Positions 1-51,070 of a stretch of 51,070 bases of DNA are shown piece after piece. Made by a program: the position numbers and the translations under genes. The stretch spans positions 1 to 51,070 of the forward strand of contig CAYNFU010000003.1 of NCBI GenBank assembly GCA_964396785.1, given 5' to 3'. The DNA is from an uncultured Gammaproteobacteria bacterium. Lineage in GTDB: Bacteria; Patescibacteriota; Microgenomatia; UBA8517. Position 1 is the stretch's first letter. Each line of letters begins with the position of its first letter. The notes beneath the pieces were generated by a model. That model ran no database searches. It saw nothing but the letters and a program-made list of their open reading frames with translations, and was not told the DNA's origin.

Positions 1-70
1 ATGGAACGGTACGGTCCTTGGTGACCGTCATAACCATGGCAGATTTTTTCTTAGTTACTTCTGCTGGCAT
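1..70 (-). CDS. 5' end of an unidentified CDS that runs off the left edge (visible: MPAEVTKKKSAMVMTVTKDRTVP...)
   Basis: ATG at 68-70 on the minus strand, open to position 1. It occupies the slot where fusA follows rpsG in the classical str operon. Only 23 codons are visible, so identity is not established. Confidence 0.3.
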   Translation of the reverse strand, partial: MPAEVTKKKSAMVMTVTKDRTVP

Positions 71-87
71 ATTAATAATTATCGCAC

Positions 88-113
88 AAAAAACCGGAAG
101 ACTATCCTTCCGG
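88..113 (-). terminator. Rho-independent terminator after rpsG
   Basis: Minus strand reads CCGGAAG-gatagt-CTTCCGG (perfect 7-bp stem, 6-nt loop) followed directly by TTTTTT. It lies 18 nt after the rpsG stop. Confidence 0.6.
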
Positions 114-130
114 AGAATAAATGGAAAAAT

Positions 131-610
131 TTACCACCTAAAATGACTGAATGCACGGTTGGCCTCAGCTACTCTCTCCATATCCTGGCGTTTTTTAACC
201 GCCGCTCCCTCCCCGTTTGAGGCAGCCATAATCTCTGCCGCAAGCTTCTCGCCAAACGTATGAAATTCCGAATTGGAACGGTCCTGTGCGGCTTTGATTA
301 GCCACCTAATCCCTAGGGACTCTCGTCTAGGACCGCGGACACTCATTGGTACCTGGTAAGCCGCACCCCCAACTCTTCTGGGACGCACTTCCATTGTGGG
401 CTTAATATTCTCAAGGGCTGAATTAAAAACTTTGAGTGCGTCGTCTTCCGCTTTTTCCTTAATCAGCTCAAATGCCCTATAGACCTCCTTCTCGGCAACA
501 CTCTTTTTACCATCCCTCATTATCCTATTTACAAGCTTTGTCACTACCTTATTCCCATAAATAGGGTCCAAGGGAATTTTTCTTTCTCTTACTGGGCCTT
601 TTCTTCCCAT
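131..610 (-). CDS. rpsG: 30S ribosomal protein S7
   Basis: 159 aa. Begins MGRKGPVRERKIPLDPIYGN..VTKLVNRIMRDGKKSVAEK and ends ..ANRAFSHFRW, which is typical S7. Immediately downstream of rpsL. Confidence 0.97.
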   Translation of the reverse strand: MGRKGPVRERKIPLDPIYGNKVVTKLVNRIMRDGKKSVAEKEVYRAFELIKEKAEDDALKVFNSALENIKPTMEVRPRRVGGAAYQVPMSVRGPRRESLGIRWLIKAAQDRSNSEFHTFGEKLAAEIMAASNGEGAAVKKRQDMERVAEANRAFSHFRW

Positions 611-613
611 ATA

Positions 614-1093
614 TTAAGCGGGTGTCTCCGTAGGCGTAGGTTCGGCTGCTACTGGAGCTGCCGCTTTTTGTGCCATGGGAGTACCCCCTCCTTTCTTTGC
701 GCCATATCTGCTTCTTCCGGCTTTCCTTCCCACAACTCCCGTCGTATCGTATTTGCCCCGTACAACCTGATATTTGACCCCGGCTAGGTCTTTGACCCTT
801 CCACTGCGAACTAATACTATCGAATGCTCAGCGAGCTCGTGTCCCTCACCGGGAATATATGCCGTTATTTCCTGTTTATTGGAAAGCCTTACCCTCGCCA
901 CTTTTCGGAGTGCCGAATTTGGCTTTCTGGGAGTCATTGTTCGCACAGCCAAGACTACCCCCCTCTTAAATGGGGAGGCTACTTCTCCAAACTTTCTGTC
1001 TTTTGCAGAAAACCAGCGCCTTAGAGCCGCTGTTTTGGTCTTCTTGACTATCCTTTTTCTGCCGTGCCTAACTAGTTGAGAAATTGTTGGCAT
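614..1093 (-). CDS. rpsL: 30S ribosomal protein S12, with an internal insertion and a C-terminal tail
   Basis: MPTISQLVR..., [37 protein letters not shown] and GRSRYGAKK are canonical S12 blocks. Length is 159 aa versus about 124 aa normally. Confidence 0.97.
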
Positions 1094-1104
1094 AAATTGC
1101 TATT

Positions 1105-4100
1105 CTATAATGAACCTGCCTTTAGCGGCAACCCTTCACTCTTGGCAACTTCTTCTTTTACCACCACTTCCTGTCCGGACATTATAAGAGCCGCCCTCTC
1201 GGGAGTAACGGGGATGAGGCGCCCGATAATAACATTTTCTTTGAGTCCCAAAAGCCTGTCTTCCCGCCCCAATAGAGCCGATTCGGTCAATACGTCAGTT
1301 GTCTGCTCGAATGACGCTGCCGATAGCCAGGACTCCGTGTAGAGGGCGCGTCGGGTAATTCCAAGTACTACCTGTTGAGCACTCGCCGGCTCTCCCCCGG
1401 CTGCCAGAACTTTTTCATTTTCCTCCTCAAAGGTAGCCTTTTCGACTATTTCTCCAGGGAGAAGATGCGTATCTCCCGGGGTAACGATCCTAACTTCGTC
1501 ACTCATTTTCCTGACAATCACCTCAAAGTGCTTGTCATTTATGGGAATTCCTTGGGACTCATAAACCTTTTGTATTTCATGCACGAGATACTCTTGGGAT
1601 TCCCTAAGCCCCCTTATCGAAAGAATTTCTTTGATATCAAGTGCCCCCGCAGCAAGCTGGGTTCCTGCGTCAATTAGCTGCTTATCAGAAACCGCCAGTT
1701 TTACGGTCTTTGGGATAAGATAGTTTCTTTCCTCAATCGGCTTCATCTCGGTATTTGTGACCGTCACCTTCCAACCTTCTTCTGTCTCGGCTACCCTCAC
1801 CTTACCCGGGATTTCGGAAAGAGGAGAAAGGGCTTTGGGAGTTCTTGCTTCAAAAAGCTCCTCCACTCGGGGAAGTCCCTGGGTAACGTCGAGCCCAACA
1901 ATTCCACCAGAGTGCTTGGTCTTTAAGGTAAGCTGAGTTCCTGGCTCTCCAATTGATTGAGCCGCAATTACCCCAACCGGGGTTCCCAATTCCACATATT
2001 TTTTATTGGATAGGTCTAGTCCATAACATTTGGAACAAAGTCCGTATCTTGACGTACAGGTAAGGGGAGAGCGAACAATAACTTCAGTAATCCCTGCAGC
2101 TTCTATTTCAGAAGCTTTCTCCTCGGAAATTACTTCACCTTTAGGAACTATAACCTTGCCTCGTGGTGTGGTTATATCATCAAGCCCTACCCTGCCTATA
2201 ATTCTTGAGCTAAAAACGCTGGGTCGGATACTCTTTTTGATGGCAAAACCCTCGCTGGTTCCGCAATCGTCAATCCTAATTATCATATCGTGGGCAACGT
2301 CAACTAACCTACGGGTAAGATATCCCGCGTCTGCTGTTTTTAATGCTGTGTCGGTTAGACCCTTTCGGGATCCCCTTGAGGATGTAACATATTCGAATAC
2401 CGATAGCCCCTCCCTAAAGTTAGACTTAACCGGAAGCTCAACGATTTTCCCTAAAGGGTCAACAATTAGACCACGAATTGCCGCAAGCTGTTTCAATTGA
2501 TCACGCGAGACTCGTCCAGCTTTCGCCTCAATTACGACCTTAATAGGATTATCATCATCCATCGCCTCCCAGGTTTTGTCTGCCAACTCCTCTGTAGCTT
2601 CTATCCAAACCTCGGTAGAAAGGCGTTTTCTTTCCTCTACCGTAATTAGCCCATTAGTAAAGTTCTTTTCAATCTCTGCTACACGACCTTCCGCCTCCTT
2701 CAAAAGTTCATTTTTTTGGGGTAAAACCTCGGCGTCGAAAATTCCGAAAGATAGACCCGAGACGGTGCCTCCCATAAATCCGAGCGTCTTTATTGCGTCG
2801 ACCATTTCAACTACCCTCGCTTTCTCCAGGGAATCATAGGCTTCGGTAAAGAGTTTCTTAATAACTCCAGAGTTAACGGGTTCATTCACATAAGGGAATG
2901 TCTCCGGTAAAACCTCGTTAAAAAGAACACGTCCTACGGTTGTCTCTATAATTTTTCCGTCAAGCCTTAAAGAAATTTTCTGCCTAAGCTCGAGTTTGCC
3001 CGCCTGAAATGCCATTATCGCCTCGTTTACGTCGCCAAAAATAGTCTCGGAGGCGGGAATCCTTTTGTCTTCGCTAGTAAAATAATAAACCCCTAGTGCC
3101 ATCTCTTTTGAGGAAGGCGTAGAAATTGGCGATCCGTCGGCGGGTCTTAGTAAGTTATTCTCAGGCATCATTAAGTTTTTTGCTTCTTCTATTGCTTTAT
3201 TGGAAAGAGGCACATGAACAGCCATTTGGTCTCCGTCAAAGTCGGCACCAAAACCTGAACAAACTGCGGGGTGAATCCTTATGGCGCTACCCTCAATCAA
3301 AACCGGATAAAATGCTTGAATTGAGAGCTTGTGCAAGGTGGGAGCCCTATTTAGAAGTACCGGGTGGTTTTTGGTAATTTCCTCCAAAATGTCAAAAACC
3401 TCTGGCGGCTTTTTGTCGAGCATGTTTTTGGCACTTTTAACATTGGGGGCAATTCCTCGAGATATCATCTCCCTTAGTACAAAAGGCTTAAACATTTCAA
3501 GTGCCATATCTTTGGGAAGTCCGCATTGGGAAAGCTTAAGCTCGGGCCCTACAATAATTACGCTTCTTCCCGAATAATCGACCCTCTTACCCAAAAGATT
3601 TTGTCTGAATCTTCCTTGCTTTCCGCGAAGCATGTCAGAAAGACTTCTTAATACCTGCTTTCCACGGCCCCTCCTTGTAGCCTTTCTTTGTGAAGCGTCA
3701 ATTAGTGAGTCGACCGCCTCCTGAAGCATTCTCTTTTCGTTTCTTAGAATAATCTCTGGTGCACCAAGGGCAATTAGGTGTTTAAGACGATTATTTCTAT
3801 TGATTACTCTCCTATAAAGGTCGTTAAGGTCGCTTGTAGCAAAGCGGCCACCTGATAGCTGAACCATGGGTCTTAGGTCAGGAGGAAGAACCGGCAAGAC
3901 CTTAAGTATCATCCAAGAAGGATGAATTCCCGTCCTTCTTAATCCGTCAATAATTTTTAGTCTTTTGGCAAGCTTAATGTACTTTGTAGTTGCTCCTTTA
4001 ACGTCTTCTATTTCGGTTCTAAGAGCGGCTGCCATCTCCTCGATATTTACTTTCTCGACCGCGGAAAGAACTGCTTCAGCTCCCATTTTTGCGACCATAA

Positions 4101-4893
4101 AACTCGCCGCCCCGTGGCTTGCAAGTTCGTCGTACTCCTCCTCTGACAAAACGGACATTGGGCGAAGATTTTTGACAAGGGACATAAGGTTGTCAAAAAG
4201 TTGGCCTGTTTTTTCTAGAGTTCCTTTCTCCTCCTCGGTAACCGCTGCTTCTTTTTTTCTCGCGTCAAGGTCGATCTCAGAAATGGCCAAAGACGCCTGT
4301 TCCTTATCTTTAACCTTCCCTTTAATCTTTTCTTTGGCATCTTCCGCCTCGGAAGAGAGTACCTCTTTTTTTGCCTTGAAGGATTCTATAATTTCTTTTT
4401 CCCTACCTTCCCTAACTTTCTTAAGGGCAACCATTGCACCTTCCTTTTCTTTATCGTTGACCTCTGTAACCAGATATCTTGCAAAATAAATAACTTGCTC
4501 AATTGCCCTTGGGGGGACATTAAGGACCAAAGAGATTTTCGAAGGGGCCCCTTTGAAAAACCAAACATGAACAACCGGAGTGGCAAGAGTTATGTGGCCC
4601 ATTCTTTCGCGTCTTACCCTTGATTGGGTAACCTCTACCCCACACTTGTCACAAATTACCCCTTTATACCTTATCCTTTTATATTTCCCACAATAACACT
4701 CCCAGTCCTTAGTGGGCCCAAATATTCGCTCGTCAAAAAGTCCGTCTTTTTCGGGTTTTAAGGTTCTATAATTTATTGTCTCGGGTTTTGTAATCTCTCC
4801 CCTTGACCACCTTCTGACTTCCTCAGGAGAGGCTAGCTTGATTACCAAACTTTTAAAGTCAACTAGGTTTCTGAGGTCCGATAGTTGTTCCAT
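1105..4893 (-). CDS. rpoC: DNA-directed RNA polymerase subunit beta-prime
   Basis: 1262 aa. Has the zinc-binding CYCGKY..CDKCGVEV, the catalytic GADFDGDQMAVHVPLS, and trigger-loop/bridge-helix-like blocks. Its ATG overlaps the rpoB stop (TAATG). Confidence 0.98.
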   Translation of the reverse strand: MEQLSDLRNLVDFKSLVIKLASPEEVRRWSRGEITKPETINYRTLKPEKDGLFDERIFGPTKDWECYCGKYKRIRYKGVICDKCGVEVTQSRVRRERMGHITLATPVVHVWFFKGAPSKISLVLNVPPRAIEQVIYFARYLVTEVNDKEKEGAMVALKKVREGREKEIIESFKAKKEVLSSEAEDAKEKIKGKVKDKEQASLAISEIDLDARKKEAAVTEEEKGTLEKTGQLFDNLMSLVKNLRPMSVLSEEEYDELASHGAASFMVAKMGAEAVLSAVEKVNIEEMAAALRTEIEDVKGATTKYIKLAKRLKIIDGLRRTGIHPSWMILKVLPVLPPDLRPMVQLSGGRFATSDLNDLYRRVINRNNRLKHLIALGAPEIILRNEKRMLQEAVDSLIDASQRKATRRGRGKQVLRSLSDMLRGKQGRFRQNLLGKRVDYSGRSVIIVGPELKLSQCGLPKDMALEMFKPFVLREMISRGIAPNVKSAKNMLDKKPPEVFDILEEITKNHPVLLNRAPTLHKLSIQAFYPVLIEGSAIRIHPAVCSGFGADFDGDQMAVHVPLSNKAIEEAKNLMMPENNLLRPADGSPISTPSSKEMALGVYYFTSEDKRIPASETIFGDVNEAIMAFQAGKLELRQKISLRLDGKIIETTVGRVLFNEVLPETFPYVNEPVNSGVIKKLFTEAYDSLEKARVVEMVDAIKTLGFMGGTVSGLSFGIFDAEVLPQKNELLKEAEGRVAEIEKNFTNGLITVEERKRLSTEVWIEATEELADKTWEAMDDDNPIKVVIEAKAGRVSRDQLKQLAAIRGLIVDPLGKIVELPVKSNFREGLSVFEYVTSSRGSRKGLTDTALKTADAGYLTRRLVDVAHDMIIRIDDCGTSEGFAIKKSIRPSVFSSRIIGRVGLDDITTPRGKVIVPKGEVISEEKASEIEAAGITEVIVRSPLTCTSRYGLCSKCYGLDLSNKKYVELGTPVGVIAAQSIGEPGTQLTLKTKHSGGIVGLDVTQGLPRVEELFEARTPKALSPLSEIPGKVRVAETEEGWKVTVTNTEMKPIEERNYLIPKTVKLAVSDKQLIDAGTQLAAGALDIKEILSIRGLRESQEYLVHEIQKVYESQGIPINDKHFEVIVRKMSDEVRIVTPGDTHLLPGEIVEKATFEEENEKVLAAGGEPASAQQVVLGITRRALYTESWLSAASFEQTTDVLTESALLGREDRLLGLKENVIIGRLIPVTPERAALIMSGQEVVVKEEVAKSEGLPLKAGSL

Positions 4894-7800
4894 TATACTT
4901 TTCCCTCCTCAATTTCCATTGGTCCCCCCGGAGCGGTTAGCTCCTCGGTTGCAACTACCTCAGCCCCGGCTGCTTGGGCTAGTTCCTCGGCCTGACTTCC
5001 CACTTCCTCTTCTTCTTTAGCGGCAACAGCGCCTTTTGCATCCAACGAAAGTCCCAGTGAATTTAATTCTCTAACTAGTACCTTAAACGACTCGGGAACC
5101 GTGGCTTCAGGTATATCTACCCCCTTAACAATCGCCTCAAATGCCCGGGCGCGACCTAGAATGTCGTCGGACTTTATAGTAAGCATCTCCTGAAGTACGT
5201 ATGCTGCGCGGTGAGCTTCGAGTCCCCAAACCTCCATCTCACCCAAGCGCTGCCCTCCCATTTGGGCTTTTCCACCAAGTGGCTGTTGGGTTACCAAAGA
5301 ATATGGCCCGGTTGAGCGGGCGTGAGTTTTATCCTCGACCATATGATGAAGTTTCATTATGTAGCTAATCCCTATGACGGTATCTTCCTTAAATGGTTCA
5401 CCGCTTCTGCCGTCAAAAAGTCTTGCCTTACCCGAAACGGGGAGACCAACATCTTTAAGTTCCTTAGTAATTAATTCCTCACCTATTTTGTCAAAAACCG
5501 GGAGCGATGCCTTTTCACCCTTTTTGGAAAGAGCCCAGCCAAGATGGCACTCAAGAAGTTGCCCGAGGTTCATTCTAGCAAGGACCGAAAGTGGTGAGAT
5601 TACGATATCAATCACCGTTCCGTCTGCCAAATACGGCATGTCGGCAACGGGCATAATTTTTGAAATTACTCCCTTGTTTCCGTGGCGTCCCGCAACCTTA
5701 TCACCCACGGTAATTTTTCTCATTTGGGCAGCCTTGACAATTACTTTTCTTATTACCCCCGGGCCCAGTTCGTCTCCCTTTTCGCGGTCTAAGATACTAA
5801 CATCAACCACAATCCCCCGCTCTCCGTGCGGGACGCGAAGAGAGGTGTCTCGAACCTCCCGCGCCTTCTCTCCGAATATTGCCCTTAAAAGTCTCTCCTC
5901 CGAGGTTAGCTCCGTCTCTCCTTTTGGAGCAATTTTTCCAACCAAAATATCATTAGGGCCAACTTCCGCCCCAATAACCACAATCCCATCCTCCGCCAAG
6001 TTGGCAAGTTCAGCCTCTGAAACGTTGGGGATGTCCCGGGTTAACTCTTCGGGTCCCAGTTTGGTATCAACCACCTCAGCCTCGTATTCTTCAATATGAA
6101 TTGACGTTAATAAGTCTGCCTTAACTAACCTATCGGATACCAAAATCGCATCTTCAAAACCATATCCGTCAAGAGAGGTATAAGCGATAACCAAATTTTT
6201 CCCCAGGGCAAGCTCTCCCGAATCAACCGCCGGCCCGTCTGCCAAAAGATCTCCTTCCTTAACCTTATCTCCCGGAGCGACTCTCACTTTTTGGTTGTAA
6301 CATGTCGAGTGCGAAGTCCTTCTAAATTTTGTTAAAGAATAAACCTCCCGCCTGCCACCGTCTGTTACTTCAACGTCTTCCAAATTCGACCCTTCGGCTT
6401 TCTTATCAAGTTTTACTACTATTTTTTCGGAATCCGCATATTCGACGCGCCCAGGGTGGAGAGCCCTTATCATTCTTCCCATTCCCTTGGCAATTTCTTC
6501 TTCCATTCCGGTTCCAACGTAAGGAGTTTCGGGTGAAACTAGCGGAACCGCCTGGCACTGCATGTTAGACCCCATGAGAGCCCTATTTCCTTCGTCGTGG
6601 GCCAGGAAAGGAATGAGGGATGCGGAGGCCCCAACCACCTGTCTTGGAGTAACGTCAATAAGATCGATAAGCTCTTTGGGTCCTTCAATAAAGCTTCCTT
6701 TGTATCTTAGGGGGACTCTTGCGTCAATTACCTCTCCCCGGCTGTCAATTCCAATCCCCGAATGAGTAACGTAATAATCTTCTTCATCGTCAGCCGTTAT
6801 ATAGATAACCTCGTCAGTTACTTTAACTTTTGTCTTTCTGCCGAATTTTACCTTTTCAACCTTTCTATACGGGGCTTCTAAAAAGCCGAATTCATTTATC
6901 CTCGCGTAAAGCGCAAGATGGGTAACGAGTCCTATATTTGGTCCTTCGGGAGATTTTACCGGATCGATTCGGCCGTATTGTGAAGAATTGACGTCTCTTA
7001 TCGAGAAGCTTGCCCTCTCGCGATTTATACCTCCCTGACCAAGTACGGAAACCTTCCTCAAGTTTTCAATTTCAGACAAGGGATTTGTATCGTCTAGTAT
7101 GGTGGAAAGTTGGTTTGATCGGAAGAATTCATTGAGGGACGCAATTAGGGGGCGGGCATTAATTAAACTAGCCGGGAGGGGCTTATCATTGGGAGAAATT
7201 AGACTCATTTTCTCCTTGACGCTTCGCTCAAGTCTAAGTAGCCCCACCCGAAAAGCATTTGTGGCGACGAGCTCTCCGACACGCCTTAAGCGTCTATTTC
7301 CCAGATGATCAATGTCATCCACCCTGCCCTTCCCGTTTTGCAGGTTAATAAGGTAAGTTAGTGCTCCGATTATGTCTTGGCGAGTAAGAATCCAAGTCGC
7401 TTTTTCATTTGGAAGGGTTAAACTCAAGCGCTTATTTATCTTGAATCGGCCGACTTTTCCCAAGCTATAGCGTCGGGGATCAAAAAATAGTCCATTTGCC
7501 AAGGCGTCGGCATTGTCAAGTACAACCGGCTCCCCAGGTCTCATTTTTCGGTAAACCTCAAGAAGTGCCTCTTCTCGACTTTTTGACGGGTCTTTTTCCA
7601 GAGTTTTACCTATATATTTGTGGATTGCATCGGTATCAATGCTTGCGAATGCTTCCGTTATTTCAGCGTCAGTAGTTAAGCCTAAAATTCTAAGAAGAAC
7701 CGTTGCGGTTACTTTTCTACGTCTGTCGATCCTGGCTGCAATTACGTCGTTTCTTCCAACCTCAAATTCCAGCCAAGTCCCGTGCAAGGGGCGTACCTCA

Positions 7801-8267
7801 GCTTTATAGAGCATCCTGCCTGAGGACGGTTCAAGTTCTCCCGAGAAATAAACGCCGGGGGAGCGGACTATCTGATTAATTACGGCTCTTTCAATGCCGT
7901 TTATGATAAAGGTTCCCCGAGAAGTCATTTGAGGAATGTCTCCCAAAAAAACTTCCTGAGAAACTTCTTTGCCGGTTCTTTTGTTAATAAGATTCGCATT
8001 AATTTTAAGGGGAGATGAGTATGTCAAACCTTTTTCTTGAGAAGAGCGGGGGGAACTCCCTGGGAGTCCAAGGCTGGGGTCTTTGAGAACGAGTTGCCAA
8101 TTCTTACCCGTAAAGTCTTCAATCGGAGAAATTTCAATAAGTTCTTCGGAGATGCCCTGAGTCAAAAACCATTGCCACGATTCTCTTTGGATGAGCGATA
8201 AATCAAGCTCTGGTAAATTTTTTTCTGGTTTTCCAAAATTTCGGCGGTTTAGTGTTTTTGCGACCAT
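4893..8267 (-). CDS. rpoB: DNA-directed RNA polymerase subunit beta
   Basis: 1124 aa. Contains GTFIINGIERAVINQIVRSPGVYF, the rifampicin-cluster-like QLSTILDDTNPLSEI..RKVS.LG.GG, GRHGNKGVISKI and LGEMEVW blocks. Confidence 0.98.
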   Translation of the reverse strand: MVAKTLNRRNFGKPEKNLPELDLSLIQRESWQWFLTQGISEELIEISPIEDFTGKNWQLVLKDPSLGLPGSSPRSSQEKGLTYSSPLKINANLINKRTGKEVSQEVFLGDIPQMTSRGTFIINGIERAVINQIVRSPGVYFSGELEPSSGRMLYKAEVRPLHGTWLEFEVGRNDVIAARIDRRRKVTATVLLRILGLTTDAEITEAFASIDTDAIHKYIGKTLEKDPSKSREEALLEVYRKMRPGEPVVLDNADALANGLFFDPRRYSLGKVGRFKINKRLSLTLPNEKATWILTRQDIIGALTYLINLQNGKGRVDDIDHLGNRRLRRVGELVATNAFRVGLLRLERSVKEKMSLISPNDKPLPASLINARPLIASLNEFFRSNQLSTILDDTNPLSEIENLRKVSVLGQGGINRERASFSIRDVNSSQYGRIDPVKSPEGPNIGLVTHLALYARINEFGFLEAPYRKVEKVKFGRKTKVKVTDEVIYITADDEEDYYVTHSGIGIDSRGEVIDARVPLRYKGSFIEGPKELIDLIDVTPRQVVGASASLIPFLAHDEGNRALMGSNMQCQAVPLVSPETPYVGTGMEEEIAKGMGRMIRALHPGRVEYADSEKIVVKLDKKAEGSNLEDVEVTDGGRREVYSLTKFRRTSHSTCYNQKVRVAPGDKVKEGDLLADGPAVDSGELALGKNLVIAYTSLDGYGFEDAILVSDRLVKADLLTSIHIEEYEAEVVDTKLGPEELTRDIPNVSEAELANLAEDGIVVIGAEVGPNDILVGKIAPKGETELTSEERLLRAIFGEKAREVRDTSLRVPHGERGIVVDVSILDREKGDELGPGVIRKVIVKAAQMRKITVGDKVAGRHGNKGVISKIMPVADMPYLADGTVIDIVISPLSVLARMNLGQLLECHLGWALSKKGEKASLPVFDKIGEELITKELKDVGLPVSGKARLFDGRSGEPFKEDTVIGISYIMKLHHMVEDKTHARSTGPYSLVTQQPLGGKAQMGGQRLGEMEVWGLEAHRAAYVLQEMLTIKSDDILGRARAFEAIVKGVDIPEATVPESFKVLVRELNSLGLSLDAKGAVAAKEEEEVGSQAEELAQAAGAEVVATEELTAPGGPMEIEEGKV

Positions 8268-8285
8268 CGGTTTTTATGGAATTTT

Positions 8286-8317
8286 CAACACAAAATCCCC
8301 GCTAAAGGATGCGGGAT
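8286..8317 (-). promoter_or_regulatory. Terminator-like hairpin in the rpoB 5' leader (possible attenuator)
   Basis: Minus strand reads AUCCCGC-auccuuua-GCGGGGAU (5-7 bp stem with one bulge) followed by UUUGUGUUG. It lies between the predicted rpoB promoter and the ATG. Confidence 0.4.
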
Positions 8318-8345
8318 GAGCGTAACCTAAGTACGCCTAGAGAGG

Positions 8346-8373
8346 ATTATATCCAAATAGTTGGCCTTGTCAA
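8346..8373 (-). promoter_or_regulatory. Sigma-70-type promoter for rpoB-rpoC-rpsL-rpsG
   Basis: Minus strand has TTGACA (8368-8373), a 16-nt spacer, then TATAAT (8346-8351), about 78 nt upstream of the rpoB ATG. Confidence 0.55.
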
Positions 8374-8393
8374 TAGTTCAATTATAAGCGGGC

Positions 8394-9587
8394 TCAAACA
8401 TAAGAAGAAACATATTCCAGTAAATTGTCTAGCCTTAAACCAAATCCTCTATCTCCCAAGTCCAATCTTTTGGCAACCGCCATGACTAGGGGAAATTCTG
8501 TCGGATCCTTAGCCTCCAAAAGGGCCTGTTTTACCATTGCCATCATGAGCAGTCCCCCTTTTTCATAACCAACTCTTAAATCCCTATGAAAATTTAAAAT
8601 ATCCTCAACGTAAGAGACTTCACGGTCTGACTTGGGACCTTCTAATCCCCACCTATCACTTCGCCAGCGGTCCCATGGAAGACTCAAAACTCTCTTTGCA
8701 GCAACTCCCATATCTCCAACAACAAATATTCTTCCTGGGTAGGCATCTATAAGCTCAGGAATAGGTGCAATCGTAATGTAATTTTTGTGTTCTAGATTCT
8801 CATTTACTCCTAGACTTAACCCAAAACTTGCATAACCAACGTTTACCTCCATGGGAATTCCCTGTTTTTGGGTTAAATGCGCAAGGACAACCAGGGCCTG
8901 GGCTGTTGCTACTGCAACGTCAATTCTTCTTGCCTCGGGCAAAAATCCTTCTTTTTGCAAAACAAGTCCTACTCCTCCTACAGTATCTCCTGTCGCAGCA
9001 CAATCTTCCTCGTCAATTGTAAGGCTTTGGTCACTTGCAAGACCCAAGGCAACTCTTGTTTTCTCAGACGGTCTCTCCGCTATTGGCCTAAAAACCTCGT
9101 ATAAACTCTTTTGATAAGTAGCAAGATCTTCGGGGCTAAATTCACCTTTGTCTCCTATTTCAGAAATGGCAATTGCCTGCCTATTAGTTGCACCGCCAAA
9201 AATATTCACCTCTACTCGTCCTTCGGGAGATGCTAATGATAAAAGGGGATTGGGGGCAGGAGATAAATCACCCAAAAGAAGTTTCCTTGCTTCGGTGTAA
9301 CCCGTAACCCTCCGTTGCGGTGAAAAATAGTCGAAAAAATCCGCAGGCTCCATATAAGTACCGTTAAGCCCATTTAGGGCCTCCCCCCAGAGAACAAATG
9401 CCTCACCCATCCTATTTTTTTCATCTACTTTAAGTCCAAGACTTACTTTCTTACCAGGCTTTGCAATTCGCAATTCTATCTCTGGAAAGTATGTATCTAG
9501 ACGACTAGTTATTTCTGCTGGGGTAATGCGTCTTCGGGGAATTTCAAACTCGGTCGGAAAACTCGTAGATCCTCCCTCTATTGTCAT
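8394..9587 (-). CDS. Hypothetical protein, 397 aa, no recognisable motif
   Basis: Long uninterrupted ORF on the same strand as its neighbours, with normal non-low-complexity composition and its own predicted promoter. I recognise no family signature. Confidence 0.7.
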   Translation of the reverse strand: MTIEGGSTSFPTEFEIPRRRITPAEITSRLDTYFPEIELRIAKPGKKVSLGLKVDEKNRMGEAFVLWGEALNGLNGTYMEPADFFDYFSPQRRVTGYTEARKLLLGDLSPAPNPLLSLASPEGRVEVNIFGGATNRQAIAISEIGDKGEFSPEDLATYQKSLYEVFRPIAERPSEKTRVALGLASDQSLTIDEEDCAATGDTVGGVGLVLQKEGFLPEARRIDVAVATAQALVVLAHLTQKQGIPMEVNVGYASFGLSLGVNENLEHKNYITIAPIPELIDAYPGRIFVVGDMGVAAKRVLSLPWDRWRSDRWGLEGPKSDREVSYVEDILNFHRDLRVGYEKGGLLMMAMVKQALLEAKDPTEFPLVMAVAKRLDLGDRGFGLRLDNLLEYVSSYV

Positions 9588-9608
9588 ATAAATTTCTAAT
9601 TCTGGGGT

Positions 9609-9637
9609 ACTTTAGAAGAAATACTTGGCCTTGTCAA
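9609..9637 (-). promoter_or_regulatory. Sigma-70-type promoter for the 397-aa orphan gene
   Basis: Minus strand has TTGACA (9632-9637, abutting the mltG stop), a 17-nt spacer, then TAAAGT (9609-9614), 21 nt before the ATG. It shares a 19-nt block with the rpoB promoter. Confidence 0.5.
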
Positions 9638-10639
9638 CTATTTTCCTAAATAAATCCTTACATTTTCGTTGTGCTCGGAAAGGGTTTCTGCGTAGTGTAT
9701 CCCTCCCTCGGCATCATGGAGATAATAGAGATACTCGCTTTCCTCTGGATTAGCCGCTGCCATGAGGGATGAGATACCGGGACTCGCAATTGGGGCAGGT
9801 GGAAGACCCCGAAATCTATAGGTATTAAATGCTGAATTTATTGAAAGATCGTTCTTTGTGAGTATCGGCCACCAATTGCATCCCTCCCCGGCTCGGCAAC
9901 TACTGCTTGCCACTGCATATTGGACGGTTGCATCAGCCTGAAGTCCCATATCAATATCTAATCTATTTATGAGTATTCCGGCTACAACCGGGCGCTCGTC
10001 GTCGGTTCTTGTTTCCCTTTCAATAATCGAGGCCAAAATTACAATCCCTTCAAGAGTAAACTCGGACGCTTCCATCTCTTTCTCAAGTTCTTTCATTTTT
10101 AAATCAAAAGTCGATCGCATTCGAGAAACAACAGTTTTGGCAGTTGCCGTTCTTGGAAAAAGGTAGGTATCGGGGAAAAGATAACCCTCAAAGTCTTCGG
10201 ATTCCGAAAGAAATTCTGCCCTAAAAGCCTCGGCCTGGGCTTGACTAATTTCTAAGGCTTTAATGAACCTCTCAATTTGCTCCTCGCGCCTCAAGCCTTC
10301 GGGAATTGTAACCCAAAGCTCAGCCGGAGGTTTTGTGAGGGTATCGACAACAGTAACTAATGAGTAGCTTGGTGAAATTCTAAATTGTCCAGATTGAATA
10401 TTTGCCGCTTTTCCAGAGACTTGGACATATATCTTAAAAGCCAGGGGATCTTTTATTAACCCTTCATCAAATAGCCCTTCACCAATTTGACTTGCGCTTC
10501 TACCCCTCACAACCAGAAAGTCAATTTGCCTGGTGTCCTGAGACACATTCTGGGAGTTTTTATTCCACCAGAATAGTCCAAATAGGGCTAACACCAAAAA
10601 AAGAACAAGCGGGACAAAAGGAATTAGAAGCTTCTTCAT
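9638..10639 (-). CDS. mltG: Endolytic murein transglycosylase MltG/YceG family
   Basis: N-terminal TM helix, then YceG-type blocks: IERETRTDDERPVVAGILINRL, LQADATVQYA, FNTYRFRGLPPAPIASPG, and EYLYYLHD..G.HYA. Confidence 0.9.
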   Translation of the reverse strand: MKKLLIPFVPLVLFLVLALFGLFWWNKNSQNVSQDTRQIDFLVVRGRSASQIGEGLFDEGLIKDPLAFKIYVQVSGKAANIQSGQFRISPSYSLVTVVDTLTKPPAELWVTIPEGLRREEQIERFIKALEISQAQAEAFRAEFLSESEDFEGYLFPDTYLFPRTATAKTVVSRMRSTFDLKMKELEKEMEASEFTLEGIVILASIIERETRTDDERPVVAGILINRLDIDMGLQADATVQYAVASSSCRAGEGCNWWPILTKNDLSINSAFNTYRFRGLPPAPIASPGISSLMAAANPEESEYLYYLHDAEGGIHYAETLSEHNENVRIYLGK

Positions 10640-10645
10640 TTAAGC

Positions 10646-10846
10646 TTAAACTTCTTCGAGGAGTGCGCGTCTATATTTTTTTGTTTTGGGGTCGTAAATA
10701 AAAATACGCCCGCAAACACAGGTTAATTTATCTATATCGTCTCTCCTTTTCTCCTTTTTTGCTTCAGTTAAAGGCCTCCCACATCCGACGCACCTGCCTT
10801 GAAAAAGGAGCCAGGCCTGAATTGGTGCAATAACGTTTTTAAGCAT
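10646..10846 (-). CDS. Small zinc-ribbon-like protein (66 aa)
   Basis: CVGCG...CVCG cysteine pairs. Overlaps the ruvX end by 8 nt and lies 6 nt from mltG, which suggests co-translation within the operon. Confidence 0.5.
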   Translation of the reverse strand: MLKNVIAPIQAWLLFQGRCVGCGRPLTEAKKEKRRDDIDKLTCVCGRIFIYDPKTKKYRRALLEEV

Positions 10847-11225
10847 TACTATCTAAATAGGATTGTAACATAACTGCTGCTGCGAAAGCATCTTCAAGTT
10901 CCTTCCTCTTTTTTCGGCTAATTCCCGCTTCAATAGCTTTATCTTGAGCTTCCTTGGTCGAAAGGGTTTCGTCCCAGAAAACCACCCCAACTCCTGAGGC
11001 TTCTGACACTTTGTCTCCAAATTCCCGTGCGAGCTTCTCTGATTCACCTTCAGAAATTCCCAAAACTACGCAACCTACCTCCTCCTTTTTAATAATCTCT
11101 CTAAGTGTCTCCATTAATATTCCTTTACTTTTGTATCTAACCACGGAGTAAGGCTCGGCAACTATCCCCACGGCTAAAGCGAGTCCTACTTTTGCCTCTC
11201 CCCAATCGACTCCTAGAATTGTCAT
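10839..11225 (-). CDS. ruvX: YqgF/RuvX-type putative pre-16S rRNA nuclease / Holliday junction resolvase-like protein
   Basis: 128 aa. ILGVDWGEAKVGLALA N-terminus, ...VVLGISEGE..., and DETLSTKEA blocks are typical of YqgF. Confidence 0.85.
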   Translation of the reverse strand: MTILGVDWGEAKVGLALAVGIVAEPYSVVRYKSKGILMETLREIIKKEEVGCVVLGISEGESEKLAREFGDKVSEASGVGVVFWDETLSTKEAQDKAIEAGISRKKRKELEDAFAAAVMLQSYLDSNA

Positions 11226-11226
11226 A

Positions 11227-11931
11227 TTAGTTAACGGGTATTATTTTTGCCCTTACCACCAAGCGTTTTGGCTTAAGAGGGTGCCCGGGTGGGACACAAG
11301 TAATAAGAGAGATATATGAATTTGAAGAATCTTGTGTGAGAACATCGAGTTCGTCGGGTAGCACTTCAAATAAGTCAGTTACTTGATAATCATATCTTAC
11401 TCCGTCGTAACTTACCTCTACCCTGTCTCCTTTTTTGAGCGTGGGGAGTGTAGAAAAAATAGCCAAGTAATCTTTGGGGTTATAAAAAATGGGAAGGATT
11501 GAGTGACCAAAAATAACCGTATTTCCAATTTTACCAGGAAGGGCGGTGCCGGGGTATTGAATTAAGCTTTTAGCTAAATCCTCGCCGCCAATTGCAACGG
11601 TAGCATTTTCTATTCCCAATTTTGGAATTGAGATTGTATAGTAAGAAACCTTCGAGAGGACAAAATCCTCTTTGTTAGCTCCATCGGGAAACCAATTACT
11701 GGCCAGAGTTAAGTCGTACTCGGAGGAAAGATCCGGAAGTCTCTCGGACTCCGGAAGCGGAGAAATAAGTTTGGGATATTTTTCCCTGGCGTTTAATTCA
11801 TAAGAGGCTAATGGGTAGAGAGTATATGAAACAATTGCCATCCCCAAAAATCCCGATAATCCGGCCAAAATCCTAAAGATCGTATTTTTGCCCATGGGAG
11901 TAATTTTACTCGGCAGCAATTTCAACTTCAA
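11227..11931 (-). CDS. Sortase-family transpeptidase, membrane anchored
   Basis: N-terminal TM helix. Catalytic triad context is present: GNTVIFGHS (His), SLITCVPPG (the TLxTC-type Cys), and RLVVRA (Arg). A start at the internal Met (11895) would remove the 26-nt overlap with the upstream gene. Confidence 0.85.
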   Translation of the reverse strand: MKLKLLPSKITPMGKNTIFRILAGLSGFLGMAIVSYTLYPLASYELNAREKYPKLISPLPESERLPDLSSEYDLTLASNWFPDGANKEDFVLSKVSYYTISIPKLGIENATVAIGGEDLAKSLIQYPGTALPGKIGNTVIFGHSILPIFYNPKDYLAIFSTLPTLKKGDRVEVSYDGVRYDYQVTDLFEVLPDELDVLTQDSSNSYISLITCVPPGHPLKPKRLVVRAKIIPVN

Positions 11932-14134
11932 TATTACGGCTCAGGCGCGGGAGTGTCTTGAGTCTCCCAGGCAAGCTTGGGCTAATTTTAATTTCTGCTC
12001 TCGCAAAACCGGTAATACTTGTTAGATAATCCTCGGCCAGTGCCGGGTATTTCCCACTGATTGCTTTGGCAATCTCGTCCGGTTTTACCTCCGGTAAAAG
12101 ATTTGCCCGAAAAAGAACTTCTACCCTTGCCCCTTCGTCGCTACTTTCTAAAAATTCAAAGTCGCTCTCAATCTGCCCTTCTCTTAAAACATAGCCTCCC
12201 GGAACTTTGTCCTTTAGAGTTTCCATGGCAAGGTCGGTGAGTTGTCCTTCAGAAACAGAAAGTCCGGAAACGTCTATGGTTAAATTAAGTTTTAGGGTTT
12301 CGGCCTCATCCCCCACTTTATTCCCGAAAATCTTTTCGGTTACTTCACTCACGGCCGATTCAGCTATAAATGTTTCATTTTCCCCAGTTTTTGCTCCTAA
12401 CTCGTCTTTAGCTTTAGTTAAAAGCTCATCAAGGAGTTCTTCTTCAAGGACCGTCTGGTCTTCTTCTGAGACGGCTGCTATTTGACGGCTTGCTCCCCCT
12501 GTAAAGTCGGACGTTGAAATTGCGTCGACGTCGCTTCTTGGGTAATTTCCCACGTCAAATACTTCGTCTTTGGCTAAGTTATACTCTGCCCCAATGTCAC
12601 CCGCTGAAACTTCGACCGTTGCCTCTCCGGGACTTGAGGGAGAAATTGCGGCAGAAACCGAAACGGCAGCGTCTGTTACAAATTTTAATTCCGAATTAGA
12701 AGATAATATAGTTCCCGCTGGAAGGTTAATGGCCGAAGCCGTTCCGTTTTGAATCTTTACACTCCCTTTTGCCTTTTCTCCGACCGTTTTAGTTCCAGTA
12801 GTCCCTTTTGTTCTTTCTCCAGAGGTCGTAGTTGATAGTACTTTGCCGGGAATTATACCCTCAGAAAAATTTAAGGAGGTTGCGGAGGAATCGACCCTTA
12901 CTTCTGTTCTTTCCTCAAGTTTTTGAGGAGAAACATAAATAGTAACCGTCGCTTTTGGTAAAAACCACCAGGCAACTATCCCCAGAATAAAAATTATTAC
13001 TATTGAGACTGCTCCGAAAATAAGAATTCTTTTTCCCGGAAAGGAAACACTGGGCTTTGGCCAAGAGGGCTTAAAATTTTTAAGAAAAGAGAGTGAAATG
13101 GGTGGAAGTTTTATGCGGGAAAAAACTCCCGTAATTTTGGATTTAGGGGAAGGTGCTTCCATACTTTGGGTAAGGGGTTTTGCGATAACTTCTTTTCTTA
13201 ATTCGGCTGTAGGGGAGGCTTGGGGAGTTAACCCAACCTTGGGGATTGTAGTCACGTCTTTACCCAGAACAAAACCCAGCTCTTCCGGGTTCACATTCTC
13301 CTCGGGGGGGACGACGTTCTCTTCTTCCAACTCCTCCTTTTCGATACCTCCCACCACTTTCGCTATTCCCACTCCCGTAACATTTGCAATCTCGGAAGCT
13401 CCCGCAAGGGAAACTGCAAGTACCTTTCTTTCAGGGGTAATTATCTCGACCTTGGGTGAATGCAAAAACTTTATTTTTTCAAAACTCTCCCAAGAAACAT
13501 TGAGCAGTGCTTGTTTTACTTCCTCGAGTTCTCCCTCTTTTCCGTCATAGAGAATAATTCTTGATGGAAACGCCTCCCGACTGGCAAATCTGGCCAAGCC
13601 CTCTGCAACGTCGTCAACTACCGAGACACTTCTCGCGATTTGTGAAGAGCCCACTAAATTCCCCAGCCTAAAAAGTGCAATCTCGAGTGTTTCTTTCCCC
13701 ACTCCCAAGACGCAAGCATTTAGAGGTACCCCTTCCTGGGCTTTAATAAGGTGCGAAATAGCCTCAGGCAGAACCACAAAACCAACGGGTTTGAGGGATA
13801 AATCAGAGCAAATTTTCTTTATGCGGGTCAGGTATTCGTCCTTTATCTGCCCTTCTGTCACCCATGAAGAATTAACCCCGAATACTGTCTTTTGCGGCTC
13901 TCCCATATCTTCTGGAAGGTTTTGAATAGCCGCGGAAAGGGCCGCGTCAGCCGCATTTAGGAGTTCTCCCTCAACTTCCCAGGCAACGGTTGGGCTAATG
14001 GAGACTACCTCAGCCTTCTCCCCTTCGATATTCCAAACGCCGGCCTGTACCCAACCGGGTTCAATTATTAAAGACCAATAATATTCTTTGTCCTTTTCTT
14101 TATCAGAGCCCGGCAGAAAACTTTTGAGGTCCAT
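11906..14134 (-). CDS. 742-aa bitopic membrane protein. Cytoplasmic FtsA/PilM-like (actin-fold, apparently degenerate) domain, one TM helix, and a large beta-rich extracytoplasmic domain
   Basis: The N-terminal ~260 aa have actin-fold-like spacing (LIIEPGWVQAG and CVLGVGKETLEIAL where DxG phosphate motifs would sit). TM helix is ILIFGAVSIVIIFILGIVAWWFL (aa ~369-392). The C-terminal ~350 aa are Ser/Thr/Val rich. The fold assignment is inference only. Confidence 0.6.
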   Translation of the reverse strand: MDLKSFLPGSDKEKDKEYYWSLIIEPGWVQAGVWNIEGEKAEVVSISPTVAWEVEGELLNAADAALSAAIQNLPEDMGEPQKTVFGVNSSWVTEGQIKDEYLTRIKKICSDLSLKPVGFVVLPEAISHLIKAQEGVPLNACVLGVGKETLEIALFRLGNLVGSSQIARSVSVVDDVAEGLARFASREAFPSRIILYDGKEGELEEVKQALLNVSWESFEKIKFLHSPKVEIITPERKVLAVSLAGASEIANVTGVGIAKVVGGIEKEELEEENVVPPEENVNPEELGFVLGKDVTTIPKVGLTPQASPTAELRKEVIAKPLTQSMEAPSPKSKITGVFSRIKLPPISLSFLKNFKPSWPKPSVSFPGKRILIFGAVSIVIIFILGIVAWWFLPKATVTIYVSPQKLEERTEVRVDSSATSLNFSEGIIPGKVLSTTTSGERTKGTTGTKTVGEKAKGSVKIQNGTASAINLPAGTILSSNSELKFVTDAAVSVSAAISPSSPGEATVEVSAGDIGAEYNLAKDEVFDVGNYPRSDVDAISTSDFTGGASRQIAAVSEEDQTVLEEELLDELLTKAKDELGAKTGENETFIAESAVSEVTEKIFGNKVGDEAETLKLNLTIDVSGLSVSEGQLTDLAMETLKDKVPGGYVLREGQIESDFEFLESSDEGARVEVLFRANLLPEVKPDEIAKAISGKYPALAEDYLTSITGFARAEIKISPSLPGRLKTLPRLSRNIEVEIAAE

Positions 14135-14139
14135 AGATT

Positions 14140-15879
14140 TTATTCGGCCGTCGCATAAATTCTAACGACGCCCGAGCCTAACTTTTCTTGCTTTAATATT
14201 CTAACACTTCCGATCTCGGCCGTGTGGCCAACGTGAGGCCCGCCACAAATCTCTTTAGAAAAGTCCCCAATTGAATAGACTTTTACACTTCCCCCATACC
14301 TTTCGCCAAAAAAGTGTAGTGCGCCATCACTCACGGCTTCGTCCAAAGACTTTTCCTCAAATTCCACTTTCAGATCCTTTTTTATTTGCTCATTGACCAA
14401 ACCCTCAACCTTCTTAATTTCCTCCTCGGTTAATTTCTGTGGGTGAGAAAAATCAAAGCGTAGCCTCTCAGCAGTAATATTCGAACCTTTTTGGCTGACG
14501 TGCTCGCCCAACACCCTCCTCAGTGCAGAATGTAAAAGGTGGGTTGCGGTATGGAGCTTTATAACCTTATCCGAAGTATCGGCCAACCCTCCTTTAAACA
14601 TGCCGCCTGAAAGTTCTCGGGAAAGATCTTGGTGTTTTTTAAGCTTCCCCTCAAAAGAAAGTTTCTCTTTTTGGGTGAGAATCCTTCCTGCGTCAGCCAA
14701 AAGCTCACTAGTAGTCTCAATGGGTATTCCGTACGACTGATAAAGGTCAAAAGGGTCAGTCTCGGGATTAGCATTAATAATCTGCCTACCTCTTTCCAAA
14801 ACTTTTTCAAACTTATCAACTTCCTGACCAATAACTTCCGTTATTTCGGATTTTGTACTTATGACTTTAATCACGTCTTTAGCCACTTCAACTAAAGACG
14901 CCTCTTTTGAAAGTGTTTGAATTTTTTGAGCCGATTTTCTTACTAAACGCCTTAAAACGTACCCATGAAGTTTATTGCTTGGATAGACCCCTTCTGACGC
15001 AATTTCAGTGGCTGCTCTTAAGTGGTCGGCGATCACCCTAAAACTTGTTTCATTCCCGCTGTATTTGACTTTCGTTTTTGCCTCAAGGGTTCTAATAATC
15101 GGCTCATAAAAATCAGTTAAAAAAATGTCGGGCTTATTAATAATAGCCGCGGCAATCCTCTCTAGTCCTCCTCCAAAATCCACATTCTTTTGTGGAAGTT
15201 CAGTGAGTGTCCCATCTTCATTTTTTTGGTATTGAATAAACACGGAATTTCCTATTTCAATAAATCTTCCGCAATCACAATTGGGGTGGCACTTTTCACC
15301 GTATTTCGGGTCGTGCGGGGTTCCAAAGTCATAAAACACTTCAGAATCTGGTCCTCCTATTTCCCCGTGTGGCATTTTATCCGGTGGTCCCGAACGGCTC
15401 CACCAATTTTTGTCGACTCCGTATGCAAAAATTCGCTCCTCGGGAATCCCCAAATCCTTCCACCTATTAAACGATTCCTCATCCTTTGGAACCTCTTTTG
15501 TACCTTCAAAAACTGAGACCCAGAGTTTGTCTTTGGAAAACCCTAACTCTTTAGTAAAAAATTCCAGACACCACTCAAGCTGCTCTTTCTTGAAATAGTC
15601 GCCCAGGCTCCAATTTCCGAGCATTTCGAAATATGTCAGGTGGCGGTTGTCGCCAACCTCATCTATATCTACTGTACGAAAGCTCGGCTGGCTATCGACG
15701 AGTCTTTTGCCTTTGGGGTGGGATTCTCCTTTTAAGTAGGGGACGAGGGGCTGCATTCCGGCTGAGGTAAAAAGTGTTGTGGGGTCGCTCTCTAAAACCA
15801 AGGGGGCAGGATCAATTCTTGCATGCCCCTTACCTTCAAAAAATTTGAGATATTTTTCGCGAATTTCATCCGAGCTCAT
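14140..15879 (-). CDS. alaS: Alanine--tRNA ligase, short form ending after the editing domain
   Basis: MSSDEIREKYLKFFEGKGH.., FTSAGMQPL, and FEMLGNWSLGDYFK form the class II core. HTATHLLH and CGGPHV are the editing-domain motifs. The start is set at the internal ATG (15877-15879), which matches the canonical N-terminus; the ORF-track start at 15975 adds 32 non-homologous residues. Confidence 0.93.
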   Translation of the reverse strand: MSSDEIREKYLKFFEGKGHARIDPAPLVLESDPTTLFTSAGMQPLVPYLKGESHPKGKRLVDSQPSFRTVDIDEVGDNRHLTYFEMLGNWSLGDYFKKEQLEWCLEFFTKELGFSKDKLWVSVFEGTKEVPKDEESFNRWKDLGIPEERIFAYGVDKNWWSRSGPPDKMPHGEIGGPDSEVFYDFGTPHDPKYGEKCHPNCDCGRFIEIGNSVFIQYQKNEDGTLTELPQKNVDFGGGLERIAAAIINKPDIFLTDFYEPIIRTLEAKTKVKYSGNETSFRVIADHLRAATEIASEGVYPSNKLHGYVLRRLVRKSAQKIQTLSKEASLVEVAKDVIKVISTKSEITEVIGQEVDKFEKVLERGRQIINANPETDPFDLYQSYGIPIETTSELLADAGRILTQKEKLSFEGKLKKHQDLSRELSGGMFKGGLADTSDKVIKLHTATHLLHSALRRVLGEHVSQKGSNITAERLRFDFSHPQKLTEEEIKKVEGLVNEQIKKDLKVEFEEKSLDEAVSDGALHFFGERYGGSVKVYSIGDFSKEICGGPHVGHTAEIGSVRILKQEKLGSGVVRIYATAE

Positions 15880-15885
15880 GGCTAG

Positions 15886-15891
15886 ATTATA
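15886..15891 (-). promoter_or_regulatory. -10 box (TATAAT) 6 nt upstream of the alaS ATG; leaderless-type promoter
   Basis: Minus strand reads ggaTATAATctagccATG. The -35 is weak. Confidence 0.4.
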
Positions 15892-15991
15892 TCCTTCTAC
15901 AATGGTTAGAATCCAGCCGAGTTTTGATTGTCTCAATATTGGGTGATAATATACCCAAACTACGGAAAATAACACACGATTGAGATTTGAG

Positions 15992-16447
15992 ATGTTTAGA
16001 GAAGAGTCGCCAAGGCGGTTTCTCGAACTCTTAACCGATATCTCAAGGATGACTTTAAATGGCGACGGTAATATACAACCACCAGATCATGAGGCGGATA
16101 AGGGAGGTGTTCTTGGTTTGATAGTTGTAGGTTCATGTACTGAATTAAGATCCAAACCAAAAGATCTAGATGTTGTAGCAGTAGTTTCGCGTAGAGTTAA
16201 CCCATCGGTTGAAAGGTATGTTGAAGAACTTTCAATGCGTTTTGATTTAGAGTATTCAAGAATGGTAGGTCAAATTAGACTTGGTGTATTTGATAGAGGC
16301 CGAGGATTCATAACAAGTAACCCCGTCACTGGTCACCAGTTTGTAATAGATGAATTAAAGAGAACTCCGGGTAGAATGATTTTCGCCTTTAACAGAAAGG
16401 GTGCTTTTGAGATTCGCCAGAGTATTGAAGAACTATTGGCGGGGTAA
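15992..16447 (+). CDS. Minimal nucleotidyltransferase-fold (Pol-beta/MNT-like) protein
   Basis: VVGSCTELRSKPKDLDVVAVV fits the hG[GS]-x9-13-DhD NTase signature. The ORF opens at TTG 15980 and the first ATG is at 15992. TTGATT-N17-TAATAT lies upstream at about 15934-15962. It is the only plus-strand gene within 34 kb of minus-strand genes. Confidence 0.55.
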   Translation: MFREESPRRFLELLTDISRMTLNGDGNIQPPDHEADKGGVLGLIVVGSCTELRSKPKDLDVVAVVSRRVNPSVERYVEELSMRFDLEYSRMVGQIRLGVFDRGRGFITSNPVTGHQFVIDELKRTPGRMIFAFNRKGAFEIRQSIEELLAG

Positions 16448-16483
16448 ATTATACCTGTCTTGAGTTTCAATCTTCCTAATCTT

Positions 16484-16738
16484 TTAAATTTTAGGCGGCT
16501 CCGAGGAAGAACCATGTGTCTGGAGATTTTTATTCTTTTTTAGAAGTTCCAAAACGCTCGTTATTTTATCCGGTCGAATAAGTCCCCCTCCCAAAATCGC
16601 ATCCTCCAAAATACTATTTAGCCTTTTAATTGATTTTCTTAAGTCAACTATTACCAAAAATACTTGAATGCCAACGATAACCAAAAGAATAGTTAAGGAA
16701 ATTACTACGACGATTAAAAGGGTTTGAACTCCGTCCAT
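16484..16738 (-). CDS. Small membrane protein (84 aa; one N-terminal TM helix followed by a helical tail)
   Basis: LLIVVVISLTILLVIVGIQVFLVIV TM segment. Lies 5 nt downstream of the rodZ-like gene. Confidence 0.55.
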   Translation of the reverse strand: MDGVQTLLIVVVISLTILLVIVGIQVFLVIVDLRKSIKRLNSILEDAILGGGLIRPDKITSVLELLKKNKNLQTHGSSSEPPKI

Positions 16739-16743
16739 GTTAA

Positions 16744-17367
16744 TTAAAGTTCAGGCTTTATCTTACGATGAACTGTGGTCTCTTTTCCAGCCCTAGATAT
16801 TGCCTGAATGATAACCTCGCTAGTCCCCTCAAAAATTTCTATTTCCGCCTCAAATTCTCCCTCGTCGCTAACCAAAGCTTGTTGGTTGTTAACTTTGACG
16901 GTGGCATCTGATGAAGTTTTTCCCAATACGCTAAGACTCCTCTCCTTTACCACCTCTCCTTCTCTCGGCCGCTCAACGGAAAGTGGGGGAGGTGAAACAA
17001 AGCGAACGTATTGAAAACCAAGATAACCCAAAACCAAAGCAATAACTAAAGCTGCCCCAACCAAAAACGTAAGTCTCGGCGACCATACAAACTTATCCGA
17101 TACATCTGGTTTAGGATTAATATGTAGTTTCTGGGGTGGATAGTCTCGCCTAAGAAGTGCAACAGTACTTCTCTCCTCAATATCCAAAATTTTTGAGACG
17201 CTTTTTACAAACCCTGTTACAACCGTAAAATCCGGGAGACTCGTCCAGTCCTCATTTTCTATTCTTTCAATAAAATCTTTCTTTATTTTGGTAAGTTGGG
17301 CAAGATACTCCAAAGAATACCTTTTTCTCCCTCTTGCCTCCTTAAGCAAAACTCCAATTGTCCTCAT
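16744..17367 (-). CDS. RodZ-like protein: XRE-type HTH, TM helix and extracytoplasmic domain
   Basis: LKEARGRKRYSLEYLAQLTKIKKDFIERIENEDW is an HTH typical of RodZ. It is followed by a TM helix (LTFLVGAALVIALVLGYLGF) and a beta-rich C-terminus. Confidence 0.7.
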   Translation of the reverse strand: MRTIGVLLKEARGRKRYSLEYLAQLTKIKKDFIERIENEDWTSLPDFTVVTGFVKSVSKILDIEERSTVALLRRDYPPQKLHINPKPDVSDKFVWSPRLTFLVGAALVIALVLGYLGFQYVRFVSPPPLSVERPREGEVVKERSLSVLGKTSSDATVKVNNQQALVSDEGEFEAEIEIFEGTSEVIIQAISRAGKETTVHRKIKPEL

Positions 17368-17373
17368 AATCTA

Positions 17374-19467
17374 TTACGGGGAGCTTGCTTCGCCTTTCTG
17401 AAGATTAGCCAAGAATTCTTCTGCGTCGACAATTAAAACTTCTCTGGGTTTAGATCCTTCGGCTGGGCCAACTACTCCAGCTCCTTCTAATTCATCTATT
17501 ATTCGAGCGGCCCTGGCATAACCAACCGACAACCGGCGCTGAAGAAGTGAGGCAGAGGCCCTCTCGTATCTGACTACTTCGCGAACTGCGTCCATGAATA
17601 GCTTGTCAGGTTCACCCGTTAAACCCGGAACTTGCCCCCTACCACTCTTCGCCATTGAAATAACCTCCTCGGTATACTGGGGGGAAACCCCTTGAGTTTT
17701 AAGGAAGGAGACAAGCGCCGATATCTCCTTATCAGAAACAAATGCGCCCTGAATTCTAATAGGCTTTGCCTGCTCGGGAGGAAGATATAACATGTCTCCC
17801 CTTCCCAAAAGCTTCTCTGCTCCTTGGGTATCAAGTATTACTCTTGAGTCGACTTGGGAGGCAACCGCAAATGCAATTCTACAGGGGATATTAGCCTTAA
17901 TTAGCCCGGTTATAACGTCTACCGAAGGCCTTTGGGTTGCCAAAATCATGTGAATTCCAGTAGCGCGGCTCATCTGGGCAATTCTGGTTATTGCATCCTC
18001 CACCTCAACCGGAGAAAAAAGCATAATGTCTGCGAGCTCATCGATTACTAAAACTATATAAGGAAGCGCCTGAAAGCCAGACATTTCGTTGTAGCCGTCA
18101 ATATTTCGAGCACCCGCTTGTGCAAATAGTTTATAACGTCTATCCATTTCAGCCAGAATCCATTTTAAGGCCGAAATTACTTTCTCTGGTTCAACAATTA
18201 CCGGGGTCAAAAGATGGGGAATTTCGTTGTAGTGGGTAAGCTCTACCCTTTTGGGGTCAACCAAAATAAGTTTTACCTCAGAAGGAGCCGCGCGAAATAG
18301 TACGGTTCCCAAAAATGCATTGATACTAACGCTTTTTCCAGAACCAGTTTGTCCGGCGATAAGGACGTGCGGCATTCGTCCCACCTCGGTTACAATCGGC
18401 TTTCCCGATACATCGAGTCCCAAAGCAACAGCCAATTTTGAGCGATTTGCCCGCAGGGCATCCGACTCCATCATCTTTCTTAAAGGAACAAACTCCGGAC
18501 TTCTGTTTGGAAGTTCTATTCCAACCAAGCTCCTCCCCGGGATAGGCGCTTCAATTCTAATTGTTCCGGTTGGAGCTGCTAAGGCGAGGGCCAAATCTCG
18601 CTCGAGTGCCGTAATTTTTGAAAGCTTTGTTCCCAAGGCTACCTCGAGTGCATACTGGGTAACTGCTGGGCCGAGGTTGACCTCGACCACCTTGGCTCTT
18701 ATTCCAAAAGACTCCAGTGTCTCCTCGATTGTCGCTGCATTACCTTTGATGTCGCCCCTATCGGCCTTACCCGTTTCTACATCAGAAAGAAGACTCAGTG
18801 GTGGATATTTCCAAACCATTTCCTCTCCGCGGACATTGCTGACAAGTTTTTGTTCAAGCTCCTCACGCGGCTCGACCGATGCTCTCGGTGAGATGGCGGT
18901 AGATACATTTATACCTCCTCCAGAAACTTTTAACGAGCGACCAGCGAGTCCTTTGTCAAACCCTCTCTCCCCATAAATAAAGCGTCTTACTGTTTTTATT
19001 AAACTTGCAACTAAAACAAATACTTGGTCAAGCGAGGTATTAAACAGAATGATGAGCCCCGTAAGGCTCGTCCCTAGTAAAACAATGAAGGCCCCGACCG
19101 AGGTTATTAAAGAAGAAACACCGTCCCAAGCAAGCCTTCCTACACTCCCTGCTCTCCCCAGGGTGGCAATCGAGATAAAAAAAAGAAGCGACCCGACCAA
19201 AACATTGGGTTGGCTCAAGAAAAATTTCATTTTTGAGAGCAAGAAAGCAAATGAAAGAAAAATAAAGGGTAAAAATGCGGCTGCCCAGGAAAACGAATCT
19301 GTAAGTAAGTCATTTAATTTTACAAGAATTAATCCCCTTCGGGTAAAAGAGACGAGTACCAAGCCCGCCAGAGCAAAGAAAACAATTTGGGAAATGGAAA
19401 AAATCGTTGCCCTTTTAAGCCTTAAGTTAAATTTTCTTTTTGGAACTCTATGGTGCTTCTTGGCCAT
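17374..19467 (-). CDS. ftsK: DNA translocase FtsK/SpoIIIE
   Basis: N-terminal multi-TM region, Walker A GQTGSGKSV, VLVIDELADIM, a RATGIHMILATQRPS motor, and a C-terminal winged-helix gamma domain (LLQRRLSVGYARAARIID.LE). Confidence 0.93.
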   Translation of the reverse strand: MAKKHHRVPKRKFNLRLKRATIFSISQIVFFALAGLVLVSFTRRGLILVKLNDLLTDSFSWAAAFLPFIFLSFAFLLSKMKFFLSQPNVLVGSLLFFISIATLGRAGSVGRLAWDGVSSLITSVGAFIVLLGTSLTGLIILFNTSLDQVFVLVASLIKTVRRFIYGERGFDKGLAGRSLKVSGGGINVSTAISPRASVEPREELEQKLVSNVRGEEMVWKYPPLSLLSDVETGKADRGDIKGNAATIEETLESFGIRAKVVEVNLGPAVTQYALEVALGTKLSKITALERDLALALAAPTGTIRIEAPIPGRSLVGIELPNRSPEFVPLRKMMESDALRANRSKLAVALGLDVSGKPIVTEVGRMPHVLIAGQTGSGKSVSINAFLGTVLFRAAPSEVKLILVDPKRVELTHYNEIPHLLTPVIVEPEKVISALKWILAEMDRRYKLFAQAGARNIDGYNEMSGFQALPYIVLVIDELADIMLFSPVEVEDAITRIAQMSRATGIHMILATQRPSVDVITGLIKANIPCRIAFAVASQVDSRVILDTQGAEKLLGRGDMLYLPPEQAKPIRIQGAFVSDKEISALVSFLKTQGVSPQYTEEVISMAKSGRGQVPGLTGEPDKLFMDAVREVVRYERASASLLQRRLSVGYARAARIIDELEGAGVVGPAEGSKPREVLIVDAEEFLANLQKGEASSP

Positions 19468-19473
19468 AACTAC

Positions 19474-19482
19474 ATTATATCA
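19474..19482 (-). promoter_or_regulatory. Extended -10 promoter (TGaTATAAT) 6 nt upstream of the ftsK ATG
   Basis: Minus strand reads gcgcTGaTATAATgtagttATG, located in the 43-nt gap after the RNase J stop. Confidence 0.45.
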
Positions 19483-19510
19483 GCGCGAAATACATAACCC
19501 TAAGGAGTTA

Positions 19511-21163
19511 TCAAATCTCAACAATCAATGGAACTACCATGGGGCGCCGTCCGGTTTTTTCAAAGAAGTATCTTTCAAGAAAATCGACGCAGGCGATCCT
19601 GACTGAGTGGGGATCTACTTTCTCCTTCTTCTCCAAATATGCTTTAAGCTCGCGGGCAGCTTTAATCAAAATTTCTTTATGCTTTGCCTCGTAGACAAAA
19701 CCCCTGCTTATTATTTCCGGAACGTCTACAAGTTTTCTCGCATTCCTGTCAACCTGAAGCATGGCAATCGCTACTCCGTCCTGGGCGAGTATTTGTCTAT
19801 CCCTTAGGACCACGTTTCCCACGTCTCCTATCCCTAACCCGTCTACTAGGACGTCTTTGACGGGAACTCTCCCCCCCTTCTTTGCAATTTTCCCGCTAAA
19901 CTCAACTATTTCTCCTGACAAAAGCTCGAACACATCCTCCTTTTTCGCCCCCATTTTCTGAGCCATTTGCGAATAAGCCCTCATATGCCTGATCGTACCT
20001 CCTATGGGAATATAAAACTTGGGTTTTAGAATTGCGAAGAGCATTTCTATATCATTCTGGCTTCCATGTCCCGAGACGTGCAAATCCTCCTGCATATCAT
20101 AATAATGAACCTCGGCATTTGCTTCGATTAACTTATCTACCAAAAAATCAACGTTAGTCTTTGATCCAGGAGGAGCAGGATCCGAAGAGAAAATTACCAG
20201 ATCGTCAGGGCTAATCTTCAAAAAATCGTGCTCCCCAAGGGCAAGTCTATAAAGAGCACTGCCGGGTTGACCATAACTTCCGGAAATAATATAGAAAATT
20301 TTATCGGCTTGATACTTTGATGCCTCTTTAGGAGAAATTACCTGACCGGCCTCATAATGCAGGTATCCCAAAGACCTGGCAATTTCGGCTTTCTTATCGA
20401 TTGATCTGCCTATTATTACCACTTTCCTACCCAATCTTTTGGCAACATTTATAGCTTGTTGGATTCTTGAAATATTGGAAGAAATTGTGGTAAAGAAGAT
20501 TTGACCCTTCGACCCGGCTACAAGATTTTCTATCTGCTCCTCGATCTGGGCCTCGGACTCGGTATATCCCGGAGAATTGGCCCCCAGACAGTCAGAAACT
20601 ACCGCCAAAGTTCCTTCGGCTGCTAAATTCGCACATTTTGCTATATCGAAGGGCCTAGCATCGACCGGAGTCCAGTCGAATTTATAATCCGCAACATGGA
20701 AGACCTTGCCTTCGGGTGTATCGATTGCAAAACCCACTCCGTCCGGGACCGAATGCGAAACCCTGAAAGGAGTGACTTTGAAACTACCCAAGGTTAGGGT
20801 ATCTCGTTCAGGATCAAAAACATTCACCTTATAACCCTTTAGTCGGTAGTCTTTAAGTTTATCTTCTATAAAACCCGCGACGAGCCGTGTGGCGTAAACT
20901 TGGGTGGAAACGTGAGGGAGAAGGAAGGGTAGTGCTCCCAGGTGGTCCTCGTGTCCATGGGAAATAAGAATTCCCCGAAGTTTGTGTTTGTTTTCTTTAA
21001 CATAACTGAAATCGGGAATGACCAAATCCACTCCGTACATTTCAGCTTCAGGAAATCCCACTCCAGCGTCGACCACAATCATGTCATTTCCGTATTCGTA
21101 AACGTAATGGTTCTGGGTTACACCCGTAGTTCCAGAAAGGGCTATGAATTTTAGACCAGACAT
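19511..21163 (-). CDS. rnj: Ribonuclease J (metallo-beta-lactamase / beta-CASP)
   Basis: ISHGHEDHLGALPFLL (the HxHxDH motif), beta-CASP blocks, HVSGHGSQNDIE, and a 550-aa length. Confidence 0.92.
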   Translation of the reverse strand: MSGLKFIALSGTTGVTQNHYVYEYGNDMIVVDAGVGFPEAEMYGVDLVIPDFSYVKENKHKLRGILISHGHEDHLGALPFLLPHVSTQVYATRLVAGFIEDKLKDYRLKGYKVNVFDPERDTLTLGSFKVTPFRVSHSVPDGVGFAIDTPEGKVFHVADYKFDWTPVDARPFDIAKCANLAAEGTLAVVSDCLGANSPGYTESEAQIEEQIENLVAGSKGQIFFTTISSNISRIQQAINVAKRLGRKVVIIGRSIDKKAEIARSLGYLHYEAGQVISPKEASKYQADKIFYIISGSYGQPGSALYRLALGEHDFLKISPDDLVIFSSDPAPPGSKTNVDFLVDKLIEANAEVHYYDMQEDLHVSGHGSQNDIEMLFAILKPKFYIPIGGTIRHMRAYSQMAQKMGAKKEDVFELLSGEIVEFSGKIAKKGGRVPVKDVLVDGLGIGDVGNVVLRDRQILAQDGVAIAMLQVDRNARKLVDVPEIISRGFVYEAKHKEILIKAARELKAYLEKKEKVDPHSVRIACVDFLERYFFEKTGRRPMVVPLIVEI

Positions 21164-21165
21164 CG

Positions 21166-21732
21166 CTAAATCAGACTCATTTGTTGGCTTTTATTTTCTT
21201 TTTTTAGTTCACTGAAAACTTCCGGTAATTTCATAAAATCTTCTTTTAGCAGTCTTAAAACCTCCCCGCTCCTTAACCCCGCCGCGGGATGAAACATTGG
21301 CACAACGATCAGTTCCTTTCCTTTCCAGTTTATACCGAAGCGCTTTCCATGAACAGCTGTAATTTTTACTCCCGGCAAAAACTTTCCCATCGAAAATCTG
21401 CCCAATGTAACAATCACCATTGGCGAAATTATTTCTATTATAGAATCTAAATACTTCTGGTAAGCTTCTATCTCTTCAGGCTCTGGGTCCCGATTATTTG
21501 GAGGTCTGTGGTGAACAACATTGGTTATATAAACATCTTCCCTCGATAGTTTGATCGATTGAATTAAGGAGTTTAGGAGTTTGCCTGCATTACCCACAAA
21601 AGGCTCCCCTTTCTGGTCCTCCCAATAGCCAGGGCCCTCCCCTATAAAAAGAATTTTAGTGTCGGGGCTTCCTACCCCAAAAACTAAATTTGTAGCGCCT
21701 CGCGTGAAGGGCAGACTCTCGTCTTTAAGCAT
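21166..21732 (-). CDS. Uracil-DNA glycosylase, family-4-like, without cysteines
   Basis: FIGEGPGYWEDQKGEPFVGNAGKLLN and ITNVVHHRPPNNRDP match the family 4 UDG core. The protein contains no Cys. Confidence 0.8.
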   Translation of the reverse strand: MLKDESLPFTRGATNLVFGVGSPDTKILFIGEGPGYWEDQKGEPFVGNAGKLLNSLIQSIKLSREDVYITNVVHHRPPNNRDPEPEEIEAYQKYLDSIIEIISPMVIVTLGRFSMGKFLPGVKITAVHGKRFGINWKGKELIVVPMFHPAAGLRSGEVLRLLKEDFMKLPEVFSELKKENKSQQMSLI

Positions 21733-21779
21733 CTTATCCCTCAGGGATTTTAGTAATTTCTGTTTGTCGAAAGTATTAA

Positions 21780-22826
21780 TTATTGTGGTAAAAACTCTCT
21801 GATGTTTTGTGCGGTTATTTTAAAAGTTTGTCCTTTTCCTTCAACTATGAGTCTTGCAACCTTTCTTACAACCCCTTCAATAGTTCGCTCCAAAGTCCTT
21901 ATCCCTGAATCAAATCCCAAGGGTCTAACAACCATAGGCCAAACATCATTATCAAGGACAATTGTACCCTCGGGCAAACCCGCTTCTTTTAGAACCCTTG
22001 GAAACACATATTGAGAACCAATGGTAATTTTTTCGTTGTCGGAATAAGAAGGCATGCCAATTGGCTCGAGTCTATCTAAAACTGCTGTCGAAATATTTGT
22101 AGTATTATTCGCTGTTGCAATAAAAAGAACTTCTGAAAGATCGAAAGGAAAATCGAGGTAGTGGTCTACAAATTCGTGGTTTTGTTCTGGATCAAGAAGC
22201 TCAACCAAAACTCCCATAATTGAAGATCGGCCGGCTTCAGTCACCCTGTCTATTTCATCAAGAAGTATTATGCAGTTTTTGCTTTGGGCATTTTTGAGTG
22301 ACTTTAAAACTTTTCCTGGCTCAGCCTCTGGGTGCATCCTCGACTGTCCTCTAAGGTCCAGCGGGTCCCCCATGCCCCCAAAAGGAATTCTTGCAAAGTG
22401 TCTCCCCAAGGCTTCGGCAATAGAATAGGCAATAGTCGTTTTTCCCGTTCCAACGAGCCCCACAAAACAAAGAATCGGCGCTCGGAAAACCTCGCTCCCT
22501 TCTCCCTTCTCCTGTTTAAGCTTCATCACGGATATATATTCCAAAATTCTATCTTTTACCTCGACTAAGCCATAGTGGTTTTTGTCCAAGACTTTTTTTG
22601 CTACCTCAAGTTCGAGCAAGTCTTGAGTTCGCTTCTCCCAAGGAAGAGAAGTTACCCAATCAATATATTTACTCATGCGGTCATATTCCGGTAAAAAAGT
22701 AGGGGAATTTGTAAGTTTAGATAACTGGTCGAGTCTAACTAAAATCTCCTCAGCAAGTTTTGGGGGAATAGTTACCGACTTAATCTTTTCTCCCAGCTTT
22801 GAAATTTCTTGGGCAGCAGCATCCAT
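21780..22826 (-). CDS. Lon-type AAA+ ATPase module with no N-domain and no protease domain
   Basis: YIDWVTSLPWEKR, HYGLVEVKDRILEYISV, Walker A GLVGTGKTT, Walker B ILLDEIDR, LDPEQNHEF.DHYLD, ATAN, LDRLE and SGIRTLER are collinear with roughly residues 250-600 of LonA. The ORF ends before any Ser-Lys protease domain. Confidence 0.85.
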   Translation of the reverse strand: MDAAAQEISKLGEKIKSVTIPPKLAEEILVRLDQLSKLTNSPTFLPEYDRMSKYIDWVTSLPWEKRTQDLLELEVAKKVLDKNHYGLVEVKDRILEYISVMKLKQEKGEGSEVFRAPILCFVGLVGTGKTTIAYSIAEALGRHFARIPFGGMGDPLDLRGQSRMHPEAEPGKVLKSLKNAQSKNCIILLDEIDRVTEAGRSSIMGVLVELLDPEQNHEFVDHYLDFPFDLSEVLFIATANNTTNISTAVLDRLEPIGMPSYSDNEKITIGSQYVFPRVLKEAGLPEGTIVLDNDVWPMVVRPLGFDSGIRTLERTIEGVVRKVARLIVEGKGQTFKITAQNIREFLPQ

Positions 22827-22850
22827 ATCTATAAATTTAGCACCAAGTCG

Positions 22851-25082
22851 CTATCTATTGAAGTCTTTCTTATCAGATGTAGTATATCTAGTCGTCGGAA
22901 AGTGGGGACCTCCTCCTTCTCTTTGGTCCCTAAATCGAGGCTTACTATGAAAATCCTGTCGCCCTCTACCACCGCCGCCGAAACCACCACGCTCGCCCTT
23001 AGGTTTATCCTTCGAAGGATCCATGAGCATTGAAAGATTAATGCGTCCCAGGTCGTCAATTTCTTTGACCCTAACTTGGACTTTATCTCCAATTGCAACT
23101 ATTTCATTCGGGTCTTTAACAAATCCCTCACTCATGTCTGATACGTGTACTAATCCATCTTTTCCTGGTAGAACTTCAACAAAAGCTCCGAATGGCTGAA
23201 TTCTTTTTACCTCGCCTTGATAGATTTCTCCTGCGACTACCTCTTTGGTTAGGCCTTCCACGCGCTCAAGAGCCTTTGCAAGGGATTCATCAGTTGTTCC
23301 CGTAACACTAACGCTTCCGTCGTCTTCTACCTCAACTTGTGCACCGGTTTCTGCGATAATTTTTCGAATGGTTTTTCCTCCCGGGCCAATAAGCTCTCCA
23401 ATTTTCTCAACTGGAATCTTAACAACTTTAATCTTTGGAGCATGAGTAGAAACTTTTTCTCTTGGGGAAGCTAAAGTCTCTAACATTGACTTTAATATTG
23501 TTGCCCTACCCTCTTTAGCTTGCGAAAGTGCATCTTTTAAGGTTTTTGTGGTTAAAGTTAATGTCTTAACATCAAGTTGCAGTGCCGTTATTCCCTTTTG
23601 AGTTCCAGCAACTTTAAAGTCCATATCGCCATTAAAATCCTCCATTCCTATGATGTCGGAAAGGATTGCAATTTTTTTGTCCTCAATAACAAGACCCATG
23701 GCAATTCCTGAAACGGGTGCTGTAATTGGAACTCCTGCGTCCATTAGAGATAATGTCGAGCCGCAAACAGAAGCCATGGAAGTCGAACCATTGGAGCCTG
23801 TTACCTCGGATACCACTCTGACCGTATAGGGAAATACCTCTTCTTTAGGGATAACAGGAATAAGGGCTCTTTCGGCGAGTGCTCCGTGACCAATTTCGCG
23901 CCTTGAAGGATATCCAACTCTACCTGTTTCTCCAAGTGAATAGGGCGGCATGGAATAGTGGTGCATATAGCTCTTTGATTCTTCTCCTTCGGCAGATTCT
24001 ATCAATTGCTCGAGTGATGGAGCTCCAAGGGTAGCAACTGTCAAAACTTGCGTTTGGCCTCTAGCAAAAATTGCACTTCCGTGGGTTCTAGGCAAAATGC
24101 CAACGGAGGAGCTTAATTTTCGAATTTCGCTGTGTTTTCTGCCGTCTAGTCTCTTTCCTGAAAGAACCAGTGACCGAACGAAATCTTTTTTCAGCTTTTC
24201 CAAAATGGCTGGAACGAATGCCCTTTCGTCATCGCCTACATTATCGCCAACTGCCAAAATAAGATCTCCAAATTCTCCGGAACTACCGCCTTCATTTTCA
24301 GCCATACCATGAATTATCTTTTCCAATTTTTCGTTAGCTAGTTTTTTAATTTTCGAAACAAGTTTTGCGTCTAGTTTAACTTCTTCGCTTTTTTCTTTCT
24401 CAACTCCAACCTCTTTGGCTAAGGAATCAATCAAGTCTACAATTTTCCCAGCTTCGCCAAGCGCATACTCGAGTCCTCCTAATATCGTTTCTTCGCTAAC
24501 TTCCTTAGCTCCTGCTTCGACCATTAAAATGGATTCTTTTGTCAAAGATACAACTAGGTCTAAATCCGAAACTATCATTTCAGAGTCAAGTGGGTTTGTG
24601 AAGTAAACTCCCTCTTTTTCTCCAACTCGTAGGATTCCCAACGGTCCATACCAAGGAATAGGGGAAATCGCAATTGCGGCGGATGTTGCGATCGCTGCTA
24701 AAATCGCAGGATCATTTTCTAAATCAACCGAAAGGACCGTTATAATGACCTGAACTTCTTTTTTATACGATTCAGGGAAAAGAGGCCGAATACTCCTATC
24801 AATCAATCTTGCAGTCAAAATTTCCTCATCTGATGGTCTTCCTTCTCTTTTTACCCATCTGCTTCCCTTTATCTTTCCTCCGGCATAAAGTCTCTCTTGA
24901 TATTCGACCATCAACGGAAAATAGCCTAGGTCAGCCTTAAGTGGCGCCGCAACTACAGTGGCAAGAACCACAGTTTCGCCATAAGAAGCCATAACGGCAC
25001 CGCTTGCTTGTTGAGCGAGTACTCCAGCCGTGAGGGTTAATTTTCTTCCCCCAAGTTCAATCGACTTTTCTGTCTTTTTCAT
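22851..25082 (-). CDS. pnp: Polyribonucleotide nucleotidyltransferase (PNPase)
   Basis: 743 aa. Two RNase PH domains, a KH domain (GPGGKTIRKI), an S1 domain (GEVKRIQPFGAFVEV), and a Gly/Arg-rich tail. Follows rpsO as in most bacteria. Confidence 0.97.
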   Translation of the reverse strand: MKKTEKSIELGGRKLTLTAGVLAQQASGAVMASYGETVVLATVVAAPLKADLGYFPLMVEYQERLYAGGKIKGSRWVKREGRPSDEEILTARLIDRSIRPLFPESYKKEVQVIITVLSVDLENDPAILAAIATSAAIAISPIPWYGPLGILRVGEKEGVYFTNPLDSEMIVSDLDLVVSLTKESILMVEAGAKEVSEETILGGLEYALGEAGKIVDLIDSLAKEVGVEKEKSEEVKLDAKLVSKIKKLANEKLEKIIHGMAENEGGSSGEFGDLILAVGDNVGDDERAFVPAILEKLKKDFVRSLVLSGKRLDGRKHSEIRKLSSSVGILPRTHGSAIFARGQTQVLTVATLGAPSLEQLIESAEGEESKSYMHHYSMPPYSLGETGRVGYPSRREIGHGALAERALIPVIPKEEVFPYTVRVVSEVTGSNGSTSMASVCGSTLSLMDAGVPITAPVSGIAMGLVIEDKKIAILSDIIGMEDFNGDMDFKVAGTQKGITALQLDVKTLTLTTKTLKDALSQAKEGRATILKSMLETLASPREKVSTHAPKIKVVKIPVEKIGELIGPGGKTIRKIIAETGAQVEVEDDGSVSVTGTTDESLAKALERVEGLTKEVVAGEIYQGEVKRIQPFGAFVEVLPGKDGLVHVSDMSEGFVKDPNEIVAIGDKVQVRVKEIDDLGRINLSMLMDPSKDKPKGERGGFGGGGRGRQDFHSKPRFRDQREGGGPHFPTTRYTTSDKKDFNR

Positions 25083-25092
25083 TAATTTATGG

Positions 25093-25362
25093 TTATTTCT
25101 TTAGTTTTAATGCTTCTATGAGGGTTTTGTAGCGCACCTCGTCTCTCTTTTGAAGATAGGTCAAAAGCCTTCTTCTTTTAGCAACCATTGAAAGGAGTCC
25201 TTTTCTTGAGTGTACATCTTTTCCGTGGTCCTTCAAATGAGAGATTAATTTATCAATTTGCGAAGATAAAAGCGCAATTTGTACTTCGGGGCTTCCTGTG
25301 TCGCCTTTCTCACGCGCAAATTTCTTTATTATTGACTGCTTTTCTTCAGCTGCAAGTGCCAT
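25093..25362 (-). CDS. rpsO: 30S ribosomal protein S15
   Basis: 89 aa. GDTGSPEVQIALLS..I..L..HLK.H.KD.HSR.GLL..V..RR.LL.YL is the canonical S15 pattern. Confidence 0.97.
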   Translation of the reverse strand: MALAAEEKQSIIKKFAREKGDTGSPEVQIALLSSQIDKLISHLKDHGKDVHSRKGLLSMVAKRRRLLTYLQKRDEVRYKTLIEALKLKK

Positions 25363-25419
25363 AAGTCGTGTTTAACAAAGTAGTTCGATTAGACGAACAA
25401 CCTTGTAGACATCGTGGAA

Positions 25420-25448
25420 ATAATAACATCCATTTCCAGCAAAAGCAA
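25420..25448 (-). promoter_or_regulatory. Candidate rpsO promoter
   Basis: Minus strand has TTGCTT (25443-25448), a 17-nt spacer, then TGtTATTAT (-10 at 25420-25425, with an extended TG). This leaves a leader of about 55 nt containing a GTTCG-N6-CGAAC hairpin (25383-25398). Confidence 0.4.
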
Positions 25449-25455
25449 ATACAAA

Positions 25456-26310
25456 TTAACTAATTGAAGTACCTTTATAGATTTTCGGTTCTAACCAGTC
25501 TTTCGGAGGTTCCTTGGGAGACTCCTCTTCGACACTTTGAGGAGTTGAAACAGGTGGCGCCTGAAGGATTGGCGAGAATTCTCTCTTCTCGACTCTTTCG
25601 GGCAACCTCTGTCCGCCTTTTTTTAGAAGCGTAGCAATCAGTTCAAAGGTTTCGGCCGTTACGTCGGGCCCTTTAAATTGACGGCTACCTTCCTCTATTC
25701 CCATTAAAAGATTTGTTGCAATATCGGCATCCCCGGAAACTCCCATTTCTTCGATCAGACTTGCTACAACTTCCGAAACAGATGACGCCGGCCTTGCAAA
25801 GGAAAGAATATTTTTATCAGCCGAAATAGCTAGGGACCTTGTGCCTACATGAACTAATTTTGTCCCCATAAAGTCCTTTGTGGATAGTTGTGGATAATGT
25901 GATTCATTTACTCCGCCGACTAAAATAACTATATCCGAGGCCACTCCCGAGAAAGAAATTTCGACATTTTCCTTGGCAGGAGCTTTTGCTCCTGGATTTG
26001 GAATAACTACCATGTAAAGTCCGTTGCCTTCGACTTCAGAGCTAATTCTTTCAATATTTCTTGCGTTATAATCTACAAACCTAATGATCATGTTTTTGCT
26101 GCCAGGATCGGCGGTTACCTTATTTACCCCCACCAAACGGTTAAACTCAACGGTCATAGGGGTGGGACAAGCGATAGTTACGTCCTTCTGTTCTCGAAGG
26201 GCTAAGTATAGAGCAAGACCTGCCGCAGCCTGATCAAGATATGGTTTTGTGGGAAGTAGAATTAAGACTGATTTTGAGGAATTAATTAGAGAGACAAAAG
26301 AATCTTGCAT
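25456..26310 (-). CDS. Hypothetical protein, possibly a degenerate DHH/NrnA-like fold
   Basis: 284 aa. The N-terminus VLILLPTKPYLDQAAAGLALYLAL resembles DHH motif I with the DxD lost. No DHH or GGGH motif is seen. It occupies the position after infB where rbfA and nrnA/cnpB occur in some bacteria. The family call is weak. Confidence 0.35.
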   Translation of the reverse strand: MQDSFVSLINSSKSVLILLPTKPYLDQAAAGLALYLALREQKDVTIACPTPMTVEFNRLVGVNKVTADPGSKNMIIRFVDYNARNIERISSEVEGNGLYMVVIPNPGAKAPAKENVEISFSGVASDIVILVGGVNESHYPQLSTKDFMGTKLVHVGTRSLAISADKNILSFARPASSVSEVVASLIEEMGVSGDADIATNLLMGIEEGSRQFKGPDVTAETFELIATLLKKGGQRLPERVEKREFSPILQAPPVSTPQSVEEESPKEPPKDWLEPKIYKGTSIS

Positions 26311-26316
26311 GTTGGC

Positions 26317-27702
26317 TCACTTTGCGACCGATACTAACACATCGCCTTTTACAAAATCAAGTTGTGGTTCAAAAATTACTCCAAATTCCTCACCAGTTTT
26401 TGCCTCAACTATTTCTTGTTTCTCCTTTTTCATTGAAGAAATCTTGACGCGACCGGCCTCCTTACTATCCTTCATTAGAATTAAATTGTCTTTTTTTGCA
26501 ATCCTTCCGGAAATTACCTTGCAGCCCGCAACCTTTTTGTTGTTGAATGGGAAGGACGTCACGATTTCGGCCTTTCCGAAAACTTCGAGTTCGCCTTTTT
26601 TAAATAGTTTTTCAAGCTTCTCAATAAGCTCGTAAATAATCTCAAATTTCTCAACCTCCACTCCCTCTGTCTCTGCAAGTTTGACCACACTCGCTGAAAT
26701 TCCGGAGGCAAATGCAAAAATCCTAGCTCCGCTTGCTTTGGCGTTTAAGACGTCAGACTCATTAACGTCTCCCACCCCTTTTGCGATAACTTTGAATCCT
26801 TGAGGGATACTCCCTGAAAGCGCCTCTAAGGACCCCAAATCTTTGGCCTTGATAAGGATTGGAATTTCTCCCTCTTCTACCTTAGCTTGCATTTGCGATA
26901 CAAACTTTGAAGGCATGTTTAGAGCTCCGACTTCTACTCTCGCCCCAACCGGTGGGATATTTTCAAAACCCAAAACTTGAGCAGGTTCTCCAGGACCGAC
27001 TTCCAAAACCCTCTCTAATTTGTCGTTAAAAAGTGCTCTTACTTTGCCGGGAATTCCTTCTGCAGAAATTTGGTCGCCAACTTTAATCCTGCCTCCCCTT
27101 ACTACTATCGATGCAACCGTACCTCTTTTATCTTTGGCACTCTCAATAATTACTGCCTCAAGGGGGGAGTCTATCTCTCCCTTGACTCCGTTTACCTCGG
27201 AAACCAAGGCTATCGTTTCAAGAAGGTCGGAGAGTCCTTTTGACTCTTTTGCAGAAACGGGAACTATCGGCGTGTCGCCTCCTCGGCCTTCAAATAAAAT
27301 CTCTTCTTTGGTCAGTTGCCCCTTTACTTCCTCAATATTGGCTGAAGGTAAATCTATTTTTGTGAGAGCCACAATAAAAGGGATTTTGGCCGATTTAATT
27401 AATTGAATTGCCTCAATAGTCTGGGGTTTTACCCCGGCTGATGCATCTACTACCAATATTGCAATATCTGCAACTTTTGCTCCTCGAGAGCGCATGCTGG
27501 AGAAAGCTGCGTGGCCTGGAGTATCGATGAAAGTTATACTCTTCCCTTTTGTGGTTACAACCGAAGCTCCTATTCCCTGAGTAATTCCTCCAGCTTCTTT
27601 TGAGGCAACATTTGTCGCTCTTATTGCATCAAGAAGAGTTGTTTTGCCATGGTCTACGTGGCCTAATACACAAACTATTGGTGCTCGAATTGCTTTTTTC
27701 AT
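26317..27702 (-). CDS. infB: Translation initiation factor IF-2, minimal form starting at the G domain
   Basis: [21 protein letters not shown] is at residues 8-28, followed by DTPGHAAF and LTKID. Downstream of nusA. Length is 461 aa. Confidence 0.93.
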
Positions 27703-27729
27703 AAAAGATTTGTCTTTCTAAAGAATTTT

Positions 27730-28905
27730 TCATTCCTGCGGCTTATCGGCCGTTTCTGGAGCTTCTTCGGGCTCCTTTTCTTCTTCTTTCTTTTTCTTGG
27801 CTACCTTTTTAGGTTTAGTTTGTTTGATCGAAGTGTCTTCACTAACATCTTCTTTCTTTTCAGTTTGTTCAAGTATCGTTTCTGGTTCTTTTTCCTCTTT
27901 TACCTCACTTACTTCTTCTACCTTTTCCCCAGGAATTCCTTCGACTTCAATTCTCCATCCAGTTAGCTTTGCGGCAAGCCTCACATTTTGCCCCTCTTTT
28001 CCAATAGCGAGAGATAATTGATCTTCCGGCGCTCTCACCTTGGCAACTTTAGACTTTTCATCCAGACTGACCGTTATATTCTCAGCCGGGGAAAGGGAAG
28101 CCGAAATTAGTTCTCGCATATCCTCACTCCAGGGGATAATATCTACCCGCTCTCCTCCAAGTTCATTTGTAACGGCTTGAACCCTAACACCTTTTTGACC
28201 TACACAAGAACCTACCGGGTCCACACCCGATTGTTCCGAGACAACTGCAATTTTAGTCCTTACCCCCGGCTCTCTTGCAATTTGCCTAATAACCACGCTT
28301 CCAGAGGAAACTTCGGGAACTTCCCTTGCAAAAAGTTTTTGTACAAAGGCGGGATCAGCTCGGGAAAGAATTATTTCCTTTCCTCTTATTCCTTCAATAA
28401 TCTCTTTGAGAAGAAATGACATTCTTTGATTAGGAGTTAGCCGCTCATTGGGTATCCGCTCGGTTACCGGCATTACAGCCTCGGTTCTCCCCATGTCTAC
28501 CCGTACATTGGGGCCGTCGAATCTCAAAATCATTCCAGAAACCAGGTTTCCCGCACGACCAGAAAATTCTTCCATTATTGCCCCTTTTTCAGCCTCGCGA
28601 ATCTTTTGATGAATTACTTGTTTTGCCGTCTGGGCGGCAATACGTCCAAATCCTGGGGGTGTAACATCCTTTCTCTCTTTGGGTTTCTCAAGTGGCCAAG
28701 CAAATATTTTGGTTTCTCCGCTTACGGGATCAAGCTCTACGTCAAAATCCATCTCTTCTGTATCCTCTCCGCGCTCCTTGGCATCGCGTCTATATGCTGC
28801 AATTATCGCCTGTTTAATTGTGTCTAAAATAACGGCGGCGTCTAACCCCCTTTCAGTGGCTATAGCTTTTAGTGCTTGAGCAAATTCTGTCCTCGGTGTT
28901 TGCAT
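27730..28905 (-). CDS. nusA: Transcription termination/antitermination factor NusA
   Basis: N-terminal RNAP-binding domain, S1 domain, two KH domains (GVDPVGSCVGQKGVRVQAV..EL.GE.VDII.W), and a Lys/Glu-rich tail. Confidence 0.93.
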   Translation of the reverse strand: MQTPRTEFAQALKAIATERGLDAAVILDTIKQAIIAAYRRDAKERGEDTEEMDFDVELDPVSGETKIFAWPLEKPKERKDVTPPGFGRIAAQTAKQVIHQKIREAEKGAIMEEFSGRAGNLVSGMILRFDGPNVRVDMGRTEAVMPVTERIPNERLTPNQRMSFLLKEIIEGIRGKEIILSRADPAFVQKLFAREVPEVSSGSVVIRQIAREPGVRTKIAVVSEQSGVDPVGSCVGQKGVRVQAVTNELGGERVDIIPWSEDMRELISASLSPAENITVSLDEKSKVAKVRAPEDQLSLAIGKEGQNVRLAAKLTGWRIEVEGIPGEKVEEVSEVKEEKEPETILEQTEKKEDVSEDTSIKQTKPKKVAKKKKEEEKEPEEAPETADKPQE

Positions 28906-28910
28906 ATACC

Positions 28911-28948
28911 TTAATTAATAAAAATGGCGGGCAAAAATCCCACCATTT
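28911..28948 (-). terminator. Terminator-like hairpin between dnaJ and nusA (operon terminator or nusA leader attenuator)
   Basis: Minus strand reads AAAUGGUGGG-auuuuug-CCCGCCAUUU (10-bp stem with one G-U pair) followed by UUAUUAAUU. It ends about 10 nt before the nusA ATG. Confidence 0.5.
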
Positions 28949-28967
28949 ATCTACAAAACCAGTCTAA

Positions 28968-28996
28968 ATTTTACCCCAGAAGCTTACTGAAGTCAA
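28968..28996 (-). promoter_or_regulatory. Candidate nusA-infB promoter
   Basis: Minus strand has TTGACT (28991-28996), a 17-nt spacer, then TAAAAT (28968-28973). It starts 3 nt after the dnaJ stop and lies upstream of the hairpin. Confidence 0.45.
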
Positions 28997-28998
28997 CG

Positions 28999-29886
28999 TT
29001 AAAAACCTTTTTCTTGAAGACCCTCAATTACCTTCTTTTGTTCAGAACTTAGCTTGTCGGGAACTAAAACATTTATTCGTACGTACTCATCGCCTTTTCC
29101 TCGTCCTTGGAGATTTATTACTCCTTTTTCTCTAAGCCTTACCGTAGTCCCCGATTTCGTACCCGGTCTTATTCTTATTTTTATATCTTCCTCAATAGTC
29201 GGAACCTTAATTTCTCCGCCTAGAACCGCTAGTGAAAATGGAATACCTACGTTCACATAAATATCACTTCCCTCCCTTTGAAAAACATTGTGAGGGCGTA
29301 CATTAACTGAGAGCAAAAAGTCGCCAAAATTAATTCTTGAGCCTTCATCTACCCCTCCCGGGATCTTTACCTTGCGCTTTTTACCCTCTACCGAAACTTC
29401 CTTCTCGACCCCTTTAACCGCTTCCATAAAGTCCAGAATTATTGAATAGCGGGGTATTTGCCTTGCTTGACGAAATGGATTACCCCCACCAAAAAATTGC
29501 TCAAAAATATCGAATGGATCCCCAAAATCAAACCCCACAAAGGGATTTCCACCGTTACCGCCGGTAGTTCTATAAGTATAAGTGAAGGGGCCATAGCGGC
29601 CAGTTTGGGAAAATGGCCCACCAGCTCCACCGAAACCTCCAGGCATTCCGCCCGGAGTAAAAGCATCGTGGCCGTATTGGTCATAGGCGGAGCGTTTTTG
29701 AGAATCAGAAAGAACCTGATATGCTTCGTTTATTTCTTTGAAGCGGCGCTCTGCAGCTTCTTTCTCGTCTCTATGCCTATCCGGATGCCACTCAAGAGCT
29801 TGCTTTCTATAAGCTTTTTTTATTTCCTCGGCTGAAGCTCTCTTACCGACACCGAGTATATCGTAGTAGTCAGATTTCGCAGCCAC
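28999..29886 (-). CDS. dnaJ: J-domain co-chaperone, DnaJ/CbpA-like class B (no zinc-finger domain)
   Basis: J domain DYYDILGV...HPD, a G/F-rich region, and two C-terminal beta domains. There is no CxxCxGxG repeat; the protein has no Cys. GTG start. Confidence 0.9.
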   Translation of the reverse strand: MAAKSDYYDILGVGKRASAEEIKKAYRKQALEWHPDRHRDEKEAAERRFKEINEAYQVLSDSQKRSAYDQYGHDAFTPGGMPGGFGGAGGPFSQTGRYGPFTYTYRTTGGNGGNPFVGFDFGDPFDIFEQFFGGGNPFRQARQIPRYSIILDFMEAVKGVEKEVSVEGKKRKVKIPGGVDEGSRINFGDFLLSVNVRPHNVFQREGSDIYVNVGIPFSLAVLGGEIKVPTIEEDIKIRIRPGTKSGTTVRLREKGVINLQGRGKGDEYVRINVLVPDKLSSEQKKVIEGLQEKGF

Positions 29887-29890
29887 ACTA

Positions 29891-31813
29891 TTATTCTACA
29901 ACCTCTCCCTCTTCTACTTTTTCTTCTTTCTTTCCTTTTTCCTTATCTTTATCCTCATTATTTTCTTCGTCCCCTTCTTTCTTTTGTTCCTCGGAAGGTT
30001 TTTGCTCACCTTGTGCTCCATACATCGCCTGGCCTATGGAAGAAAGAGTGTCCGAAAGGTCTTTTGTGGCAGCCTCCAGTTCCTCTTTTCCCGCTCCTTC
30101 CTTGGCAAGGGCATCTTTGAGGGCTTTAATCTTTTCTTCTACTTTCCCTTTTACATCGGCCGGGACCTTTTCACCAGCGTCTTTGAGAGCCTTCTCGGCA
30201 GTTCCCACTATAGCGTCAGCCTTATTTCTGGCCTCGATTTGCTCGGCTTTTTTGGTATCTTCCTCTTTGTGCTTTTCCGCCTCTTCCTGCATTCTTTTAA
30301 CCTCATCGTCAGATAGTCCAACCGCTCCAGTAATTTTGATGTTCTGAGTCTTTCCAGTTGCTTTATCCTTGGCGGTAACAGTAAGAATTCCCGAGGCGTC
30401 CATGTCAAAAGTAACCTCAATTTGGGGGACTCCCCGAGGAGCCGGGGGAATCCCGTCTAATATAAATCTACCCAAGCTCTTATTGTCGGTGCTCATTGGT
30501 CTTTCCCCTTGGCTAACATGAATTTCGACTTGGGTTTGATTGTCAGCCGCAGTTGAAAAAACCTCGGTTTTTGAGGTGGGAATGGTTGTATTTCTCGGAA
30601 TCATGGGTGTTGCCACTCCTCCTAGGGTTTCAATTCCGAGGGTTAGGGGAGTCACGTCAAGAAGAAGTATGTCTTTGACTTCTCCGCCCAAGACTCCTGC
30701 CTGAATGGCGGCCCCAACCGCTACCACTTCGTCGGGATTTACGCTCTTGTTTGGTTCTTTACCGAAGTACTCCTTAACGGTTTCAATAACTTTGGGCATT
30801 CTGGTCATTCCACCGACCAAAATAACTTCATTCACATCATGGGGATCGAGTTTTGCGTCCTTTAGACAAGCTTCAACCGGCTTCATAGTTGCGACAATAA
30901 GCTCCTCTACCAAACTCTCGAGTTTTGCTCGGGTAAGTTTCATTGTGAGGTGCATGGGTTGGCCGTCTTTTTGGGTGATATATGGTTGATTTATTTCAAC
31001 CTCATTTGCAGCGGATAGCTCAATCTTTGCCTTTTCGGCAGCGTCTCTTACCCTTTGAAGTGCTTGTTTGTCTGCCTTAAGATCAACAGCGTTTTCTTTT
31101 TTAAACTCGGCTGCTATATAGTCAACAATTTTTTCGTCAAAGTCGTCTCCCCCTAAATGGGTATCTCCATTGGTTGCTTTAACTTCAAATACTCCCTCCC
31201 CGAGCTCAAGAATTGAAATGTCGAATGTTCCGCCACCGAGGTCATAAACGGCAATTTTCTCGGCTTTCTTCTTGTCCATTCCGTAGGCAAGTGCAGCTGC
31301 GGTTGGCTCGTTAATGATTCTTTCTACTTTGAACCCCGCAATTTCTCCTGCCTGCTTTGTGGCTTGACGTTGGGCGTCGTCAAAATAAGCAGGGACGGTA
31401 ATAACTGCCGAGTCGACTTTTTCTCCCAGATATGCCTCTGCGTCTTTTTTGAGCTTCATTAAGACCCTCGCTGAAATCTCTTGGGGTGTATAAGTTTTTT
31501 CCTCAACTTCAACTACCGCCACACCGTCTTTCCCGGCTTTGACTTCGTAGGGGACCATCTCCTGGGTTCTTTTTACTTCCTTATCCTCATACCTTCGACC
31601 CATAATACGCTTTATGGAATAAATAGTATTTTTGGGGTTTAGAACCACCTGGCGCTTGGCAACGTCTCCAACCAGGTTTTTAACCGGTTCAACGACCGAG
31701 GGAGTAATATTTCTGCCAGTATCGGCCGCGGGGATGACTTTGGGATGCCCCCCTTCCATTACTGCAACGACTGAATTTGTAGTTCCTAAATCTATTCCAA
31801 CTATTTTTGACAT
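29891..31813 (-). CDS. dnaK: Molecular chaperone DnaK (Hsp70)
   Basis: [25 protein letters not shown] and [11 protein letters not shown] blocks. 640 aa. AGGAG Shine-Dalgarno upstream. Confidence 0.98.
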
Positions 31814-31818
31814 TCTAT

Positions 31819-32298
31819 CTAGTCTCCTCTTGCGATTTCTTGCTCTAATTCTTCTTTCTTTCCACCAGCCTGCGAAGTGTAAACTTTCACTTTTGCCGGC
31901 CTAATTATTTTACCATCTGTAAACCTCCAACCTGTAAGTACCAATTCGGCTATTTGTCCTTTTTTACCACCGCCAACTGATTCCAGCGCTTCGTGCAGTT
32001 GGGGATTAAAGGGATCCCCCTTTCTTGGAACTATCTCTTCAATTCCTTCTTCTGAAAGGACCTTTTTGAATTCCCCAACCGCAATTGCTAAACCCGAATC
32101 TTTAAGATGTTCCTGGGCGGAAGCTAGCATGTCCAAAACCGGAATAAGTTTAATTAAGACTCTCTCTGCCGAAAACTTTACCCAAAGCTGTCTTTCATCC
32201 TCAGTTCTCTTTCTTAAATTATCATAATCCGCCAAGGCTCTTGCAAGTTGATTTTTGAGTACAGTAACTTCATTATCTTTTTTTACTGACAATCTCAT
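31819..32298 (-). CDS. grpE: Nucleotide exchange factor GrpE (short, 159 aa)
   Basis: [30 protein letters not shown], and [13 protein letters not shown]. Its start overlaps the hrcA stop (TAATG). Confidence 0.93.
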
Positions 32299-33026
32299 TA
32301 CCTTGCTACCTCCTCGATTAATTTCCTAAAATACCTGAGGGTTGGTATTATCGTTGGGTAGCTAAGGCGTATCGGTCCAATTACACCCAAAGCTCCATTT
32401 TTACCGCGAATGCTAAAGCGTGTGGTGATAAAGCCTACTGGGTAGACTTCCGGCCATCCTAATTCTTCGCCAAAGAGTACGTCAATCGGGCTTCCCGTTA
32501 TAGCTCTTTCAAAGAAAAGCTCATGTAGCCTTGGGGATTCATCGAGGAAAGAAAAAAGGTCGGCACAAGCCCTAAGGTTAGAAAACTCTGGATTTGCGAA
32601 TATATTTGCATATCCCGCGTGCCAAACTTTTCCTTCGTCGGTTGCGGCTACCGCAACGTTATGAGTGCGATCGGCGAGTGCCTTTACAGCCTCTTCCATT
32701 AATTTATCTATATCTTCCCGTACATCCCAAACTTCCTCTTTTGCCTTGACCTCATCGGCAAGACTCATTGTTTTTTCCTCCATAAGCTGATCCACGTAAA
32801 ACTTCATCGCCTTTGGTGATGGAATGCGACCCGAGGACGTATGGGGTTGGCGCAAAAACCCAAGTGTGGTTAATTCTCCCATCTCATTTCGGATGGTTGC
32901 TGGAGAAACCCCAAGATTATATTTTTTTTCCAAGGCAAACGATCCTACGGGTTCGGCCGTTTCTATGTATTCGTCAATTATTGCCTTAAGAATCTGGGTT
33001 TGTCTTGCAGTAAGTCCGTCGCTCAT
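32298..33026 (-). CDS. hrcA: Heat-inducible transcription repressor HrcA (short, 242 aa)
   Basis: LTARQTQILKAIIDEYIETAEPVGS..L......VSPATIRNEM..L...G.L.QPHTSSGRIP is the canonical HrcA winged-helix N-terminus. It is the first gene of the hrcA-grpE-dnaK-dnaJ operon. Confidence 0.9.
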   Translation of the reverse strand: MSDGLTARQTQILKAIIDEYIETAEPVGSFALEKKYNLGVSPATIRNEMGELTTLGFLRQPHTSSGRIPSPKAMKFYVDQLMEEKTMSLADEVKAKEEVWDVREDIDKLMEEAVKALADRTHNVAVAATDEGKVWHAGYANIFANPEFSNLRACADLFSFLDESPRLHELFFERAITGSPIDVLFGEELGWPEVYPVGFITTRFSIRGKNGALGVIGPIRLSYPTIIPTLRYFRKLIEEVAR

Positions 33027-33032
33027 ACTTAA

Positions 33033-33059
33033 TTAGCAGTAATCTAACATGAGTGCTAA
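33033..33059 (-). promoter_or_regulatory. CIRCE operator (HrcA binding site)
   Basis: TTAGCAGTA-N9-GAGTGCTAA versus the consensus TTAGCACTC-N9-GAGTGCTAA (16 of 18 positions). It overlaps the spacer and -10 of the hrcA promoter. Confidence 0.8.
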
Positions 33060-33069
33060 AAGTTGTCAA
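33041..33069 (-). promoter_or_regulatory. hrcA operon promoter
   Basis: Minus strand has TTGACA (33064-33069), a 17-nt spacer, then TAGATT (33041-33046), 14 nt upstream of the ATG. Confidence 0.6.
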
Positions 33070-33075
33070 GTCCTT

Positions 33076-34803
33076 TTAGGGTTGTGTATCTGTAGGCGTA
33101 GGGGTAATTGGCTCGGATTCCTTCTGGGGAATCGCAAGGACCTTGTGCTTAACTAAAATCCCTTTGACCAGTCCAAAGAAATCCCATACTTCTTTTGAAC
33201 CAAGAAGAATACTAATGACAAGGTAAATTACAACTCCAACTCCCGTAACCATGATCGTGAGAGCAAAAAGGTTTCCAGTGTAGCGAGTATCAAGAACAAA
33301 TCGCTCAAAGGGAATTTCGCGGGTTGCATCAATAGTCCCTAAAAAAGAAAGCCTCTTTACCCAAACACTTCTGTCAAAAATCTTAAGAAGAAAAAACATT
33401 GCCGACCCTGCTCCGAGGGAAGCAATCAGAGTTTTTAGAGGAGAAATAAGAAGACTTACGAAATTTTCTGCCTCGATTCTTTTTGTAATTAAATAAAAAA
33501 GGACAATCGCCTGAATTCCCGCCCCAATTGAGAAGGCGAGTGCTAGTCCCCAGACGGGAAGGGAAAAACCCCTAATAAAAATAAAGTCTAAGACTACAAC
33601 CACCAATATTGAGATAATGGATACTATTACCGGGGTCTTAGTATCGTGGAGTGCATAAAATCCCCTTGAAAGAAGAGACACCGCTGACTGGAAGGAAACT
33701 CCCAGGGCAAAGGCCGAAACGACGAGTCCCGTTTGTACCGTTGATTCCCAACTAAATATATCCGTTCCGAAGATAAGCCTTACCAAAGGGATTCTTAAAA
33801 CTATTAAAACAGTCGCCATGGGAGCGACAAAAAAGATTATCTGGTAAAGCGCCCCCAAAAGTGTTCTTCTAAAATCCGAAGGATTACCAGCCTGCCTTGC
33901 GAGGGTGGGAAGAGCCGCTTTGGCAACTGAAGATCCAAAAAGACCAACCGGAAGAAATTGGAGGGTGCTTGCGAATGTAAAATAGGTGTAGGAAGCGGTT
34001 GAAATGATTGAAGCTAAAGATAGCTCAACTAACTTTGAAGCTTGCAGGAAACTTACCTCGATAATCCTAGGCAGGGCGAGTTTTCCAATAGTTTTTACGT
34101 CTTTATTTAACTTAATTTTAGGAGAAAATCTAAAACCTAACTTCACTGCGAATGGAAGCTGAATAAGAAAATGTAAGAAGGACCCCAAAAGTACTCCAAG
34201 AGCCGGGGCAAGTAGTCCAAATTTACCGACCAGGAGAATGGTTCCAAAAATGATTCCTAGATTATAAAAAAGGGGGGCAAGGGCTGGAACCAAAAAACGC
34301 CTCAGAGATTCTAGTACCGAAGTTAAGACATAACTCACTACAAAAAAACCCTGGGCGGCAAAAAGAATTCTAGCAATTTTGACTATTTGGGCCCTCTGGG
34401 TAGGGTCATATCCTGGGGCAAAAAGGCTATATAATGGGTCGGCAAAAAGGGCCAAAATAAATCCCACAAGTAAGAATGCTATTGCTCCAATATTCGTTAC
34501 ACTCTCCGCAATATTCCATGCATTCTTCCTGCCCCGCTTTAAAGCTTTGGTGAAAACAGGAATAAAAGCGGATGAAAATGTTCCAAAAACTAAAACTTCA
34601 AAAACCAGGTCTGGAAGTCTAAAGGCTGCGAAGAAGAGCGATAGTTCCTCCGCTCCAAAAAAGTGAGCCAAAACCCTCTGGCGCACAAGTCCTAAGACTC
34701 TTGAAGCAACAACCATAAGCATGATAATAGTTGCGGCAGACAAGACCGAAGTTTGGGCCGAAAAGATAAGTTTTTTCCCTTTTGAAATTATTTTTCCAAC
34801 CAT
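33076..34803 (-). CDS. murJ: Lipid II flippase MurJ/MviN
   Basis: 575 aa, polytopic. SRVLGLVRQRVLAHFFGA....FFAAFRLPDL and FSSAFIPVF are typical MurJ N-terminal blocks. Confidence 0.9.
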   Translation of the reverse strand: MVGKIISKGKKLIFSAQTSVLSAATIIMLMVVASRVLGLVRQRVLAHFFGAEELSLFFAAFRLPDLVFEVLVFGTFSSAFIPVFTKALKRGRKNAWNIAESVTNIGAIAFLLVGFILALFADPLYSLFAPGYDPTQRAQIVKIARILFAAQGFFVVSYVLTSVLESLRRFLVPALAPLFYNLGIIFGTILLVGKFGLLAPALGVLLGSFLHFLIQLPFAVKLGFRFSPKIKLNKDVKTIGKLALPRIIEVSFLQASKLVELSLASIISTASYTYFTFASTLQFLPVGLFGSSVAKAALPTLARQAGNPSDFRRTLLGALYQIIFFVAPMATVLIVLRIPLVRLIFGTDIFSWESTVQTGLVVSAFALGVSFQSAVSLLSRGFYALHDTKTPVIVSIISILVVVVLDFIFIRGFSLPVWGLALAFSIGAGIQAIVLFYLITKRIEAENFVSLLISPLKTLIASLGAGSAMFFLLKIFDRSVWVKRLSFLGTIDATREIPFERFVLDTRYTGNLFALTIMVTGVGVVIYLVISILLGSKEVWDFFGLVKGILVKHKVLAIPQKESEPITPTPTDTQP

Positions 34804-34831
34804 TGTTTTTTAAATCTTCATAGATTATACT
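34803..34831 (+). promoter_or_regulatory. rpsT promoter, leaderless-type
   Basis: TTGTTT (34803-34808), a 17-nt spacer, TATACT (34826-34831), then 6 nt to the ATG at 34838. The opposite strand reads TATAAT at 34824-34829, facing murJ. Confidence 0.5.
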
Positions 34832-34837
34832 CTGCCC

Positions 34838-35128
34838 ATGCCCGTAACAAAAACGGCAAAAAGAGCCTTAAGGGCGGCCAAAAGAAAGGCTATAGTAAAT
34901 AGCTCTATTATAAAAAATTTGGAGATTGCTGTCCGTGTTGCCAAAAAATCAAAATCCGCCGAGAAGATTATTAAGGCTACCTCACTTCTTGATAGGGCTG
35001 CCAAAAAGAAAGCGATTCATAAAAATAAGGCCGCAAGAATTAAAAGCATTCTCTCAAAACTTACCCCCCGAAGGACAAATCACCCTAAGGCAAAGACGAA
35101 ACCAGCAAAAAAGACCTCAAAAAAGTAA
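34838..35128 (+). CDS. rpsT: 30S ribosomal protein S20
   Basis: 96 aa, very basic. AKRALRAAKRK.....IK........K and AAKKKAIHKNKAAR.KS.L are S20-like. Confidence 0.9.
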   Translation: MPVTKTAKRALRAAKRKAIVNSSIIKNLEIAVRVAKKSKSAEKIIKATSLLDRAAKKKAIHKNKAARIKSILSKLTPRRTNHPKAKTKPAKKTSKK

Positions 35129-35157
35129 GATTTTCGTTTCTTTCATGGCTTTCCATG

Positions 35158-35166
35158 TGGTATATT
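35158..35166 (+). promoter_or_regulatory. Extended -10 promoter (TGgTATATT) 8 nt upstream of the pilN-like ATG
   Basis: Reads gTGgTATATTgagactgcATG. No good -35 is present. Confidence 0.4.
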
Positions 35167-35174
35167 GAGACTGC

Positions 35175-35735
35175 ATGGCTGCCCGAAAAAAACAATCTTT
35201 AATTAATCTTTTACCTTCTGAAGAGTTTGCTGGTTCAACAACTGGAAGAGCTCTAGCTTGGGCCCTATCTACATTTCGCTACATTGTTATTGTTACAGAA
35301 CTAGTAGTAATTTTGGCATTTATATCGAGATTTTGGCTCGACGCCCAAAACCAAAGCCTGAGAGAAGAAATAGAACAGAAACAAGCACTTATCGCGAGTT
35401 CTTCCGACTTTGAAAAAGAGTTTAAAGAAGTTCAAAAACGTCTTACCGTTTATAAAACCCTTACAAAAGACTCCCTTTCTTTCTCAAAAATATTCACAGA
35501 TATTTCAACTAATATCCCAGATGACGTCTTATTATCAACCATCACATTTTTTGAAACTGGATTAACTATTGAAGGTTTTTCGTCAAACGAAAGGAGTATC
35601 GTCCAACTTGCAGTCAACCTTGAGAAAAACGCCGGATATCCAGATACTTCTGTCGCCTCGGTAAGTACAAACAAGGAAGATCCTTCTCTTCTTGAATTTA
35701 GTCTTAATGTTGCTCTTCCAAAGGAGGGTATTTAA
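35175..35735 (+). CDS. pilN: PilN-like type IV pilus alignment protein
   Basis: N-terminal SLINLLPSEE (the conserved INLLP PilM-binding peptide), a single TM helix, a coiled coil, and a small alpha/beta domain. 186 aa. Confidence 0.75.
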   Translation: MAARKKQSLINLLPSEEFAGSTTGRALAWALSTFRYIVIVTELVVILAFISRFWLDAQNQSLREEIEQKQALIASSSDFEKEFKEVQKRLTVYKTLTKDSLSFSKIFTDISTNIPDDVLLSTITFFETGLTIEGFSSNERSIVQLAVNLEKNAGYPDTSVASVSTNKEDPSLLEFSLNVALPKEGI

Positions 35736-36386
35736 ATGGCTCTAGGTTGGAGATCAAATTATTTTCGTTACAAAACTTACTTCCTCAACGTTGTAGGTCA
35801 TTACCAAAAAAGAGACGACTTAAAAATGTTTATGGAATTTATGCTCTCTTTGGCGACTATTGCGATATTCGGCATATTTGCAATAAGACCTACACTTTTG
35901 ACTATAGCCGAGCTTTTAAAAGAAATTGAAGGCAAAAAACAAACCGTTAGCATCATGAATGAAAAAATAGAAAATCTAAATCAGGCCCAAGCACTCTATG
36001 AAGAAGTAAGACCCGACATAGACCTTCTTAAAATAGCGATACCCAAAAAGGGCGAGCCCGAGAATCTCGTCCGACAATTTGAGGGAGTAGTAAGTCAAAA
36101 TCCTATAAGCATTCTTTCGCTATCTCTCGGACAAGTAAACATTTTGGGTGAGAGTGTCCCAATCGGGGTAATCACAACGAACGAGCTTCCCGAAGGGGCC
36201 GAGGGATTAGCGTTTACGATAAGCTCAAGCTCCGACTACCCCTTGCTTTCTTCTTTTGTAAAATCTTTGGAAGGGTTAAGACGACCTTATAAACTCGATG
36301 CCTTATATATTAATACTGCGCTTACACTTGAAGGAGGTAAGCAATTGATTCTTGTCATTAATGCACACTCGCCGTATCTTAAATAA
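35736..36386 (+). CDS. pilO: PilO-like type IV pilus alignment protein
   Basis: Short cytoplasmic N-terminus, TM helix (LSLATIAIFGIFAI), coiled coil (LKEIEGKKQTVSIMNEKIENLNQAQALYEE), and a C-terminal globular domain. Starts immediately after the pilN stop. Confidence 0.6.
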   Translation: MALGWRSNYFRYKTYFLNVVGHYQKRDDLKMFMEFMLSLATIAIFGIFAIRPTLLTIAELLKEIEGKKQTVSIMNEKIENLNQAQALYEEVRPDIDLLKIAIPKKGEPENLVRQFEGVVSQNPISILSLSLGQVNILGESVPIGVITTNELPEGAEGLAFTISSSSDYPLLSSFVKSLEGLRRPYKLDALYINTALTLEGGKQLILVINAHSPYLK

Positions 36387-36392
36387 ATAGAC

Positions 36393-36743
36393 ATGAAGAG
36401 AAAAATGCCGGCTTTGGTTTCAACTGCAATACTTACCGTAATCACATTATTCATGTGGATAGCTTTTAGCGTCTATCGGGTACTCACTGAACAGCCACCA
36501 ATAAGTGTTCCTCCCGAGATACTTGAACCAATCTCCCCAACTCTTGATAAAGAGGCTCTTGCAACTTTATCGCAAAGGACATATTTTGAGGAGACAGATG
36601 TGCCAGAAACATTTGTAAATCAAGGCCCGCAAGTCACCCAGCAACTCTCCGTCCCGGAGGCTACTCCCGCGTCGACGATTTCACCTAGCCCAGCACCAGA
36701 AGCCACCGGCTCGGCAGAATTAACAGCAACACCGACACCATGA
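36393..36743 (+). CDS. Small membrane-anchored protein with a Pro/Thr/Ser-rich C-terminus (116 aa)
   Basis: N-terminal TM helix ALVSTAILTVITLFMWIAFSVY and the tail ..ATPASTISPSPAPEATGSAELTATPTP. ATGA overlap with the next gene. Confidence 0.6.
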   Translation: MKRKMPALVSTAILTVITLFMWIAFSVYRVLTEQPPISVPPEILEPISPTLDKEALATLSQRTYFEETDVPETFVNQGPQVTQQLSVPEATPASTISPSPAPEATGSAELTATPTP

Positions 36744-38125
36744 AAGGAAAAATACCTACAATCATAGTTTTAGTAATGCTTGTAATAGGTGTGGTGGTCG
36801 GGGTTTTTTTGGTAAGAAACCGGCAAATTTTTAGACTTGGGGCAAGTGGAGAGATTACCCCTAAGGACGTACGCGTGACCAATATTACCGAATCGTCCTT
36901 AACTGTTTCGTGGACAACCGACAACGAGACTTCGGGAGCGGTATCATTTGGAAAAAATGAGATGCTTGGGCAAACTCTATTAAGCGAAGTCGAAGGGCAA
37001 GCGACACTTCATTCGGCGGTTCTTACAGGGTTAGATCCCGAAAGTAGCTATTTTATTAACATAAATTCAAATGAAACGGAATTTGATAATAACGGGGTCT
37101 CTTGGCAGGTCTCAACGGGGCCGGTCCTTGAACCCACAACCGAAACGATTGTTATTTCAGGGAAGATTTTAGATACAGATGGAAATCCCGCCGGAGGAGT
37201 CCTGGTTTATGTAGCAATTGGAGGAGGAACTCCACTTTCAACCCTCACCTCCTCTGATGGAAATTGGGTTATCCCCATTTCTACCTCAAGAACTCTCGAT
37301 TTAACGTCATTCGTTTCAATTGACGAAGAAAACTCCTTGGCAGAAATCTCCGTCCAGGGAGGTATAGGCGGTATTGCATCAGCCCAGATTTACCCGATAT
37401 CGGCAAAACCTGCGCCCCCAATAACCCTGGGCCAGGTACACGATTTCCGAAATCTTCCCCCGTCAACTCCAGGGGAAACTCCTGGGGCAACAATTGAAAT
37501 ACCCGAAGGGGAGGAGCAAGAATCTGGTTTTGCAGTACCCGAAACCGCAACCGCTTCGGGTCAAACTGTAACTCTTGAGAGTGTAGATAGTGGCGAAGTG
37601 GTAGCAACAACCCAACCAGAATTTTTCGGGGAAGGACCTAAGGGTACTGTAATTACGGTAACACTCGAATCAGACCCAGTTATCGATCAAGTTACGGTCG
37701 GGACTGATGGAGAATGGAACTGGACACCACCCGAGGGTCTTTTACCTGGAACCCACAAAATTACACTTTCTTGGAGAGACGCCCAAGGAATATTAAGAGC
37801 GCTAACTCGAACTTTTGTCGTTCAAGCAGCAGAGGAACCTGCATTCACCGCAACCCCTTCGGCTTCACCAACTCCGAGGGCAACCTCAACTCCTACGCCG
37901 ACCCCCAAACCGACGGGATCTCCAACGCCAACGCCCAAAGTCACGGCGACGCCGTCTGCTACTCTTACACCAACCAAAAAGCCTACCCCCACGGCAACTG
38001 GCTCATCCCTCCCAGATGCCGGTAGTCCGGGAGGAACCCTGGCTCTGGTTCTTTTTGGAGTCTCACTCCTAACATTTAGCACTCTCTCCCTAGCCCTATC
38101 TTTCAAAAAAGAGAAAAGCGCATGA
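36740..38125 (+). CDS. Surface protein: N-terminal anchor/signal, FN3-like domain, CarboxypepD_reg-like domain, bacterial Ig-like domain, PT-rich stalk and an LPDAG sorting signal
   Basis: VRVTNITESSLTVSWTTD (FN3-like), ISGKILDTDGNPAGGVLVYV, TQPEFFGEGPKGTVITVT...GTDGEWNWTP..LLPGTHKITL (Ig-like), a PT-rich run, then LPDAGS + hydrophobic stretch + KKEKSA. Confidence 0.8.
   Translation: MKGKIPTIIVLVMLVIGVVVGVFLVRNRQIFRLGASGEITPKDVRVTNITESSLTVSWTTDNETSGAVSFGKNEMLGQTLLSEVEGQATLHSAVLTGLDPESSYFININSNETEFDNNGVSWQVSTGPVLEPTTETIVISGKILDTDGNPAGGVLVYVAIGGGTPLSTLTSSDGNWVIPISTSRTLDLTSFVSIDEENSLAEISVQGGIGGIASAQIYPISAKPAPPITLGQVHDFRNLPPSTPGETPGATIEIPEGEEQESGFAVPETATASGQTVTLESVDSGEVVATTQPEFFGEGPKGTVITVTLESDPVIDQVTVGTDGEWNWTPPEGLLPGTHKITLSWRDAQGILRALTRTFVVQAAEEPAFTATPSASPTPRATSTPTPTPKPTGSPTPTPKVTATPSATLTPTKKPTPTATGSSLPDAGSPGGTLALVLFGVSLLTFSTLSLALSFKKEKSA
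38009..38125 (+). other. C-terminal cell-wall sorting signal (LPDAG motif + TM helix + basic tail)
   Basis: LPDAG is encoded at 38009-38023, followed by SPGGTLALVLFGVSLLTFSTLSLALSF and KKEKSA. This is the tripartite architecture of sortase substrates. Confidence 0.7.
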
Positions 38126-38523
38126 ACGAAAACCTTAAACGAAGATTGCCAATAATTGGCGTTGCGGCTGCAACTATAGTTCTCGCTGGAATTGCAGTTT
38201 TTACGGCTACTAGAATCTTTCAATCAAGGGAGGAGAACATCTCCCCAATCGCGCCCGAGGAGGAGCTCGCCCAAGCTCCAACTTTCACTCCAACTCCCTT
38301 ACCTACCTCTACCCCTACAATAAACCTCTCGGGAACTCCCACTCCAACGAGAACTTTGACGCCAACTGCTTCTACCTCGGGAACCCTCACTCCAACAAAA
38401 AAATTGACGGCCACTCCGACCTCAGCCGAAACCCTTCCGGATGCTGGAATTTCATATCCCACTCTAGTTGGAGTATCTGTAGGGCTCGTCCTTCTAATTG
38501 CGGGAGTGCTCTTGGCCATTTAA
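38122..38523 (+). CDS. Small PT-rich surface protein with an LPDAG sorting signal (133 aa)
   Basis: N-terminal TM helix, a PT-rich stalk, and TLTPTKKLTATPTSAETLPDAGISYPTLVGVSVGLVLLIAGVLLAI. ATGA overlap with the upstream gene. Confidence 0.7.
   Translation: MNENLKRRLPIIGVAAATIVLAGIAVFTATRIFQSREENISPIAPEEELAQAPTFTPTPLPTSTPTINLSGTPTPTRTLTPTASTSGTLTPTKKLTATPTSAETLPDAGISYPTLVGVSVGLVLLIAGVLLAI
38434..38523 (+). other. Second LPDAG sorting signal (motif + hydrophobic helix, no basic tail)
   Basis: LPDAG is encoded at 38434-38448. The preceding TLTPTKK.T.T.T block is paralogous to the one in the 461-aa protein. Confidence 0.6.
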
Positions 38524-38569
38524 TCCTCAAAAAGTTATTTTTCCGCTATACTTTGATAGTTTAAAGTTA

Positions 38570-40198
38570 ATGAGAAAGTATCTTTCATTTCCCGAAATTC
38601 TTATATTTCTACCCATCCTCGCTTTTTCGTTACTTCTGATGTTCAAAACATTCCAGATTTCTCCCGATGGAAATTTAAAAATTGCAACTAAGGCCTGGAG
38701 TGATTTCGCCGCAACAATTCCACTTATTCGTTCATTCTCTTTGGGTGATAATTTTCCACCCGAATATCCTCTTTTTGCTGGACCACCGATTCGATACCAT
38801 TTCCTCTTTTTTTTATTTGTGGGATTTTTGGAGAGAATCGGCTTGAGACTCGATTGGGCTCTTAATATCCCTAGCGCAATTTCATTCTTCCTTTTAACTC
38901 TGGTTATTTATTTTTTGGGGGTAAAAGTTTTCAAAAAAAAGAGCATTGGAATACTATCCGTTGTTCTTTTTCTTTTTAATGGGTCATTCTCTTTTTTGGA
39001 ATTTCTAAAGACTCACCCTATCTCTCCTAATTTTGTAAATGAAATTACCAAGGCTACCCAATTTGCATCTTTCGGTCCCTATGACGGCAAAATTGTCTCC
39101 GCCTTTTGGAGTCTTAATATTTTTACCAATCAGAGACACCTGGCTTTAGCCTATGCGGCTTTCTTACTTTTGGTTTTTTTCCTTTATAGATTCACAGATG
39201 TAAATAAAAAATTTTCCATAAAAGTTGTTGTGCTACTTTCGCTACTCATTGGTCTTTTTCCTTTTATCCACCTTGCTGTCTTTGGAATGATGCTTATCGC
39301 ACTTGGAGTATTTTTCTTACTTTACCCAAAGGCAAGATATCAAATATTTCTAATCGGCCTTTTTTCGTTAGCCATTGCTCTCCCCCAAATCCTTTATATG
39401 GGTAAGTCTCAAATAACTGTAAAGTTTTTCGATCCCGGCTATTTGGTACAAAATCTAAACCTGGTCAATTTTATTAAATATTGGGTTTTGAATTTAGGTT
39501 TAGGAGTTTTCCTTGCCCCAATAGGATTTGCGCTTGTACCAAAGAAGATTAAGAAAATTTTCTTCCCATTCCTCACCCTTTTTGTCGTTGGAAATCTTTT
39601 TCGCTTCTCGCCGGAGGTCGCAGCAAATCACAAATTCTTCAACCTATTTTTAATCGGAGCAAATTTTTTTACAGCTTTTGCACTAGTGAGTATTTGGGAT
39701 AAAAAAATTGTTGGAAAAGTATTGGTAGCGAGTTCCATCTTCTTACTAACTTTCTCCGGAATTATCGATATATTCCCAATACTAAATGACGGCTACATTG
39801 AAATTTCTGACTATCGAAAAAATCAAACCTCCCAATTTATTATCAGAAATTCCACAAAGGATAGTCTGATATTAAATTCATCCTATCTTTACGACCCAGC
39901 CTCGCTTGCCGGAAGAAAAATATATTTGGGCTGGCCTTATTTTTCTTGGTCTGCCGGATACGATACAGACACGCGTTTTCAAATGCTAAGGTCCATCCTT
40001 GAAGCAAAAGACAAGAAAACTGCGTGCGCACTTCTGACTCAAGAGGGCATCGATTATATTGAAACTTCCGAACCAACATCTCTAGAAGGAGTGCAAGCAA
40101 ATTATTCTTTATTTGAGAAAAATTTCGAAAAAATATTTATCGATCCAAGACTGAAGCTCAATATATATGATGTAAAAGTATCTTGTGTAAAAAATTAA
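38570..40198 (+). CDS. Polytopic membrane protein, GT-C-fold glycosyltransferase-like (PMT/ArnT-type)
   Basis: About 12 predicted TM helices with a C-terminal soluble domain. The first-loop region is ..AWSDFAATIPLIRSFSLGDNFPPEYPLFAG... The start is set at ATG 38570 (MRKYLSF) to avoid overlapping the upstream gene. The family call is inferred from architecture. Confidence 0.5.
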   Translation: MRKYLSFPEILIFLPILAFSLLLMFKTFQISPDGNLKIATKAWSDFAATIPLIRSFSLGDNFPPEYPLFAGPPIRYHFLFFLFVGFLERIGLRLDWALNIPSAISFFLLTLVIYFLGVKVFKKKSIGILSVVLFLFNGSFSFLEFLKTHPISPNFVNEITKATQFASFGPYDGKIVSAFWSLNIFTNQRHLALAYAAFLLLVFFLYRFTDVNKKFSIKVVVLLSLLIGLFPFIHLAVFGMMLIALGVFFLLYPKARYQIFLIGLFSLAIALPQILYMGKSQITVKFFDPGYLVQNLNLVNFIKYWVLNLGLGVFLAPIGFALVPKKIKKIFFPFLTLFVVGNLFRFSPEVAANHKFFNLFLIGANFFTAFALVSIWDKKIVGKVLVASSIFLLTFSGIIDIFPILNDGYIEISDYRKNQTSQFIIRNSTKDSLILNSSYLYDPASLAGRKIYLGWPYFSWSAGYDTDTRFQMLRSILEAKDKKTACALLTQEGIDYIETSEPTSLEGVQANYSLFEKNFEKIFIDPRLKLNIYDVKVSCVKN

Positions 40199-40755
40199 GG
40201 AAAAATATTCTTTTTACTTATCCTAAATAGATCGGTAACGAAATTATAGACGCTCATTACAAATTTCCCGCGACTGGTGATTCTATAGCCCGACCCACTG
40301 TTAAAAATATTCCCTGAGACGGTCTGTTCGTCAAATCGTTTTCGAACACCTTCATGTTCATAAATGTATTTATCGATTAAAACTTTTGCCATTTCTTCTT
40401 CTGAGATTTCTCTATCCGAATTTTCGTTCATATATCCCAACAGAAAAGTGGAAACTGAACGCTCGGCAGTAACCGGAAGGTGGGTGAAAAAAACTAAGTT
40501 TAGACAAAAGATTAATACCGAGGACAGAAGTGCGTCAGAAAGAGAAAAAGTTTTGCCGCGAAGAGCAAAATTTATTCCCACCCCAACAAAAAAAGTAAAT
40601 AATGTGACAATGCTAAGAAAAATAATCCCTCGATAAAAAAGCACCGTAGTACTTTTTGCTAGTTCTGTCTGAAAAAGCAGAATAAAAAGGGCCGTACCTA
40701 ATACGAATAACTCGAGGTGTAAAAGAAATAACCAAAGACTTTTTTTGACATTCAT
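40195..40755 (-). CDS. Membrane protein of unknown function (186 aa; 4 TM helices plus a soluble C-terminus)
   Basis: Hydrophobic N-terminal two thirds. ATGA-type overlap with the upstream GT-C gene. Its stop overlaps the convergent gene's stop (TTAA). Confidence 0.55.
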   Translation of the reverse strand: MNVKKSLWLFLLHLELFVLGTALFILLFQTELAKSTTVLFYRGIIFLSIVTLFTFFVGVGINFALRGKTFSLSDALLSSVLIFCLNLVFFTHLPVTAERSVSTFLLGYMNENSDREISEEEMAKVLIDKYIYEHEGVRKRFDEQTVSGNIFNSGSGYRITSRGKFVMSVYNFVTDLFRISKKNIFP

Positions 40756-42764
40756 AACTTCTCTTTCGAGGACAGCATCTTTATATCTCGTTGGAAGGAT
40801 TTTATATTTTTGCTTGCTATCGTCAAGACGTATAAAGAAAAGTCTCTTCCATCTACACTCTTTGTAATTATTTCCTCTGAGCCATATTTTTTATATTTGC
40901 TAAATATCTCAATGACCGCTTCGCTCTTATCGGACACCTCCCATATCATCTTCAAATCTTTGTCCGAACTAACGTAATTAAGAATCGCTTTAAAATTATC
41001 CTCAAAAATTTCTTTTGGTGTTTTTAGAAGCTGTATACCCTGATTACAAAAAGAGAGAATCTTCTTATCGTCAAAGTCTTGTAAGAATAAGTGGGCAATA
41101 GCATAAGAACTATATGGACAAAATAGTGTGTCATATTGAGGCCTCGCCGAATCCATTTCCCTTCTAAATTCATCCTGTTTTATCTCATCCTTAATTGTTG
41201 TAATCCCGAGAACTCCCTTGGAGCTCTCTACTTCCTTTTTACGGATAGTACCAGCGACTATATCCTGTACTAAGCGTGAGATAGCGACGTCTTTATGAGG
41301 AAGTAGATATAAATAGTTCGGATTTTTTGAAATATTCCAGAGATAACTAATAGAAGGTATTAACCCCAAACCCGCCGCAGCCAAACCTATTACTAGATAA
41401 AGCTTTGAGGCAATTCTTTTTGAACTAAAAATATGATTTAGGCTAAAAGCCATGGCAATGACCCAGATGGGAACAGAAAGAAGCACCCTAAAATCGTAAG
41501 AGCCGGAAACCAATGCGCCAAGTGTGGGAATGATCGACAAGAATACTATCTCAAATCTTTTTTTTAACAGGGCAATGAATAAACCTGGAATAAGTAGTAA
41601 ATAATAGCCAAGCGGAATGATTGGAAAATCAGGTAAAAATTGTCTTTGAAATGTGTGTTTTGCGAAAAAAAGCTCAATTAGTCCATCGACGTAAGGCCTT
41701 ATCGCCCCAACTCCCCCGTTTAAAAAAAGTGAAAAAAACTCTCGTAAAAGCCCCTGCTCTCTAAGAACATATGCTTGGTAATTAAAGATTATATAAATGA
41801 GAAGCGGCGTCGCCGAAATAATAAAACCGGTAATCCATACAAGAGTAAAAGCGAGACCTTCTTTCAAACTTTCCTTTCGCTTTCTAAAAATTAAATAGGC
41901 CAAAAAAGATAAAGCTAGGCCCAGAATATACTGTTTCCCCATAATCGCACTACTTAAGCAAAGTGCGGCAAATAGCGCCGAAGTGGCTACTCTAAAAAGA
42001 GATTTATTGGAGAGTGCCGTATAAAGAAAATACAAAGAAACAACCATTAGGGGAGCGGCAATTGCATACCTATGGCCCATAAATATATGCATATAGTGAA
42101 GCGGGAAGAAATTGATGATTAAGGCAGACAAAAGCGTTACCCTCGTATCGTTGAAAATCCTATGAATGATAAATGTCGTAAAAAATACCGTTACAAAACC
42201 CAAAATAAGAAGTGAGAAATTAAAGACGGGAAGATTGTATCCGAATACTTTAAAAAGGCCTGAGATGTAATAATGAAAAACTACTTCGCGGCTTATTAAT
42301 CCCACCGAGTCAAAGAAGGCCGGTTGGAAGGGAGCCCCACTAAATACCTGATTTTTTGCAAAATAGATATCCCATGCAGCATCGTCAAAAAGTCCATTTT
42401 GGTTCCATGGGGCGGAAGATATATTCCACAGATGGGTTGTGAAATAAAGGAGAGTGACAAAGAGTCCAATAAATAGATCCCGCCTCTTTATTTTCCCCAA
42501 TATTTTCTTGATTGAGAAATTACGAGGTGCGAAAGAGTAAGAAAAAATTACAACAGCAATTACCCAGCTAATCCAGGACAGATTATTTCCAGGGAAAAGG
42601 ATCATGTAGTGTAAGGAGGAAGAGACTACTGAAAGGAGTAAAAAAACAATTGAGATCGGCAGTGCTTTTTTGTGGGTAATTTTAACCTTTAAATAGTTCG
42701 CTAGCTGCCTGAAATACATGATCATAATCTCAATTGGCTGCTTTAAGTCCCCATTGTATAGCAC
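40752..42764 (-). CDS. Polytopic membrane protein, GT-C-fold glycosyltransferase-like (GT39/GT83-type)
   Basis: More than 10 TM helices, an acidic first periplasmic loop NGLFDDAAWDIYFA (a DD/DE-type GT-C motif), and a C-terminal soluble domain. The start is uncertain: GTG at 42764, or ATG at 42725 or 42719. Confidence 0.55.
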   Translation of the reverse strand: MLYNGDLKQPIEIMIMYFRQLANYLKVKITHKKALPISIVFLLLSVVSSSLHYMILFPGNNLSWISWVIAVVIFSYSFAPRNFSIKKILGKIKRRDLFIGLFVTLLYFTTHLWNISSAPWNQNGLFDDAAWDIYFAKNQVFSGAPFQPAFFDSVGLISREVVFHYYISGLFKVFGYNLPVFNFSLLILGFVTVFFTTFIIHRIFNDTRVTLLSALIINFFPLHYMHIFMGHRYAIAAPLMVVSLYFLYTALSNKSLFRVATSALFAALCLSSAIMGKQYILGLALSFLAYLIFRKRKESLKEGLAFTLVWITGFIISATPLLIYIIFNYQAYVLREQGLLREFFSLFLNGGVGAIRPYVDGLIELFFAKHTFQRQFLPDFPIIPLGYYLLLIPGLFIALLKKRFEIVFLSIIPTLGALVSGSYDFRVLLSVPIWVIAMAFSLNHIFSSKRIASKLYLVIGLAAAGLGLIPSISYLWNISKNPNYLYLLPHKDVAISRLVQDIVAGTIRKKEVESSKGVLGITTIKDEIKQDEFRREMDSARPQYDTLFCPYSSYAIAHLFLQDFDDKKILSFCNQGIQLLKTPKEIFEDNFKAILNYVSSDKDLKMIWEVSDKSEAVIEIFSKYKKYGSEEIITKSVDGRDFSLYVLTIASKNIKSFQRDIKMLSSKEKL

Positions 42765-42814
42765 TTGGCAATTTGCAACTATAATGAAAATAGCGAATAA
42801 TATTTCGCTTTGAT

Positions 42815-44845
42815 ATGCTAGCAGACATTCCTAGTATTTTTTACTGGTGGGTCATATTATTTTCTTTAGGACTATTTAGTTTTCCATTAACTTGGAGTCT
42901 CTTACGCAAATTTTTTGATTCTGGATACGGATTATCAAAAATCTTTGGAATAATAGTTCCTTCCTATTTAGTATTTCTCTTTTCAACTCTTCATATTCTC
43001 CCTTTGAACCAGCTTTTTATTTTTGGGATTTTCGCTATCTACATCATTCTAAACTTTATTATTTATGCGAAAAATAATACCGAAATCAAAGAGATATTTA
43101 GAAAAAAACTAAAGATTTTTCTTTTAGAAGAATTTCTTTTCATCGCAGGTCTTTTTGCTTGGAGTTATGTTCGAGCCCACCAACCTGATATTAGAGGGCT
43201 TGAAAAATTTATGGACTTTGGGTTTATTAACTCGATACTAAGAAGTGAATTCCTGCCACCCGCCGATATGTGGGCCGCAGGAAAAACTATTAACTACTAT
43301 TGGTTCGGGCATTTAATGACCGCGGTACTCACCAAACTCTCAGGAATTCCAGGGGCAATTACTTATAACCTCATGTTGGGAACTATTCTCGGGCTTACAC
43401 TTTCTTCCGCCTTTAGTATTGCCTCGTCCCTTTTGGCTAGTTCTTTCGGTAGTCAAAGGGTAAGGATAGTTATCGTCGGAGGAGTTTTATCTGCCCTTCT
43501 TTTGGGCCTAGGTGGAAATTTCCATGCTCCATATTATGTCCTAAAAAACGGGCACGAAAAATATTGGTATCCGGATGCAACCCGCTTTATCGGCTATAAC
43601 CCAGACACAAACGACAAAACAATTCATGAGTTCCCCAGTTACTCATTTATCGTATCTGACCTTCACGGGCACCTTTTGGATTTACCAGTGGTTCTAACAT
43701 TTCTTGCCCTTTTGACAAGTTTTATAGTGTTCTCAAAAGAAAAGGGAGAGAAATTATTAATCACATTGGGGTTGGGGATGCTTCTAGGAATAATGTTTAT
43801 GACCAATACTTGGGACTTTGGAATTTACCTTCTTGTAGCTGGGGTCACTATCGCAATTCATAACCTCGTCAAAAAGAAACTTTCTTGGGATTTTCTTTTC
43901 GAAACTTCAAAGAGGCTTCTTACCCTTTTAGTGGCCGGGTTATTTATCGCCATGCCATTTATCATTAATTTCTCCTCAATTGCCCAAGGAGTTGCTTTCG
44001 TAAATGCAAGAACCCCCATCTGGCAGCTTACAGTTCTCTGGGGATTCCCGATAGTTCTCACTATCTTTTTTATTTTTAAACTTGTAATTACAAGAAAAAT
44101 TGATTTATCTAAAATTTTTGTATTTTCACTACTTATCGCCGCCTGGATTTTGATATTCTTGCCTGAGTTTATTTTTGTAAAAGACATCTACATCGGATCT
44201 CACCATCGGGCAAATACAATGTTCAAGCTTACCTATCAAGGTTTTGTAATTTTCTACCTCGCCTCGGGTTATATTATCGTCTCAATCCTTTTGTCTATAA
44301 AGAAGTTCCTCTTAAAATTTTTAGCCGTTTTGGCTTCATCGATTGTTATCGCATCTATTCTTATTTATCCCTACTTCGGAATTAAATCCTTCTATGGGGA
44401 ACTTAAAAACTATAAAGGTCTAGATGGTGAGGCTTGGCTTGAAAGAGATTACCCAGGTCTATATTCAGCCATTTTATTCTTTAGGGAAAATACTTTTGGC
44501 CAACCGATAATTTTGGAGGCCGCGGGAGATAGCTATACGGACTTTAATGTTATATCGGCTTATTCCGGGCTTCCGACAGTTTCGGGTTGGTTCGTCCACG
44601 AATGGCTCTGGCGAGGTACTCCAGAATTCCCCCAGGCAAGAGCCAATGATGTAAGTCAAATTTACTTAACACAAAACCTCGAGGAGGCAAAAAATCTCCT
44701 ATCAAAATATAATGTTTCATATGTGGTTGTCGGAACTTTTGAAAGACAAAAATATCCTACGCTCAACGAGGAAAAATTTGAAAAAATTGGGAGGATGGTA
44801 TTTTCAAATTCGGGAGTAAATATCTACCAACTCAGTTACAATTAA
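42815..44845 (+). CDS. DUF2298 / Chlor_Arch_YYY-type polytopic membrane protein (putative GT-C glycosyltransferase)
   Basis: 676 aa, many TM helices. GKTINYYWFGHLM matches the YYY-motif region of this family. Has a C-terminal soluble domain. Confidence 0.6.
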   Translation: MLADIPSIFYWWVILFSLGLFSFPLTWSLLRKFFDSGYGLSKIFGIIVPSYLVFLFSTLHILPLNQLFIFGIFAIYIILNFIIYAKNNTEIKEIFRKKLKIFLLEEFLFIAGLFAWSYVRAHQPDIRGLEKFMDFGFINSILRSEFLPPADMWAAGKTINYYWFGHLMTAVLTKLSGIPGAITYNLMLGTILGLTLSSAFSIASSLLASSFGSQRVRIVIVGGVLSALLLGLGGNFHAPYYVLKNGHEKYWYPDATRFIGYNPDTNDKTIHEFPSYSFIVSDLHGHLLDLPVVLTFLALLTSFIVFSKEKGEKLLITLGLGMLLGIMFMTNTWDFGIYLLVAGVTIAIHNLVKKKLSWDFLFETSKRLLTLLVAGLFIAMPFIINFSSIAQGVAFVNARTPIWQLTVLWGFPIVLTIFFIFKLVITRKIDLSKIFVFSLLIAAWILIFLPEFIFVKDIYIGSHHRANTMFKLTYQGFVIFYLASGYIIVSILLSIKKFLLKFLAVLASSIVIASILIYPYFGIKSFYGELKNYKGLDGEAWLERDYPGLYSAILFFRENTFGQPIILEAAGDSYTDFNVISAYSGLPTVSGWFVHEWLWRGTPEFPQARANDVSQIYLTQNLEEAKNLLSKYNVSYVVVGTFERQKYPTLNEEKFEKIGRMVFSNSGVNIYQLSYN

Positions 44846-45938
44846 TCCCGGTAACTATGCAGTCAAACCAATTATGAATGTCCTCCCAGTCTCCGCTTTT
44901 GGGAATAAAGACATAAAGATTGTCATACCTTGGCGTTTCTGGAGGGTTTACCAAAAGCTCTTCCGGTAAAACGAAGGATTTCAAATTATCTTTTGATGAA
45001 AGTAGCCTTCTTGCTAAAATAGCAGAAGCTGAATCGGTAAGGTCAGTTTCTGTCGAAGTTCTTATTATTTTCCACAATTTTAAAAGTGTCTTTGGAGAAA
45101 GTAGGATTTTTCCTGAAAGAACTTTTTGGGAAGTTGCTAAAATTATCTTCTGTTGACGACGCGACCTGGCAAAATCTGTTCCTTCGTCTCCTTCCGCATT
45201 TCTCGAACGGGCAAATTTTAGGGAAGTCTCTCCATCCATAATCTGAAGTCCTTTTTCAAAATGAATAGTTTCATATCGACAAGCAAATTCAGGGTCTCCT
45301 CCACACTCGTCATTTTCTTTACCGACGATTGGGTATTTGTCGTCGCTAAAAGCTCTTTCAACTTCGACTTCGACTCCGCCCAAAGTATCAATAACTTCTT
45401 TAAAGGAAGAAAAATCGACAACAACTGCATATTGGATAGTCTCTCCGCTAATTTGTTCTATGGTAGACTTGGCCAAAATTATTCCACCCCCGCTTTGCTT
45501 TTGATTCCCCCAATAATAGACGCTATTTAGTTTGGTTCTAAGCTCAGGGATCCAAATATCCCTGGGAAGAGAAACTAGTTTTACCTCTGGGTCTTCCTTG
45601 GAAATAGATGCGAAGATTATGGTGTCGGTTAAGTCTGGAGCTTCGTGTCCTTCGCCACCTTTTCCTAAAATCAAAACGTTTGTTCGTCCATCCAAAATTT
45701 CAATCTTGTCCCTAGGTGTAAAAATAAAATCTCCACTAAGCTTCACAAATGAGCCAAAGGGAGTTTTCCCCAAGACAAACCCTACAAATAAAACTGCTAG
45801 ATAAAGACCCAATATGGAAAGCCCCAATATTCCACCTCTTACCGCCCAAGTGTATTTCAAAATTCTCCTTTTGATTCTTGAAATAACCACATTGGTTTTG
45901 TTTGGGGGCTTGGGTTGGGGAACGACCGGGTCTTCCAT
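44832..45938 (-). CDS. LytR-CpsA-Psr (LCP) family cell-wall glycopolymer ligase
   Basis: Cytoplasmic N-terminus, a TM helix, then NVLILGKGGEGHEAPDLTDTIIFASI, LVSLPRDIWIP, and FARSRNAEGDEGTDFARSRRQQ blocks typical of LCP. Confidence 0.88.
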   Translation of the reverse strand: MEDPVVPQPKPPNKTNVVISRIKRRILKYTWAVRGGILGLSILGLYLAVLFVGFVLGKTPFGSFVKLSGDFIFTPRDKIEILDGRTNVLILGKGGEGHEAPDLTDTIIFASISKEDPEVKLVSLPRDIWIPELRTKLNSVYYWGNQKQSGGGIILAKSTIEQISGETIQYAVVVDFSSFKEVIDTLGGVEVEVERAFSDDKYPIVGKENDECGGDPEFACRYETIHFEKGLQIMDGETSLKFARSRNAEGDEGTDFARSRRQQKIILATSQKVLSGKILLSPKTLLKLWKIIRTSTETDLTDSASAILARRLLSSKDNLKSFVLPEELLVNPPETPRYDNLYVFIPKSGDWEDIHNWFDCIVTGINCN

Positions 45939-45974
45939 GCTAGAATTATGCTCGTAAGGACTATTGTATTTTAC

Positions 45975-47828
45975 ATGCCAAAAGGAAACAAGCTACTTAC
46001 CGGACTAAATAAAGAACAAGAAAAAGCCGTAACTTACTGCCACGGGCCTCTTTTGGTTTTAGCTGGAGCAGGAAGCGGAAAGACCAAAGTTTTGACCCAC
46101 AGGGTAGCCTATTTTCTCTATAAAAAATTTGTTCTACCAGAGCAAGTTCTACTTCTTACTTTCACAAATAAAGCGGCGGGGGAGATGAAAGAAAGGGTAG
46201 CGGCATTAACCGGGACGACCCCACCTTTTTCAGGAACCTTTCATTCCTTCTGTGCCAAGGTGTTAAGAATCGACGGAAAACATATTGGAATTGCCCCCAA
46301 TTTTCTAATTTATGACGGGGAAGACCAAAAGGATGCAATAAAGCAAATACTTAAGGAATTTAATATGTCGCTTGACTCATTCAGTCCCGCGGGAATCTTG
46401 GGGGAGATATCAGACGCCAAAAATCAAATGACATCAGTTAGGGGTTATAGTGAATTTGCCAAGGGTGATTGGCAAGAGGCAGTCTTTAAAGTTTGGGTCA
46501 AGTATGACGCTCTCCTAAAAGAAATGGGGGCGCTTGACTTTGACGACCTTCTAATAAAATGCGTTGAGCTTTTCGGTAAGGTCCCCGAAATTCTTGATAA
46601 ATGGCAGAAAAAACTAACACACGTCTTTGTGGATGAATGGCAGGACACAAACAAAATCCAGTATGCCCTTACAAAATTACTTGTTGGAAAAAGAAAAAAT
46701 ATAACTGCCGTTGGGGACGCTTCCCAATCAATATATTCCTGGCGTGGGGCTGACTTTCGAAATATCAATTATCTCATCCGTGACTTCCCCGATATAAAAA
46801 TCATAAACCTTGAGCAAAATTATCGCTCGACTCAAAACATTTTAGCCGCCGCAAACTCGGTAATCTCCAAAAATACCAGTCACCCAATCTTGAAGCTTTG
46901 GACGCAAAAAGGCGCTGGTGAAAAAATCAGGCTCTATTCTGCTAGAAACGGTTTGGATGAGGCAAGTTTTGTGGTAAATGAAATAATAGAATTAACAGGA
47001 AGCGGTTCTAACTTTTCCGACGTAGCAGTTTTATATAGAACCAATGCCCAGTCAAGAGTTTTGGAGGAGGCTCTTCTTCACTCTGGAATTCCTTACGTCT
47101 TAGTTGGAGGAGTCAGGTTCTACGGAAGGCGTGAAATTAAAGACGTTTTGTCATACCTCAGGCTTTTGGTTAACCCCAAAGACTCAGTATCTAAAAGAAG
47201 AATTGAGAAGTTGGGGGTAAGGCGTATTGAGAAATTCAACAGCCTAAAGGAGGATCTAAAAGATCTCGAAGGGACTACCACCCTCGATTTATTAGATGCG
47301 GTTTTAGAAAAAACGGGGTATCTCGAGCTTTACCAAAAAGAATCAGAAGAAAATTTAGCGCGTCTTGAAAACATCAAAGAACTTCGATCTGTCGCAACCG
47401 AATTTCCCAATATCAATGAATTTCTTGAAAACGTTGCTCTTGTCGAAGCAGAAGAATCAGTTAGTAAAAGAGAACTCGGTAAAAGCTCCAAAAAAGATGC
47501 CGTTACTTTAATGACATTACACGGAGCAAAAGGTCTTGAGTTTCCAGTTGTATTTATTGTTGGAATGGAAGAAGGGCTTTTCCCTCATTCCCGTTCTCTT
47601 TGGGACACGGGTCAGTTGGAAGAAGAAAGACGCCTCGCCTATGTTGGGATAACCAGGGCTAAAAATCTTTTGTATCTCTCCTATGCCACCCGCCGACTTT
47701 ATTTCGGAGAAAAACTCTCAAACCCTCCCTCAAGGTTTATAATTGACATTCCAGAGAGTCTCTTACGGGGGGTTGGGGGAGATAGCTTAGTAAAAAGTTT
47801 CGGAGAATTTGACGATATTAATTTTTAA
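45975..47828 (+). CDS. pcrA: ATP-dependent DNA helicase, UvrD/PcrA family
   Basis: LNKEQEKAV...GPLLVLAGAGSGKT, FVDEWQDTN, VGDASQSIYSWRGA, YRS, TLHGAKGLEF and YVGITRA motifs. The start is set at MPKGNK, matching the canonical N-terminus. Confidence 0.92.
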   Translation: MPKGNKLLTGLNKEQEKAVTYCHGPLLVLAGAGSGKTKVLTHRVAYFLYKKFVLPEQVLLLTFTNKAAGEMKERVAALTGTTPPFSGTFHSFCAKVLRIDGKHIGIAPNFLIYDGEDQKDAIKQILKEFNMSLDSFSPAGILGEISDAKNQMTSVRGYSEFAKGDWQEAVFKVWVKYDALLKEMGALDFDDLLIKCVELFGKVPEILDKWQKKLTHVFVDEWQDTNKIQYALTKLLVGKRKNITAVGDASQSIYSWRGADFRNINYLIRDFPDIKIINLEQNYRSTQNILAAANSVISKNTSHPILKLWTQKGAGEKIRLYSARNGLDEASFVVNEIIELTGSGSNFSDVAVLYRTNAQSRVLEEALLHSGIPYVLVGGVRFYGRREIKDVLSYLRLLVNPKDSVSKRRIEKLGVRRIEKFNSLKEDLKDLEGTTTLDLLDAVLEKTGYLELYQKESEENLARLENIKELRSVATEFPNINEFLENVALVEAEESVSKRELGKSSKKDAVTLMTLHGAKGLEFPVVFIVGMEEGLFPHSRSLWDTGQLEEERRLAYVGITRAKNLLYLSYATRRLYFGEKLSNPPSRFIIDIPESLLRGVGGDSLVKSFGEFDDINF

Positions 47829-47832
47829 AGAT

Positions 47833-48798
47833 ATGGATAAAAACTCTTTCAACAAAGCATCTTGCCACCCATTACAAACTTGGGAATGGGGAGAGTTTAG
47901 AAAAGCATGGGGAAACAAAGTTATAAGATTACCTTTCGGACAACTCACCCTCCACAGCCTTCCGCTTCTTCCTTATAAGATAGCCGCATTTGAAAAGGGG
48001 CCAGCTCCTACAAAAAATATGCTTAACGAATTAAAAAAACTCGCAAAAGAGGAGAATTTGATATTTATTAAACTCGAGCCCTCCGTTAGCGAAAACCTAG
48101 AAAAATTAAAGAATCTTCTTAGTGAGTACGGTGCTACAAAAGGAAAGACTCTTTTTACACCGACGACTTTTTGGATAGACCTGACAAAGTCCGAAGAGGA
48201 ACTTTTAAAAAGTTTTCATTCAAAAACCCGCTACAACATCCGACTCGCTCAGAAGAATGGAGTCGAAGTAGTTGAGGATAACTCTGAAGCCGCCTTTAAA
48301 AAATATCTCGAATTAACCAAGGAAACGGTTAAGCGTCAGGGATTTTACGCCCACAACAGGCGTTACCATGAGCTTATGTGGGAACACCTCCACCGAAAAC
48401 CTGTTTCCGAGGGAAAAGAACCGATAGCAAGACTTTTGACCGCTCGTTATAAAAGCCAAATAATTACCGCCTGGATAGTATTTGTCTGGAAAGACTTTCT
48501 TTATTACCCATATGGTGCTTCAACCGAAAAGCATAAAAATATCATGGCCAATAATTTAATGATGTGGGAGGCAATACGTTTTGGGAAATCCTTGGGACTT
48601 AAGACTTTTGACCTTTGGGGACGCGAAGAAGGAAAAGGATTTACAAAGTTTAAGGAAGGCTACGGTCCCCAAGTTGTAGAGTTTTTAGGAACTTGGGATT
48701 TGCCTACCAGTCCTTTTTATTGGCCGTATAGGATTCTGGAATCTCTGCGCTGGATATTACTTCGGGCCAAAAGTAAATTTTCTAAGCCTTCATTTTGA
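47833..48798 (+). CDS. FemAB-family peptidoglycan peptide-bridge aminoacyltransferase
   Basis: PLQTWEWGEFR, KTRYNIRLAQKNGVEV, LLTARY...ITAWIVFVW, YYPYGAS, and FDLWG blocks are typical of FemX/FemAB (tRNA-dependent transferases). The start is set at ATG 47833, after the pcrA stop. Confidence 0.8.
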   Translation: MDKNSFNKASCHPLQTWEWGEFRKAWGNKVIRLPFGQLTLHSLPLLPYKIAAFEKGPAPTKNMLNELKKLAKEENLIFIKLEPSVSENLEKLKNLLSEYGATKGKTLFTPTTFWIDLTKSEEELLKSFHSKTRYNIRLAQKNGVEVVEDNSEAAFKKYLELTKETVKRQGFYAHNRRYHELMWEHLHRKPVSEGKEPIARLLTARYKSQIITAWIVFVWKDFLYYPYGASTEKHKNIMANNLMMWEAIRFGKSLGLKTFDLWGREEGKGFTKFKEGYGPQVVEFLGTWDLPTSPFYWPYRILESLRWILLRAKSKFSKPSF

Positions 48799-49664
48799 TG
48801 GTCGATATTAGACAAACCAGTGAGTATGCAAGGTATCTTTCAAAAATCGGGTGGGAAGTTGAAAGAATCGCGGGGGTTAACTATTTCATAAAAAAAATTC
48901 CCCTGATTGGTTCTGTATTAAAAGTCCAAAGACCGGAAGAAATCCGAATTAATAAAATTAATGATTTGGCAAAAAAATATCGAGCCTTTCAAATCATCGT
49001 TGAACCGAAGAAAGAACTCGATGCAAAATTTTTAACGTCGGACGGGTTTAAATTAAGTAAGTCCCCATACCTTCCCACAAAAACGTTATTTTTGGACCTT
49101 GGCAAAAGCGAGAAAGCTCTTCTTGCAGGATTCAAAAAGGATGCGAGGGCGGCAATAATCCACCATGAAGAAGTTGTAAAAAGTGAGGCTAAAAGGGTGA
49201 TTAATAGTGGTAAAAACTTAGAAAGTACTATAGGACCCTTCCGGGATGCATGGAAGAATTCTGTGGGGCTAAAAAGGTACATCCCTCCCCTATCTCATTT
49301 ACTTGTCCTAAAAGGGTCCTTTAAAGATAACTCTCTTTTTATTACGACTGCTGAAAAAAATGCCGGGGCCATTTTTTTGATAGGAGAGGGAGTCGCCTAC
49401 TACTGGCAGGCATTCACAAATAAGGAAGGAAGGCGCAGCTTAGCGCAATATAAAATTGTCTGGGAGGGAATAAAATGGGCGAAGGGCCGTGGGGCAAAAG
49501 TTTTTGATTTTGAGGGAATTTATGACGAGCGTTTTGCCAATAAATCTTGGCTTGGGTTCACCCACTTCAAAAAATCTTTTGGGGGTTACGAAGTAACTTA
49601 TCCTGGATGCTTCACAAAGGTAATGTTACCTATTCGACTACTTCCCAACCCTACAAAAAAGTGA
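48795..49664 (+). CDS. Second, more divergent FemAB-like acyl/aminoacyl-transferase
   Basis: IRQTSEYARYL...GW, YYWQAFT, FDFEGI and FTHFKKSFGG parallel the FemAB blocks. ATGA overlap with the upstream paralogue. Confidence 0.6.
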   Translation: MMVDIRQTSEYARYLSKIGWEVERIAGVNYFIKKIPLIGSVLKVQRPEEIRINKINDLAKKYRAFQIIVEPKKELDAKFLTSDGFKLSKSPYLPTKTLFLDLGKSEKALLAGFKKDARAAIIHHEEVVKSEAKRVINSGKNLESTIGPFRDAWKNSVGLKRYIPPLSHLLVLKGSFKDNSLFITTAEKNAGAIFLIGEGVAYYWQAFTNKEGRRSLAQYKIVWEGIKWAKGRGAKVFDFEGIYDERFANKSWLGFTHFKKSFGGYEVTYPGCFTKVMLPIRLLPNPTKK

Positions 49665-51070
49665 ATATTCACAATTTTGGCAGAGCATGTTGCCCGAACA
49701 CGAAAAGTCCGACTCCTCAATTTGTTTCTTATAATCCTCGATAGTCTTTCTCGCCTCCTCGAGTTGCTCCTTAGTCCTTGTCGTAGAAACTATTTGGGGG
49801 GTGTCAAAATAATAAAGTGAGAGTTTAACTTTTTCGGGGGTCCTGGCAAAGGGAAATTCCGGAATAGAGGTGGCAGCAAGGGCATAGATTGAAAGCTGTA
49901 AATCCTTATCAGCATCATTCTGAAGAAGCGGGTTTGCCCCAGTTTTGTAGTCGATAATTTCAACGTTATCCCCACGTACGTCCACCCTGTCCATTTTTCC
50001 TCCCACTCTTAGTTCATTGAGTCTGACGACAAAAGGTTGCTCCATGGAAACCGGAATGTTTTTTGGGTCAAAAGTATTCTTTATATAGTGTTTTAGCAAT
50101 CGTTTGGCTTTTTCGAAAGATCCCGCCTCATGTTTTTTTCCCAAATATCCCTCACTAATCCAGTTTTCTCTAAGAGCCTTATACATCAAAGTCTCGGTTG
50201 GTTTTGCCCCCTTTGTAACCGCCTCGTAAAATCCTTTCATAGTCGCGTGGAAACTATTACCAAAACTTTGAGAAGAGTTTGGAGGTGTCGGAACTTTATA
50301 AATATATTTTAGTTTGTAGTGAAGAGGACAAATTCTAAAGGTTTCGATTTGGGAATATGATAAATAATCGACGTGGAGCTTTGGGGTTTCAAATTTTGTG
50401 TCCGGTATTTTGGCGGGTTTATAGTCCAGAAATGATAATTGTTGATGGTTAACTGCTAGCTCGGCGGGGAAAGCTCCTTCGCCCAGGGCCTCGAAAATAA
50501 ATGGCGAGAGTCGTTTTTCCCTTTTTCCTTCACCATAGTAATCTGCCGCTGAGAATATTAACAAATCTTTGGCCCTGGTCATGCCAACATAAAAAAGTCT
50601 CCTTTCCTCTTCCAGGTGATAATCCCCTACCGGAAGTACCTCTTTTATAAGTACGTCGGGAATCGGAATTTGCTCGCGTCTTTCAATAGTAGGAAATCTA
50701 GCGGCTACCAGGTTAACTAAAAATACGACGGGAAACTCAAGACCCTTAGCCGAATGCGCGGTGAGAATATTAATCGCATTAACCTCTACCCAATCAACGT
50801 CCGCCGCTAAAGGCGACTCCCCCAGCTCAGAAGATAATTCCAACCAGTCAACGATAGCGGGAACGGTTGCGTCCTCGTGGTCCACTTCGTAGGTTTTGAG
50901 TTTGTCGAAAAGCTTTGAAATATTTGCCGCCTTTTTTTCGGCCTCTGCACTCTCTGGTGAAAGCATTTTGGTTAAAAGTCCCGTGTCTGATAAAAAGTAA
51001 TAAAGAAGCTGCCCAGCCGTTTCGCGTCTAACAAGCTTTAAATGTTTCCCAATTATTTCTAAAATTTCTT
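49638..51070 (-). CDS. UvrD-type helicase fused to a C-terminal PD-(D/E)xK (Cas4/AddB-like) nuclease with a 4-Cys cluster; the N-terminus lies outside the window
   Basis: The frame is open to the window edge. Helicase motifs V-VI are present (LTAHSAKGLEFPVVFL, YVGMTRAK). The nuclease core reads GKMDRVD...EIIDYKTG. The cysteines are C (FRICPLHY) plus C-x2-C-x5-C (LCQNCEYSLFC). Confidence 0.85.
   Translation of the reverse strand, partial: EILEIIGKHLKLVRRETAGQLLYYFLSDTGLLTKMLSPESAEAEKKAANISKLFDKLKTYEVDHEDATVPAIVDWLELSSELGESPLAADVDWVEVNAINILTAHSAKGLEFPVVFLVNLVAARFPTIERREQIPIPDVLIKEVLPVGDYHLEEERRLFYVGMTRAKDLLIFSAADYYGEGKREKRLSPFIFEALGEGAFPAELAVNHQQLSFLDYKPAKIPDTKFETPKLHVDYLSYSQIETFRICPLHYKLKYIYKVPTPPNSSQSFGNSFHATMKGFYEAVTKGAKPTETLMYKALRENWISEGYLGKKHEAGSFEKAKRLLKHYIKNTFDPKNIPVSMEQPFVVRLNELRVGGKMDRVDVRGDNVEIIDYKTGANPLLQNDADKDLQLSIYALAATSIPEFPFARTPEKVKLSLYYFDTPQIVSTTRTKEQLEEARKTIEDYKKQIEESDFSCSGNMLCQNCEYSLFCRVGK

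Follow-up and report, generated by a model that had tools for sequence, protein, structure and literature searches.

A conserved operon links pilN and pilO with sorting-signal surface proteins, beside likely decorating enzymes, in Candidatus Woesebacteria

The window, by which we mean the whole 51,070-nt stretch of DNA that was analysed, belongs to Candidatus Woesebacteria, an uncultivated, ultrasmall lineage. Two loci are of concern here (Table 1): in the first, pilN and pilO are followed by genes for three anchored proteins (p116, p461 and p133), several GT-C-type membrane proteins and an LCP-family enzyme; the second holds a sortase gene and its partner, p742. All the components listed by the first-pass annotation lie where it had placed them, with open reading frames and family or transmembrane evidence in agreement: a PilN/PilO pair, three Pro/Thr/Ser-rich anchored proteins (two with LPDAG signals), three large GT-C proteins with a small membrane protein, p186, among them, an LCP-family protein, and a sortase coupled to a 742-aa membrane protein.

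Table 1. Features of the two loci and their flanks
Feature	Position	Strand	Basis or remark
Sortase, 234 aa	11227..11931	-	Pfam Sortase 83.5 bits
p742, 742 aa, partner gene of the sortase	11906..14134	-	AlphaFold2, Foldseek, Pfam
MurJ lipid II flippase	33076..34803	-	Pfam MurJ 251 bits; divergent from the rpsT-pilN block
PilN, 186 aa	35175..35735	+	Pfam PF05137 39.2 bits (cut-off 22.8)
PilO, 216 aa	35736..36386	+	Begins immediately after the pilN stop codon
p116, small, N-terminally anchored, Pro-rich extracytoplasmic tail	36393..36743	+	Transmembrane residues 7-25
p461, 461 aa, Sec-type N-terminal anchor	36740..38125	+	ATGA overlap with p116
p133, short stalk protein: N-terminal anchor, Pro/Thr-rich stalk, LPDAG plus transmembrane helix	38122..38523	+	
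GTC542, multi-transmembrane, divergent paralogue of the DUF2298 GT-C family	38570..40198	+	hhalign
p186, small, three transmembrane helices, co-oriented with the PMT_2 gene	40195..40755	-	Transmembrane scan
PMT_2-family GT-C glycosyltransferase, 670 aa	40752..42764	-	Pfam PMT_2 35.3 bits (cut-off 26.1)
DUF2298 / Chlor_Arch_YYY protein, 676 aa	42815..44845	+	Pfam DUF2298 335 bits; TIGR03662 510 bits
LCP (LytR-CpsA-Psr) glycopolymer transferase	44832..45938	-	Pfam 108 bits; TIGR00350 97.8 bits
Two FemAB-family genes (peptidoglycan cross-bridge formation)	47809..49664	+	Pfam FemAB 91.5 and 34.8 bits

PilN has a cytoplasmic N-terminus, a single transmembrane helix (residues 37-55) and an extracytoplasmic PilN domain. 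The N-terminus carries the PilM-binding peptide INLLP (I10-N11-L12-L13-P14), which is invariant in 33 homologues of 43-76% identity; therefore, a PilM-type partner is probably encoded elsewhere in the genome. PilO from the window scores 16 bits against the Pfam PilO model, below the cut-off of 22; the model is matched by 23 of 27 PilO orthologues (best E 6.7e-12), and a profile built from the orthologues matches Myxococcus xanthus PilO (PDB code: 3jc8) with an E-value of 2.6e-9. Judged by these sequence matches, the two are true alignment proteins of type IV pili. No pilin, PilB, PilC, PilD or PilM was found in the window or in the 10-kb extensions on either side, and the ~70 kb examined thus yielded no canonical PilM. 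In this lineage, the pair lies apart from any pilM, pilB or pilC gene.

The three proteins encoded next are all rich in Pro, Thr and Ser. For p116 (13.8% Pro and 13.8% Thr), there is neither a sorting signal nor a family match in Pfam or NCBIfam, and its relatives keep the transmembrane helix together with a VPxEILxPLxPxLD motif. The more elaborate p461 combines fn3-like (Pfam fn3, 27 bits), CarboxypepD_reg-like and Big_13 (34 bits) domains with a Pro/Thr-rich stalk, and ends in LPDAG, a transmembrane helix and KKEK; its orthologues share an xPxxG-LTPT-TM-WK tail and a conserved N-terminus (KIPTILGI..AGVFL..Q.F..GA), and the protein is truncated or lacks a recognisable signal in some species. 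By comparison, p133 is essentially a disordered stalk without a fold, predicted from its sorting signal to be wall-anchored; its orthologues bear LPxAG or LPxSG signals, and its N-terminus, LAGVAIFTA.RLYQLR, is ~90% conserved. No protein encoded in the whole 51 kb other than p461 and p133 ends in such an LPDAG-hydrophobic helix arrangement. The N-terminal anchors of both proteins are ~90% conserved at many positions, which is unusual for plain signal peptides.

Beyond p133 lie the GT-C genes. GTC542 matches no family in Pfam or NCBIfam; it aligns with DUF2298 over 541 columns (hhalign 99.6%, E 2.6e-24), and a scan of its open reading frame from an upstream TTG start gives nine transmembrane helices. 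The AlphaFold2 model of the DUF2298 protein itself (pLDDT 88.8, pTM 0.92) has top Foldseek matches that are all GT-C proteins, namely, AglB (2.4e-7), AftA (TM-scores 0.52/0.57), DPY19, a chain of the human Sec61-TRAP-OST-A translocon and ArnT, and the C-terminal domain of AglB (PDB code: 3vu0) is also matched. As modelled, the protein consists of a GT-C fold and a C-terminal globular domain, an oligosaccharyltransferase-like architecture. A search of the 86 related loci at an E-value of 1e-4 gave no homologue of the PMT_2 protein, and p186 has neither a family match in Pfam nor a homologue in the same loci; p186 belongs to a cassette absent from the relatives, the same arrangement being seen only in a matching contig (L090). 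GC content across the window is lowest (0.36-0.37) where the PMT_2 gene lies. The LCP protein is membrane-anchored, with a transmembrane helix at residues 37-55.

At the second locus, the sortase retains, as read by eye, the catalytic His (GHS), Cys (LITC) and Arg (RLVVRA); its scores against the NCBIfam class C, E, D and F models are all far below the cut-offs, and by these models it is assignable to no defined class. Its open reading frame overlaps that of p742 by 26 nt. The AlphaFold2 model of p742 (pLDDT 82) comprises a cytoplasmic minimal ASKHA (actin-like) domain, a disordered linker, a transmembrane helix (residues 370-388) and a baseplate-J-like ectodomain. For the latter, Foldseek matches phage or diffocin baseplates, Pfam Baseplate_J scores 28.6 bits, and a profile matches diffocin CD1371 with an E-value of 6.4e-5. 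In 73 of 73 loci the sortase adjoins p742, a pairing that withstands changes in the upstream context and recurs in four more-distant examples; no p742 gene falls within 10 kb of PilN/PilO in either set of loci (0/54 and 0/80). The sortase and p742 form a separate gene pair, as conserved as the PilN/PilO locus. The 1.36 Mb surrounding PilN contain 123 open reading frames with both an N-terminal transmembrane helix and a sorting signal; the 1.12 Mb surrounding the sortase contain none.

The first-pass annotation had suggested examining how often these families co-occur, and comparison of related loci (n = 86; 80 species-level GTDB genomes) reveals that the linkage of pilN/pilO with substrates and GT-C genes is conserved across ~80 species, all of one lineage, and is thus effectively of a single evolutionary origin. 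Throughout the 80 related species pilN-pilO-p116-(p461)-p133 is an invariant block: PilO follows PilN in 76 of 76 loci, p116 is kept in 75 of 76, and at least one sorting-signal protein is present in all 62 loci with at least 5.5 kb downstream. The median intergenic gaps are 1 nt for PilN-PilO, and -4 nt for both PilO-p116 and p116-p461, with translational coupling running from the pair through p116 to the sorting-signal proteins in ~80 species. At least one large multi-transmembrane protein, usually a PMT-family enzyme or DUF2298 paralogues, is encoded within 10 kb in 54 of 54 loci, and an LCP gene lies within 10 kb of PilN in 32 of these. Bona fide PMT+PMT_4TMC protein O-mannosyltransferase homologues occur in 40 of the 54 relatives; despite a switch in gene type between species (a DUF2298 pair versus an 815-aa PMT fusion), a GT-C-type gene stays beside the stalk protein. 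Given its recurrence in 80 species-level genomes, the grouping is more than chance. We conclude that there is a conserved operon linking pilN/pilO with sorting-signal surface proteins, with likely decorating enzymes beside it, a linkage that is apparently undescribed so far; the operon, pilN-pilO-p116-p461-p133, might possibly extend into the first GT-C gene.

The best explanation, which we favour tentatively and at slightly less than an even chance, is that this operon forms the core of a cell-envelope locus conserved in Woesebacteria. PMT-type or DUF2298 GT-C enzymes, acting at the external face of the membrane, would O-glycosylate the Pro/Thr-rich stalks, such that the stalk proteins are probably sugar-coated, and the sortase would cleave the LPxxG signals and link the proteins to peptidoglycan. 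Co-translation with PilN/PilO would place these putative wall-anchored glycoproteins at the pilus platform, where the INLLP peptide of PilN would bind a conventional PilM encoded elsewhere, rather than p742.

It is possible, albeit unlikely, that pilN-pilO work solely for a conventional type IV pilus, with the other pilus genes elsewhere, and that the LPxxG, GT-C and LCP genes constitute an independent surface-glycoprotein or wall-glycopolymer module in a general envelope neighbourhood. Indeed, all 86 loci are collinear over the entire 25-kb neighbourhood, including its housekeeping genes; the flanks (IF2-NusA-DnaJ-DnaK-GrpE-HrcA-MurJ-S20 and UvrD) are equally syntenic in the same genomes, so conserved order alone is no proof of function. 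The envelope genes MurJ, which adjoins S20-PilN in 74 of 74 loci, and FemAB on the flanks also suit this explanation, as does a Microgenomates genome reported to have one pilus locus encoding PilM, PilB, PilT, PilC, PilD and pilins, in which PilN/PilO are unlisted (PMC7143001) and could be encoded apart. However, from pilN through p461 each stop codon overlaps or adjoins the next start codon in most of the ~80 species, as is typical of co-translated partners, which argues against unrelated modules lying side by side. Moreover, the far-downstream genes vary freely, yet pilN-pilO-p116 and a sorting-signal protein are never split, and the conserved anchors of the substrates likewise count against mere juxtaposition.

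An integrated machine, as first proposed, is improbable: in it, the actin-like domain of p742 would bind INLLP, and a p742/PilN/PilO platform would position the sortase that, with LCP, displays the GT-C-glycosylated stalks. PilN/PilO, the INLLP peptide and the stalk/GT-C/LCP linkage are supported; p742 as a PilM is not. The fold is actin-like, with Foldseek matches to PPX/GppA, PilM (E 2.3e-7; TM-score 0.45 on PilM length), BT_3980 and FtsA, and the constant sortase partnership, the siting of the window's only sortase substrates beside PilN/PilO and the lack of a canonical PilM in the ~70 kb would all accord with such a role. However, PPX/GppA scores at or above PilM, the 257-aa BT_3980 is best by TM-score, and neither the 49 diverse p742 members nor their profile gave any PilM_2, FtsA or T2SSL signal in Pfam or PDB sequences. 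In PilM, subdomain 1C forms the PilN-binding groove, and PilN is bound between this subdomain and 1A, whereas by the secondary structure of the model the p742 domain is a bare two-lobe core of ~245 aa with no inserted subdomain, and hence appears to lack 1C. The Asp positions of its phosphate motifs also seem, by eye, to be altered (E25; 'LGVGKE'), and in no case do the two loci come within 10 kb. The degenerate PilM of the first-pass annotation is accordingly not supported for p742.

A Gram-positive-style sortase-polymerised pilus or fibre, with p461 as tip or adhesin, p133 as base and PilN/PilO as bystanders, is very improbable: the sortase does score best against the class C (pilus) model (51.7, although the cut-off is 160), and one relative has a SpaA + SdrD_B protein with an LPQAG signal in the variable slot, but none of 54 substrate loci has a sortase within it or nearby, a non-systematic inspection by eye revealed no clear YPKN-type pilin motif in p461, and the disordered p133 offers nothing folded to polymerise.

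To return to the envelope locus that we favour, p116 and p461 sit at the operon positions held by PilP and PilQ, respectively, in pilMNOPQ operons, so the putative wall-anchored proteins are candidates for a pilus-machine accessory close to the wall of a cell that lacks an outer membrane; alternatively, they may be adhesins exported beside the pilus platform. There are precedents: in Clostridium perfringens, pilus proteins including PilM, PilN and PilO aid the secretion of non-pilin proteins (PMC11580942), and in Actinomyces oris LcpA glycosylates GspA, a sortase substrate (PMC6381275), by analogy with which the LCP enzyme may add to glycosylation of the stalks.

The PilN/PilO pair reported in the first-pass annotation is borne out, and all of the open reading frames proposed there were recovered in place. 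PilN matches PF05137 at 39.2 bits, against a Pfam gathering cut-off of 22.8, and carries a transmembrane (TM) helix at residues 37–55, the attributes of a type IV pilus alignment protein; the INLLP peptide at its N-terminus is invariant across 33 sequences. The pilO start codon begins at the base directly after the pilN stop. The window PilO itself scores below the Pfam cut-off for its family (16 versus 22 bits), and single-protein sequence searches of the PDB with PilN and PilO gave nothing useful; it was the profile of PilO orthologues alone that found a match, to PilO of M. xanthus (PDB code: 3jc8; E 2.6 × 10−9), and 23 of 27 orthologues match PF04350 (PilO; best E 6.7 × 10−12). On these sequence grounds, the reading frame that follows pilN is assigned as PilO. 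No complete type IV pilus locus surrounds the pair: pilM, pilB, pilC, pilD and pilins are absent from the 51-kb window and from 10 kb on each side of it, and pil genes beyond PilN/PilO are absent from six family-annotated neighbourhoods of PilN homologues. The rest of the window is given over to housekeeping genes (rpoB/rpoC, S12/S7, alaS, ftsK, RNase J, PNPase, IF2, nusA and dnaJ/dnaK/grpE/hrcA), together with a 284-aa protein without a Pfam match, whose gene keeps its place beside that for IF2 at many of the related loci. Close homologues of PilN and of a 742-aa protein encoded elsewhere in the window (p742) bear the name Candidatus Woesebacteria (Microgenomates, CPR/Patescibacteria) in their source records.

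Coordinates of the features discussed, in the window unless a related locus (L001, L002 or L005) is named
Feature	Position	Strand	Length (aa)
Protein between yceG and rpoB	8394–9587	−	397
Region from alaS to ruvX–yceG holding p742 and sortase	9638–15975	−	
Sortase	11227–11931	−	
p742	11906–14134	−	742
Protein adjoining IF2 gene	25456–26310	−	284
Change of gene orientation between MurJ and rpsT	about 33000–35000	− to +	
PilN	35175–35735	+	
PilO	35736–36386	+	
p116	36393–36743	+	
p461	36740–38125	+	
p461 anchor	36740–36860	+	
Antisense reading frame	37822–38223	−	
p133	38122–38523	+	
p133 anchor	38122–38240	+	
Antisense reading frame	38220–38519	−	
GTC542	38570–40198	+	542
PMT_2/3-TM cassette	40195–42764	−	
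PMT_2 protein	40752–42764	−	670
DUF2298 protein	42815–44845	+	676
LCP protein	44832–45938	−	368
p133 orthologue as called in L001	12972–13391	−	139
p133 orthologue as called in L002	13189–13497	−	102
815-aa protein, example from L005	15505–17949	−	815

Downstream of pilO lie the genes for p116, p461 and p133, all three rich in Pro/Thr/Ser and anchored by a hydrophobic N-terminus; a reading of their N-termini found no prepilin (class III) signal of the G|FxxxE type. p461 contains fn3-like, CarboxypepD_reg-like and Big_13 domains and terminates in LPDAG, a TM helix and KKEK, and p133 terminates in LPDAG and a TM helix without the basic tail. These are the only two LPDAG/hydrophobic-helix signals in the window, and the earlier claim that two of the three stalk proteins carry them holds. 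With an N-terminal export signal and an LPxTG-like motif followed by a hydrophobic helix, both are predicted sorting substrates. Among orthologues, the motif takes the form [LIV]PxxG and drifts (LPDAG, LPQSG, VPVTG, IPESG and others), with the tripartite tail kept. The anchors of p461 (KIPTILGI..AGVFL..Q.F..GA) and p133 (LAGVAIFTA.RLYQLR) are ~90% conserved at many positions across species, far above what would be expected of ordinary signal peptides, and they may be targeting or interaction elements. Long antisense reading frames arise in these Pro/Thr-rich coding regions, as at two positions in the window, and in the public gene calls for L001 and L002 the p133 orthologue is placed on the minus strand, so that the plus-strand LPDAG protein is missing from those annotations.

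The linkage of PilN/PilO to these predicted substrates was followed through six neighbourhoods of PilN homologues and 80 species-level genomes, in which PilN identity ranges from 36 to 76%; feature counts for the 80 genomes refer to loci with enough sequence. The order MurJ, S20–PilN–PilO–p116–(p461)–p133 is common to all. PilO follows PilN in 76 of 76 loci and p116 is present in 75 of the 76; upstream, S20 (rpsT) and MurJ directly precede pilN in 74/74. At least one protein with a sorting signal is encoded within 5.5 kb in all 62 loci, and at least two in 37 of the 62; within 10 kb, at least one large multi-TM protein is found in 54/54 loci and an LCP protein in 32/54. The linkage, which the first-pass annotation had proposed as part of an undescribed display system, is conserved across 80 genomes of one lineage. 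Many public metagenome-assembled genomes with this Woesebacteria-type locus, L008, L010, L012, L033 and L083 among them, have 'uncultured Gammaproteobacteria', 'Alphaproteobacteria' or 'Bathyarchaeia' in their record titles, and these taxonomy labels look wrong.

Synteny by itself is weak evidence for a functional link: the housekeeping genes on either side show the same collinearity in these genomes, and every relative recovered is from the Woesebacteria/Microgenomates lineage, none coming from an independent one. The argument for function consequently rests on the overlaps between genes and on the distribution of substrates. Median intergenic gaps of 1 nt (PilN–PilO), −4 nt (PilO–p116) and −4 nt (p116–p461) indicate translational coupling. 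Moreover, reading frames that combine an N-terminal TM helix with a sorting signal number 123 in 1.36 Mb around PilN and none in 1.12 Mb around the sortase. Between 34.7 and 46.1 kb, a scan for promoters and terminators gave results like those from shuffled controls, so that transcript boundaries could not be drawn from it. Gene orientation in the window changes from minus to plus between MurJ and rpsT, and the cumulative GC skew drops until ~46 kb and then climbs; this could be a replication-related strand switch, although dnaA is absent from the window.

The sortase (PF04203, 83.5 bits; no class assignable) is encoded at a second locus, and its translation contains the catalytic residues in GHS (His), LITC (Cys) and RLVVRA (Arg). 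Its reading frame overlaps by 26 nt that of p742, in keeping with the reported coupling to a 742-aa membrane protein. The AlphaFold2 model of p742 (pLDDT 82) describes a bitopic protein, with a cytoplasmic domain at ~15–258, a disordered linker, a TM helix at 370–388 and a beta-rich ectodomain of 350 aa. A full HMMER search with the N-terminal domain returned 1,313 clusters at 50% identity, and the best 150 matches are mostly of 670–810 aa, the shorter ones perhaps being fragments. For the ectodomain, PF04865 (Baseplate J/gp47) scores 28.6 bits against a cut-off of 21.1, and Baseplate_J is the sole relevant Pfam match across 49 diverse members of the family (31/49). Additionally, the family profile matches the diffocin protein CD1371 (E 6.4 × 10−5), and Foldseek pairs the ectodomain with phage and diffocin baseplates at E ~1 × 10−6, albeit with low TM-scores.

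Identification of the cytoplasmic domain as a degenerate PilM was not supported. Foldseek places it among the actin-like (ASKHA) proteins, with matches to PPX/GppA (3 × 10−8), PilM (2.3 × 10−7), FtsA (7 × 10−7) and BT_3980 (TM-score 0.52); the PilM match has a TM-score of 0.45 on PilM length, and that to PPX/GppA is at least as good. No PilM_2/FtsA Pfam signature is present in p742 or in the 49 diverse members, the family profile left PilM and FtsA in the PDB unmatched at E<1, and the only FtsA sequence match covers 45 residues with an E of 0.096. The groove of PilM that binds PilN is formed by subdomain 1C. In the model, the p742 domain consists of two bare RNase-H-like lobes of ~245 aa with no insertion, and 1C thus appears to be missing. 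The sortase–p742 pair and the PilN/PilO block also lie apart: the 10 kb around p742 contain no homologue of PilN, PilO or the substrates in any of 80 loci, and the 10 kb around PilN contain neither a sortase nor p742 in any of 54. The sortase gene, meanwhile, follows p742 in 73/73 metagenome loci, and also in four more distant homologues of 31–37% identity. Given this adjacency, the lack of a PilM signal and the constant separation from PilN, p742 is a constant sortase partner and is not demonstrable as a PilM. In nearly all loci, the pair sits between alaS and ruvX–yceG; at one distant p742 locus, alaS is missing upstream and a NUDIX gene is inserted downstream. As alaS–ruvX–mltG/yceG is a widely conserved gene order, the pair looks inserted. 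YceG, which terminates the glycan strands of peptidoglycan, is encoded close by, and this may point to a connection with wall synthesis.

The invariant INLLP peptide nevertheless argues for a ligand of the PilM type, and no such gene was found in the window or its 10-kb extensions. The 397-aa cytoplasmic protein between yceG and rpoB, an arrangement shared with L089, was rejected as a hidden PilM, since comparison of its sequence with Pfam, NCBIfam and the PDB gave no match to support the idea. CPR genomes generally encode PilM, PilN, PilO, PilB, PilC and PilT, and a sortase is near-ubiquitous in Microgenomates (PMC6744442); in one complete Microgenomates genome, the single pilus locus is listed with PilM and without PilN/PilO (PMC7143001). 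Taken with INLLP, a pilus locus of this kind points towards a conventional PilM whose gene lies away from pilN/pilO. A more integrated arrangement would make PilN/PilO of Woesebacteria the core of a dedicated, pilus-independent wall-display or wall-spanning apparatus, in which the actin-like domain of p742, or else FtsA, reads INLLP, thereby coupling the sortase pair to the PilN/PilO–p116 platform, and the sortase receives glycosylated LPxxG proteins from that platform at one particular site. If true, this would join a type IV pilus platform to sortase machinery in a hybrid without described counterpart, but we regard it as improbable.

The count of three GT-C enzymes in the window proved correct, as judged from a Pfam match, a fold and a homology. 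The PMT_2 protein matches Pfam PMT_2 at 35.3 bits. The DUF2298/Chlor_Arch_YYY protein (335 and 510 bits) was assigned through its structure model (pLDDT 88.8, pTM 0.92), because direct hhalign comparison with the PMT family found no relationship; its best 11 PDB matches in Foldseek are all GT-C enzymes, among them AglB, AftA (TM-scores 0.52/0.57), DPY19, a chain of the human Sec61–TRAP–OST-A translocon and ArnT, and its modelled C-terminal domain resembles that of AglB. Glu130 and Asp134 are invariant, within GLEKFMDFGF after an early TM helix. An invariant Trp-rich segment, GWFVHEWLWRG (residues 591–601), recalls the WWDxG of oligosaccharyltransferases. The DUF2298 family may transfer glycans to proteins. 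GTC542, which has no Pfam match, is homologous to the DUF2298 protein (hhalign 99.6%, E 2.6 × 10−24), and its orthologue profile finds only weak DUF6798 and DUF2298 matches in Pfam and the PDB. The LCP-family ligase is similarly upheld, by a PF03816 domain (108 bits; TIGR00350, 97.8 bits) and a membrane anchor at residues 37–55.

GTC542 and the DUF2298 protein constitute the downstream GT-C set of one sub-lineage, to which the window belongs. In 40 of 54 loci, their place next to the stalk protein is taken by a convergent protein of 815 aa. All 16 of these that were scanned have a C-terminal half made up of PMT and PMT_4TMC domains; the N-terminal matches in some of them (GT87 in four, PIG-U in three, and also Mannosyl_trans4) suggest, at the level of sequence, a tandem GT-C fusion in some members. 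Besides the L005 example, 43 similar loci were seen, often with a Mannosyl_trans2-like protein alongside. The PMT_2 gene and a small 3-TM gene make up a cassette on the minus strand, where the GC content of the window is at its lowest (0.36–0.37), and homologues are absent from 86 related loci. Other genes occupy the slot in relatives, for instance one for a 403-aa STT3/PMT_2 protein in L001 and one for a methyltransferase in L003, and it looks like a variable glycosylation position. The strongest argument for glycosylation of the stalk proteins is that a GT-C gene remains next to them although its type changes between loci. This adjacency, kept across the change of type, is also what suggests that they may be acted on by a protein O-mannosyltransferase, an enzyme that moves mannose from polyprenyl-phosphate-mannose onto Ser/Thr.

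Building on the protein families, operon structure, sorting signals and conservation, which are directly established, we propose the following mechanism. The GT-C enzymes, possibly together with the LCP protein, would glycosylate the stalk proteins; PMT enzymes are known to act on Ser/Thr/Pro-rich proteins. The sortase would anchor proteins of the p461/p133 type to peptidoglycan, and co-translation with PilN/PilO would put the stalk proteins at the pilus platform, where they might serve as a wall-proximal accessory in the operon positions of PilP/PilQ, or as adjacent adhesins. There is precedent in A. oris, where LcpA acts on GspA (PMC6381275), and a partial one in C. perfringens, in the pilus-protein-dependent export of non-pilin proteins (PMC11580942, preprint).

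In the literature, we found neither a link between PilN/PilO and sortase substrates, nor a function for DUF2298, nor a baseplate-J-like sortase partner. CPR/Patescibacteria rely on type IV pili and surface proteins for attachment to hosts, with a pilus machine set in a wall that has no outer membrane. The operon ties the PilN/PilO platform, lineage-wide, to wall-anchored and probably glycosylated proteins, and makes p116, p461 and p133 candidates for the portion of the machine nearest the wall, or else for adhesins that are exported next to it. The analysis also flags two large uncharacterized families: DUF2298, as an oligosaccharyltransferase-like GT-C that likely acts on proteins, and the actin-like/baseplate-J membrane proteins that are always found with a CPR sortase. 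Were the linkage inherited gene order only, the value would be limited to improved annotation.

With the type IVa PilM–PilN–PilO(–PilP–PilQ) assembly of P. aeruginosa and M. xanthus (PDB codes: 5eou and 3jc8), the window shares a PilN with INLLP, one TM helix and a PilN domain, and a PilO next to it; the order N–O–(small Pro-rich anchored)–(large beta-rich envelope protein) mirrors N–O–P–Q. It differs in having rpsT rather than pilM upstream of pilN and no secretin, pilins and ATPases are not nearby, and no homology to PilP/PilQ was detected for the genes that take the P and Q positions, which include sorting signals. The pilus-dependent secretion of C. perfringens also operates in a single-membrane bacterium: PilM/N/O mutants export less of the Sec-dependent surface/matrix proteins, and LPXTG proteins and a sortase gene occur nearby (PMC11580942, preprint). 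Clostridium pil and cargo genes are separate loci, whereas the cargo-like genes here are translationally coupled to pilN–pilO.

Like the window, the GspA–LcpA–SrtA pathway of A. oris combines Ser/Thr/Pro-rich LPxxG substrates with one sortase and an enzyme of the LCP family; in that pathway, an LPXTG protein is glycosylated by the LCP enzyme before the housekeeping sortase attaches it (PMC6381275). In the window, by comparison, glycosylation is predicted, GT-C enzymes (PMT_2 and DUF2298) lie between the substrates and LCP, PilN/PilO head the operon and the sortase is 21 kb off, paired with p742. In Actinobacteria and fungi, secreted proteins rich in Ser/Thr/Pro are O-mannosylated by PMT (GT39; PDB code: 6p25). 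The PMT_2 protein of the window and the 815-aa PMT protein beside the stalk protein in 40/54 relatives recall such systems, although the former was not found in relatives, and in the sub-lineage the constant partners are GT-Cs of the DUF2298 type, whose C-terminal domain is like that of an oligosaccharyltransferase.

Like GspL of type II secretion, p742 is bitopic with an actin-like cytoplasmic domain. Unlike GspL, it gives no T2SSL or PilM Pfam signal, its ectodomain is baseplate-J-like rather than ferredoxin-like, and its constant neighbour is a sortase instead of a secretion ATPase. The CPR-specific Pam pili, donor-strand-exchange pili reported also in Microgenomatia (bioRxiv 10.64898/2026.03.03.709456), similarly involve membrane-tethered Ig-like/FnIII-like proteins, but were rejected as the identity of this locus on account of different components, the Pam operon encoding chaperone-like PamC and PamD beside conserved ATP synthase genes, without PilN/PilO, sortase signals or GT-C genes. 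Overall, each part of the system comes from a known family, and what is new is the fixed operon arrangement and the pairing of p742 with a sortase.

Follow-up and report, generated by a model that had tools for sequence, protein, structure and literature searches.

Can a protein that ends in LPDAG and a hydrophobic helix be a sortase substrate when position 4 of its LPXTG-like pentapeptide is Ala and not Thr? The question is raised by two overlapping genes in a 51,070-nucleotide stretch of DNA (the window, meaning here the whole stretch that was analysed), whose products of 461 and 133 amino acids both end in this way. We distinguish two kinds of tail, type 1 in the 461-aa family and type 2 in the 133-aa family, for reasons given below. 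The features on which our argument draws are the following:

11227..11931, minus strand: sortase, membrane-anchored, with conserved His (FGHS), Cys (LITC) and Arg (KRLVVRA); from Pfam, NCBIfam, family alignment, PDB sequence search and fold search
35175-35735, plus strand: PilN-like protein with an INLLP motif (Pfam PilN)
35736-36386, plus strand: PilO-like protein (faint PilO match in homologues)
36393-36743, plus strand: 116-aa single-helix protein
36740..38125, plus strand: 461-aa surface protein with an N-terminal helix, Fn3/Pur_ac_phosph_N, CarboxypepD_reg-like and Big_13 domains (Pfam), a Thr/Pro linker and a candidate type 1 sorting tail
38009..38023, plus strand: LPDAG of the 461-aa protein (residues 424-428)
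38036..38122, plus strand: hydrophobic helix of the 461-aa protein (residues 433-455), then the basic tail KKEKSA
38122..38523, plus strand: 133-aa protein with a conserved N-terminal helix, a Thr/Pro linker and a candidate type 2 sorting tail; its family comprises 380 matches
38434..38520, plus strand: type 2 tail of the 133-aa protein, LPDAG-ISYPT-LVGVSVGLVLLIAGVLLAI, 29 residues to the C-terminus, no basic residue
44832..45938, minus strand: LytR_cpsA_psr (LCP) family wall-polymer ligase, which belongs to the conserved envelope cluster as well (Pfam, 108.1 bits; syntenic in 45 species)
47809..49664, plus strand: two FemAB-family genes (Pfam FemAB, 91.5 and 34.8 bits; syntenic in 24 and 20 species)

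Two tails in one locus

Both reading frames are present as originally predicted. The 461-aa protein ends in ..TLTPTKKPTPTATGSSLPDAGSPGGTLALVLFGVSLLTFSTLSLALSFKKEKSA and the 133-aa protein in ..TLTPTKKLTATPTSAETLPDAGISYPTLVGVSVGLVLLIAGVLLAI; a 4-nt overlap (ATGA) joins the two genes. In each protein a run of 19-23 hydrophobic residues begins 4-5 residues past the Gly of LPDAG, and in the first the expected basic tail follows the helix. The N-terminal helix claimed for both was also found: in each, a hydrophobic segment after Lys/Arg residues forms a putative export signal. Only these two of the ~45 predicted genes of the window encode a C-terminal hydrophobic segment. LPDAG occurs just twice in the six-frame translation of the whole window, exactly at the two tail sites, which excludes a chance occurrence.

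Thr/Pro-rich DNA in the window also gives rise to long antisense ORFs, and public gene callers sometimes pick such ORFs over the real gene. This could invite the suspicion that the tails are a fortuitous resemblance or an annotation artefact of low-complexity sequence; however, hundreds of homologues keep the motif, its spacing and its place at the end of the protein, and so do 63 species. These conservation data refute the suspicion, and we give it practically no weight.

The signal had been described as extended, including about 15 residues upstream of the pentapeptide (TLTPTKK). This stretch is confined to the closest relatives (P0002-P0012, P0244, P0246, L001 and L013) and is missing from the wider families. 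Since it is restricted to the nearest clade, it is a clade-specific linker feature outside the signal, and we ruled it out as a signal component. Nor do the tails stem from recent duplication or from gene conversion, a reading we likewise ruled out: they are ~70% identical in DNA with synonymous differences between them, and therefore not recent copies of each other, and no long direct repeat was found.

Two classes of C-terminal signal

The 461-aa protein has 553 homologues in Patescibacteria. Among 120 of them the Gly of the pentapeptide is invariant, Pro is kept in 103 (17 lack it, e.g., VADSG and LIDAG) and position 4 is Ser, Ala or Thr. Across 38 species, Thr occupies position 4 in 20, Ser in 13 and Ala in 4, with LPETG, LPATG and LPITG among the forms. 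This mixture places the Ala of the window on a continuum with canonical LPXTG. Basic residues lie past the helix in 108 of the 113 homologues that could be parsed. The type 1 tail, xPx[T/S/A]G followed by helix and basic tail, thus carries all three classical parts.

The type 2 tail is built differently. LPx[A/S]G is found in 118 of the 120 listed members of the 133-aa family, and Thr was never seen at position 4. The distance from Leu to the C-terminus is 29 aa in 117 of these 118, i.e., 24 residues past the Gly; the last eight residues contain no basic residue in 119/120 listed members, and the basic tail is absent in 62/62 species. After the Gly there is a conserved x-S-x-P-T, and a G-x-G-x-G pattern lies within the helix. 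Type 2 remains Thr-free even where the type 1 tail of the same genome has Thr (19 such pairs), which hints that the two are handled differently. Instead of the one sorting signal common to both proteins that had been proposed, we find two conserved classes, which are unlike in three respects: the basic tail, the constraint on length and whether Thr is tolerated.

The type 2 tail is modular. A profile of it matched 244 cluster representatives, with C-terminal placement in all matches listed. Its carriers include cohesin-domain proteins (P0362 and P0496), a member of the Fn3 family (P0424) and several proteins of no known family; in ten clusters we found no informative name for the other tail-bearing proteins. 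Such presence on unrelated ectodomains, at the extreme C-terminus among the matches listed, is how a sorting domain behaves. P0424 has a type 2 tail where type 1 would be expected, and this swap suggests that both types are functionally equivalent.

In S. aureus, the basic tail is needed to hold precursors for sortase. The lack of such a tail, the fixed length, the glycines inside the helix and the exclusion of Thr from position 4 would all fit a type 2 tail that is never cleaved and serves as a permanent C-terminal membrane anchor, leaving the protein with both ends in the membrane and LPxAG-x-S-x-PT with its Gly pattern available for helix packing or for binding partners such as the PilN/PilO-like proteins. 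The very strong conservation of the N-terminal helix, unlike that of an ordinary cleaved signal peptide, points the same way. We nevertheless regard a permanent anchor as unlikely: the near-invariant Leu, Pro and Gly belong to an extracellular pentapeptide, the same tail recurs at the extreme C-terminus of unrelated ectodomains in the matches listed, P0424 bears it instead of type 1, and the LPXTG anchor is the sole sorting model that recurs across the tails. It is also doubtful, in our judgement, that type 2 defines a separate Microgenomates sorting pathway (LPx[A/S]G with Thr excluded, 24 residues past the Gly, no basic tail) whose protein has an N-terminal helix too conserved for a disposable signal peptide.

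Curated sorting models and the sortase

The tails score just under the cut-off of the LPXTG anchor, which alone among the curated sorting models resembles them. The 133-aa tail reaches 14.0 on PF00746 (cut-off 20), and the 461-aa tail has no match to TIGR01167 or PF00746. Family tails score 9.9-14.3 bits on the LPXTG-anchor models, whose cut-offs are 15.9 and 20. A tail reading LPETG from an orthologue falls just short (15.4 vs. 15.9), and L016, a Woesebacteria LPDTG protein, passes at 19.9. No other curated sorting model matches in register at the LP motif, whereas the LPXTG anchor does so repeatedly across tails. Present LPXTG models under-call these proteins and the compact type 2 class is missed by curated models. 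With about half of the orthologues being xPxTG and a sortase in the window, the substrate architecture originally proposed finds support, while its description as one extended signal does not.

A short motif followed by a C-terminal helix is also what VPDSG-CTERM and PEP-CTERM proteins have, and 13 type 1 orthologues among the 120 homologues read exactly VPDSG. In many orthologues [DE][SA]G is kept better than LP, and directly downstream of the 133-aa gene lies a 566-aa polytopic membrane protein of no known family. It could be argued from this that the tails are handled by another sorting enzyme, either exosortase/archaeosortase-like or a rhomboid-like protease, as with PEP-CTERM/VPDSG-CTERM and GlyGly-CTERM proteins. 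However, a VPDSG orthologue scores far under the cut-offs (6.8 vs. 22 on TIGR03778; 9.8 vs. 25 on PF18205), and the tails of the window do not match these two models at all. Exosortase models have no match among the membrane proteins tested in the window, and nearby membrane proteins match no exosortase or sorting-enzyme model even at E<=10. The envelope genes of the lineage are of Gram-positive type, and half of the orthologues are xPxTG. That the 566-aa protein is a GT-C paralogue or a sorting enzyme dedicated to these tails was rejected: it has no family match, shows no similarity to the PMT_2 protein and is adjacent in only 11/63 species. Altogether, an enzyme other than a sortase seems very improbable.

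The sortase at 11227-11931 is genuine, as had been claimed, with 83.5 bits on PF04203 (cut-off 26.6) and 54.9 bits on TIGR01076 (cut-off 39.35). Its true start is probably Met13 (11895), given homologue lengths of 222-230 aa. The catalytic His, Cys and Arg are invariant in an alignment of 30 homologues. With known sortases of classes A-F it shares the sortase fold, these residues, the TLxTC-like LITC and the N-terminal membrane anchor, but it stays under every class-specific NCBIfam cut-off: 51.7/160 for class C, 39.1/160 for class E, 37.9/140 for SrtD, 36/165 for class D and 27.2/166 for class F, with no match to the class A and class B models. We dropped a class assignment from structure, since the predicted model is moderate (pLDDT 69.6) and its fold neighbours are of mixed class (D, C, A and E). 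The alignment is too remote for the S. aureus SrtA specificity residues 104, 118 and 182 to be placed, and this attempt was dropped as well; it can be read only at the residue two positions ahead of the Cys, Val in 22/30 homologues and Ile in 8/30, which is not diagnostic. Two further traits separate this family from the known classes: an invariant D-x-T-x-ASNWF element before the catalytic domain, and a gene for a 690-740-aa single-helix protein of no known family that always precedes the sortase gene.

No sortase ORF was found within 10 kb of the small (133-aa family) gene in 63 species, so the link between sortase and substrates rests on the motif and on co-occurrence in the lineage. In at least four other genomes, long contigs carry both sortase and substrate genes; in GCA_035256625.1 they are ~25 kb apart, as in the window. 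The sortase family was reported to be near-ubiquitous in Microgenomates (PMC6744442). Because LPDAG plus helix is a lineage-wide variant of LPXTG, the two proteins are likely sortase clients and, judging from sequence, likely previously undescribed clients of a near-universal sortase in this Woesebacteria-like lineage. We consider it reasonably probable that both are processed, after export, by the housekeeping-type sortase at 11227-11931.

By analogy with characterised sortases, we infer the following course. The N-terminal hydrophobic segment of each protein would direct its export, and the C-terminal helix would keep it in the membrane. The active-site Cys would then attack the Ala-Gly bond of LPDAG, setting the helix free. 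An amine on a peptidoglycan precursor, in either a FemAB-built cross-bridge or the stem peptide, would resolve the acyl-enzyme, so that the protein becomes covalently attached to the wall. In Woesebacteria/Microgenomates, the position preceding the scissile bond would have been relaxed from Thr to Thr/Ser/Ala. Two classes of signal would be in use: a classical one with basic tail in the 461-aa family, and a compact Thr-free one, of fixed length and without basic tail, in the 133-aa family and others.

MurJ, LCP, FemAB and YceG in the same conserved region indicate a peptidoglycan wall. The FemAB genes would, by family, encode peptidyltransferases of the peptidoglycan cross-bridge, itself a candidate sortase acceptor. 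The three co-oriented genes upstream of the 461-aa gene (PilN-like, PilO-like and 116-aa) have homologues in the loci of 54/63 species.

Known systems and the surface of Microgenomates

The pentapeptide itself is not new. LPX(A/S)G is documented as an occasional LPXTG variant in S. aureus, S. uberis and S. haemolyticus, and is accepted as marking sortase substrates in Firmicutes. What the window shares with the LPXTG signal of TIGR01167/PF00746 is the N-terminal export segment, L-P-x-x-G, the helix, a sortase in the genome and, for the 461-aa protein, the basic tail. It differs in that Ala/Ser, a rare exception in Firmicutes, dominates across the whole lineage. In addition, the tails of the window stay below curated cut-offs, and the host belongs to Patescibacteria (CPR) and not to Firmicutes or Actinobacteria. 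The type 2 features are a further departure: no basic tail, 24 residues past the Gly, x-S-x-P-T after it and exclusion of Thr.

An engineered S. aureus sortase, eSrtA(4S-9), accepts LPEXG with X being Ala, Cys or Ser (PMC9126251). The sortase of the window would share its preference for Ala/Ser before the scissile bond, as the motifs imply; the former is a lab-evolved class A enzyme, whereas the latter is natural and very distant.

Cellulosome-producing Firmicutes have sortase-anchored cohesin scaffoldins, e.g., ScaE of Ruminococcus flavefaciens. The type 2 tail on cohesin-domain proteins is reminiscent of these, and in CP055308.1 cohesin and dockerin genes adjoin the gene for a tail-bearing protein. 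The differences are the patescibacterial context and an LPx[A/S]G tail free of basic residues.

We found nothing specific in the literature on LPDAG, LPEAG or CPR sortase substrates, and no description of Microgenomates sortase substrates in what was searchable. The dominance of Ala/Ser in Microgenomates, the Thr-free type 2 class without basic tail and the association with a conserved pilN/pilO envelope cluster thus appear to be undescribed so far.

These results provide candidate sortase substrates for Microgenomates, among them an Fn3/Ig-like protein, a small linker protein and cohesin-domain proteins, and they outline a drift of the signal in these candidates from LPXTG to LPx[T/S/A]G, together with a second, compact class. 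Protein engineering could gain a natural sortase that takes Ala or Ser ahead of the scissile bond, of use in orthogonal protein ligation. On the doubtful view that type 2 is a pathway of its own, one possibility is a tether made by a sortase, the N-terminus staying in the membrane while the C-terminus is joined to the wall or else to a different acceptor, for instance the Fn3 protein. Such a tether would couple membrane, wall and PilN/PilO-like machinery in an organism without an outer membrane, and this view would also imply a natural sortase tuned to Ala/Ser at the cleavage site. For cell biology, the candidate substrates offer a way to study the surface of bacteria that are uncultured and probably host-attached.

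The LPDAG genes and their neighborhood

Both C-termini of the original prediction, LPDAG followed by a hydrophobic stretch with a basic tail in the larger protein, match the 461-aa and 133-aa open reading frames exactly. These frames belong to a co-oriented, closely packed run:

35175-35735, plus strand: PilN-like gene, first of the run
35736-36386, plus strand: PilO-like gene
36393-36743, plus strand: 116-aa single-helix protein
36740-38125, plus strand: 461-aa protein, ending in LPDAG and a hydrophobic stretch, then KKEKSA
38122-38523, plus strand: 133-aa protein, ending in LPDAG and a hydrophobic stretch, no KKEKSA

Among the approximately 45 predicted genes of the window, only these last two encode a C-terminal hydrophobic segment, and six-frame translation of the window gives only two LPDAG sites, both at these C-termini. 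Each protein also starts with a hydrophobic helix, as had been claimed. Right after it, an Arg/Gln-rich stretch is common to the tail-bearing families (RLYQLRQ, RNRQIFRLGA, RRSQDIRRKAA; homologues P0001-P0120 and P0241-P0502; window 36740-36850 and 38122-38230) and could be an N-terminal signal that goes with the tail, distantly reminiscent of the YSIRK signal peptides of LPXTG proteins. The PilN-like protein (35175-35735) keeps the N-terminal INLLP motif, which in other systems binds PilM; rpsT lies directly upstream of its gene, and neither pilM nor any other type IV pilus gene was found in the window.

Homologues of the 461-aa protein, the 133-aa protein and the sortase belong to Patescibacteria, chiefly to Candidatus Woesebacteria and Microgenomates, the nearest species representative being Woesebacteria RBG_16_42_24. 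The order of the substrate locus is kept in dozens of species: MurJ, rpsT, pilN, pilO-like, an approximately 110-aa protein, the Fn3 protein (461-aa family), a variable gene, the small protein, then LCP, UvrD and two FemAB genes. For the PilN, PilO-like and 116-aa proteins, 54 of the 63 species loci contain homologues; the count is 47 for the Fn3 protein and 45 for LCP. This Patescibacteria gene order was also seen in GTDB representatives (loci L014, L018, L020-L023 and others), on many contigs whose title reads “uncultured Gammaproteobacteria bacterium” and on one that reads “Alphaproteobacteria bacterium”; these record titles look wrong.

GC skew is negative throughout positions 1-34000 (−0.05 to −0.22), where every gene is on the minus strand, and mostly stays near zero past 35 kb. 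Some Microgenomates are reported to show a strand composition disparity (PMC7143001).

Directly 3′ of the small gene, an approximately 95-aa membrane protein (“YPFDKFFPKSG..”, then a helix) is conserved in at least 12 species (e.g., L017 10548-10835, L038 10589-10876, L049 10605-10892), and the N-terminus of the 566-aa ORF of the window (..WPFNPQKVIFP..) bears a faint likeness to it. The small LPxAG family is under-annotated because public gene calls pick an antisense ORF at or near the plus-strand, Thr/Pro-rich gene (L001 11358-11883; L002 11344-13328); long antisense ORFs overlie both LPDAG genes of the window as well. Next to the genes of the Thr/Pro-rich surface proteins are those of three large polytopic membrane proteins, which suggests that the linkers of the surface proteins are O-glycosylated:

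38498-40198, plus strand: no family
40752-42764, minus strand: PMT_2
42815-44845, plus strand: DUF2298

Two types of putative sorting tail

In the tail of the 461-aa family (type 1; 120 homologues listed, 113 parsed for helix and basic residues), the Gly of the pentapeptide is invariant, Pro is found in 103 of the 120 and missing in 17, and L, I, V or T occurs at position 1 and D, E or V at position 3. After the motif come s-L-T-P-T and then, in 108 of the 113, a helix and basic residues. LPDAG is conserved only in part: position 4, the residue before Gly, is A or S in the nearest relatives; in a species-level sample of 38 genomes, 20 have T there, 13 S and 4 A, with the fully canonical LPETG, LPATG and LPITG among them.

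The 133-aa family (type 2; 380 matches, 120 listed) has LPx[A/S]G in 118 of the 120 listed members (LPEAG 43 times, LPDAG 37 times). Variation at Leu, Pro and Gly is very rare in the family, and position 4 holds A or S, V in a few cases and T in none. Exactly 24 residues separate Gly from the protein end in 117 of 118 members, and 119 of the 120 end without a basic residue. Across 62 genes of the species sample, position 4 is A in 33, S in 25, V in 4 and T in none; 19 genomes carry Thr in the type 1 tail and none in their own type 2 tail. With no basic tail and with Thr excluded, type 2 tails could be handled differently from type 1, or not be cleaved.

A 31-column profile of the type 2 tail, searched against 1.84 billion cluster representatives (E ≤ 0.001), retrieved 244 proteins, and each match listed reaches the last residue of its protein. 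Carriers include the small linker family, some members with Cys-rich or other inserts, the cohesin-domain proteins P0362 and P0496, a member of the Fn3/Big_13 family (P0424) and several proteins without known family; Thr occupies position 4 in 1 of 142 new representatives. A fixed C-terminal element on unrelated ectodomains is the hallmark of a signal read by dedicated machinery, and the type 2 tail behaves like a modular sorting element. CP055308.1 is a complete 802-kb genome that agrees with the Microgenomates loci in local gene order. There, genes for a cohesin and for a 1132-aa dockerin adjoin a tail-bearing protein (L076 5335-11278), an arrangement that hints at a wall-anchored cohesin–dockerin surface system.

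The sortase and the proposed sorting reaction

The predicted sortase is real:

11227-11931, minus strand: sortase (PF04203, 83.5 bits; TIGR01076, 54.9 bits)

In 30 homologues, its His, Cys and Arg never vary; homologues are 222-230 aa long, and therefore the true start is probably Met13 at 11895. None of the defined classes (A-F), among which it was to be placed, fits; fold neighbors of the predicted model, of moderate quality only, are class D, C, A and E enzymes. An invariant D-x-T-x-A-S-N-W-F element approximately 20 residues ahead of the catalytic domain (window 11227-11931, sortase alignment A4) may have a role like that of the lid in class C sortases, in a part of the model where confidence is low. 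The surrounding block is conserved (alaS, an approximately 740-aa protein, sortase, ruvX, yceG, rpoB). In the window, that protein has 742 aa (11906-14134, minus strand), one central helix, no family and a weak Baseplate_J match; every Woesebacteria locus examined has it just upstream of the sortase, and it may be the functional partner of that enzyme. Sortase and substrate genes are approximately 25 kb apart in the window and in GCA_035256625.1, and at least four other assemblies have the sortase and the Fn3 protein on common long contigs. In none of the 63 species is a sortase gene found less than 10 kb from the substrate genes.

Of the curated sorting models, only those of the LPXTG anchor recur across the tails and match in register. 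The tails score 10-14 bits (cut-offs, 15.9 and 20), the LPETG tail of an orthologue reaches 15.4, and an unrelated LPDTG protein of Woesebacteria passes the cut-off at 19.9. VPDSG-CTERM models fit far less well (6.8-9.8 bits against cut-offs of 22-25). The 566-aa polytopic protein directly downstream, a neighbor in only 11 of 63 species, was rejected as a sorting enzyme. No membrane protein near the LPDAG genes matched an exosortase or other sorting-enzyme model. S. aureus, S. uberis and S. haemolyticus have LPX(A/S)G as an occasional but accepted sortase motif, and LPEXG (X = A, C or S) is the substrate of a sortase evolved in the laboratory. Given the anchor-model matches, the lack of matches to a rival enzyme nearby and this precedent, the reading best supported by the sequences is that a sortase anchors the proteins to the wall, with the residue ahead of the scissile bond relaxed. 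By the mechanism of the sortase family, the enzyme would cleave between Ala and Gly, form a thioester intermediate and transfer the protein to a peptidoglycan amine; the nearby FemAB-family genes suggest that a peptidoglycan cross-bridge exists.

The LPxAG pentapeptide itself is not new. In Pfam 2025, NCBIfam 20.0 and the searchable literature, we found no description of Ala/Ser at position 4 as the prevailing state of a whole CPR lineage, of the compact, tail-less, Thr-free type 2 signal, or of a tie between tail carriers and a conserved pilN/pilO envelope cluster. Conservation of the N-terminal helix is unusually high in the 133-aa family; if the helix is retained, a sortase-processed protein would join membrane to wall.
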